Assembly: GCF_039649255.1 (NCBI RefSeq)
Contig: NZ_JBDIYD010000003.1
Location: 203,900-235,899 of the forward strand
Reading direction: 5' to 3'
Source of the DNA: Dechloromonas sp. ZS-1
GTDB taxonomy: Bacteria; Pseudomonadota; Gammaproteobacteria; Burkholderiales; Rhodocyclaceae
DNA: 32,000 bases
Shown here: piece after piece, positions 1 to 32,000 of the stretch
How the letters are laid out: each line of letters begins with the position of its first letter
Position numbering within the stretch: the stretch's first letter is position 1
Position numbers and translations under genes: made by a program
The notes under the pieces: generated by a model
What the model was told of the DNA's origin: nothing
The model's input: the letters and a program-made list of their open reading frames with translations, nothing else
The model's database searches: none

Positions 1-9
1 ACCCGACTT

Positions 10-885
10 TCATGCCTGCCCCGACAGCGATTCCAGCAATTTCAACACGGCAATCGAGTCGTCCTCGCCAAGCCCCGAGCCCACCATCGCGTTGAACATC
101 TGGGCGGTGGCCGCCGAGCCGGGCAGGCACAAGCCCAGTTCATGCGCGGTCTGCATGACGATGTTCAGATCCTTTTCATGCATCCAGCTCTTGAAGCCGG
201 GCTTGAAATTGCGGTCCAGCATGCGTTGACCGTGGTTCTCCAGGATACGCGAGTAGGCAAAGCCGCCGAGCAGCGCTTCCCGCACCTTGCTCCGGTCGAC
301 CCCGTTTTTACTGGCAAAAGCGAAGGCCTCCGCCACCGCCAGCACGCCCATGCCGGTGACGATCTGGTTGGCAGCCTTGGTCACCTGACCGGCCCCCGTG
401 TCGCCCACGTGCACGACATTCTTGCCCATGCACGCGAACGCCGGGCGCGCCGTTTCAAAGGCGGCCGCCGTGCCGCCCGCCATGATGGAGAGGGTTGCGG
501 CAATGGCGCCCACTTCGCCACCGGACACCGGCGCGTCGATGAAGTCGATGCCCGCCTTGGCCAGGTCCGCACCGATGCTGCGGGCCGCAGCCGGCGCGAT
601 GGTGCTCATATCGACGGCCACCAGACCCGGTGCCGCCGCCCGGACCACGCCCTGCTCACCGAGCATGACCTCGCGCACATCGGGCGCATCCGCCACCATG
701 GAGATCACGAGGCTGTTGCCCCGTGCGGCTTCGGCCGGCGAAGCAGCGGCAATCGCCCCGGCCTCGAGCAAAGGCTGCATCGATTCGGCGCGACGCGCCC
801 AGACGGTGACCGTATGGCCGCCCTTGATGAGATTGAGCGCCATCGGACGCCCCATGATGCCCAAACCGATGAACCCGATTTTCAT
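10..885 (-). CDS. NAD(P)-dependent beta-hydroxyacid dehydrogenase (3-hydroxyisobutyrate / 2-hydroxy-3-oxopropionate reductase family)
   Basis: ORF 10..1062(-). The Rossmann N-terminus MKIGFIGLGIMGRPMALNL begins at the internal ATG at 885, preceded by AGGAGA. It carries the GDTGAGQVTKAANQ motif typical of this family. The upstream 59 codons look like a spurious extension. Confidence 0.85.
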   Translation of the reverse strand: MKIGFIGLGIMGRPMALNLIKGGHTVTVWARRAESMQPLLEAGAIAAASPAEAARGNSLVISMVADAPDVREVMLGEQGVVRAAAPGLVAVDMSTIAPAAARSIGADLAKAGIDFIDAPVSGGEVGAIAATLSIMAGGTAAAFETARPAFACMGKNVVHVGDTGAGQVTKAANQIVTGMGVLAVAEAFAFASKNGVDRSKVREALLGGFAYSRILENHGQRMLDRNFKPGFKSWMHEKDLNIVMQTAHELGLCLPGSAATAQMFNAMVGSGLGEDDSIAVLKLLESLSGQA

Positions 886-937
886 GCTGCTCTCCTGAAG
901 AAAGAGCGGGGATTGTAGGGGCGAGGCCGCCCTGCCT

Positions 938-2803
938 TCAACTGCTGGTTGCCAGTTCGGGCGAGGCCAGGGCGATATGCTCGGCCGCACCCGGACGGCA
1001 GAAATGGAAACCCTGGACCCGCTCGCAAGCGATCTCCCGCAGGAACGCCGCCTGCGCGGCATTCTCGACCCCCTCGGCCACCAGGCGCAGACCGAGCGAC
1101 CGGCCCAGCGCCACGATGGAGGCCACGAGCGAGGCGGCTTCCGGATCGGACTCCAGATCGGCCACGAAGGTGCGGTCGATCTTCAGGCGGTCGATCGGGA
1201 AGCGCCGCAGGTAGGCGAGCGAGGAATAGCCGGTCCCGAAGTCGTCGATGGCCAGCTTGACGCCCATGGCCTTGAGTTCGCTCAGGGTCGTCACGGAGGA
1301 GTCGGCGCTATGCATGACGGCCGTTTCGGTGATTTCCAGCTCCAGCCGGTCTGCCGGCAGACCGGTGTCAGCCAGTACGCGACGGACGGATTGCACGAAA
1401 TCGGGCTGGCGGAACTGCACGGCTGAAATATTCACGGCCATCTCGCCCATCTCGATCCCGGCGTCCATCCAGGCCCGGGCTTGCCGGCAGGCGGTCAGCA
1501 ATACCCAGTGGCCCAGCGGAATGATGAGCCCCGTTTCCTCCGCCACGGGAATGAACTCGGCCGGGGAAATCATGCCGCGCTGCGGGTGACGCCAGCGCAC
1601 CAGCGCCTCGACGCCGACCACGCCCCCGGCGAGCAGATCGACCTGCGGCTGGTAATGCAGCAGCAGCTGATTCCCGGCCAGGGCCTGCCAGAGCTCGCTC
1701 TCCAGAACCAGGCGGCGACTGGCCGCGACCGACATCGAAGGGTCGAAAAAGCGGTAGGTGCTGCGACCGCCCGCCTTGGCCTGATGCATGGCCGCATCGG
1801 CGTTGCGCAGCAGGGTCTCGGCCGAATCGCCATCCTCGGGAAAGACGCTGATCCCGACCGACATGCTGGCATGCAGCTCATGACCGTCGAGGGTGAACCC
1901 TTCGCTCACCACGTGCAGCAGGTCCTCGACACGATAGACGAGGTCATCGTGCACCTCCGCCTGGTCGATGATCAGCACGAAGGCATCCCCGCCCTGCCGC
2001 GCCAGACGATCTGCATCGCCCGCCAGGCGCTGCAGACGGCGCGCCAGCTCGCACAGCAGCTGGTCGCCGGCATCGTGGCCCAGCGAGTCATTCACGGTTT
2101 TGAAATTATCGAGGTCGAGCAGCATCACCGCGCAACGGCGCCCGCTCATCCGGGCGCGCTGCATGGCCTGTTGCAGGAAGCCAGCCAGGGCCGCCCGATT
2201 TGGCAAGCCGGTCAGGGCATCATGGTGTGCCAGGTATTCGATGCGGGCTTCTTGCGCCTTTTGCAGGCTGATATCGGAAAACACCGCCACATGCCGGCGC
2301 GGCATGCCCGGCAGGTCCACCTGCCGAATCGTCAGTTGCTGCAGGTACACCTCGCCCTGCTTGCTGCGATTCCAGACCTCACCAGACCACGCCCCTTGTT
2401 CGCGCACGGTACGGTACACATCGGCATGGAAACCGCCGCCCTGACGGCCGGACAGGAGAAAGGCCGTGGTTTCGCCCTGCACTTCGCGGGCCGCATAGCC
2501 GGTAATCCGCTCAAACGCAGGGTTGACCGCCAGAATGCACCCCGTTTCGTCCGCCAGAAGCATGGCTTCGCTGGAGAGGTCGATCAGCTGGCCCTGCAAT
2601 TCGGCGCAGCGCTGCTGCGCCAGAACACGTTGCATCACATGGCGCCACAAAGCATAAAAGCAGGCACTCAGGGCCAGGATGCAGCCGACCGCCGGCCAGG
2701 CACAGTCGGCAAGCACGCAGGCCAGCAGCCCCCAGGCCAACAGCAGGCAAAGCAGCGCAAAGAGATAAAAACGGCGGCCCAGTACGGCCGGAGGATGAAG
2801 CAA
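938..2803 (-). CDS. membrane-anchored PAS-GGDEF-EAL signalling protein (c-di-GMP turnover)
   Basis: 621-aa ORF with two N-terminal hydrophobic helices and a PAS-like segment. The GGDEF-domain signature reads GGDAF. The EAL domain carries EALVRW, DDFGTGYSSL and KIDRTFV motifs. Confidence 0.9.
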   Translation of the reverse strand: MLHPPAVLGRRFYLFALLCLLLAWGLLACVLADCAWPAVGCILALSACFYALWRHVMQRVLAQQRCAELQGQLIDLSSEAMLLADETGCILAVNPAFERITGYAAREVQGETTAFLLSGRQGGGFHADVYRTVREQGAWSGEVWNRSKQGEVYLQQLTIRQVDLPGMPRRHVAVFSDISLQKAQEARIEYLAHHDALTGLPNRAALAGFLQQAMQRARMSGRRCAVMLLDLDNFKTVNDSLGHDAGDQLLCELARRLQRLAGDADRLARQGGDAFVLIIDQAEVHDDLVYRVEDLLHVVSEGFTLDGHELHASMSVGISVFPEDGDSAETLLRNADAAMHQAKAGGRSTYRFFDPSMSVAASRRLVLESELWQALAGNQLLLHYQPQVDLLAGGVVGVEALVRWRHPQRGMISPAEFIPVAEETGLIIPLGHWVLLTACRQARAWMDAGIEMGEMAVNISAVQFRQPDFVQSVRRVLADTGLPADRLELEITETAVMHSADSSVTTLSELKAMGVKLAIDDFGTGYSSLAYLRRFPIDRLKIDRTFVADLESDPEAASLVASIVALGRSLGLRLVAEGVENAAQAAFLREIACERVQGFHFCRPGAAEHIALASPELATSS

Positions 2804-2960
2804 GATTGAAACCCCGAAAAGCGAACAGTTCTTTTTTCGGGCAAAAGTTTAACTTAGCCTCAACACTGTTTCACCGAAAACACAAAGCGAACTGGAAATA
2901 TTTCTTAAGTAATAGGCAATCAGGCGACAGGGGATTTCCCTAGCGCCTGTCTTGTCACAA

Positions 2961-4250
2961 TCAGGCCGCCGTTTTGAGGCTGTGCCAGATATTCCGGCAA
3001 CGCGTCTCGACAATCCACCAGGAACAGGCCGCCCCGGTCACCGCACACGCCAGCACCACGCTCAGGCCATGACGCCACGCGGCCAGATCATAGACACGCG
3101 CGCCGCCGACCATCTCGCCATGCCAGCCCTGATCCATGAGCCAGCCCACCAGCGGCTGCAACAAGGCCGCCGCCAAAAAGCTGCCCATGTTGGTCACGCT
3201 GGTCGACATTCCCGAGAGCATGGGTGGATTGACTTCCTTGGCACAGGCCCAAGTCAGGCTGAATCCGGCGGTCGACACGCCCAAAAGGGCAAAAAGCACA
3301 TAGGACATCGAGGCCGGCAAACTGACGCCGGCCAGCAGGATGGCCCACACTGCGGCAAAAACGTGCGTGGTCGCGATGATCACCGGCTTGCGGCGTCCCA
3401 GGCGGTCCGAGAGCGTCCCCAGCAACAGGCAGCCGACGGCAAAACCACCGAACCACAAGGACAGATGCGTCGCGGCAACCGGACGCGACATGCCATGGAC
3501 CTGCATCAGGTAAGGCACGGTCCACAGGCCGGCAAAGGTGAAAAAGGCGCCGCAGGTCCCGGTATTGACCAGGATGGCCGGCCAGGTTGCCCGGTTGCGA
3601 ATCACCGACAGCAAGGCACCGAACAGGGCGGTACGGTCGAATTTCACAGCGGGGGCGGCCTCCGGGGCATCCGGCCGATCGCGCACAATGAACCAGCAGG
3701 CCGCTGCCAGCAGCAACGACAAGGCGCCTACCCCGACAAAAACGCCCCGCCAGCCGGTCGCCTGCGCCAGCGCCGACAGCGGTGCCCCCGCCAGGACCGA
3801 GCCCAGGTTGCCGATCAGCATGCACACGCCGACCAGCGTTGCAAAACGGTTTTCCTCAAACCAGACGGCAATCAGCTTGAGCATGGCAATGAAGGTGACG
3901 GACACCCCCAGACCGATCAGGGTCCGCCCCACCAAGGCAATATCCAGCGTCGGCGCCATCCCGAAGAGGACGCTGCCAGCACCGCCGATCACCCCACCCA
4001 GCATCAGGATGCGCCGCGGCCCCAGGGTATCGGCCAGCATGCCGGTCGGTACCTGCATGACGGTATAGACATAAAAATAGGTCGCCGCCAGGACACCCAG
4101 CGAGGCCGCCGAGGTCTGGAAGGAGGCCGCCAGATCCTGCGCGATACCGGCAGGGGCAAAGCGCTGGAAAAAGGACAGGACATAGGCCAGGGCAACGACG
4201 CCCAAGGCCAGCCAGCGGCGACGCCGCTGGGCAGGATTCAGGTTCAGCAT
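2961..4250 (-). CDS. MFS transporter
   Basis: 429-aa ORF with about 12 hydrophobic segments and an MFS-like N-terminus. The antisense ORF 2952..4325(+) is Arg/Gly/Gln-rich junk. Confidence 0.85.
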   Translation of the reverse strand: MLNLNPAQRRRRWLALGVVALAYVLSFFQRFAPAGIAQDLAASFQTSAASLGVLAATYFYVYTVMQVPTGMLADTLGPRRILMLGGVIGGAGSVLFGMAPTLDIALVGRTLIGLGVSVTFIAMLKLIAVWFEENRFATLVGVCMLIGNLGSVLAGAPLSALAQATGWRGVFVGVGALSLLLAAACWFIVRDRPDAPEAAPAVKFDRTALFGALLSVIRNRATWPAILVNTGTCGAFFTFAGLWTVPYLMQVHGMSRPVAATHLSLWFGGFAVGCLLLGTLSDRLGRRKPVIIATTHVFAAVWAILLAGVSLPASMSYVLFALLGVSTAGFSLTWACAKEVNPPMLSGMSTSVTNMGSFLAAALLQPLVGWLMDQGWHGEMVGGARVYDLAAWRHGLSVVLACAVTGAACSWWIVETRCRNIWHSLKTAA

Positions 4251-4317
4251 GTTCTCTCTCGGGATTTTTATTATGCTGGCCGGGCCGCCAGCGGCCGCCC
4301 GGCCGAGGATCAGACGC

Positions 4318-4614
4318 TTATTTGAGCGTCAGGATCCATTTGGCGAGCGTGGCGGCTTCCGCCTCGGTCACATTGTTCGGTGGCATGGGCACGGCACCCC
4401 ACTCGCCCTTGCTGCCCTGCTTGATTTTCTGTGCCATCGCTGCCTCGGTCGGCTTTTTGGCCAGAATGTCGCGATAGCTCGGCCCGACGATCTTGCGCTC
4501 GACCGAATGGCAAGTCATGCAGTTCTTTTCCTTGGCCAGGGCTTCGGATGCCTGTGCCTGCGCGCTCAAGCCCAACCCCAGGGCCAGTGCGGCGTATCCC
4601 AGATGACGGATCAT
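4318..4614 (-). CDS. cytochrome c551/c552 (class I c-type cytochrome)
   Basis: Internal ATG at 4614 preceded by GGAGGA. Signal peptide followed by CMTCH heme motif. VGPSYRDI and GAVPMPPN strongly resemble Pseudomonas cytochrome c551. Confidence 0.9.
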   Translation of the reverse strand: MIRHLGYAALALGLGLSAQAQASEALAKEKNCMTCHSVERKIVGPSYRDILAKKPTEAAMAQKIKQGSKGEWGAVPMPPNNVTEAEAATLAKWILTLK

Positions 4615-4714
4615 GTTCTTTCCTCCATAAAGCGGGCCAGTCGGATGCCGGCCTCTGCGCCACAGTCTAACCCGCCCGGAATCGCCTTGGCGACTGCTTT
4701 GGCGATCGCCCAAC

Positions 4715-4746
4715 AAAAAAGGCCGGGCTGCCATGCAGCACCGGCC
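4715..4746 (-). terminator. Rho-independent terminator downstream of the antiporter gene
   Basis: On the minus strand, a GGCCGG..CCGGCC extended stem is followed by TTTTTT. Confidence 0.6.
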
Positions 4747-4767
4747 TTCGGAATCGGATTCGGACGT

Positions 4768-6108
4768 TCAGCGGGCGTCGACCGTCGCCGGCACGGTGGC
4801 CGCCGGAGGCGCAGGGAGTTCAGCTGCACGATGCAGCGGCTCCGGATGCCAGCCCAGCACGACGGCCATGACTGCAAAACCGACCACATAGGCCAGCGCC
4901 ACGTGCCAGCCGTGACGCAGCCACTGCCCGACCGACTTGGCTTCCGGATACATGTTGGAGAGCGCCACGCCAGCCGATGAGCCAAACCAGATCATGGAAC
5001 CGCCAAAGCCTACGGCATAGGCCAGGAAGCCCCAATCGTAGCCCCCCTGCTTGATGGCCAGCGCCGTCAGCGGAATGTTGTCGAACACCGCGGACACGAA
5101 ACCCAGCCCCAGAGCCGTCACCATCGAGGCCGAGGGCAATTCCTCAACCGGCATCATCGAAGCACAGAGCACCAGGGAAAGCAGGAAAACCGTCCCCTTG
5201 GCGGTTTCGGGCAGAATTTCCCAATCCGGGCGGCGCACGCCCATCGAGACCAGAATGGCCAGCCAGACCGCCACACCGATGAAGGGGAAGTGATCGGCCA
5301 GGTGGTTGAATTTCACATTGACCACCACATTGGTCAGGATGGCGGAAACCAGAATCAGGGCGACGATGCCCACCCGCCCCCAATCCACGCGGGTATGGTC
5401 ATGCGACGCTTTCAAGATCGGCGAGTACGCATGCTGCTGCTTGGCTGCCACATAGCCGGTAATGCAGAGCGCCACGACCGCTGCCACATAAGCGTCCAGC
5501 ACCTGCAGCGGCGACACGCCGGCAATCCACATCATGGTGGTGGTCGTATCCCCGACCACGGAGCCCGCCCCACCGGCGTTGGAGGCCGCAACAATCCCTG
5601 CCAGATAACCGATATGCACCCGCGACTTAAACAGTTGGTGCGCCATCGCCCCGCCGATCAAGGCGGCAGCAATGTTGTCGAGGAAGCTGGAGAGCACGAA
5701 AACCATGACCAGCAGGACAAAACCACCCTTCCAGTCATTCGGCAGATACTTCGGCAACACGACCGGCACATGGCTCTTCTCGAAGTGACGGGAGAGCAGT
5801 GCAAAGCCCATCAGCAAGCAGAAAAGGTTGATCAGGGTCACGGCTTCGTGCCCGAGATGGCCGACAAAGCCGAGGACCCCGGCACCGGTCTTGAAGCCCG
5901 TAAACAGGATCTTGTACAGCGCAATGGTCGTCGCCCCGGTCAGGGCCACATACAGCGTCGCGTTGTGAAACAGCGCCACGCCCAGCAGGGTCAGTGCGAA
6001 GAGGATGAAATCGACGGGAATACCGCCCACCGTCGGCCCCGTTGCCGCCAGCGCGGGAAGGGTGGCCAAGGCCAGGCTGCCGCCCAGCATCATGCGAATC
6101 AAGGACAT
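4768..6108 (-). CDS. NhaD-type Na+/H+ antiporter (ArsB/NhaD permease superfamily)
   Basis: Polytopic membrane ORF with a GDTTTTMMWI motif typical of NhaD-like permeases. I prefer the start at MSLIRMM (ATG 6108) over the ORF-track start at 6147. Confidence 0.7.
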   Translation of the reverse strand: MSLIRMMLGGSLALATLPALAATGPTVGGIPVDFILFALTLLGVALFHNATLYVALTGATTIALYKILFTGFKTGAGVLGFVGHLGHEAVTLINLFCLLMGFALLSRHFEKSHVPVVLPKYLPNDWKGGFVLLVMVFVLSSFLDNIAAALIGGAMAHQLFKSRVHIGYLAGIVAASNAGGAGSVVGDTTTTMMWIAGVSPLQVLDAYVAAVVALCITGYVAAKQQHAYSPILKASHDHTRVDWGRVGIVALILVSAILTNVVVNVKFNHLADHFPFIGVAVWLAILVSMGVRRPDWEILPETAKGTVFLLSLVLCASMMPVEELPSASMVTALGLGFVSAVFDNIPLTALAIKQGGYDWGFLAYAVGFGGSMIWFGSSAGVALSNMYPEAKSVGQWLRHGWHVALAYVVGFAVMAVVLGWHPEPLHRAAELPAPPAATVPATVDAR

Positions 6109-6193
6109 GGCGATCTCTGAAATAAAAATGTGGCGGGATTCTAGCACCGCCCCCTGACCGCTCGCCGCCGTGGAAATCCCTTAGAAAACGCGC

Positions 6194-7237
6194 TCAGGCG
6201 GCCGCGTCGATCAACGAGCGTTCAATTTCCATGCGCCCCACCGGACTCGCCATGGCAATCAGCATGAAGCCCGGCTTGATCAGGAAATCCTCATCCGGAT
6301 TGAACTGCCACTCGCCGTTGCGTTCGCGCACCGCCAGCAGCACATAGTTCGCGCTACGGAGTTGCAAGGCACTGATCGGCTTCGGGATAAAACCAGCCGG
6401 CACCGGCACCTCCTCGACACGCAGGTTCTTCTCCGACTTCAGCATTTCATCGAGGAAGGACACGACATGCGGCCGGATCATCGCGGAGGCAATCCGCATC
6501 CCGCCGGTGAAATCCGGGGAAACAATGGCATCGGCGCCGGCCTTGCGCATCTTCTCGATATTGCGGGTTTCCTGGCAACGGGCCACCACCCGGACCTCGG
6601 GCTTCAACTGCTTGGCCGTCAGGACAATCATCAGGTTACGGGAGTCGTCCCCGGTCACGGCAAAGACGCCCTTGGCATCGGCAATGTCGGCCGCCAGCAG
6701 CACATCGTCGTCGCTGGCATCGCCATGCAGATAGAGGAAGCCCGGATTGCGCTCCTTGTAATCGTTCAGGCGCAGCGTGTCTTCATCCACCGCGACGTAA
6801 TGGCGATGCGTCGCCTCCAGTTCGTGCGCAATGTTGCGCCCGACACGGCCGAAGCCGCACAAAATGTAGTGTCCCTTGAGTTTCTTGATTGCCTTTTCCA
6901 TACGTTTTCTCTGCAAGGTGCCATTCAAGTCCGTTTCAAGCAGCGCGACCGTCACCACCGAAAACAGCATGGAGAGATTGCCCGCGCCCAGAATGCCGAT
7001 CACCACGGTGAGGATACGCGCGGGCTGGTTGCTCGACATGTCGATGATTTCACCAAAGCCGATCGTGGCCACGGTGATGAAGGTCATGTAAAAACAATCG
7101 AACCAGGAATACTTGCCATCCGTCAGGACCATGTAGCCGATCGTGCCAAACAAATGAACCAGCACAAGCGCGACCAAAGCCACATACAGCAGGCGGAAAA
7201 TGTAGCCGACCTGCGTCGGGTTGACCGTAGCCGCCAT
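6194..7237 (-). CDS. RCK/TrkA-domain potassium channel
   Basis: Two TM helices flank a pore signature TIGFGE. These are followed by a GxGxxG Rossmann (ILCGFGRVGRNIA, TrkA-N) and a TrkA-C-like tail. The start lies 6 nt after the stop of the upstream gene. Confidence 0.85.
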   Translation of the reverse strand: MAATVNPTQVGYIFRLLYVALVALVLVHLFGTIGYMVLTDGKYSWFDCFYMTFITVATIGFGEIIDMSSNQPARILTVVIGILGAGNLSMLFSVVTVALLETDLNGTLQRKRMEKAIKKLKGHYILCGFGRVGRNIAHELEATHRHYVAVDEDTLRLNDYKERNPGFLYLHGDASDDDVLLAADIADAKGVFAVTGDDSRNLMIVLTAKQLKPEVRVVARCQETRNIEKMRKAGADAIVSPDFTGGMRIASAMIRPHVVSFLDEMLKSEKNLRVEEVPVPAGFIPKPISALQLRSANYVLLAVRERNGEWQFNPDEDFLIKPGFMLIAMASPVGRMEIERSLIDAAA

Positions 7238-7243
7238 CCGGTT

Positions 7244-7732
7244 CTACTCCGCGACCGGCACAGCCTGGCTGGTAAACACGACCGCCTTGCCGCCATCCAG
7301 ATTGGCATGCAGCGCCTCGACCAGCGGCGGGTTCATCGCCTGATCCGCATCCCAGCGCAGGACAAAATTGGCACCGGACCCGCCGGAGGCATCGTTCAGT
7401 TCGACGAACAACTCCAGCGTCCCCAAGGGGGGAATCACAACGGGTTGGGTCAGACGCTCGCCAAGCAGTTTGCCGGCCGTATCGTAATAACGGGCGGTCT
7501 GCACCCGCAAGGCGCGCCGGGGATCAACGTTACGCACGCTGACCAGCGCCGAAAGCAGGATGTAGGATGCTTTGCCGCTTTTGCCGATATTGCCGTACAG
7601 CATGTGCGAATAGATGGGCAGATAGAGGGTCTGCCCCCGCGACAAGGGACGCGCCTCCTGTGCCTGCCCGACGGTCGACAGCACGGACAAGCCTAAAACC
7701 AGGCTGAGCACTCGCAGCAAACGGCGCATCAT
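7244..7732 (-). CDS. secreted DUF3124-like protein
   Basis: Signal peptide, then GQTLYLPIYSH and GGSGANFVLRW motifs that I recall as DUF3124 signatures. Family assignment is from memory and unverified. Confidence 0.65.
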   Translation of the reverse strand: MMRRLLRVLSLVLGLSVLSTVGQAQEARPLSRGQTLYLPIYSHMLYGNIGKSGKASYILLSALVSVRNVDPRRALRVQTARYYDTAGKLLGERLTQPVVIPPLGTLELFVELNDASGGSGANFVLRWDADQAMNPPLVEALHANLDGGKAVVFTSQAVPVAE

Positions 7733-7754
7733 GTCTCCCTCCTTATTGTTGATG

Positions 7755-8171
7755 TCAGGCGTCCGCCTGATCAGCCGGCATCATACCGCCCCGGGCGTCT
7801 GTTCGCAGCAGTTCGCTGAATATCCCGGCAATCTCCTGCCAATCAATCGGCTTGGCAAGATGATGCGCCCCCAGCTCGGCACAGGCGGCCAGGAAGGCCG
7901 CATCCTGCCGCCCCGTCAGCAACACCAGGGGCACCCCGGCATAGGCCGGCATCTGGCGCATCAACCCGGCCAATGCCAGGCCATCCATGCCGGGCATTTC
8001 GACATCCAGCACGACCAGATCGAAAGCGGCCTGCAGTAGCGCATCCCGGGCCGCCAGCCCATCCTCAAACACACTCAGTGCAAATCCTTTGCCTGCCAGT
8101 GCCACCGGCATCAGCAAACGCATGGTCGGATCATCATCCGCCACCAGTACGCGATGAACGCGCTCAGTCAT
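7755..8171 (-). CDS. single-domain response regulator (receiver only)
   Basis: The REC domain starts at [15 protein letters not shown] (ATG 8171) and includes the [10 protein letters not shown] phospho-acceptor region and a conserved K in LAKP. It overlaps the kinase stop by 8 nt. Confidence 0.85.
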
Positions 8172-10923
8172 GTCCCGCTTCCTCGCTGATAAACTCAAAG
8201 GCCTGCTCAATCCGCGCCCATTCAGCCTGTGCGGCCAGCGCCCGGAAGCGCAGACCACCCCAATCCTCCGTTCTGGCCAGGGATTCGATTTCCTTCATCA
8301 GTTCGCCCAGACCGTTGGCCCCGACGTTGAAGGAACTCGATTTCAGCGCATGCGCCGCCTTGGCCAGTGCTTCCGTATCGCCCCCGGTAAAGGCTTGCTC
8401 GAATTTGCCCATTTCCCGCTCAGCCGCACCGCGGTAGGCTGTCAACAGTTCCGCCACGAGACCATCGGCCCGCTCCGGTGCCAAGGCACGAATCCGGTTG
8501 ATCGCGGCCTGATCGAATACCGGTGGCAATACGTTGGCGGCAAAAACAGCCCCACTGATCGCCGGCTCGCTGACGGCCGCATCCCGACCGCCGCCCCGGC
8601 GCCGCTCCAAGGGCAGCCAGCGGCGCAGCACCTGGATCATTTCATCGCCGGTGTAGGGCTTGCCAAGGTAGTCATCCATCCCCGCCGCAAGACAGCGATC
8701 CCGGTCGCCTTGCATCACATTCGCCGTCAAGGCCACCACCGGGACATGCGCCCCCCTCGCCGCTTCCTGTTCACGCAGACGGCGCGTCGCCTCGAATCCA
8801 TCCATTCCCGGCATCTGACAATCCATCAGGACCAGATCAAACGCCCCATCTGCCAATGCCTGCAGCGCCTCTTCACCATCCATGGCAATGGCCACATCGA
8901 GTCCGGCCCGCTCCAGATAAGCGCGTGCCACCACCAGATTGCTTTCATTATCCTCAACCAGCAGAACATGCCCACGCAAACGGGGCACCTGGCTCTCCTC
9001 CACCGGCGCAGCGGCAGCATGTACCTCACTGTGCAGTACGGCATCCACCGCCTTGAACAACTGTGCCTGACGCATTGGCTTGGCCAGACAGGCCGCCACC
9101 TGCAAGCCCTCCTGCTCCTGACGCCCGATCATGGCCACCGACGATGCCAGCATGATGATCCGCGTTCCTGCCAGCCCCGGCTCGCCACGGATGGCCCGCG
9201 CCACCGCCAGACCATCCAGGCCGGGCATGGCCATATCCAGCAAGACCAGATCGTAAGGCTCCCCTTCCGCAACCGCCGAACGCAAGGCGGCCAAGGCGCT
9301 CACCCCGGAATACAGGGCGTCGACCAACCAGCCACGGCTGCGCAATTGGCGCGCCATGATGTCCGCACTCAAGGCATGGTCATCCACCACCAACACCCGA
9401 TGCAGCGCGCCCTCGCGGAACAGGGGCACGGCCTGTGAAAATTCCCGGTTACAGCGCAACGGGATACAAACGCTGAAGGTCGCCCCCAGCCCGGGTCGGC
9501 TATCCAGCAGCAATTCACCGCCCATCATTTCCGCCAGTTTGCGGCAAATGGCCAACCCCAGCCCGGTGCCACCGTATTTGCGACTGGTGGAGCCATCTGC
9601 CTGGGAAAAATGCTCAAAAACCCGCGCCTGGGCCTCGAGCGGAATCCCGATCCCGGTATCCCGCACACTCAAGGTCACCGGCAGGATCGCCCCGCGCGCC
9701 TGCCCGAACTCAAGGCGCAGCACAACCTCGCCCTGCTCGGTAAATTTGACTGCATTGCTGAGCAGGTTCGCCAAAATCTGTCGCAACCGGAGCGCATCGC
9801 CCTGCACGCTCAAATTACCGCCGGCCGGAATATCCGCCACCAGTTCGAGCCCTTTTTTATGCGCCAGATGGATAAACAACTCCAGCGACTCTTCCAGCAG
9901 TTGGCGCAGGTCAAACTGCACCACTTCCAGCTCCAGTTTGCCGGACTCGATCTTCGAAAAGTCCAGGATGTCGTTGATGATCCAGAGCAGATGCCGACCA
10001 GAGCGCTCGATCGCTTCCACGTATTGGCGCTGTTCGGGCTGCAGGTTCGAAGCCAGCAAGAGATCCGCCATGCCGAGCACGCCATTCATGGGCGTCCGGA
10101 TTTCATGGCTCATGGTTGCCAGAAACTCGCTCTTCGCCCTGCTACCGGCTTCTGCGGCATCCTTGGCTGCGCGGAGTTCGCGGGTCCGCTGCTCGACCAT
10201 CTGTTCCAGGCCATCCAGATGACCGGAAACGCGCCGGTCGCGTTCGCGAATGCGGCTCAGCATGCCGTTCAGACTCTCGACCAGCAGGTCGATTTCGCGA
10301 ATCCCCGTCACCCGCGGATTAACGCGCATCAGGCGCCCTCCCGTTTCAGCCAGGTCATCGGCCAGCTGGCGAACGGGGTGGAGCAGACGATGCACGCGCA
10401 ACCGGAGTAGCCCACCACCACACCAATGCACGATAGCCAACGTCAGCGCGGCAAAGAGCAGATAAATCAGCAGGCCGTCGTAAAAGGGCTTCATCCACAG
10501 ACGCAGCATCGCGACATGCGTTCCGGCATCGGGAATGACAACAGTACTGGAGAGCACGACAAAACGCCCCTGCATGGCGAAATCCGGTGTGTTATATGGC
10601 TGCAGCACGGGGAAACGTCTTTCCGGCATCCGCGCCACATCCAGCACACGCCGCCCGGCAGGGTCGTAGAGCGCAAACGCATCCACCTGCTCCATGGCCG
10701 CCAAGCCGACCAGCAAGGCCCGCTCCGAACCGCGCGGATCATAGACAGAGAGTTGACCGTAGGCATTGGCCCAAAGCACCAGTTGCCCCCGCCCCGCTTC
10801 AATCAAATGCTGCCAGGCCAGCACGCCCCCAACGGTACCACCGAGCAATAACAGGCAAGCCGCCCCGATCAACGTCCAGCGTTGGGCAATACGACTCAGG
10901 AGGGCGACGATCGAGGTGCTCAC
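8164..10923 (-). CDS. hybrid sensor histidine kinase (TM sensor, HAMP, HisKA, HATPase, two REC domains, Hpt)
   Basis: 919 aa with a GTG start. H-box [10 protein letters not shown] and G-box GGTGLGL. Two receiver domains ([17 protein letters not shown] and [18 protein letters not shown]). C-terminal Hpt motif [12 protein letters not shown]. Confidence 0.9.
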
Positions 10924-10926
10924 GCG

Positions 10927-11334
10927 TTAACCGGCCATCTTCAGGCAATAACGGTAGTTCGCCTGCGCAGCCGCTCCATGTGCGGTCCGCCAGCAATCCC
11001 GCAGGTAGCCCCGAACGGAAGGGGGGATCATGACTGCTTTACCGGACAAGCGGACCAGCAGCAACTCTTCCAATACAGCCGCTGCACAACTGACCTGATT
11101 GGCCCCGACATTGGCTGCGCCGCTGCGCAGGGCGTGGACACAACGCCGCTCGGCGGCATCATCTCCCTGGGCCGCGGACCACTCCGCCTCCCAATTGGCG
11201 AAGTGCTGCAAGAAAAGACACAGCGCCTCCCACCAGAGATCTTCCCGCCCCAGCATGCGGTCAATTGCCGCAGGCACATCGAATCCTTCAAGCGAATTCG
11301 GCACCAACTCCGTTTTCTCCGTCATAATCTGCAT
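10927..11334 (-). CDS. stand-alone Hpt phosphotransfer protein
   Basis: Carries the Hpt signature VHALRSGAANVGA. Its stop is 3 nt from the kinase start. The start is ambiguous (ATG at 11334, 11325 or 11361); the ORF-track start at 11436 would run into the divergent gene. Confidence 0.65.
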   Translation of the reverse strand: MQIMTEKTELVPNSLEGFDVPAAIDRMLGREDLWWEALCLFLQHFANWEAEWSAAQGDDAAERRCVHALRSGAANVGANQVSCAAAVLEELLLVRLSGKAVMIPPSVRGYLRDCWRTAHGAAAQANYRYCLKMAG

Positions 11335-11447
11335 TCGCTTCGCATTCTGGAAGCCCCTCATCCCAAATGAGGAATTGCAAAACATTAAAAATAGTAAAAC
11401 AATCTGACTGACCCATGTTGGCGGCGACAATTCCAAATACGCACACC

Positions 11448-12155
11448 ATGAAACACACAGCCCTCATCGTTGAAGACGATCCTGCCACCCGGCACGTCCT
11501 GGCTACCACGCTGGGCACTGCGGGGATCGAGACCATTTTCGCAGAGACCGGCGCAGCCATGTGGCAACGCCTGAAAGATGAGCCGGACCTGATCGTACTC
11601 GACCTCAGCCTGCCGGATGCAGATGGGCTCGAATTATTGCGCCAATTACGCCAACAGTCGGAAATCCCCGTCCTCATTCACTCCAATCGCTCAGATGAAA
11701 TCGAGCGCATTATCGGCATTGAAATCGGGGCAGATGACTTCCTGCCAAAGCCCTGCAATCTGCGCGAATTACTGGCACGCGTTCGCGGCCTGCTGCGCCG
11801 CTGTCAGACCAAACCCACCAGCGCACGCACCGAAGGCGGAAACCGCTTGCACTTCGGCAATTGGGTCCTGAATACGGCCTCACGCGAACTCGCCACACTG
11901 GACGGCACCCCCACGGCGCTCGGCGTCTCCGCCTACGCCTTATTGACCGCCTTCCTGGAAAAGCCGTTCGAACCCCTCTCCCGCGAGCACCTCTCCCGTG
12001 TGCTGAAGCGTGAATACACGCCCTACGATCGGATCATTGATGTTCACGTCAGTCAGATCCGGCGCATCCTGGGCGCACAACCGGATGGCAGCGCCTACAT
12101 CAAGACGCTGCGCTCCCAAGGCTACGTTTTCATTGCACCGGTAGAGTGCCACTGA
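11448..12155 (+). CDS. OmpR/PhoB-family response regulator (REC + winged helix)
   Basis: Begins MKHTALIVEDDP, with LDLSLPDADG and a C-terminal winged-helix (LTAFLEKPFEPLSREHL..IRRIL..IKTLRSQGYVF). Confidence 0.9.
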   Translation: MKHTALIVEDDPATRHVLATTLGTAGIETIFAETGAAMWQRLKDEPDLIVLDLSLPDADGLELLRQLRQQSEIPVLIHSNRSDEIERIIGIEIGADDFLPKPCNLRELLARVRGLLRRCQTKPTSARTEGGNRLHFGNWVLNTASRELATLDGTPTALGVSAYALLTAFLEKPFEPLSREHLSRVLKREYTPYDRIIDVHVSQIRRILGAQPDGSAYIKTLRSQGYVFIAPVECH

Positions 12156-12487
12156 GCCGCTCGAGCACAACGGTCATTCACCTGCACCCGGCCGCGCCGG
12201 ACAAACCCCTGGCAGGCGCCCCCTGCAATGGCTGCGGGGTATGCTGCGCCCTGGAGACCTGCCCCTTGGCCCGGCTACGCTACTGGCGCAGCGGCGGCCC
12301 TTGCCCCGCACTAACCTGGTCGCCCACAACGGGACGCTATCTTTGCGGCTTGCTGGCCACACCGGAGCAACTGTTCCCCATGCTGCCGGAAAGCCTGCAT
12401 CCGATACTGCAAAAAATTGTCCGCCGCTGGATCGCAGCCGGGCACGGCTGCGACTGCAACGCTGAAGTCACGCCACCGGCAAACTGA
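12146..12487 (+). CDS. YkgJ-family cysteine-cluster protein (CxxCxxCC)
   Basis: CNGCGVCC motif plus further Cys residues. GTG start overlaps the preceding stop, so the start is uncertain. Confidence 0.55.
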
Positions 12488-12830
12488 TGCGGGCGGCGGT
12501 CAACGCAATTTCAACCCGATATTCCGGTTTGGCCAGCCGCGCCTGAACACAGGCCCGCGCAGGCGCACACCCGGCCGGCACCCAGGCATCCCAAACCGCA
12601 TTCATACCGTCATAGTCCGCCATGTCTGCCAGATAAATCGTGGCCATCAGCAGATGCTGACGATCACTGCCCGCTTGTGCCAGCAAGCGATCGACACTCG
12701 CCAGCATGTTTTCGGTCTGCGCAACCACATCGGCGGCCAGATTGGAGGGCACCTCGACCAGATATACCGTCCCTGCATGCACCACGCTGTCTGAAAAGCG
12801 TTGCGTCGTCCCAAACCGTTCAATCGACAT
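12468..12830 (-). CDS. RidA/YjgF/TdcF-family reactive-intermediate deaminase
   Basis: 120 aa with the typical family layout (HAGTVYL..QTENML..AGS.. ..ATIYLADM.. ..PARACVQA). Confidence 0.85.
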
Positions 12831-13160
12831 GATTTATCTATTCCACAAAAGCGCGAAGCCCATGCTGTCAGGCATGGGCTTCTTTGACACAGACCCCGGC
12901 GCATCGTGTCGGGGCAATCCGGCCGTCAGGCCGTCACGGGGTACAGCTCAATTCGTTCAAGAAATTCTTCCTGCAAAAACTGCCATGGAATCTCCTGCAG
13001 CACAGCCTGACTACCAGAACCTCACAGCGACCGGCTGCGAATCACTGTGACTTCAGCTTAGCACGGGTTTGAAAAAAATCCAGGCGAATCATCCCGGCGG
13101 GCTTGGCCCTCAGCGTGGTATCGGCGAGAATATGCCATACGCCATCCCGAGCGCGCCCCG

Positions 13161-13748
13161 ATGGACAACCTGATCAAGGACACCGCTTCCCTCGAACTCT
13201 ACTGCTGGCTTGACGCAGGCTCTGACCTGCCTGGCTGGGACATTCTCAAGGGCAGTCCGTTTGGCGCCACACTGGCCGCACCTGAAGGCGGCAGCCCGGC
13301 CCCCGGGGAACAGATGCTGTCCGTCCAAAACTATTTTGCGGAATACCATCTGGAATACTTCAGACAGCGCCGCTACAACCACTTCCCCAGCCGCCTGCAC
13401 GCGCTGCTGCTCTTTGCTACCCAGACGGATGCGATGACTTTCCGCAACAAGCACCCGGAACGGGTCTTCGGCAAACAGCTCTCCTGCGCAACCACTCAGG
13501 GTGCGTATATCTGCTCCTTCCACGATGCCAGTTGGCTGGACTACCTGCGCTTGCCGCATAGTCTCTCCCTCGCCGCGCTCGATGACGTGGCAGACCATTA
13601 CTGGTCGGGACGCACCGTCGAGGAAATCGGCCTGTCTTTCATGGACCAGCCCTGGCGCGAGCCCCCCGTCATCGAAGCCCTGTACCAAGGGACGCTCCAA
13701 GCAGCACCAGGGTCACAGCAATCGGGCTGGCTGCCGGGGTTCCGCTGA
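13161..13748 (+). CDS. hypothetical protein
   Basis: 195-aa ORF with high GC3 codon usage matching the core genome. It has a more protein-like composition than the overlapping antisense ORF 13110..13700. I recognise no family. Confidence 0.55.
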   Translation: MDNLIKDTASLELYCWLDAGSDLPGWDILKGSPFGATLAAPEGGSPAPGEQMLSVQNYFAEYHLEYFRQRRYNHFPSRLHALLLFATQTDAMTFRNKHPERVFGKQLSCATTQGAYICSFHDASWLDYLRLPHSLSLAALDDVADHYWSGRTVEEIGLSFMDQPWREPPVIEALYQGTLQAAPGSQQSGWLPGFR

Positions 13749-13813
13749 TCCCCGGCGGGCGTGGTAGAGTGCGTGTTCCCGTCATACCAATTCACAACAC
13801 GAGGAGTCCAGCA

Positions 13814-14236
13814 ATGACGTATTACATCGACCAACTGCAACCGGGCATGTCTGCCAGCACGTCCAAGACCGTCACCGAAGCCGACATCATTCTGTTTGCC
13901 GGCATTTCGACCGACGTGAACCCGGCGCACCTGGACGAGGAATACTGCAAAGGTACGATGTTCGGCACCCGCATCGCCCACGGCATGCTGTCCGCCGGCT
14001 TCATCTCCGCCACCCTGGCCAACAAACTGCCCGGCCCCGGCACCATCTACCTGTCGCAAACCCTGAAGTTCAAAGCCCCGGTCAAGCCGGGCGACACGGT
14101 TACCGCCACGGTCACCGTGCGCGAAGTCAATGCCGCCAAGAATCGCGTCATCCTTGACACCGTGTGCACCGTCGCCGGCAAAACCGTGATCGATGGCGAA
14201 TGCCTGATGATGCCGCCGGTCCGCCCGGCCGCCTGA
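13814..14236 (+). CDS. MaoC-like (R)-specific enoyl-CoA hydratase (PhaJ-like hot-dog fold)
   Basis: Internal ATG at 13814 preceded by GAGGAG. Carries the hydratase-2 motif region FAGISTDVNPAHLD. Confidence 0.85.
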   Translation: MTYYIDQLQPGMSASTSKTVTEADIILFAGISTDVNPAHLDEEYCKGTMFGTRIAHGMLSAGFISATLANKLPGPGTIYLSQTLKFKAPVKPGDTVTATVTVREVNAAKNRVILDTVCTVAGKTVIDGECLMMPPVRPAA

Positions 14237-14256
14237 TCCACGCCAGCCCCGCATGC

Positions 14257-14283
14257 AAAACGCCGGCGATGCCGGCGTTTTTA
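14257..14283. terminator. bidirectional Rho-independent terminator between convergent genes
   Basis: AAAA-CGCCGGC-GAT-GCCGGCG-TTTTT, with an A-tract on one side and a T-tract on the other. Confidence 0.6.
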
Positions 14284-14305
14284 ATTGGGGAACTCAACGC
14301 AAAAC

Positions 14306-14944
14306 TCAGGCGAGCGCCAGCAAGACCTCTTGCCGCACAGCGCGAATGATCTGGGAAACCCGTCCCGGCGTCAGGTCATAACGTGCCGCCACTTCATGCT
14401 GGGTCGAACCATACAGTTCGCACGCAATGAAGATGTTGCGATCTCTTAACGCACAGGCCTGCAGGGCATCAATTGCCTTACGCAACAGCCGGTTGGCCTC
14501 GGTTCGCTGCTCCGGGCCCGGCTGCGGATCGGCCAGCAGCGGCCCATCTTCCAGCGTGGGGTCCAGAGGCACCGCCGGCAACCAGGCCTCCGCCAGAAAA
14601 CGCTCGGCCCAGGCGCGCTCGGCCGGCGCCACCTCCACGCCGGCAGCCACGGCTTCGCGGATGCGCCGAGCCTGCGCGTAGTCGCCGCGCGATTGCTCAC
14701 CGGCGGCACGATAACCGTCGATCACCGCACCGCGGATCTTGAGGCCGGCGTAGCCCAGGAAGGCCGGATCGGTCACATTCCCTTTATGGGAGCGGATGGC
14801 CCGCAGGAGCCCGATCATGCCATCCTGATAGGCATCCGCTTCTTCCAGCACCGGCGGGCGCATGGCTTGCAGCGCACCGACGATGTGCCGGACCAGTGGC
14901 GCATAACGCGCCATCAGGCGGGCCTCGTCAGTGCCCGCCGTCAT
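14306..14944 (-). CDS. sigma-70 family RNA polymerase sigma factor (FliA/WhiG-like, no region 1)
   Basis: Region 2-like DAYQDGMIGLLRAIRSH and a region 4 HTH STQHEVAARYDLTPGRVSQIIR. No flagellar genes are nearby. Confidence 0.75.
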   Translation of the reverse strand: MTAGTDEARLMARYAPLVRHIVGALQAMRPPVLEEADAYQDGMIGLLRAIRSHKGNVTDPAFLGYAGLKIRGAVIDGYRAAGEQSRGDYAQARRIREAVAAGVEVAPAERAWAERFLAEAWLPAVPLDPTLEDGPLLADPQPGPEQRTEANRLLRKAIDALQACALRDRNIFIACELYGSTQHEVAARYDLTPGRVSQIIRAVRQEVLLALA

Positions 14945-14945
14945 G

Positions 14946-16187
14946 TCAGAACGCCTCGTCCTGGCGCAGGAAACGCCACTGTCCGAGCGGCAGATCCCCC
15001 AGGCGGATGCGTCCGATACGCACGCGCTTCAGGCCGATCACCTTGAGGCCAACGAGTTCGCACATGCGACGGATCTGGCGCTTCTTGCCTTCCTTCAGGA
15101 TGAAGTGCAGCTGATCTTCGTTCAACTGTTTCACCCAGGCCGGCTTCAGCGGCTTGCCATCGAGTTCCAGACCATGACGCAGCAGTTCAAGACCGCCCGG
15201 GATCATCTGGCCATCGACACGGACCAGATACTCCTTCTCGGCCTGACTGTCTTCGCCGATCAGCTTCTTGGCCACCCGCCCATCACTGGTCAGCACCAGC
15301 AACCCGGTCGAGTCCACATCCAGCCGACCCGCCGGCGCCAGACCACGCAGCATCCAGGGCTTGAAGGGCTGATCGCCCGACTGCGGCAACTGGTTTTCCT
15401 CGGTGATCAGGGTCACGGCCGGCACACAGCCCGGTTCGGGCTGCCCGGAGACATAACCAACCGGTTTGTGCAGCAGGATGGTAACGGCCTTGGCCTGATC
15501 GCGCTTGGCTTCCTGCGAAATGGTGATCTCGGCGGCCGGATCGATCCGCGACCCCAACTCAGCCACTTGCTCGCCATTGACGAAGACCCAGCCGCGCTCG
15601 ATCCAGAGGTCCGCTTCACGCCGGGAACACAGGCCACGCTCGGACATCACCTTGGACAAGCGAACACCGCTCGGCGTCGGGCGATCGGCGACGGTCGACG
15701 CCGCCACACCGGCCTTTTCCACCGGGGCAACAGGACGCTCAGCACGCTCGCTCTGCGGACGGGCCGGCTTCTTGAACGACGCGTCGCCGCGCCGGGCTTG
15801 TGCCCAGGGATCCACCGCATTGTCACGCGGCGCGCGCGGGGCGCCATCGCCTCGCGGCTTTCCGGACGAGGGCTTACTGCCTTCGGCGCGTGCGGGTCGT
15901 GCCGTACCGCTCGGCCGATCTTTACCTGCCGGTTTCTGCTTCTCGAAACGGGCGGCTTTTTTCTGCAGACGCTCAGCCTCGGCAGCCGCCTTGGCGGCCT
16001 TGTTCACTCCCAATGTCCGCCGCTCGGCACTGCCCGCTACTTCACCCGGCTCGCCATCGCTCGGCGCAACAGCGGCGGGTTCCAAGACGGACTCGGCCGA
16101 TTTTGCCGGTGCGGGGGTGTCGACCGTCGGGGCCGCCGGCTTGCGCCAACGGGCCCACGGGTCCTGCGAATGATCCTGATCGCTCAT
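14946..16187 (-). CDS. RsuA/RluB/RluF-family pseudouridine synthase with a long low-complexity N-terminal extension
   Basis: S4 domain ([32 protein letters not shown]), catalytic motif [16 protein letters not shown], and KKRQIRRM near the C-terminus. The first roughly 140 aa are Ala/Pro/Lys/Arg-rich. Confidence 0.85.
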
Positions 16188-16528
16188 TGCACGTCGAGGA
16201 GTTCAACCTCGAAAATCAGCGTGGCGTTCGGCGGAATGACGCCGCCCGCGCCGTAAGCGCCATAGCCCAGATTGGACGGGATGGTCAGCTTGCGCGTGCC
16301 GCCCACTTTCATGCCTTGCACGCCTTCGTCCCAGCCCTTGATCACATGACCGCGGCCCAGCGGGAACTGGAAGGAATCATTGCGATCCTTGCTCGAATCG
16401 AACTTGCTGCCATCGGTCAGCCAGCCGGTGTAATGCACGGTCACGAACGCGCCGGCCAGGGCCTCGGCGCCGTTGCCTTCAACGGTGTCTTCGTAGATCA
16501 GGCCGGAGGCCGTGGTGATTTCAGCCAT
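16184..16528 (-). CDS. FKBP-type peptidyl-prolyl cis-trans isomerase
   Basis: 114 aa with [26 protein letters not shown] and LIFEVELL. Its stop overlaps the downstream start as ATGA. Confidence 0.9.
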
Positions 16529-16582
16529 GAAAAAGCTCCTTTTCGAAAGGCGCGAAGTCTATCATAAGCCATTGAAAAGCCT

Positions 16583-16610
16583 TTGACTTATCGGTTTTTT
16601 TCCGTATAAT
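16583..16610 (+). promoter_or_regulatory. sigma-70 promoter of rplU-rpmA
   Basis: TTGACT, 16 nt spacer, TATAAT, about 48 nt upstream of the rplU ATG. Confidence 0.6.
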
Positions 16611-16657
16611 GCGCGATCCTTTGCAGTACCCTTCGTTATTAATTCGGAGTCCAACTC

Positions 16658-16969
16658 ATGTATGCGGTCGTAAAAACCGGTGGTAAGCAGTATCGCGTTA
16701 CCGCTGGCCAAAAACTCAAAGTAGAACAGATACCGGCAGAAGTTGGCGCAGAAGTCACCCTCGATCAGGTCCTCATGGTAGGCGAAGGCGAGAGCGTGAA
16801 GATCGGCGCCCCCACCGTTGCTGGTGCCACCGTCAAGTGCACCGTGGTTTCCCACGGTCGTCACGACAAGGTCAAGATCTTCAAGATGCGCCGTCGTAAG
16901 CATTACCAGAAGCGTCAAGGCCATCGTCAGAACTACACCGAACTGCGCATCGACACGATCGCTGCCTAA
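16658..16969 (+). CDS. rplU: 50S ribosomal protein L21
   Basis: [14 protein letters not shown]... is the canonical L21 sequence. Confidence 0.97.
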
Positions 16970-16991
16970 GTTCAGAGAAGGAGCTAGTTAA

Positions 16992-17255
16992 ATGGCACAC
17001 AAAAAGGCAGGCGGTAGTTCACGTAACGGCCGCGACTCACAGGCAAAACGTCTTGGCGTGAAGCGCTACGGCGGTCAATTCGTTCTCGCCGGCAACATTC
17101 TGGTTCGCCAGCGCGGCACCGAATTCCACCCGGGCGAAAACGTCGGCTGTGGCAAGGACCACACCCTGTTCGCACTGAAGGACGGCATTGTCCAGTTCTC
17201 CATCAAGGGCGAAAAGAAGCGTCGCACGGTGACCATCGTTCCGGCCGCCGAATAA
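16992..17255 (+). CDS. rpmA: 50S ribosomal protein L27
   Basis: [24 protein letters not shown]... is the canonical L27 sequence. Confidence 0.97.
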
Positions 17256-17276
17256 TCGGCCCGGCGGAACCGAAGA

Positions 17277-17306
17277 AGCCCTATCCGCCGGATAGGGCTT
17301 TTTTTA
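17277..17306 (+). terminator. Rho-independent terminator after rpmA
   Basis: AGCCCTATCC-GCCG-GGATAGGGCT followed by TTTTTTT. Confidence 0.75.
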
Positions 17307-17379
17307 TTGCTGTGCAAATTACCCCAAAAAAGCAGGTCGACCGTCTGTGACGCGCCTGCCGTAGTTTGCAAAGCAATAA

Positions 17380-19649
<2,270 letters not shown>

Positions 19650-19671
19650 TCTAGAAAGCCACAAAAAGCAA

Positions 19672-19701
19672 AAGCCCCGTCAAAAGCGGGGCTTCTTTTT
19701 T
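19672..19701 (+). terminator. Rho-independent terminator after proB
   Basis: AAGCCCCG-TCAAAAG-CGGGGCTT followed by a T-run. Confidence 0.7.
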
Positions 19702-19748
19702 GCCTGCAATAACGGCACACCAGAAAGCAACACAAAAACAGCAGACAA

Positions 19749-19778
19749 TAAAAAACGGGTGCCGAAGCACCCGTTTTC
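19749..19778 (-). terminator. Rho-independent terminator of porin 1
   Basis: On the minus strand, ACGGGTGC-TTCG-GCACCCGT is followed by TTTTTTATT, 25 nt after the porin stop. Confidence 0.7.
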
Positions 19779-19799
19779 AGTTCTGAATCTAGCTAGGCC

Positions 19800-19832
19800 A
19801 GATTAGAAGGAGTGACGCAGGCCAACCATGTA
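19800..19832. repeat. 33-nt tract identical to 26837..26869 (stop codon and last 9 codons of both porins)
   Basis: AGATTAGAAGGAGTGACGCAGGCCAACCATGTA is present at both loci. I read and compared both copies directly. Confidence 0.9.
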
Positions 19833-20825
19833 GCCGGTGTAATCAGCGCCGTTACCGTTGGTGGTGCCGTTGTTAACCGGGTTGTTGTAGAAAGCGTAGT
19901 TCACGCCATCCTTGTTAGCCAGGTGGCTGTAACGAGCATGCACGATGGTGCGCTTGGAGAGCTCGTAGGTGTAGACAGCGGTCCACAGGGAAGCGCCGGA
20001 GTTAGCAACTTCACCAGCTTCGGTCTTGGTCTTGGCGGCCTTGGCGTATTCGAGACCAACGGTGTTCTTGCCGAAGGACTGAGCAACACCCAGGGAGAAG
20101 GCGTTACGCTTCAGGTAACCACCAGCAACATCGGTGTCAGCCTTGGTGTTGTCGTACAGAGCGGTCAGCTTGGTAGCGGTCGGCAGGGTGTAGACAGCAG
20201 CCAGACGGTAGACGCGAGCGTCAGCATTGTCGTTGCCCAGGGTACCAGCGGCGGAGGAATTCACAGCCTTGTGGTAGCCAGCACCAACGAACAGCGGGCC
20301 ATTGTCGTACTGACCAGCAACTTGGAAGGAACGGGCTTCAGCTTGGTCAGCACCGTTCTTCTGGGTTTCGCCGTTAACGTAAGCAACGGTACCAGTGAAA
20401 CCGCCAAAGGACGGGGAAACGTAAGCAACAGCGTTCTTGGCGCGGTCGTCAGCACCAGACTTAACGCCCTTGATGGCGCCGGTCAGGGAAGCGGTGGTAC
20501 CGAAGCCAGCAGCAGCCGGAGCCAGTTCAACCTTGGCACCGAAAGCGCGCAGCGGGTGGGTCAGGGTACCAGCAACAGCGGTACCGAAACCACCGGTCAG
20601 GCCCACGAAGGAGTCACGGTTGTTGTCGATAGCGCCGGTGTTGTCCGGAGCAACGGTGCTTTCGATCTGGAAGACAGCCTTCAGGCCGTTACCCAGGTCT
20701 TCCACACCCTTGAAGCCGATGTAGGAAGAGTTGCTGTCCAGGCGGCCAACGGTCGACTGGTTGTTGGACGGGGTAGCAGCGGCATTGCCAGAGGACTTAA
20801 CAAAAGCTTGGCCCAGATCGACCAC
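19803..20825 (-). CDS. Gram-negative porin, paralog 1 (reading frame continues to ATG 20909 but is broken by TAA at codon 3)
   Basis: Beta-barrel porin with C-terminal YTGYMVGLRHSF and codon usage like highly expressed genes. The tracked ORF starts at an internal GTG and lacks the signal peptide. In the same frame upstream is ATG CTT TAA ACG AAG ATT ATT GCT.. encoding ML*TKIIALALAAVAGSAAA, homologous to the signal peptide of paralog 2. Confidence 0.85.
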   Translation of the reverse strand: MVDLGQAFVKSSGNAAATPSNNQSTVGRLDSNSSYIGFKGVEDLGNGLKAVFQIESTVAPDNTGAIDNNRDSFVGLTGGFGTAVAGTLTHPLRAFGAKVELAPAAAGFGTTASLTGAIKGVKSGADDRAKNAVAYVSPSFGGFTGTVAYVNGETQKNGADQAEARSFQVAGQYDNGPLFVGAGYHKAVNSSAAGTLGNDNADARVYRLAAVYTLPTATKLTALYDNTKADTDVAGGYLKRNAFSLGVAQSFGKNTVGLEYAKAAKTKTEAGEVANSGASLWTAVYTYELSKRTIVHARYSHLANKDGVNYAFYNNPVNNGTTNGNGADYTGYMVGLRHSF

Positions 20826-21260
20826 ACCGTAAACGGTGACGTTGGTTTGAGCAGCGGCGGAACCGGCGACAGCGGCCAGGGCCAGAGCAATAATCTTCGT
20901 TTAAAGCATGCAAAAATCTGTCCTGATGGTTTCTTATAGTGCTTTATTTTCAATAACTTATAAAAAATACGCACTACAATCCTTGGAGCTGAAAACATGT
21001 CAAACACGAAGAGAATTCAACTTTTACTTTAAAAGACCTCGTTTTTTTAATTTAAAAGACCAAAGAGATCGGTTGTTTGCGCTGTTTTTAGCTTACACCG
21101 CATAATCTACGTTAGCATAATAAAAATTTTAAACTATTGTTTTAATTGAATATTTTTAACATCAACCTGAGCAAAATCCGTTACCGGCAAAACACGTCCG
21201 GATTGTCATTTAAAGGATGCACTTCAGGGTAGCAGAAGCGGTGCAGCCCTTCTCCTACCG

Positions 21261-21281
21261 AGCGTCAATTTCCTTGACGCT
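21261..21281. repeat. 21-bp palindromic site AGCGTCA-N7-TGACGCT (copy 1)
   Basis: AGCGTCAatttcctTGACGCT overlaps the first base of the small-recombinase stop codon. Second copy at 25259..25279. Confidence 0.8.
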
Positions 21282-21850
21282 CAGACCAGTTCAACTGCAT
21301 TACGCAGCACACCTGGACGCAGATCAATGTAGCGTTGCGTCGTGGCCATATTGGCATGCCCGGCCAAGGCCATCATCACCCGCACGCTGACACCCTTTTC
21401 AGCCAAGTTCGTCAAAAAGCCACGGCGACCACTATGGCTGCTGGCACCGTCTAAGCCTGCTTGCTTGTAAATGCCGTTGACCACCTGCGTCAGCGAGTTG
21501 GCGGTGAAAGCGTCGCTGCGCTGACTGGCGAAGAGGGCCTGCTTCGGGTCCGCCACTGTTACGCCCTGCAGGTAGCGGGTAAGTTCAGCTCGCATGCGCT
21601 CATTCAGCAGCACCGTGCGACCACGCTTGCCCTTGGTTTGTTCTGCAGTGAGATTGATTTCGTCACGCACGCTGCCATCACTGGACACTACATCGCAGAT
21701 ACGAACCGCAGCCACTTCACCAATCCGCATACCCGCCAAGTGCGTGAGCAACAGGATGACCCTGTTACGCTTCGCATTCTTGGTTTTCGCTACATAGTCC
21801 AGCAGGCGCTGCAGTTCGCGCTCGTTCAGTGTTCTTGCATGCTTCGTCAT
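21281..21850 (-). CDS. small tyrosine recombinase, catalytic domain only (about 189 aa, FimB/FimE-sized)
   Basis: Start at MTKHARTL (ATG 21850). Catalytic signature R (AGMRIGE), K (TKGKRGRTV), H-x-x-R (HSGRRGF), H (LAGH) and Y (TQRYI). There is no N-terminal core-binding/SAM-like domain. About half of aligned residues are identical to 30785..31357 (by-eye alignment). Confidence 0.85.
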   Translation of the reverse strand: MTKHARTLNERELQRLLDYVAKTKNAKRNRVILLLTHLAGMRIGEVAAVRICDVVSSDGSVRDEINLTAEQTKGKRGRTVLLNERMRAELTRYLQGVTVADPKQALFASQRSDAFTANSLTQVVNGIYKQAGLDGASSHSGRRGFLTNLAEKGVSVRVMMALAGHANMATTQRYIDLRPGVLRNAVELV

Positions 21851-21886
21851 TTTCGCTTCTGGCTTTGATAATGAAATCGCGCATGC

Positions 21887-21897
21887 ATTATGTTTTC
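21887..21897 (-). promoter_or_regulatory. conserved GAAAACATAAT element (putative -10 region) upstream of small recombinase 1
   Basis: The identical 11-mer lies exactly 39 nt upstream of the ATG of both small recombinase genes (also at 31394..31404). Confidence 0.4.
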
Positions 21898-22160
21898 GTA
21901 TCGGCAACTTTCCTACCCCACTTTTTCGTTTCGCTCGACCATTAAAAATCAATGACTTAGCGCCACTGATAATATTTTGTGCAAAACATGCTCAGTCGTA
22001 TTTAGCCCGAAACGTGTGGCAAATCTGCCACTGCGATCGGGTCCGCGGCGAAAAACGCCCTGCTAAAGGCTCGTGCGGACACAGTCTGACATGGGTAACT
22101 GAACTTGGGCGAAAAGCGGGGGTTGGTCTTGCGGTGTGCGCCACAATGGGGAGTAAAGGT

Positions 22161-22181
22161 TTTATTACTTCAAGCAATAAA
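22161..22181. repeat. 21-bp near-palindrome TTTATTA-CTTCAAG-CAATAAA
   Basis: Degenerate copy of the perfect palindrome at 23527..23547. It lies 33 nt downstream of the 424-aa ORF. Confidence 0.7.
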
Positions 22182-22213
22182 ATGCAGCCCAGCACTCCCT
22201 ATATGTCGGATAA

Positions 22214-23488
22214 TTAACTCTTGGACTGTGCCGCCTTCTTGGCGCCCGACTTAGATTTTCTGGCTTTTTCAGCTGCTTTTTCGGCTCGCTTACGGTCTGC
22301 AACTATTTTCCCCTGGAATTCGGCGTTAGCCTTGGCAATGCGTGCCTCGCACTTGGCCTTGTTCTCTGCAGCTTTCTTTACTGCCTCGTATCGTTTAAGC
22401 AGCTGCTTGCTTTTTTTATCGGCCAAGTGGCGCTCCTCATCACGCCTGATATCGAACCACGGTTTGTGGCCTGCACGCTTGGCACTCTCGGTGATGTAAT
22501 CGAAAATCAGCCGCTCCAGTTGCTCCGTGACCGGGATCTGCAGCTGCAGTTCGAGTTGATCGAGTGGATCCTTGTGGGCCAGCACGAGGCAATAGCCCCT
22601 GTCATCGTTGCTGAACCGATGGCGGTTGCTGGAATCGAGCTGCACCCGGGCCACAACCGGTAAGCGCCAAAGCATCTGGTAGCTGGCCGCACGATCTGCT
22701 TGTTTGCCATCCGTGTGCAAAACGCCTGCATCAGCCTTGGCAACCTTTGCAAATGCATGGCGAATTTTCTCCAACCCGCCCATCTCGTCGACGAAGGCTT
22801 GGAAGCTCTTAGGCTCGATCTCGTAGTTGTATGCCAGCACAAAGGAGCGCGAATAACTCAGCAGGGTCTTGTCCTTGGCATCCTTGAACAAGAACTTCAG
22901 CAGCACCGTCGCCGTTGGTGTGTCGTAGTGGGTCGTCACCCCATCGATGGTCTTCAGCACGCTCCTCAACTCGTCAAACACGCTGAGCGCTTGCTCTGAG
23001 TTGCAGATGGCACGGTAAAGAGCGTAGGCGTCTGCGAGGATGGTGAAGAGTTTTTTACGGGTCTGCGTTTCGAAGGCCCGCACCCGCTGACGCAGCACCT
23101 TGGCGGAGGTCATGAGCTGCCAGCGATCAGCCAGCTCATGAAGCTCTCGCTGGGACAGCCTCACCCCTTCCTTGAACCTGTCGCACTCCGGATACTGATG
23201 CGCCAGTTCGCTTTGCACCAAGATCGGCTTCCCTTGCTGCTCGCGCATGCGGATATAGGCGGCGTCAGCTTCGGCATCGAGCTTTGCCTGTGCCTCGGCG
23301 GCTGCTTGTTTGGCAGCTGCCCGCTTATCAGCATCGACATACCACTGTTTCTGCTCGCGGAACATCCGCTCCCGATCCATTGGCGGCCTACCTGTTCGCT
23401 CAAACAGCCCTGCAAAACTGGCGATCTTGGCATCGACCTGTCGGTAGATTTCCTCGTCCGAGGGGATGTAGGTGGCATCTGCAGACAT
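22214..23488 (-). CDS. hypothetical protein with Lys/Ala/Glu-rich termini; distant paralog of 29100..29879
   Basis: 424-aa ORF. The central region aligns by eye with the 259-aa protein of module B: LFTILADAYALY/LYAILAECYAF, YDTPTATVLLKFLF/KDTPLMTRIVRAVF, FVDEMGGLEKIRHA/WIEQEGGVQEIRMS, YCLVLAH/CVLLATQ. Confidence 0.7.
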   Translation of the reverse strand: MSADATYIPSDEEIYRQVDAKIASFAGLFERTGRPPMDRERMFREQKQWYVDADKRAAAKQAAAEAQAKLDAEADAAYIRMREQQGKPILVQSELAHQYPECDRFKEGVRLSQRELHELADRWQLMTSAKVLRQRVRAFETQTRKKLFTILADAYALYRAICNSEQALSVFDELRSVLKTIDGVTTHYDTPTATVLLKFLFKDAKDKTLLSYSRSFVLAYNYEIEPKSFQAFVDEMGGLEKIRHAFAKVAKADAGVLHTDGKQADRAASYQMLWRLPVVARVQLDSSNRHRFSNDDRGYCLVLAHKDPLDQLELQLQIPVTEQLERLIFDYITESAKRAGHKPWFDIRRDEERHLADKKSKQLLKRYEAVKKAAENKAKCEARIAKANAEFQGKIVADRKRAEKAAEKARKSKSGAKKAAQSKS

Positions 23489-23526
23489 AACGGCGGTATC
23501 TCAGTATCCTGGATAAAGGCCACCAG

Positions 23527-23547
23527 TTTATTGCTTAAAGCAATAAA
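23527..23547. repeat. perfect 21-bp palindrome TTTATTGCTT-A-AAGCAATAAA
   Basis: Lies 39 nt upstream of the 424-aa ORF start, so it is operator-like. Confidence 0.8.
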
Positions 23548-23708
23548 TTCGCCAGCACTGCCGTCCGTGATCTCGATGCCCTATGTGACACTTGTGCTGA
23601 TTGTTACTGGCACTGCACATGATCGCCCTTCGAGCGATCAACTCGTTGTCGTTGCCGTCGCTCACTGCCGTTCGTGACACAACGCCATCTCGTATTTTGA
23701 ATGAAGAA

Positions 23709-23740
23709 GCTCAATCGAAGATTGAGTGCTTTTTGATTTT
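23709..23740 (+). terminator. possible Rho-independent terminator inside a 0.8-kb non-coding stretch
   Basis: CTCAATC-GAA-GATTGAG followed by TGCTTTTTGATTTT. No upstream plus-strand ORF is present. Confidence 0.4.
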
Positions 23741-24303
23741 GTTAGATTCGGATTGCTCGGTCTGACCATGCCCAGTGTAGGGCATCGTGGTCCTGTTATT
23801 TTGTTGAGTTCCTCAAAACTCGGGCTATCACACAGCTTGCTCACGCAAGCGAAGGCAGGTTCTGCGATCATCCTTCATTACGTGCTGTCCTTACGCAGAT
23901 CGTTGCAGCCATAGCCAAGCACACCAACGACCTTGTGGGTTTACGTCGTCCCCACTCACTTTTTTCACGCATCGCTGCGCTACCAACCACGACAACATCG
24001 CAAACGGAACTGCCACAGAGGGGCGTCGTTTCAGGCATCCAGCCATCAGCTGGGTAGTGCGATGAGGCGAACAGCAAGAAGTTCGTTTGCTTACCGTCAC
24101 ACATCAGAACGGATTTCGCGGCACAGTAACAGTCGGCGTGCCAACCTTCGCCTTGCTTGTATGTTTTTATTTATGCAGGCTGATATGAAAAGCCGTGAAA
24201 TCCGGCGAAAAGCCATTCAAATCCCATGCTTCTCTCGGTTGCCCATGCGCCGAGGCCGACCATACAGTTGTTCTACCCGGTAACGACAGCCAAGGACAAC
24301 GCA

Positions 24304-24744
24304 ATGAGCACCCTTTCCAATCTCAAGTTGATTACCAGCAAACGCCAAGCCTCGGGCGGTGCCGTGGCCCATCGGCGTGGCAAGCTGGCAGAAAAGATCG
24401 ACGAGCAGATCGCACTGATCACCGCGCAGCAAGAGGGCCGCGTCTACGCCCCAAAGAAGACCAAGATCATCGTGAACAAGGCCACTGGTCAACGCGGCAG
24501 CATCGAGGTTATCAAGCGGGTCAAGGAATGGTTTTGGTACGGCGAAGGCGGCAAGATCCATCTCAACATCCGCTACGGCAGCAAGATCATCGAACTGGCC
24601 AAGGGGAAAAATGCCATCGAGGTAGCCGACACCAAGGAACTGCTGGATACCCTGGCCTTGATTCGAACGGCGGTCATGGCTGGCGAGTTGGACAGCCAGA
24701 TTGAAGCCACCAGCGAAAAACTTCGTGCCGTATTCACCAGGTAG
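24304..24744 (+). CDS. hypothetical protein
   Basis: Start at MSTLSNLK (ATG 24304, AAGGA 9 nt upstream). The sequence is plausible and globular (KRVKEWFWYGEGGKIHLNIRYGSKIIELAKGKNAIEV). I recognise no family. Confidence 0.6.
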   Translation: MSTLSNLKLITSKRQASGGAVAHRRGKLAEKIDEQIALITAQQEGRVYAPKKTKIIVNKATGQRGSIEVIKRVKEWFWYGEGGKIHLNIRYGSKIIELAKGKNAIEVADTKELLDTLALIRTAVMAGELDSQIEATSEKLRAVFTR

Positions 24745-24778
24745 CCCAAAAAGGATAACTACAACAAAGGGAGAGACC

Positions 24779-25138
24779 ATGCGGCTATTTGAATTTACCA
24801 ACGCGGAAGAACAACTGGCGCTGCTGCGAACCATCATTGACAACACATGGCGGGCCATCGAGCAACAGGCCCAGCAACAAAGGCAGGCCGCCAGTGAGAC
24901 AAAGACAAAAACTGCATCGAAACCCCGTAAGGGCAAAGGTAGCAAAGAAGCAAAGTCAATCACACCGCCGCGCAGCCGGTCTGCTCCACCACCGTCTCCT
25001 GCTCAGCCTGTTAAAAATTTGCCGACCAACACGAAGCCCATATCGCCGCCTCAGCGTAATCGCGTTGGCAACATCAAGCCTTTTGGCGCGAAAACGCAGT
25101 TTTCCGGCGCTGATCAGGCTGCAGCAAGCCATCGATGA
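24779..25138 (+). CDS. hypothetical protein with a Pro/Ser/Lys-rich low-complexity tail
   Basis: Start at MRLFEFTNAEEQ (ATG 24779, GGGAGAG RBS). The N-terminal 40 aa look helical and the rest is low complexity. Confidence 0.5.
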   Translation: MRLFEFTNAEEQLALLRTIIDNTWRAIEQQAQQQRQAASETKTKTASKPRKGKGSKEAKSITPPRSRSAPPPSPAQPVKNLPTNTKPISPPQRNRVGNIKPFGAKTQFSGADQAAASHR

Positions 25139-25210
25139 AGTGGCGATGTGGAAGACGCCAAAAATGGTCTGTGCCCGGCAATCTGTGTCGCGCAGTTTTT
25201 TCGGGTGAGC

Positions 25211-25237
25211 TACTTAAGTTTTCTGCCTGGTGATTTT
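25211..25237 (+). repeat. 27-nt conserved box upstream of the integrase (25/27 identical to 31950..31976)
   Basis: TACTTAAGTTTTCTGCCTGGTGATTTT versus TACTTACGCTTTCTGCCTGGTGATTTT. Weaker similarity extends about 20 nt further upstream. Confidence 0.85.
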
Positions 25238-25258
25238 TGACCATACCCCCTGCCCTGC

Positions 25259-25279
25259 AGCGTCATTTTTATTGACGCT
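25259..25279. repeat. 21-bp palindromic site AGCGTCA-N7-TGACGCT (copy 2)
   Basis: AGCGTCAtttttatTGACGCT lies 22 nt upstream of the integrase ATG. Confidence 0.8.
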
Positions 25280-25300
25280 TGACCAGCACTGCCAAGGATC

Positions 25301-26587
25301 ATGACACGCAAGACCCCACACACAGCGCCGACTGCCACCTACCAGCAGGTGTTCGAGCAGTGGCAACGTTCATCGACCAAGCGTCGTATGACCACCGTTG
25401 TGGACTATCAGAAAGTTTTCGATGCGTTTGCCAGCTTTGTCCAGCACAAGGACTTGGCAAGCATCGAGAGGAAAGATGTGCTGGCCTTCCGCGATCACTT
25501 GCTGACGCTGGGGCAAAGTGCCGTAACCGCTAATCATAAGGTGGGCATTCTCAAGGGCATTTTCAGGGTCGCTGTGGAATACGAACAGATCCCCAACAAT
25601 CCCGTAGCCGATGTGCGTTCGATAGGCACGCAGCGGCAAAAAGCTCGTGTGGCCTTTAGCGCCGATGATCTCAATCGACTATTTCAGTCGGAGGTGTTCA
25701 CTGCTGGCCTGCGTCCCAAAGGTGGTGGCCGAGATGCGGCTTACTGGCTACCGTTACTGGCACTATTTACTGGGGCGCGAGTTGAGGAGTTGGCGCAGCT
25801 GTTGGTTTCCGATGTCAGGCACGAAGAGGGACTGGGGCACTATCTCAATATCACCGACGAAGCTGCACATGCTCAACTGAAAAACGCAGCGTCCCGTCGT
25901 CGCATTCCGCTACACACCGCTGTGCTCGATTGTGGTTTTCTGGAGTATCTGGCTCGATGCAAGCGCCCCGGATTGCTGTTTCCTGATCTGCGCGCGAACT
26001 CACGCCGCAAGTTGGGGGGCTACTTCAGCACGTGGTTTTCAATTTATCTGCGGCAGAAAATGGGCATCCACGATGCTCGTAAAGTCTTCCATTCGTTTCG
26101 CCATACCTTCAAAGATGCCTGCCGAGCCGTGGGCATCGAAGAGGAAGTGCATGATGCGCTGACCGGCCATACGGGTAATTCAGTCAGCCGGCGCTATGGC
26201 AACGATCAGTATCCGTTAGAACCGCTGTTCGAGGCCATAAATCGGCTTGAGTTTGCAGGGCTTGATCTCAGCCATCTTTACACCCGGCCGGTATCGCAGA
26301 AACTGTCGATGAATGAGCTCAGGATGATTTCGGCCTATCACGGCATCATCGTGGCTTTTCCTACGCCCAAAACCAGGCGTAGCAGTCAGCCCTTCGTGCT
26401 GGCAATGTGCGATGGGCTCCAAGCTGGTTTCGATATCGCTGCCAACAAACCCATCTTCGGCGAGTTACCGCGCAACAAGCAGATGCTGGTCAATGCGTGG
26501 GTGGAAATACACAAGGAAGAACTGGTGGCCAACTGGCACGCTGGGCAGATCACGGGCGAGTTTTTTAAACTGGACCCGCTACGCTGA
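25301..26587 (+). CDS. tyrosine integrase (phage integrase family) with a C-terminal DUF4160-like extension
   Basis: N-terminal SAM-like/core-binding region, then a catalytic domain with R (TGARVEE), H-x-x-R (HSFRHTF), H (TGH) and Y (RRYG). The last roughly 90 aa (ISAYHGIIVAF..GELPRNKQMLVNAWVEIHKEELVANW..KLDPL) resemble DUF4160. Confidence 0.9.
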   Translation: MTRKTPHTAPTATYQQVFEQWQRSSTKRRMTTVVDYQKVFDAFASFVQHKDLASIERKDVLAFRDHLLTLGQSAVTANHKVGILKGIFRVAVEYEQIPNNPVADVRSIGTQRQKARVAFSADDLNRLFQSEVFTAGLRPKGGGRDAAYWLPLLALFTGARVEELAQLLVSDVRHEEGLGHYLNITDEAAHAQLKNAASRRRIPLHTAVLDCGFLEYLARCKRPGLLFPDLRANSRRKLGGYFSTWFSIYLRQKMGIHDARKVFHSFRHTFKDACRAVGIEEEVHDALTGHTGNSVSRRYGNDQYPLEPLFEAINRLEFAGLDLSHLYTRPVSQKLSMNELRMISAYHGIIVAFPTPKTRRSSQPFVLAMCDGLQAGFDIAANKPIFGELPRNKQMLVNAWVEIHKEELVANWHAGQITGEFFKLDPLR

Positions 26588-26607
26588 ATGTCGTTCAAAA
26601 CGACAAA
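26587..26607 (-). repeat. 21-bp site AATGTCG-TTCAAAA-CGACAAA (family TGTCG-TTTTGAA-CGACA, inverted spacer)
   Basis: Overlaps the last base of the integrase stop codon. The spacer is the reverse complement of that in sites at 29817, 29916 and 30764. Confidence 0.75.
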
Positions 26608-26746
26608 CTGCGGGCAGCGTGATACAGGCGGGCGGCGCAAACTTGCAACAGGCCCCCTACAAACGCTGATCGCTTGAGGCCAAAGGCTCGGGCTGCTGGG
26701 CTGGGCTAAAAAGGCGCTATAGACGGCTGCAGGTGCTGATTTGCTT

Positions 26747-26767
26747 GATGTCGTTTTAAACGACACT
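26747..26767 (+). repeat. 21-bp site GATGTCG-TTTTAAA-CGACACT (same family, variant spacer)
   Basis: Read directly. It lies 160 bp from the previous copy, and the two flank a GC-rich 140-bp spacer. Confidence 0.7.
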
Positions 26768-26786
26768 TTTTCAACAGCACCATAGC

Positions 26787-26820
26787 AAACAGCCACCCGA
26801 AGGTGGCTGTTTTGGTTTCT
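26787..26820. terminator. terminator hairpin between the integrase and porin 2 (homologous to the porin 1 terminator)
   Basis: AAACAGCCACC-CGAA-GGTGGCTGTTT followed by TGGTTT. Position and loop match the hairpin 3' of porin 1. Confidence 0.55.
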
Positions 26821-26836
26821 AACTAAGTCTTAACTT

Positions 26837-26869
26837 AGATTAGAAGGAGTGACGCAGGCCAACCATGTA
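26837..26869. repeat. 33-nt tract identical to 19800..19832
   Basis: Same sequence at the 3' end of porin 2. Confidence 0.9.
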
Positions 26870-27994
26870 ACCGGTGTAGTTAGCACCAGCAGCATCAACG
26901 GTAGCAGCACCTTGGTTAACCGGGTTCAGGTAGAAATTGGTGTTCATTTCGTCCTGATTGGCCAGACGGCTGTAACGAGCATGCAGCATGGTGCGCTTGG
27001 ACAGCTCGTAGGAGTAAACAGCAGTCCACATGCTAACCTTGGTTTGGTCTGCGGTACCAGCATCGGTCTTGATCTTGCCGCTTTGTGCATATTCAACACC
27101 AACGGTGTTCTTGCCGAAGGACTGAGCAACACCCAGCGAGAAAGCATTACGCTTGATGAAGCCATCACCGCTAACCTTGGTATTGTCGTACAGAGCGGTC
27201 AGCTTGGTAGCGGTCGGCAGGGTGTAAACAGCGGCGAGACGAATAACGCGAGCGTCAACACCGTCGGCGGCAGCAGTAACCGGAGTCGCTTGGAAGGAGT
27301 TGTAACCCAGTTGCGGTTCTTTAGCCTTGTGGTAGCCAGCACCAACAAACAGCGGGCCATTATCGTACTGGGCAGCAACTTGATATGCGCGAGTATTCAC
27401 GTTTGCGTCAGCAGTTGCAGACGCAGCAGCATTGGTCTTTTGCTCACCATTGATATAAGCAACGGTACCCGAGAAACCGCCGAAGGACGGGGAAACGTAG
27501 GCCACTGCATTATTTGCACGGTTATCAGCACCAGTGTGCAGACCAGCAATAGTACCCGTAACGGAAGCCATCGTACCGAAACCAGCAGCAGCCGGGGTCA
27601 ATTCAACTTTGGCACCGAAAGCACGCAGCGGGTGAGTCAGGTTACCTGCGACAACAGTACCGAAACCACCGGTCAAACCAATATAAGCATCGCGGGTACC
27701 GTAGGTGTTGGTGGTGCCAATCACGCCAGTATCAGCAGCAAAACCAACTTCATACGTGAACAGTGCCTTCAGGCCATTGCCCAGATCTTCAACACCTTTG
27801 AAGCCGATGTGGGAAGAGTTGTTGTCCAGACGACCAACGGTGCCCTGTTCGGTGTTAGCAACGGAAGAGCCAGAGGACTTAACAAAAGCCTGACCCAGAT
27901 CAACTGCACCGTAAACGGTAACGTTGGATTGGGCGAAAGCGGCGGAAGAGGCAGCAGCAGCAACGGCCAGAGCAATAATCTTCTTCAGCAGCAC
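26840..27994 (-). CDS. Gram-negative porin, paralog 2 (intact)
   Basis: 384 aa with signal peptide MLLKKIIALAVAAAASSAAFA and C-terminal GYMVGLRHSF. It has a GTG start with no obvious Shine-Dalgarno. Confidence 0.9.
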   Translation of the reverse strand: MLLKKIIALAVAAAASSAAFAQSNVTVYGAVDLGQAFVKSSGSSVANTEQGTVGRLDNNSSHIGFKGVEDLGNGLKALFTYEVGFAADTGVIGTTNTYGTRDAYIGLTGGFGTVVAGNLTHPLRAFGAKVELTPAAAGFGTMASVTGTIAGLHTGADNRANNAVAYVSPSFGGFSGTVAYINGEQKTNAAASATADANVNTRAYQVAAQYDNGPLFVGAGYHKAKEPQLGYNSFQATPVTAAADGVDARVIRLAAVYTLPTATKLTALYDNTKVSGDGFIKRNAFSLGVAQSFGKNTVGVEYAQSGKIKTDAGTADQTKVSMWTAVYSYELSKRTMLHARYSRLANQDEMNTNFYLNPVNQGAATVDAAGANYTGYMVGLRHSF

Positions 27995-28366
27995 AAATCT
28001 GCTTTTAGGTTAGCAAATATTTTTCCTTTTAATAACAATTGACTAAATTAATTTCCGTTTGGTTTTTCTGCCAAAACATTACATTCCAAACGAATTTTTA
28101 TACCAATTTTTATGCTAAACGACTGCAAATTTCGGTATAAAAGGCTGAGCTTTTTTCGCCATTCACATAAAACGCTCAGTTTTAACTTGCCATCAAGCCA
28201 GAAAGACCAAATAAAAACCGAAGGCAACAACGGCGGCGCAATGGAATAAAATGCTTTGTTCTAAAGCGCCCTATCGGCTTTACCGCGCAAAATGGCCTTT
28301 TACATTTTTTTTGGGATGCAAAGATGCCCGCACGAAGCGGGCTATCTTTAGCAGCGCAGCTACTGA

Positions 28367-29023
28367 TCAGCGCAACTGACGTAACCCGGCACGCATTACA
28401 TTGTGCGCAACATTACGCACCGAGCCATTACAGCCGGCAATGATGGCTTGTAGTTGCGTGTCGTCTAAAACGACGTTGAGTTGAGCACAGATTTTTTGTG
28501 CGAATGGCATTAACTGCTCAGTTTTCGCCGCGTTCATTTCAACGAGCACGCACCGATCGAGTAGGCCACGCTCGATAGCCGAAATATGATTAGTGGTTAA
28601 AACGAAGATTGCTCGGTTCGTGTTCATTGCCGACTTCAGACTTTGCTGGGCCAACTTTGTTAAGTTATCGACCTCGTCGAGTATGAAGTAATGAAGGCTG
28701 CTGCTGTTAAGGGATAACACACTAAGCTGCTTTTTGATCAGCTCCATAACTTGCGGCCCAGTAAAGCCTTGCTGGCACCCAATGAACTCGGGTTGCATAA
28801 CCAAATCGTCATTATATTTAATCTGTTCAATAGCCTCTGGCAGCAGATTTGCCAGTGCTGTTTTTCCTGTTCCCCATACGCCATACAACAGGATGCCGCT
28901 CTTACCAAAAGCGGGCAATGGCTCCTCGCCGCTGATAATGTCGCAGATACGCTGCTTGGATTCGTCGTTTCCAAAGACAATATCGGCAACAGAGGTTGGC
29001 TGAAGATTATTGATATCAAACAT
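28367..29023 (-). CDS. AAA+ ATPase, RFC/clamp-loader-like, short form (218 aa)
   Basis: Walker A GVWGTGKT, Walker B FILDEVD, sensor-1 VLTTN, SRC-like DRC (LLDRCVLVEM) and sensor-2-like GSVRN. It lacks the C-terminal collar domain of clamp-loader subunits. Confidence 0.8.
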   Translation of the reverse strand: MFDINNLQPTSVADIVFGNDESKQRICDIISGEEPLPAFGKSGILLYGVWGTGKTALANLLPEAIEQIKYNDDLVMQPEFIGCQQGFTGPQVMELIKKQLSVLSLNSSSLHYFILDEVDNLTKLAQQSLKSAMNTNRAIFVLTTNHISAIERGLLDRCVLVEMNAAKTEQLMPFAQKICAQLNVVLDDTQLQAIIAGCNGSVRNVAHNVMRAGLRQLR

Positions 29024-29099
29024 AGTAATTTTCCTTTTAAAAGTGATTTCATTTGCACGGGCAGCAGCAGCTAAACTGCTGCCCGTTGCTATTTCGTTG

Positions 29100-29879
29100 T
29101 TAAGCTGCAGCCTTCATTGCACCGTCAGCTTCGTTTGCTGCCGTCAGTTCCTTTAGCGCCGCTTTGTGCTTTTCTTGTTCGCAGCCATACAACGACACAA
29201 ACGCTGCATTGACTGCTGTATTGCTGCGCAGCACAGCACGAACGGCATAGGTGCTATCGGCTTGTTGCGTTGCCAGCAGCACACAATCGCAGCCGACAAA
29301 ATCGCTGTCGCTGAGGCCAGACAATGCTTCCGAATGGACATTGGCCAGCACAGGCAAACTGTCAAAGTTTTGCTGTGCAATTTCTACTTTTTGCTTCGGA
29401 CTGACAAACGTGGCACTACGCGACATACGAATTTCTTGCACCCCTCCTTCCTGCTCAATCCAGTCAGCCAGGTTAGTTGCCAGAACTTGTTCGGCTTTGG
29501 CTGCACGCAGCACGAGTGAGTAGGTGCTGAGACGACGACGATCTATGTCGCCGAAAACGGCACGCACAATGCGGGTCATTAACGGCGTATCTTTTTTAAT
29601 GCGATAGCCGCGCTCTTTGTAGAATGCTTCGAGTGCAGCGCTGCGCTGTTTCGACTCAGTCACGCCCAGCTCGCCAGCGAAGGCGTAGCACTCGGCAAGA
29701 ATGGCGTAGAGCTGTTGATTGCTCGTGCGATAAGCCCCCTCTTCCCATTCCTTGCGGCTGCATTCCAAGCGGCTAAGCGTGTCGATTGGCGAATAGGTTT
29801 TTGAGGGAGCCACACGGGTGTCGTTTTGAACGACATTGGCGGTTTCGTTGGCTACGGACTTGATAACGATTGCTTCCAT
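29100..29879 (-). CDS. hypothetical protein, distant paralog of 22214..23488
   Basis: 259-aa ORF immediately upstream of the AAA+ gene and on the same strand. The by-eye alignment blocks are listed under the 424-aa ORF. Confidence 0.7.
   Translation of the reverse strand: MEAIVIKSVANETANVVQNDTRVAPSKTYSPIDTLSRLECSRKEWEEGAYRTSNQQLYAILAECYAFAGELGVTESKQRSAALEAFYKERGYRIKKDTPLMTRIVRAVFGDIDRRRLSTYSLVLRAAKAEQVLATNLADWIEQEGGVQEIRMSRSATFVSPKQKVEIAQQNFDSLPVLANVHSEALSGLSDSDFVGCDCVLLATQQADSTYAVRAVLRSNTAVNAAFVSLYGCEQEKHKAALKELTAANEADGAMKAAA
29817..29837 (+). repeat. 21-bp site GGTGTCG-TTTTGAA-CGACATT
   Basis: Lies inside the 5' end of the 259-aa ORF (codons NVVQNDT). Confidence 0.7.
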
Positions 29880-29915
29880 TTTTAACTCCTTTGTTAGTGA
29901 TTAAGTTGTTGTCTG

Positions 29916-29936
29916 AATGTCGTTTTGAACGTCGTT
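29916..29936 (+). repeat. 21-bp site AATGTCG-TTTTGAA-CGTCGTT
   Basis: Lies in the divergent intergenic region between 29879 and 30015. Confidence 0.75.
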
Positions 29937-30014
29937 CAGCACAGGAGTTATTGTCTTACTTTAGGGTAAAATGCGAGACTGACTACATATTCGACGCAAT
30001 TTACTTGATAAGAA

Positions 30015-30764
30015 ATGAAAAGCCGATTTCTTGCACTACACCCCTTGCTCGGGACTAAGAACAAGCCAGCAGCCCTACATTTACAAGAACGCAGTCCCTA
30101 TTACTGGTGGTGGGCGTATTTACGAAGGAATGCAGACTACTTGGCTTGCTGCGAAGCTGGTGGTGTCGGCGAACTGGGCTGGCTATATGCCGATTTCGGT
30201 GATGTGCGCACCGATGATTTCAGAAGCTGGTGGGGAGGCAGCGAGCAGCGCGGGGCCAAGCTTTTTGGGGAACAAGCCATTGAACATCGTCTGACTGAAA
30301 TCACCGAAGTCGACGTGTTTCAAAATCATAAGGACATCGGACTTGCCGTTATTTCAGTCAATCTGAATATCAACAAGCGGAAGTTGCAGCAGTATTTTGC
30401 TAATTGGCTGACAACAGTCCATAAAGGTAAGCCCGGGCGGCGCTCACTGGGCAAGGAAGGCGTTAGTAGCGCCAAGTATCCATTACATCGAAATTTCAGC
30501 CAGCATAATCTGCGGCTGATGCTGGCCGTCTATGATGCGTGGACAGCCAATCAGGCCTTACCGAAGCCCGAGCGGAAAACAATGTGGCAAGTGGGCGAGG
30601 CATTGAAGCTGGTGCCTACTGCGATTACCAAAGCCAGAGATACGCAAGCCGAACGCACCAACAAGCTCAACGTAATGACCGTCGCCGTCAGTCGGTATGT
30701 CAAACAGGCGAAGGCCATCATTGCCAATACGGCGAAAGGCCAGTTTCCCAACAGCAAGCTATGA
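30015..30764 (+). CDS. hypothetical protein with YYWWWAYLRRN motif (possible ICE-type transcriptional-regulator-like domain)
   Basis: 249-aa ORF. The N-terminal W-x-YLRRN-x-x-Y motif resembles the WEFLRRNPAY signature of proteobacterial DUF6499/DUF2285-type regulator-like proteins. This is from memory and unverified. The RBS is weak. Confidence 0.6.
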   Translation: MKSRFLALHPLLGTKNKPAALHLQERSPYYWWWAYLRRNADYLACCEAGGVGELGWLYADFGDVRTDDFRSWWGGSEQRGAKLFGEQAIEHRLTEITEVDVFQNHKDIGLAVISVNLNINKRKLQQYFANWLTTVHKGKPGRRSLGKEGVSSAKYPLHRNFSQHNLRLMLAVYDAWTANQALPKPERKTMWQVGEALKLVPTAITKARDTQAERTNKLNVMTVAVSRYVKQAKAIIANTAKGQFPNSKL

Positions 30765-30784
30765 ATGTCGTTTTGAACGACGTT
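30764..30784 (+). repeat. 21-bp site AATGTCG-TTTTGAA-CGACGTT
   Basis: Fills the gap between convergent stops. It overlaps the last base of the 249-aa ORF stop and ends 1 nt before the stop codon of small recombinase 2. Confidence 0.8.
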
Positions 30785-31357
30785 TTAAATCAAGTTGGCC
30801 GCTGCTTTGAGTTGCGACGGACTGCTGTAAAGATAGACTGCCGTTGTTGAAATACTGCGGTGCCCAGCCAGCGTCTTCAATATGTGGATCGAAGTGCCTT
30901 TGTTAGCCAAATTTGTGAGGTAACTGCGCCGCCCACTGTGACTGCTTGCGCCTTCAATGCCCACTTTGCGATAAAGGGAGTGGAAGAACTGAGCGAGAGT
31001 GTTGGCAGTAAAACCGCGCGTTGCTTCTTTCTGTGTGGCAAAAAGCACAGCTTCGATTGAAGTAGGTGGAACTGCTTTTACATAAGCAGCCAATTCCTTT
31101 TGTAGTTTGCTGCCCAAATACACCGTTCTGCTGTGCCGTCCTTTCGTCTGCTCTGCTGCCAAGTAAATTTCCTCTTTCACAGCACCGCTACTGTGCAGCA
31201 CGTCGCAGTAGCGTAGCCCCGCAATTTCCTTACAGCGCATTCCAGCCAAGTGCGACAACAACACAATGGCACGATTGCGTTCGGCGTGTTGTCGCGTCGA
31301 CACATAGTCTAATACGCGTCGCAGTTCGGTGTTGTCAAAAACTTTCGCTTGCGCCAT
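30785..31357 (-). CDS. small tyrosine recombinase, catalytic domain only (190 aa), paralog of 21281..21850
   Basis: AGMRCKE (R), TKGRHSRTV (K), HSGRRSY (H-x-x-R), LAGH and AVYL (Y). GGGAGGAAG RBS. Confidence 0.85.
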   Translation of the reverse strand: MAQAKVFDNTELRRVLDYVSTRQHAERNRAIVLLSHLAGMRCKEIAGLRYCDVLHSSGAVKEEIYLAAEQTKGRHSRTVYLGSKLQKELAAYVKAVPPTSIEAVLFATQKEATRGFTANTLAQFFHSLYRKVGIEGASSHSGRRSYLTNLANKGTSIHILKTLAGHRSISTTAVYLYSSPSQLKAAANLI

Positions 31358-31393
31358 TGCTTCCTCCCAAAATCAAATAATTCGCGTGCAGTT

Positions 31394-31404
31394 ATTATGT
31401 TTTC
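31394..31404 (-). promoter_or_regulatory. conserved GAAAACATAAT element upstream of small recombinase 2
   Basis: Same 11-mer and the same 39-nt distance to the ATG as at 21887..21897. TTGCGA lies 18 nt upstream. Confidence 0.4.
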
Positions 31405-31497
31405 TTTGTTTTATGATTCGCAACCAAAATTGCAATCCGTTAAGTCGTTGAATTACAAATGAACCAAATACAATAGTAATTTTATTTATTTTTATGA

Positions 31498-31857
31498 CTA
31501 CAAAAAGCCTCGATTCGATCTGACATTAAACCAATTGCGCACTTCTTGATAATAATCCTTTGGCTCATCGGCTACATCTTGATCCAAAGTCATCTCATCG
31601 GTCTCCTCACTCCTAAAGTCAAAGCGCTCAATCGCATAGTGCACAGACTTGAAAGCCAAAGTATCCAAATTTTCTTCGATGTAATCAGCCCCTTCACCAT
31701 TGAAGAGCCAGTCAACTGCATACTCAAACTCTCCATTTCGATCGGCTTTCTCAAGCCATTCAGAAATGATGTAATTTCCTTGTTCAATCATTTCCTCTTG
31801 AGCATTCCAGATCATCTTGTGCAGGGCGCTGTGGAGGTCATTCATTTCTTCACTCAT
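31498..31857 (-). CDS. small, highly acidic hypothetical protein
   Basis: Start at MSEEMNDL (ATG 31857, GGAG RBS). My count over 119 aa gives 29 Asp+Glu against 10 Lys+Arg. Confidence 0.6.
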   Translation of the reverse strand: MSEEMNDLHSALHKMIWNAQEEMIEQGNYIISEWLEKADRNGEFEYAVDWLFNGEGADYIEENLDTLAFKSVHYAIERFDFRSEETDEMTLDQDVADEPKDYYQEVRNWFNVRSNRGFL

Positions 31858-31949
31858 CAAAAATCTCCAAATCAAATTAGACAGAGGGCCAAAGACCAAA
31901 ACCGTAAATTATGCCAAATTTTACAGTAGCGCGAAAATTTTTAGGGAAG

Positions 31950-31976
31950 TACTTACGCTTTCTGCCTGGTGATTTT
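31950..31976 (+). repeat. second copy of the integrase-upstream box
   Basis: 25/27 identical to 25211..25237, at the right edge of the window. Confidence 0.85.
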
Positions 31977-32000
31977 GCACCACTACACTACGTATAACTG

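Follow-up and report, generated by a model that had tools for sequence, protein, structure and literature searches.

What has happened at the major-porin locus of Dechloromonas sp. ZS-1, where two porin genes and integrase-linked cargo lie downstream of proB? The window, that is, the whole 32,000-nt stretch of DNA analyzed here and numbered from its first letter, contains two same-strand porin genes, both of the Porin_4 family and 66% identical at the protein level, in line with the first-pass annotation. The drop in G+C content is borne out as well, from approximately 63% up to proB to approximately 42-58% from 19.6 kb onward, and G+C computation confirmed the AT-rich spacers 5' of both porins. 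The locus next to proB appears to hold at least two integrase-bearing elements of approximately 7-9 kb each.

The search for empty sites that had been proposed was carried out, and such sites were found in the close relatives L165-L167. In these, trpGDC is followed by one porin (MQKKIIALALAAVAGSAAAQ...) and, on the opposite strand, by proB, obgE, L27 and L21; integrase and cargo are both absent, and the flanks are 96-97% identical to the window. Judged by sequence comparison, this order (trpG-trpD-trpC and the major porin, with oppositely oriented proB after them) is the ancestral one. The match of L166 to window positions 9802-20919 amounts to 93.6% over 11.1 kb and ends approximately 10 nt before the porin 1 ATG. 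It includes the proB ORF of the host flank (18528-19649, plus strand; 96.6% nucleotide identity) and the native proB-porin intergenic region with the porin 3'UTR (19650-19802; 97.4%), which holds terminators for proB (19670-19696) and porin 1 (19751-19778) as well as the greater part of a stop-overlapping hairpin (19781-19808). Identity to the empty site is 96-100% over the stretch that starts with proB, takes in the terminator and hairpin of porin 1 and reaches the final codons of that gene; homology extends through the porin body and breaks sharply at codon 2-3 of porin 1 (approximately 20900-20910). At this junction, the native sequence reads AGGAGATTTTCTG ATG CAA AAG AAG ATT ATT GCT and that of the window GGACAGATTTTTGC ATG CTT TAA ACG AAG ATT ATT GCT, the two being the same from GAAGATT on. 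Alignment to the empty sites revealed no discontinuity at the porin 1 3' end beyond the differences between L165 and L166. The attachment site had been placed at the porin 3' end, in a 33-nt tract shared by both porins; the empty-site break lies at 5' codon 2-3 instead.

An exact 19-mer, GAAGATTATTGCTCTGGCC, is located in the signal-peptide codons of both porins (minus strand, 20880-20898 and 27965-27983, 7,085 bp apart), with none expected by chance, and the resident porins of L165-L167 and L001 likewise carry it at their start. It is at the first copy that homology with the empty site and with porin 2 sets in, and sequence comparison points to this 19-bp core as the place where the window porins are disconnected from native 5' sequence. 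This 5' repeat, the one that matters, had been missed by the first-pass annotation.

Two classes of porin 5' end can be distinguished. The native leader followed by ATG CAA AAG is kept in all integrase-free resident porins of which the 5' end was read (L001, L003, L006, L009, L011, L012, L016 and L165-L167) and also in porins with host or cargo-free sequence on their 5' side (L081, L082, L086_R, L090_R and L105); in L090, trpC forms the right flank of the native-type porin. Where cargo lies on the 5' side, the leader is replaced, often together with introduction of a stop codon: ATG TAA AAG ACG in L090_L, ATG TAA GCG in L091_L, ATG CTG TAA in L086_L and the comparable start of window porin 1. 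The cargo-side porin L120_R has no in-frame ATG, window porin 2 starts with a stop-free GTG CTG CTG, and L088 is an exception in which a cargo-flanked porin has a plausible start. GTG TAA AAG is found in three more integrase-adjacent porins (L100, L102 and L106). In L100 and L102 this porin borders host leuS, not cargo, and the integrase lies within a conserved host neighbourhood; thus, displaced residents within islands do not account for all silent copies.

Porin 1 (19803-20909, minus strand) had been described as an open gene, but its third codon is TAA (ATG CTT TAA ACG AAG). The first canonical in-frame start is a GTG at 20825, without a signal peptide, and both the ribosome-binding site and the native leader are missing. 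The NCBI annotation bypasses the stop via an ATT start, the resulting P0121 beginning with 'MIALAL'. Porin 1 has 89% nucleotide identity to the L165 resident porin, and its signal-peptide codons are identical to those of L165 and L166. As it is closer to L165 than L166 is (the two island-free alleles being only approximately 83% identical to each other), porin 1 appears to fall within the range of resident alleles and to behave as one, now silenced. This assignment draws on 89% versus 79% identity to L165 and on the identical signal-peptide codons, rather than on near-identity; mosaicism of porin alleles is seen even when island-free relatives are compared. The unit formerly drawn around porin 1, cargo 1 and integrase A does not stand, given the resident behavior of porin 1 and the break at codon 2-3. 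Upstream of 20910, identity to L165 and L166 drops to approximately 0.3 within the element-side arm X (20899-21280, minus strand; G+C 0.46), consisting of ATG CTT TAA ACG and an AT-rich spacer that replaces the native leader.

Likewise, porin 2 (26840-27994, minus strand) is an ORF with a GTG start and a silent-type 5' end, lacking a ribosome-binding site and the native leader, and is joined to arm Y (27984-28366, minus strand), composed of GTG CTG CTG AAG and an AT-rich spacer. Its nearest alleles are 72% identical, one of them being the resident porin after trpC elsewhere (L168), and its GC3 of 0.52 resembles that of cargo 2 (0.48-0.58), unlike that of cargo 1 (0.62-0.75). A search for the native leader motif across the window yielded no occurrence. 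Neither window porin is connected to the promoter, leader and ribosome-binding site of the native locus or to the ATG CAA AAG start, and both are presumably silent. This separation speaks against the idea that the elements just provide an additional functional porin.

The 33-nt identical tract is indeed present (19800-19832 and 26837-26869), but does not serve as evidence for an att site. Two longer identical runs between the porins, of 44 nt and 39 nt, lie inside the genes. The tract, third in length, encodes the conserved C-terminal strand YMVGLRHSF and reaches 3 nt past the stop; its last 17-20 nt recur in a porin of the integrase-free genome L001. TTCG-loop hairpins are likewise found downstream of both porins, but also in integrase-free relatives: the stop-overlapping hairpin and the TTCG terminator are both present in the proB-linked porins of L001, L002, L003, L009, L011, L016 and L027. 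In a terminator scan, the porin 1 hairpin (19751-19778) scored as a terminator on the porin strand and the porin 2 hairpin (26787-26812) showed the required T-run on the opposite strand only. The latter and most of the second stop-overlapping hairpin (26817-26845) lie in the spacer between integrase A and porin 2 (26588-26839), which also contains palindromes at 26588-26606 and 26748-26766. The tract, the stop-overlapping hairpins and the terminators are generic to the porin family rather than marks of an att site.

Cargo 1 includes small tyrosine recombinase 1 (21281-21850, minus strand; 189 aa), with a catalytic domain only (PF00589, E 7e-29; phrog_216) and with Xer-like and invertase-like matches below the cut-off. 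Its proposed paralogy to small recombinase 2 of cargo 2 (30785-31357, minus strand; 190 aa) is confirmed (47% identity, E 8e-65, both restricted to the Phage_integrase catalytic domain); recombinase 2 is 70-72% identical to the recombinase of Thauera-type elements. A 424-aa protein (22214-23488, minus strand), with palindromes on either side (22161-22181 and 23527-23547), had no family match in profile searches. It had been paired as a paralogue with the 259-aa conserved protein of cargo 2 (29100-29879, minus strand), which had no family or PDB match; the relation holds only as a remote one, with 25% identity across 106 aa and a pairwise E of 7e-6. A DUF6641 protein (24226-24744, plus strand) is found upstream of the integrase in at least 10 related loci. 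Integrase A (25301-26587, plus strand) is a tyrosine recombinase with N-terminal SAM-like and C-terminal DUF4160 domains, in which R160, K194, H264, R267, H290 and Y299 are invariant across 25 homologues; the distance from its end to the stop codon of porin 2 is 253 bp, close to the value first reported. The box preceding it (25211-25243, plus strand), conserved in L164 too, recurs at 31950-31982 (plus strand) with 88% identity, as had been noticed.

Cargo 2 further includes a 218-aa AAA+ ATPase similar to clamp loaders and to small subunits of RFC (28367-29023, minus strand), conserved as cargo in L081, L084, L086, L088, L090 and L091, and a 249-aa protein (30015-30764, plus strand) bracketed by palindromes (29917-29935 and 30765-30783). 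A start near 32040 is predicted for a second integrase; P0052, a paralogue from the same organism with 57% identity to integrase A, would fit as a candidate for it. Beyond 32000, the expressed porin copy, this integrase and trpC should follow.

Comparison with other genomes substantiates the view that the modules are mobile-element units: the integrase family lies tail-to-tail with a porin, at most 450 nt away, in at least 21 of 30 informative loci, and in 24 of the 30 when distances of up to 2.5 kb are counted. The best reading is that of one integrase-bearing element family, widespread in Rhodocyclales and specific to the major-porin locus, carrying a DUF4160-fused large integrase tail-to-tail with a porin, a catalytic-only small recombinase, the RFC-like AAA+ ATPase, DUF6641 and other proteins. 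No recognised transfer or replication genes were found in the cargo. Syntenic cargo (p249, p259, AAA ATPase, small recombinase, DUF6641 and integrase) with porins on both sides is present in L086, L090 and L091, L086 also showing a tandem array. In Thauera linaloolentis, two head-to-head porins carry 257-nt, 98%-identical inverted repeats that begin at the ATGs and bracket a 426-bp segment with the native leader, beside an integrase; L109 has an equivalent inverted arrangement, with the integrase inside the invertible segment. Overall, most sequence features reported by the first-pass annotation stand; its att site, its unit and the intactness of porin 1 do not.

We consider it probable that these mobile elements hold silenced porin alleles and that recombination at the 5' core chooses the allele placed behind the host promoter. 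A circular element bearing a promoterless porin body with a disabled start would undergo site-specific recombination at the 5' core of the expressed porin, presumably catalyzed by the integrase. The incoming allele would then be driven by the host promoter and start, and the earlier allele, shifted behind cargo and joined to an arm, would be silenced; repeated rounds would build a tandem archive of porin alleles. The window would accordingly show porin 1 as the former resident, followed by the 7,085-bp element X, made up of its arm, cargo 1, integrase A and porin 2, and by element Y, with its arm and cargo 2 inside the window and an integrase and porin 3 past its end, the elements presumably having arrived in that order. 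Core-to-core recombination would excise or reshuffle units and so switch which porin is made. Direct observation covers the break at the 5' side relative to the empty sites, the repeated core, both classes of 5' end with their contexts, and the linkage of integrase and porin across genomes. Several findings speak against this model. L164 shares the integrase (100% amino acid and 97.5% nucleotide identity to the window from 24434 through the stop) but diverges right after the stop, into a spacer with no relation to that of the window, next to a porin of only 30% identity, whereas integrase and porin would be expected to travel together. Moreover, the GC3 of porin 2 matches cargo 2, although the model pairs it with cargo 1. 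Further points against it are the mosaic alleles behind the resident assignment of porin 1, the leuS-bordered GTG TAA porins of L100 and L102, the plausible start in L088 and the lack of recognised transfer or replication genes among the cargo.

The L164 break and the GC3 of porin 2 would suit a unit of silent porin, cargo and integrase that inserts site-specifically at or just after the 3' end of a porin already there, or directly after the integrase stop, the expressed resident staying beside trpC and silent alleles becoming active only afterwards, through another exchange at the 5' core. In GC3, porin 2 goes with cargo 2 and porin 1 (0.66) goes with cargo 1, and breakpoints right after the integrase stop recur when the same integrase is compared between samples (also L093 versus L110, and L084 versus L085, L086 and L089). 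An attP adjoining the integrase gene is the usual layout and would agree with such insertion, as would an 87-nt direct repeat with one mismatch spanning the 3' end, hairpin and terminator of both L090 porins, and a recurrent TTGGTGCT-like motif after porin terminators. On the other hand, with 96-100% identity to the empty site from proB to the last codons of porin 1, a foreign junction could not be accommodated anywhere but in coding sequence, porin 1 falls in the resident allele range, and the 33-nt tract and other 3' features are unexceptional. In addition, the L164 spacer and terminator differ from those of the window, though both would be element-borne, and the cut of every silent copy at the same codon is left unexplained. 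We regard this mode of insertion as unlikely.

Still less likely is RecA-dependent homologous recombination or gene conversion between silent and expressed porins, in which the signal-peptide codons and the 3' end would act as homology arms, the constant junction would mark the end of homology, and no site-specific 5' exchange would take place. The mosaic alleles agree with it, as do the long identical 5' tracts (the 257 nt of T. linaloolentis and at least 51 nt in L090) and the resemblance of silent copies to local host alleles rather than to each other across genera. In ZS-1, however, only 19 nt are shared from the arm junction to the divergence of porins 1 and 2, which is short for RecA-dependent exchange. 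Furthermore, the elements have a conserved pair of tyrosine recombinases, linkage between integrase and porins is tight, and the arms, in the manner of hybrid att sites, retain ATG or GTG and still partly resemble the native start region. A simple tandem duplication of a porin-bearing segment with later divergence, an alternative raised earlier, would agree with two same-strand porins of 66% identity and with some gene families common to both modules, but is excluded by the divergence of the small recombinases and of p424/p259, the different gene order and content of the modules, the closer kinship of recombinase 2 to Thauera-type elements, the occurrence of the same family in other genera and the single-porin, cargo-free relatives.

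Exchange at the 5' core by mobile elements, the reading we favor, points to an undescribed route for swapping a bacterium's main surface pore; no description of such porin-swapping elements was found in the literature searched. A major porin is a common phage receptor. The RecA-dependent alternative, for its part, would liken the locus to pilE/pilS in Neisseria and sapA in Campylobacter fetus.

The G+C content is about 63% up to proB and 42–58% from 19.6 kb to the window end. Beyond obgE (17413–18531, + strand) and proB (18528–19649, +) lie a Porin_4 gene, porin 1 (19803–20909, −), a tyrosine recombinase of 189 aa comprising the catalytic domain only (21281–21850, −), the gene for a 424-aa protein, p424 (22214–23488, −), a DUF6641 protein (24226–24744, +) and integrase A (25301–26587, +), a protein of 428 aa with a SAM-like N-terminus, a Phage_integrase domain and a C-terminal DUF4160. 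These are followed by porin 2 (26840–27994, −), an RFC-like AAA+ ATPase (28367–29023, −), the 259-aa p259 (29100–29879, −), the 249-aa p249 (30015–30764, +), a second small recombinase (30785–31357, −) and an ORF of 133 aa (31498–31899, −). No convincing ORF is present in the ∼740 bp between the divergent p424 and DUF6641 genes (23489–24225), where a regulatory role or an RNA gene is possible. Against defence-system, phage and NCBIfam profiles, the cargo matched only integrases, the RFC-like ATPase, DUF6641 and two phage families of unknown function. A sequence search of the PDB returned no match for p259 or p249, and a single-sequence AlphaFold model of p259 was unusable (mean pLDDT 37.5).

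Integrase A matches PF00589 and SAM-like domains and contains the catalytic R-K-H-R-H/W-Y set of tyrosine recombinases, with R160, K194, H264, R267, H290 and Y299 invariant across 25 homologues. R, K, HxxR, H and Y motifs are also present in both small recombinases, as judged by eye from the alignment. The two small recombinases are 47% identical and thus paralogous, as proposed in the first-pass annotation; p424 and p259, which it also regarded as shared paralogues, are similar, but only remotely. Residues 343–428 of integrase A (26330–26584), the DUF4160 part, show a weak match, below the cut-off, to the DhiT type II toxin (NF048015, E = 3.6e-6), and a free-standing DUF4160 gene is inserted between integrase and porin in L110, one of the loci (L handles) from other genomes or samples.

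More than 3,000 homologues of integrase A are detectable, and those with a name among the top matches come from Thauera, Dechloromonas, Accumulibacter and other Rhodocyclales. The gap between integrase A and porin 2 is indeed about 250 bp (253 bp), and a porin stands tail-to-tail with an integrase homologue in a Thauera contig and in T. linaloolentis as well. Among the 30 loci with a full-length integrase homologue and enough right flank, such a tail-to-tail porin 3′ end lies within 450 nt of the integrase in 21 and within 2.5 kb in 24. The entire layout of porin, p249/p259/AAA/small recombinase/DUF6641/integrase and porin is repeated in L086, L090 and L091. Tandem arrays recur, since the left porin of L086 is itself preceded by another integrase end. 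In ZS-1, the box upstream of integrase A is repeated at 31950 with 88% identity, as had been noticed, and this fits the presence of a second integrase paralogue (P0052) in the strain. In both the window and L088, the p259-AAA ATPase pair (28367–29879) faces one way with respect to the integrase, in L086, L090 and L091 it faces the other way, and in L094 the integrase is inverted relative to the cargo; internal inversions therefore seem common in this element family. Plasmid, phage and IMG/VR collections searched with the integrase yielded only distant relatives (≤47%), all devoid of the DUF4160 tail.

Empty sites were looked for in relatives and found. A search with porin 1 retrieved the alleles P0122, P0123 and P0133, 71–87% identical and beginning MQKKIIALALAAVAGSAAAQ, from contigs in which trpG-trpD-trpC and the porin are followed by proB, obgE, L27 and L21 on the opposite strand. 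In these close relatives (L165–L167), a single porin lies between trpC and proB, the flanks are 96–97% identical to the window, and the break is located at porin codon 2–3. L166 is 93.6% identical to the window over 9802–20919 (11.1 kb), with values of 96.6% for proB and 97.4% for the intergenic region including the porin terminator and hairpin. Porin 1 is 89% identical to the porin of L165 and 80% to that of L166, porin 2 79% and 77%, respectively, and the two island-free porins are ∼83% identical to each other. In a 50-nt sliding comparison, the porin 3′ end shows no break beyond the mosaic between the two island-free alleles, while at 20910 identity plunges from ∼0.9 to ∼0.3. At this junction the window reads GGACAGATTTTTGC ATG CTT TAA ACG where the native sequence has AGGAGATTTTCTG ATG CAA AAG, and both match fully from GAAGATTATTGCTCTGGCC on. 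With a GC3 of 0.66, porin 1 differs from obgE and proB (0.82–0.84); because rplU and rpmA (16658–17255) are similarly low (0.63–0.69), this value fits a native, highly expressed gene and is by itself no foreign sign.

These comparisons do not support the earlier proposal that the island targets the 3′ end of a resident porin gene, as porin 1 has a native 3′ UTR and native last codons (96–100% identical to L166), with no break beyond normal allelic mosaicism. The 33-nt identical tract around both stop codons is present, but it has only 3 nt outside the coding sequence and ranks third among the identical runs that the porins share, two others being longer (44 and 39 nt). TTCG-loop hairpins occur at both porins, but the TTCG terminator and the hairpin over the stop codon are also found at proB-linked porins of integrase-free relatives. 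This ∼12-bp hairpin, which starts at the last codon and stop (TTCTAATC...GATTnAGAA; 19781–19808 and 26817–26845), is structurally conserved, with compensating inner-stem changes, in porins of many genera including integrase-free genomes, and may be an mRNA 3′ stability element.

This 19-bp sequence within the signal-peptide codons, GAAGATTATTGCTCTGGCC, hereafter the 5′ core, has exactly two copies in the window, at 20880–20898 and 27965–27983. Both are on the minus strand and are thus direct repeats, 7,085 bp apart, bounding a unit of that length. In the empty sites, the resident porin has the same 19-mer at its start. The repeat alone is no proof of an att core, because it sits in a conserved coding region; the outermost junction on the right falls outside the window.

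Across loci, porin 5′ ends split cleanly into two classes. Native 5′ ends have a conserved leader, CAACTTCTCG-N4-GAGAGGT ... AAGGAG, followed by ATG CAA AAG AAA. They are found in the integrase-free resident porins whose 5′ end was read (L001, L003, L006, L009, L011, L012, L016, L165–L167), and also where the 5′ side is host DNA or otherwise free of cargo (L081, L082, L105 and the right-hand porins of L086 and L090, the last having trpC in its 5′ flank). The CAACTTCTCG-N4-GAGAGGT motif and a AACTAACCACTAAGGAG ribosome-binding region are common to native leaders across genera (among others, L001 12430–12520, L081 9050–9140 and L166 9880–10000). A search of Rfam with the window, L081, L001 and L090 identified no family for this leader or the 3′ hairpin, and the leader may be an undescribed regulatory one.

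In the second, silent class, unrelated sequence replaces the leader from codon 2–4 on, often with a stop: ATG TAA AAG in the right-hand porin of L091 and in L103, GTG TAA AAG in L100, L102 and L106, ATG TAA AAG ACG and ATG TAA GCG in the left-hand porins of L090 and L091, respectively, and ATG CTG TAA in that of L086. L120 has no in-frame ATG. Where the flank of such porins is known, it is usually element cargo. Two porin genes are present in the window, as the first-pass annotation held, but porin 1 is not open: it reads ATG CTT TAA ACG AAG ATT ATT and therefore has a stop at codon 3. Porin 2 reads GTG CTG CTG; it contains no stop, but begins with GTG and has no ribosome-binding site. As the native leader is absent from the entire window, both porins fall in the silent class. 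From their sequence, both copies would be silent, so that the expressed copy is predicted past 32000, beside trpC; an expression site outside the window is what L081, L086, L090 and the empty sites lead us to expect. A scan for promoters gave matches only at the level of chance and thus says nothing on porin 2 expression. The public annotation of porin 1 (P0121, 19803–20891, 363 aa) begins 'MIALAL...' at an ATT start, which hides the codon-3 stop and the loss of the signal-peptide N-region. Annotation pipelines thus take silent copies for normal porins, and functional-porin counts are inflated in these genomes.

Other genomes contain inverted versions. T. linaloolentis (L082 12222–13161) has two head-to-head porins that share inverted repeats of 257 nt (98% identical), each beginning at the ATG; between them is a 426-bp segment holding the native leader, and an integrase is adjacent. 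From its sequence, this pair is a candidate invertible porin switch. An older draft of the same genome (L083) stops exactly at that ATG. In L109, an integrase lies between two oppositely oriented porins. Such inverted layouts of the recombination site were seen in these two genomes only, with none among the window cores, and they point to the porin 5′ end as the place of exchange. In L100 (3121–7028) and L102, a GTG TAA porin is located beside the host gene leuS, and the host neighbourhood of the integrase is conserved. Within this one clade, the porin next to the integrase has the native leader in some loci and the GTG TAA arm in others (L100 and L102 versus L105 and L096), a pattern suggestive of resident, perhaps domesticated, forms of the system.

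Promoter capture is the reading that fits these data best. A circular element would carry an arm (the AT-rich sequence that replaces the native leader), the core, a porin body and terminator, the tail-to-tail integrase and cargo. It would recombine with the core of the expressed porin, whereupon the incoming allele would be read from the host promoter and start, and the displaced allele would stay joined to the arm and be silenced. Porin 1 would then be an old resident, with one element (X) spanning 20899–27983 and another (Y) extending from 27984 onward. The integrase would presumably catalyse the exchange at the core, and we infer the order of events given here.

Several observations do not fit promoter capture. 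L164 contains the same integrase (100% identical in amino acids; 97.5% in nucleotides from 24434), but the similarity ends right at the stop of this gene, and the porin beside it is only 30% identical. Comparing L164 2155–3215 with window 26588–27994, the spacer is unrelated, yet the hairpin past the L164 porin stop nearly equals that of porin 1. Breaks just past the integrase stop are also found between L093 and L110 and in the Thauera set. Moreover, the GC3 of porin 2 (0.52) is like that of the second cargo and unlike that of the first. As a means of assigning porins to elements, base composition was informative in the window only and uninformative in L086, L090 and L091. Together with L100 and L102, these misfits leave room for a second recombination site close to the integrase and for a two-site cassette exchange. 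They likewise leave room for a reader-type model, with silent alleles arriving on the 3′ side and becoming active at a later stage; the native 3′ end of porin 1 and the lack of a break there speak against it.

It is possible, though rather unlikely, that elements trade porins with the host through two recombination sites, perhaps using their two recombinases. One of them would be the 5′ core in the signal-peptide codons, and the other a site just past the stop of the integrase gene or the terminator of the porin. If one served for integration and the other for excision, the element allele would be placed cleanly behind the host promoter, and the element would leave with the former resident allele, silenced by the stop codon of the arm. 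Such an exchange would explain the same integrase beside unrelated porins in different samples, silent alleles resembling local host alleles, the match in composition between porin 2 and the second cargo, and the retention of two tyrosine recombinases in every element. If true, recombinase-mediated cassette exchange would be operating in nature, with alleles of a phage receptor spread and archived across a bacterial population.

Palindromes are also present in the window. A ATGTCGTTYWRAACGAC palindrome of 17–21 bp has six copies (26588–26606, 26748–26766, 28458–28476, 29818–29836, 29917–29935 and 30765–30783; 12 strand matches, with a chance expectation of 0.28), which are mostly intergenic and all fall in the interval from the integrase A stop to the second small recombinase. 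Related palindromes are found past the integrase stop in L164, L086 and L090 and, in L087, L088 and L090, between cargo genes. Such palindromes may act as operators or offer a second site for recombination. The p424 gene has another palindrome, TTTATTGCTTNAAGCAATAAA, on either side (22161–22181 and 23527–23547), which may be the counterpart in the first module.

A purely homologous mechanism is less likely, because just 19 nt are shared at the ZS-1 junction. An attachment site at the stop-overlapping hairpin and terminator, suggested by an 87-nt repeat in L090, was dropped as the primary site, since the same hairpin and terminator occur in integrase-free relatives and the empty-site comparison places the break at the 5′ end. 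Plain tandem duplication, the earlier alternative, is excluded: the modules belong to a widespread porin-tied element family, and the two window units are not mutually closest throughout. A tRNA target is ruled out, as the window contains no tRNA or tmRNA genes.

Solutes enter Gram-negative cells mainly through general porins, which are also frequent receptors for phages and bacteriocins as well as predator targets. An element that puts its own porin allele behind the host promoter and keeps the old one as a silent back-up would, if true, make a surface change reversible and horizontally transferable, and would link integrative elements with antigenic and phase variation, fields usually kept apart. 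Dechloromonas/Azonexus, Accumulibacter and Thauera dominate phosphorus and nitrogen removal from wastewater, a setting in which the stability of communities is shaped by pressure from phages. Because the exchange point is predicted from sequence to within 19 bp, the idea can be tested directly. In full-text literature searches, linkage of integrase and porin genes and silent porin cassettes were not described.

In Mycoplasma pulmonis vsa (HvsR), Moraxella pilin inversion (Piv), the outer-membrane-protein shufflons of Bacteroides fragilis and Campylobacter fetus sapA, recombination within the 5′ part of surface-protein genes switches the expression site. The porin system would resemble these in having one promoter-bearing site, silent copies lacking promoter and start, and an exchange point in a conserved 5′ coding region; it also has a recombinase gene adjoining the locus and, in T. 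linaloolentis and L109, inverted two-porin forms. In contrast, the window copies are direct repeats, so the expected outcome of exchange is excision or integration of DNA and not inversion. Every copy of the silent type, moreover, is located on a 7–9 kb unit that has an integrase and cargo of its own; such units are missing from close relatives and hence probably mobile, not a fixed chromosomal switch. The target, too, differs, being a general-diffusion porin in free-living Betaproteobacteria.

In integrons, a tyrosine recombinase sets promoterless cassettes behind a single resident promoter, distal cassettes being silent. Promoterless units behind one resident promoter and an archive that builds up would be shared features, whereas the 'cassette' here is a 7–9 kb element with its own recombinases and the exchange point would lie inside a coding sequence. 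An integron proper was rejected: integron-integrase models scored at best 40 bits (cut-off 265), with the small recombinases only, revealing no IntI-type integrase, and no attC-like repeats or hairpins bound the porins. Lambdoid Lc and NmpC are phage-borne porins that alter the cell surface after lysogeny, and there as well a mobile element supplies an alternative general porin. Those porins, however, have their own expression signals and sit in prophages elsewhere in the genome, whereas here phage genes are absent and the element allele would rely on the promoter of the resident porin. PHROG matches were limited to integrases, the clamp-loader-like ATPase and two families of unknown function, with no close relatives in phage records or IMG/VR, which argues against a prophage or phage satellite.

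Among elements that integrate into gene ends, e14 and phage 21 use icd and SXT the 5′ end of prfC. SGI1 integrates into the 3′ end of trmE (PMC6531882), and its tandem arrays at one site are known (PMC2297512). A tyrosine integrase, a conserved end of a conserved gene as target and, for SGI1, tandem arrays are points in common. Those islands, however, bring just a short gene end that keeps the target working, whereas the present element would bring a whole alternative gene body, take over the host promoter and start, and disable the old body. In its logic the system thus appears to resemble expression-site switches and integrons, and in its vehicle the islands that integrate into gene ends.

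Follow-up and report, generated by a model that had tools for sequence, protein, structure and literature searches.

The window analysed here is a 32,000-nucleotide stretch from a genomic island of Dechloromonas sp. ZS-1. It contains a large integrase of 428 aa (25301..26587, plus strand) with a C-terminal DUF4160/DhiT-like domain, a fusion also present in the related locus L088, followed by the cargo gene porin 2 (26840..27994, minus strand) and by an AAA+ ATPase of the clamp-loader (RFC/DnaX) clade (28367..29023, minus strand), which forms an operon with the gene of a 259-aa protein (29100..29879, minus strand). Beyond these lie the gene of a 249-aa protein (30015..30764, plus strand) and that of small tyrosine recombinase 2 (30785..31357, minus strand). 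The 259-aa protein has 687 homologues, no Pfam family and no known fold, and structural comparison of its model returned no match; the 249-aa protein is highly conserved, carries the motif RSPYYWWWAYLRRN and falls into no known family. The models of both, of moderate confidence (pLDDT 70-79), match no known DNA-binding fold. Recombinase 2 (190 aa) consists of an Xer-like catalytic domain alone, with an intact R-K-H-R-H-Y catalytic set and without the N-terminal, core-binding domain.

These genes are interspersed with 21-bp palindromes in which two 7-bp arms enclose a 7-bp spacer. The first, B1 (26587..26607, minus orientation; AATGTCG-TTCAAAA-CGACAAA), shares the last base of the integrase TGA stop, and its spacer is inverted relative to the others. 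B2 (26747..26767, plus; GATGTCG-TTTTAAA-CGACACT) lies 160 bp after B1 and directly precedes a bidirectional terminator (26787-26812) and the 3' end of porin 2; the B1 position is also occupied in L088, where the paired layout of B1 and B2 is kept. On the far side of porin 2, the degenerate copy B3 (28457..28477, unoriented) is found within the 3' part of the AAA+ coding sequence, its minus strand reading N-V-V-L-D-D, and the equivalent position carries copies in L032, L040 and L090-L093. A possible weak copy with two mismatches (28963..28979, unoriented) falls in the 5' part of the same coding sequence; the evidence for it is weak, and L040 has a good copy immediately upstream of its AAA+ gene. 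B4 (29817..29837, plus) is located within the 259-aa gene, at codons 15-21, where the minus strand AAT GTC GTT CAA AAC GAC encodes N V V Q N D. B5 (29916..29936, plus), 99 bp from B4, falls in the 135-bp intergenic region from which the 259-aa and 249-aa genes diverge, and B6 (30764..30784, plus) has one base in common with the 249-aa TGA stop and ends right before the stop of recombinase 2.

A scan of the window for AATGTCGNNNNNNNCGACATT with at most two mismatches returned five copies (26587, 26747, 29817, 29916 and 30764) against a chance expectation of 0.04, a count reached in none of 100 shuffles, and no AATGTCG-N7-CGACATT copy occurs in the remaining ~27 kb of the window outside 26.5-30.8 kb. 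The arms extend into the nominal spacer, giving the near-perfect palindrome TGTCGTT-N3-AACGACA; all eight window matches to this relaxed pattern, where 0.9 were expected, fall within 26589-30782 and include the degenerate copy B3. Conservation among the window copies was not found beyond ~19 bp. The spacer is TTTTGAA in three copies, its inverse TTCAAAA at 26587 and TTTTAAA at 26747. The palindrome family is thereby confirmed as real, non-random and, within the window, confined to the island; the first-pass annotation had described it correctly as five good copies and one degenerate one, with the same spacers and the same placement of copies at the integrase stop, the recombinase 2 stop and the divergent region. 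A second family, AGCGTCA-N7-TGACGCT, is represented by A1 (21261..21281, unoriented; spacer ATTTCCT), which adjoins the stop of small tyrosine recombinase 1 and is of the same class as the sites of L022-L024, and by A2 (25259..25279, unoriented; spacer TTTTTAT), 22 nt upstream of the integrase start codon.

The AAA+ ATPase, the 259-aa protein and the 249-aa protein, usually accompanied by a 190-aa tyrosine recombinase, constitute a module that is syntenic in 66 genome loci and many metagenome contigs; we found no published description of it. Across distant lineages, the three-gene block faces either way with respect to the recombinase gene. Scanning the relatives for the motif, a check that the first-pass annotation had proposed, revealed conserved positions and a fixed geometry, xxxGTCy-N7-y'GACxxx (GTC-N9-GAC), in at least five arm classes. 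The arm sequence varies between elements and is constant across the positions of any one element, agreeing at 2-6 of them. In the 259-aa gene the conserved place is codons 14-20, or codon 33 in L027; sites also recur where the 249-aa stop meets that of the recombinase, on either side of the large integrase, and at the 3' ends of both the AAA+ gene and cargo genes. Of 51 related loci, about 20 carry a palindrome at the 249-aa stop, with covarying arms. A site adjoins the stop codon of the recombinase gene in roughly half of related loci. Polynucleobacter islands hold 6-11 copies per 20 kb, mostly 0-40 nt past stop codons; their site is a perfect 15-bp palindrome, and therefore almost without directionality, and most relatives have perfect palindromes of 15-19 bp. 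The class-C elements have an asymmetric, partly conserved spacer (NGTTNNT, NAAAAAT). Within the 259-aa gene, the palindrome corresponds to a nearly invariant NVVxND peptide, the sole conserved part of a disordered and variable N-terminus; this site is conserved at the DNA level, and its codons are fixed as GTC GTT TTA/CAA AAC GAC across the loci that keep the motif.

Mapping of site class (C versus T) onto protein trees required one change on the 259-aa tree, against a mean of 5.5 for shuffled labels (0 of 2,000 shuffles reached one), and three changes on the 249-aa tree, whereas the recombinase tree required five (shuffled mean 7.0, P 0.057), which is near random. Likewise, Polynucleobacter elements of the GTCGTT and GTCCTT types share 90-94% identity in the recombinase and 81-85% in the AAA+ protein, but only 59-61% in the 259-aa protein. 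Site specificity therefore probably resides in the 259-aa protein, the best candidate recognition factor, as judged from these comparisons of sequence; part of the correlation is imposed by linkage, since one of the sites sits in the 259-aa gene itself. Counting against recognition by this protein, the neighbouring partial copy of the element (element A, 21.2-25.3 kb) combines class-A sites with a recombinase, the 223-aa recombinase 1 (21281..21952, minus strand), and has no 259-aa gene.

Comparisons between relatives placed 33 homology end-points within 12 nt of a site, against 3.1 expected. Between L026 and L032, identity jumps from ~55-65% to 80-97% precisely at the in-gene site, and a second switch occurs at the site after the integrase; hybrid arms are present in L029 and L033. 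Additional genes are inserted flush with the right edge of B6 in L088 and with its left edge in L091. These inserts are flanked by one site rather than two, which is not the product expected from simple site-by-site recombination. In the preferred reading the sites act as module junctions at which parts of the island are exchanged, and possibly as crossover points, although ordinary homologous recombination through a short conserved block could also explain the breakpoints. Gene boundaries attract breakpoints in any case.

Several known systems share some of these features. The Xer-dependent pdif/dif modules of Acinetobacter plasmids rely on 28-bp pdif sites (11-6-11) read by the host XerC and XerD (PMC6449649, PMC11705084). 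As in those modules, short imperfect arm-spacer-arm palindromes bound exchangeable gene modules, the same module recurs in varied contexts and an Xer-type tyrosine recombinase is implicated; here, however, the arms measure 7 bp, the recombinase is encoded by the element and lacks the core-binding domain that XerC and XerD possess, site class tracks another protein, and sites also occur in coding sequences and a promoter region. The recombinase resembles the ~200-aa tyrosine invertases FimB and FimE of Fim switches in its size (~190-220 aa), in lacking an N-terminal DNA-binding domain, in its weak matches to NCBIfam models of tyrosine-type DNA invertases and in its proximity to a surface-protein gene; nevertheless, the scores of these matches (32-35 bits) lie far under the family cut-off of 221, the sites number at least six instead of two, and neither a promoter-bearing invertible segment nor a second orientation was observed. 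Integron arrays (IntI, attI, attC) likewise place a palindrome closely after each cargo gene, near a tyrosine recombinase gene, but attC sites span 57-141 bp with R/L boxes and recombine as folded single strands, compared with 15-21 bp here; IntI has a specific extra domain, the present recombinase scores far under the cut-off of the integron-integrase model, and the cargo genes retain their own terminators and lie in both orientations.

On the IncP plasmid RK2, the palindromic OB sites of 13 bp number 12 and are found at promoters as well as between and inside genes, and a Bacillus parS is located within spo0J. The island sites resemble KorB-OB and ParB-parS in being element-specific palindromes, private to each lineage, in many copies, some of them in genes including that of the presumed regulator; they differ in that ParB, KorB and ParA homologues are absent, the candidate binder has no known fold and a clamp-loader-type AAA+ partner, and the sites are tied in position to stop codons and fall at the breakpoints of homology. 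Gene O of phage lambda contains four palindromic iterons of 19 bp, and here too a ~19-bp palindrome is conserved as DNA in the gene of the suspected binder, next to that of its AAA+ partner; unlike a lambda-type origin, the gene holds a single copy rather than a tandem array beside an AT-rich unwinding region, and the other copies are scattered among cargo.

In the model of the first-pass annotation, the small tyrosine recombinase uses the palindromes as its core sites, and recombination of the copy at 26587 with those at 29.8-30.8 kb would invert a 3-4 kb segment carrying porin 2 and the AAA+ operon. The 7-7-7 geometry, seen in at least five classes, four identical spacers with one of them inverted, the mobile-element link, the breaks at sites, the catalytically intact recombinase adjoining a site and the two orientations of the three-gene block all agree with recombinase sites; the arms of just 7 bp, the palindromic sites of relatives, the independence of site class from the recombinase tree and the persistence of repeated palindromes in the recombinase-free relatives L063-L067 do not. 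The porin inversion itself is not supported. L088 and L090, the two related contigs with both the porin end and the AAA+ gene, retain the order and orientation of the window (integrase, two sites and porin in L088), a single gene context was found in all 24 contigs bearing one 259-aa homologue, and no rearranged isoform was seen in any of these. Spacer orientation at homologous positions varies between relatives, and at the integrase-stop site L088 has the reverse spacer but is otherwise not rearranged. Inversion would, moreover, leave the AAA+ operon apart from the partner on its promoter side, and porin expression would gain nothing obvious from it. The model as a whole is quite improbable. 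It is very improbable that the palindromes serve the large integrase as attachment or arm-type sites and mark the ends of tandemly accreted elements: the gene of this integrase does have sites on both sides, in the window as in Polynucleobacter, and multi-site units adjoin a 260-bp piece with weak likeness to a tmRNA 3' fragment and form direct repeats 9 kb apart in L036, but the same site type accompanies large integrases of unrelated families, the integrase junction of the P0194 element is an iscA gene fragment with no palindrome, and the majority of sites are internal to the element, some of them within coding sequences.

A reading as hairpins, whether terminators, stabilisers of mRNA 3' ends, single-stranded DNA structures or a generic REP-like repeat, would suit copies directly past stop codons, some common to convergent genes, as well as the terminator-like copy 26749-26765 and the modest hairpin stability of some copies (z-scores -3 to -5). 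We consider it highly improbable, since stems have 6-8 bp with three G-C pairs and mostly miss a T-run, strong canonical terminators stand directly beside several copies, shuffled sequences fold as well as two of the window copies, no Rfam family matches, most of the window is free of copies, and termination at the conserved copies early in the 259-aa gene and within the AAA+ gene would be harmful. A less unlikely alternative, though still doubtful, is that the palindromes are pure binding sites, operator- or centromere-like as for KorB, ParB or MatP, at which a module protein binds to repress, insulate or organise the island, with breakpoints as by-products of sequence conservation. Sites of the parS and matS type are known inside coding sequences, and the perfect palindromes of most relatives, the pair of sites across the divergent promoter and early coding region, the link to the 259-aa protein, the recombinase-free relatives and the stable arrangement in the 24 contigs all favour binding; this fallback of the first-pass annotation, sites for a dimeric protein, has support at least equal to that for recombination. 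Against binding without exchange stand the anchoring of sites to stop codons while the distance to the next start codon is loose and variable, the precise homology switches and hybrid arms, the conserved linkage of the recombinase gene to a site, and the oriented class-C spacers, a better fit to a strand-exchange region than to the spacer of a dimer's site.

The explanation that we prefer, at somewhat less than an even chance, is that the palindromes are private recognition sites of this undescribed integrative-island module and serve also as places of exchange. A dimer of the 259-aa protein would read both arms, and its AAA+ partner may load or remodel it; B4 and B5, on either side of the 259-aa start codon, could form a control region through which the module regulates itself. 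Bound sites would double as places of DNA exchange. The recombinase, having no DNA-binding domain of its own, may therefore be brought to them, leading to resolution or module exchange rather than to a porin switch. The module is widespread, borne on mobile islands and new to the literature, and the palindromes are its private DNA landmarks.

A pattern scan of the window for AATGTCG-N7-CGACATT with at most two mismatches returned five matches, at 26587, 26747, 29817, 29916 and 30764, against 0.04 expected by chance, a count attained by no shuffled sequence. With TGTCGTT-N3-AACGACA and at most three mismatches, eight matches were obtained, every one within 26589-30782 and including a degenerate copy at 28457, and the pattern scan found no copy in the ~27 kb of the window outside 26.5-30.8 kb. 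The arms reach into the central "spacer" to form a near-perfect palindrome of 17-19 bp, and outside ~19 bp the copies have nothing in common. The positions and spacers given in the first-pass annotation agree with a direct reading of the sequence, TTTTGAA being common to four of the six copies, and the arm-spacer-arm geometry that it described proved constant, as xxxGTCy-N7-y'GACxxx, in the window and in at least five arm classes of relatives, in keeping with the 6-8 bp centre between inverted arms of dif, lox and FRT core sites. The sites occupy the control region and gene ends of a gene module and coincide with its junctions; judged by sequence comparison, they are the putative private recognition sequences of this undescribed island module, and their reader is most likely the 259-aa protein that it encodes, perhaps with an AAA+ partner.

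G+C content is ~62% over 1-20 kb of the window and ~50% from 21 kb onward. The genes concerned are porin 1 (19803-20939, minus strand), small tyrosine recombinase 1 (223 aa; 21281-21952, minus), two genes of unknown function encoding 424 aa (22214-23488, minus) and 248 aa (24217-24963, minus), a 428-aa integrase with a DUF4160/DhiT-like C-terminus (25301-26587, plus), porin 2 (26840-27994, minus), a clamp-loader-like AAA+ ATPase (28367-29023, minus), the unknown 259-aa (29100-29879, minus) and 249-aa (30015-30764, plus) proteins, and small tyrosine recombinase 2 (190 aa; 30785-31357, minus). The DUF4160/DhiT-toxin-like domain of the integrase spans residues ~343-415, and the fusion is kept in the related locus L088 (6884-8212) at a DNA identity of ~68%. 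A second family of palindromes, AGCGTCA-N7-TGACGCT, is found at 21261-21281, where it abuts the recombinase 1 stop codon, and at 25259-25279, shortly before the integrase start, with spacers unlike each other (ATTTCCT versus TTTTTAT). This pair shares its class with the sites in the related loci L022-L024 and brackets the 424-aa and 248-aa genes together with that of small recombinase 1; the region resembles an incomplete second copy of the element, with the AAA+, 259-aa and 249-aa genes lost. A third, A+T-rich palindrome, TTTATTGCTT-A-AAGCAATAAA, lies at 22161-22184 and 23524-23547, on both sides of the 424-aa gene and ~30-36 nt from its stop and start. A promoter scan near the sites gave nothing informative.

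The 249-aa protein matches a hypothetical protein of Dechloromonas sp. ZS-1 at 100% identity. The 249-aa and 259-aa proteins have ~690 homologues each (E <= 0.001), none named and none in a Pfam family, and a profile search extended the 249-aa family to 1,107 members; the search for annotated distant relatives of this family returned only unannotated members. Scanning one genome per species yielded 66 module loci, mostly from freshwater Betaproteobacteria, in which the AAA+ and 259-aa genes are divergent from the 249-aa gene, and a ~190-aa recombinase gene usually lies convergent directly after the 249-aa gene or just upstream. Nearby lie a large integrase gene, which comes from unrelated families depending on the lineage, and either a tRNA-Phe gene or part of some other gene. 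IS elements interrupt the module in some relatives (L095, 10927-12411; L090, 3419-4599), one cutting the AAA+ gene down to 137 aa and another lying directly after the 249-aa gene.

The AAA+ protein has its nearest relatives among phage clamp loaders and the small subunits of RFC. The recombinase consists of a Xer-like catalytic domain without the N-terminal domain, the best solved relatives of both small recombinases being the catalytic domains of XerC-like proteins, XerD and XerA. All six catalytic residues (R-K-H-R-H/W-Y) are present in the 190-aa and 223-aa proteins, both encoded near the sites, as a cognate recombinase of core sites would be. The 249-aa and 259-aa proteins had no Pfam, NCBIfam, PHROG, PDB or BFVD match, apart from a weak PF20109 hint for the 249-aa family (E 0.14, in one of 23 members only). 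Residues 26-46 of the 249-aa protein hold an invariant RSPYYWWWAYLRRNxDY, reminiscent of the N-terminal motif of PF20109 (Proteobacterial transcriptional regulator-like domain). AlphaFold models of the two proteins were moderate (pLDDT 79 and 70) and gave no match below E = 0.1 in fold searches against PDB and BFVD, the 259-aa model having no BFVD match; pyruvate-kinase matches from profile searches against PDB sequences were considered spurious. PADLOC reported weak AAA+ matches only, indicating that no known defence system is present, and a PHROG search of the neighbouring unknown proteins returned nothing useful. The 249-aa homologue was absent from the phage records searched, three Bradyrhizobium megaplasmids alone holding it, within IS-rich remnants, and exact look-ups with the proteins of the window itself returned no recorded contig. 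Literature searches by sequence, domain name and gene combination found, within the searchable library, neither the sequences nor a description of the module; a paper on Methylophilaceae islands reports "clusters bordered by integrase xerC" and does not mention these sites.

Across related elements the sites are perfect or near-perfect palindromes of the same general form, falling into two broad classes: class T, with arms TGTCG, TGTCC or TGTTG and a palindromic TTTWAAA spacer, and class C, whose arms are CGTC[ACG] and whose spacers are asymmetric and conserved in part. Class is concordant among the 2-6 positions of one element. A palindrome lies at or over the 249-aa stop codon in ~20 of 51 loci, its arms varying by locus (GCGTC..GACGC, GTCGTT..AACGAC, GTCC..GGAC, GTTGTT..AACAAC). 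Within the 259-aa gene, the palindrome is read as the peptide NVVxND, nearly invariant in the family, the rest of the N-terminus being variable and disordered; loci that keep the motif use the fixed codons GTC GTT TTA/CAA AAC GAC, also in A+T-rich genomes, which shows a constraint on DNA rather than on protein. Polynucleobacter islands hold 6-11 copies per 20 kb, varying at the central base only and placed mostly 0-40 nt beyond a cargo-gene stop codon, at a loose and variable distance from the next start codon. Methyltransferases, transporters, restriction enzymes, outer-membrane proteins and a CHAT protease are among the cargo.

Some relatives carry conserved composite units of two or three palindromes of differing classes, such as a GTCCTT site, 46 nt and a GTCGTT site (L026, 3120-3180; L032, 5615-5675; L034, 14033-14093). 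In L036, two such units (11118-11220 and 20456-20568) form direct repeats 9 kb apart, and in L041 units at 892-992 and 1331-1443 flank a 260-bp piece with a weak likeness to a tmRNA 3' fragment (Rfam E 0.097). In the related element P0194, one contig connects the integrase end, with its 64-aa iscA fragment, to the opposite element end; this junction (L095 versus a 10,216-bp contig) is what an element inserted in the iscA 3' end would give if circular or in tandem.

To identify the reader of the sites, site class (C or T) was mapped on neighbour-joining trees of 19-26 loci per protein and compared with label shuffles. A single change sufficed on the 259-aa tree, matched by none of 2,000 shuffles, with site class monophyletic, a result to be read with the linkage caveat that one site lies within the 259-aa gene itself. 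The 249-aa tree required three changes (P 0.001). Recombinase/site co-evolution, as expected if these were recombinase core sites as first proposed, was not borne out, the recombinase tree requiring five changes versus one on the 259-aa tree (shuffled mean 7.0, P 0.057). Likewise, between GTCGTT- and GTCCTT-type Polynucleobacter elements the recombinases are 90-94% and the AAA+ proteins 81-85% identical, whereas the 259-aa proteins share 59-61% between types versus 91% within each. The distant module relatives L063-L067 have no recombinase in reach, yet carry their own repeated palindrome, GTTCCA..TGGAAC; in L066, the sole annotated locus among them, adjoining glmS, gene layout is as in the window's module. 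Together, class mapping, allele identities and recombinase-free relatives argue that the putative reader is the 259-aa protein rather than the recombinase. Dyad symmetry and covariation with a protein are also what an operator or centromere-like site of a dimeric DNA-binding protein would show, subject to the same linkage caveat. The L066 version (5052-13164, from a Marinomonas MAG) lies directly downstream of glmS, encodes a clamp-loader-like AAA+ protein, an unrelated 237-aa protein and a 249-aa homologue without a small recombinase, and has its own palindrome, AGTTCCATTTGGAACT, at 9355 and 14042; hhalign detected no relation between this 237-aa protein, in the equivalent position, and the 259-aa family.

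Where homology between loci ends, the break lies no more than 12 nt from a site in 33 cases versus 3.1 expected, based on a family-specific palindrome pattern used in place of a generic definition that was too permissive (~1 per 100 bp, with 22% of end-points counted as "near"). In L026 versus L032, the AAA+/259-aa segment enclosed by two sites is ~55-65% identical and both flanks 80-97%, the switch in identity coinciding to the base with the in-gene palindrome, and hybrid arms occur in L029 and L033. Relative to the window, L088 has an extra 108-aa gene flush against the right edge of the site at 30764 and L091 an extra 139-aa gene flush against its left edge; both inserted genes have one flanking site, not two, which limits this evidence for exchange. 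Ordinary recombination would also be attracted to a short conserved block at gene ends. That the small recombinase cuts at the sites, whether in a composite model in which the bound sites also serve for DNA exchange or as the first-pass annotation had it, we regard as possible, at somewhat less than an even chance.

The specific proposal that porin 2 and the AAA+ operon are inverted by recombination between the sites fared worse. The nearest relatives are L088-L093, with 78% identity to the window in the 249-aa protein. Of these, L088 matches the window in order and orientation for the integrase, two sites, the ends of the porin and the AAA+ operon, and in L090 the porin adjoins the AAA+ gene as in the window; this comparison rests on consensus assemblies, L088 and L090 being the only ones to include the AAA+ gene together with a porin end. 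The spacer of the L088 integrase-stop site has the opposite orientation to the window's, with no other change. An identical 259-aa homologue occurs on 24 contigs, all with the same gene context, and no rearranged isoform was seen among these assembled contigs or those of L088-L093. For the tyrosine-type DNA invertase family (NF007370; cut-off 221 bits) the recombinases scored 32.0 and 35.3 bits, and, unlike a Fim-type switch, which is present in both orientations in a population, only one orientation appears in the L088 and L090 consensus assemblies. We consider a porin inversion switch highly improbable.

The two porin paralogues are similarly oriented, interleaved with the element copies and 76-93% identical over repeat blocks covering most of the gene, their last 33 nt being identical. 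The L088 contig begins with a porin 5' end, spans the entire element and finishes with a porin 3' end (compare L090, 1-426). From these two ends the element seems to be arranged as a circle or in tandem, every junction being occupied by a porin, an arrangement suggestive of integration linked to the porin or of replacement of porin alleles. Porin 1 begins M-L-stop-T-K-I-I-A (20900-20908, minus strand), the TAA at codon 3 replacing Q/K of relatives; the resident porin may be inactivated, a sequencing error being the alternative. Island-borne porin 2 starts with GTG.

Placement at gene ends recalls intrinsic terminators, and one of the six copies does fit the pattern of a G+C-rich stem with a T-run; terminators or other hairpins are nonetheless unlikely, given the weak stems, mostly without T-runs, the conserved copies within coding sequences, the canonical strong terminators adjoining several copies and the lack of an Rfam family match. 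A REP-like genome-wide repeat is also unlikely, as the other ~27 kb of the window are free of copies and those of relatives end at the island edge. The exact 17-mer occurs in 120 metagenome contigs, 15 of which encode module proteins; ~100 contigs hold a single copy, and among those with at least two the proportion is 9 of 19. Its 20 matches on viral contigs were single, formed no cluster and were judged chance or unrelated. Nor are the sites likely to serve the large integrase for attachment, integrase families differing between elements and one related element having a gene-fragment junction in their place. A chromosomal dif site was rejected for want of the 11-6-11 layout and for the multiple copies, and an iteron-bearing replication origin since the copies are single and scattered. 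An integron was rejected on TIGR02249 scores of 37.8-39.6 bits against a cut-off of 265, and attC sites measure 57-141 bp, whereas the present ones span 15-21 bp with nothing conserved outside.

A working model built on the 259-aa protein as putative reader would have a catalytic-domain-only tyrosine recombinase that owes its targeting to 21-bp GTC-N9-GAC sites to another protein, of the 259-aa family, which supplies the specificity and is itself loaded or remodelled by the clamp-loader-like AAA+ ATPase. Recombinase, 259-aa protein and ATPase would then form an element-encoded apparatus for module exchange and cargo capture in the islands of freshwater and soil Proteobacteria, alike in concept to pdif modules and integrons but with parts unrelated to either. 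A new site-specific recombination system of this kind is a speculative proposal, which we hold to be rather unlikely.

The sites reveal a large gene module without a published description, comprising a ~1,100-member 249-aa family and a ~690-member 259-aa family that lack a name, a fold and a Pfam family, at the heart of islands both in Dechloromonas and in freshwater bacteria of high abundance (Polynucleobacter, Limnohabitans, Methylophilaceae). If they are operators only, the outcome would be a useful yet ordinary annotation of a common island backbone. The private palindrome of each lineage, kept even in coding sequence, offers a testable protein-DNA specificity code and a handle on the swapping of island modules and the uptake of porins, transporters, restriction systems and other cargo. 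Should a recombinase indeed be recruited by a separate specificity factor, this would represent a new mode of tyrosine-recombinase targeting, and possibly a tool.
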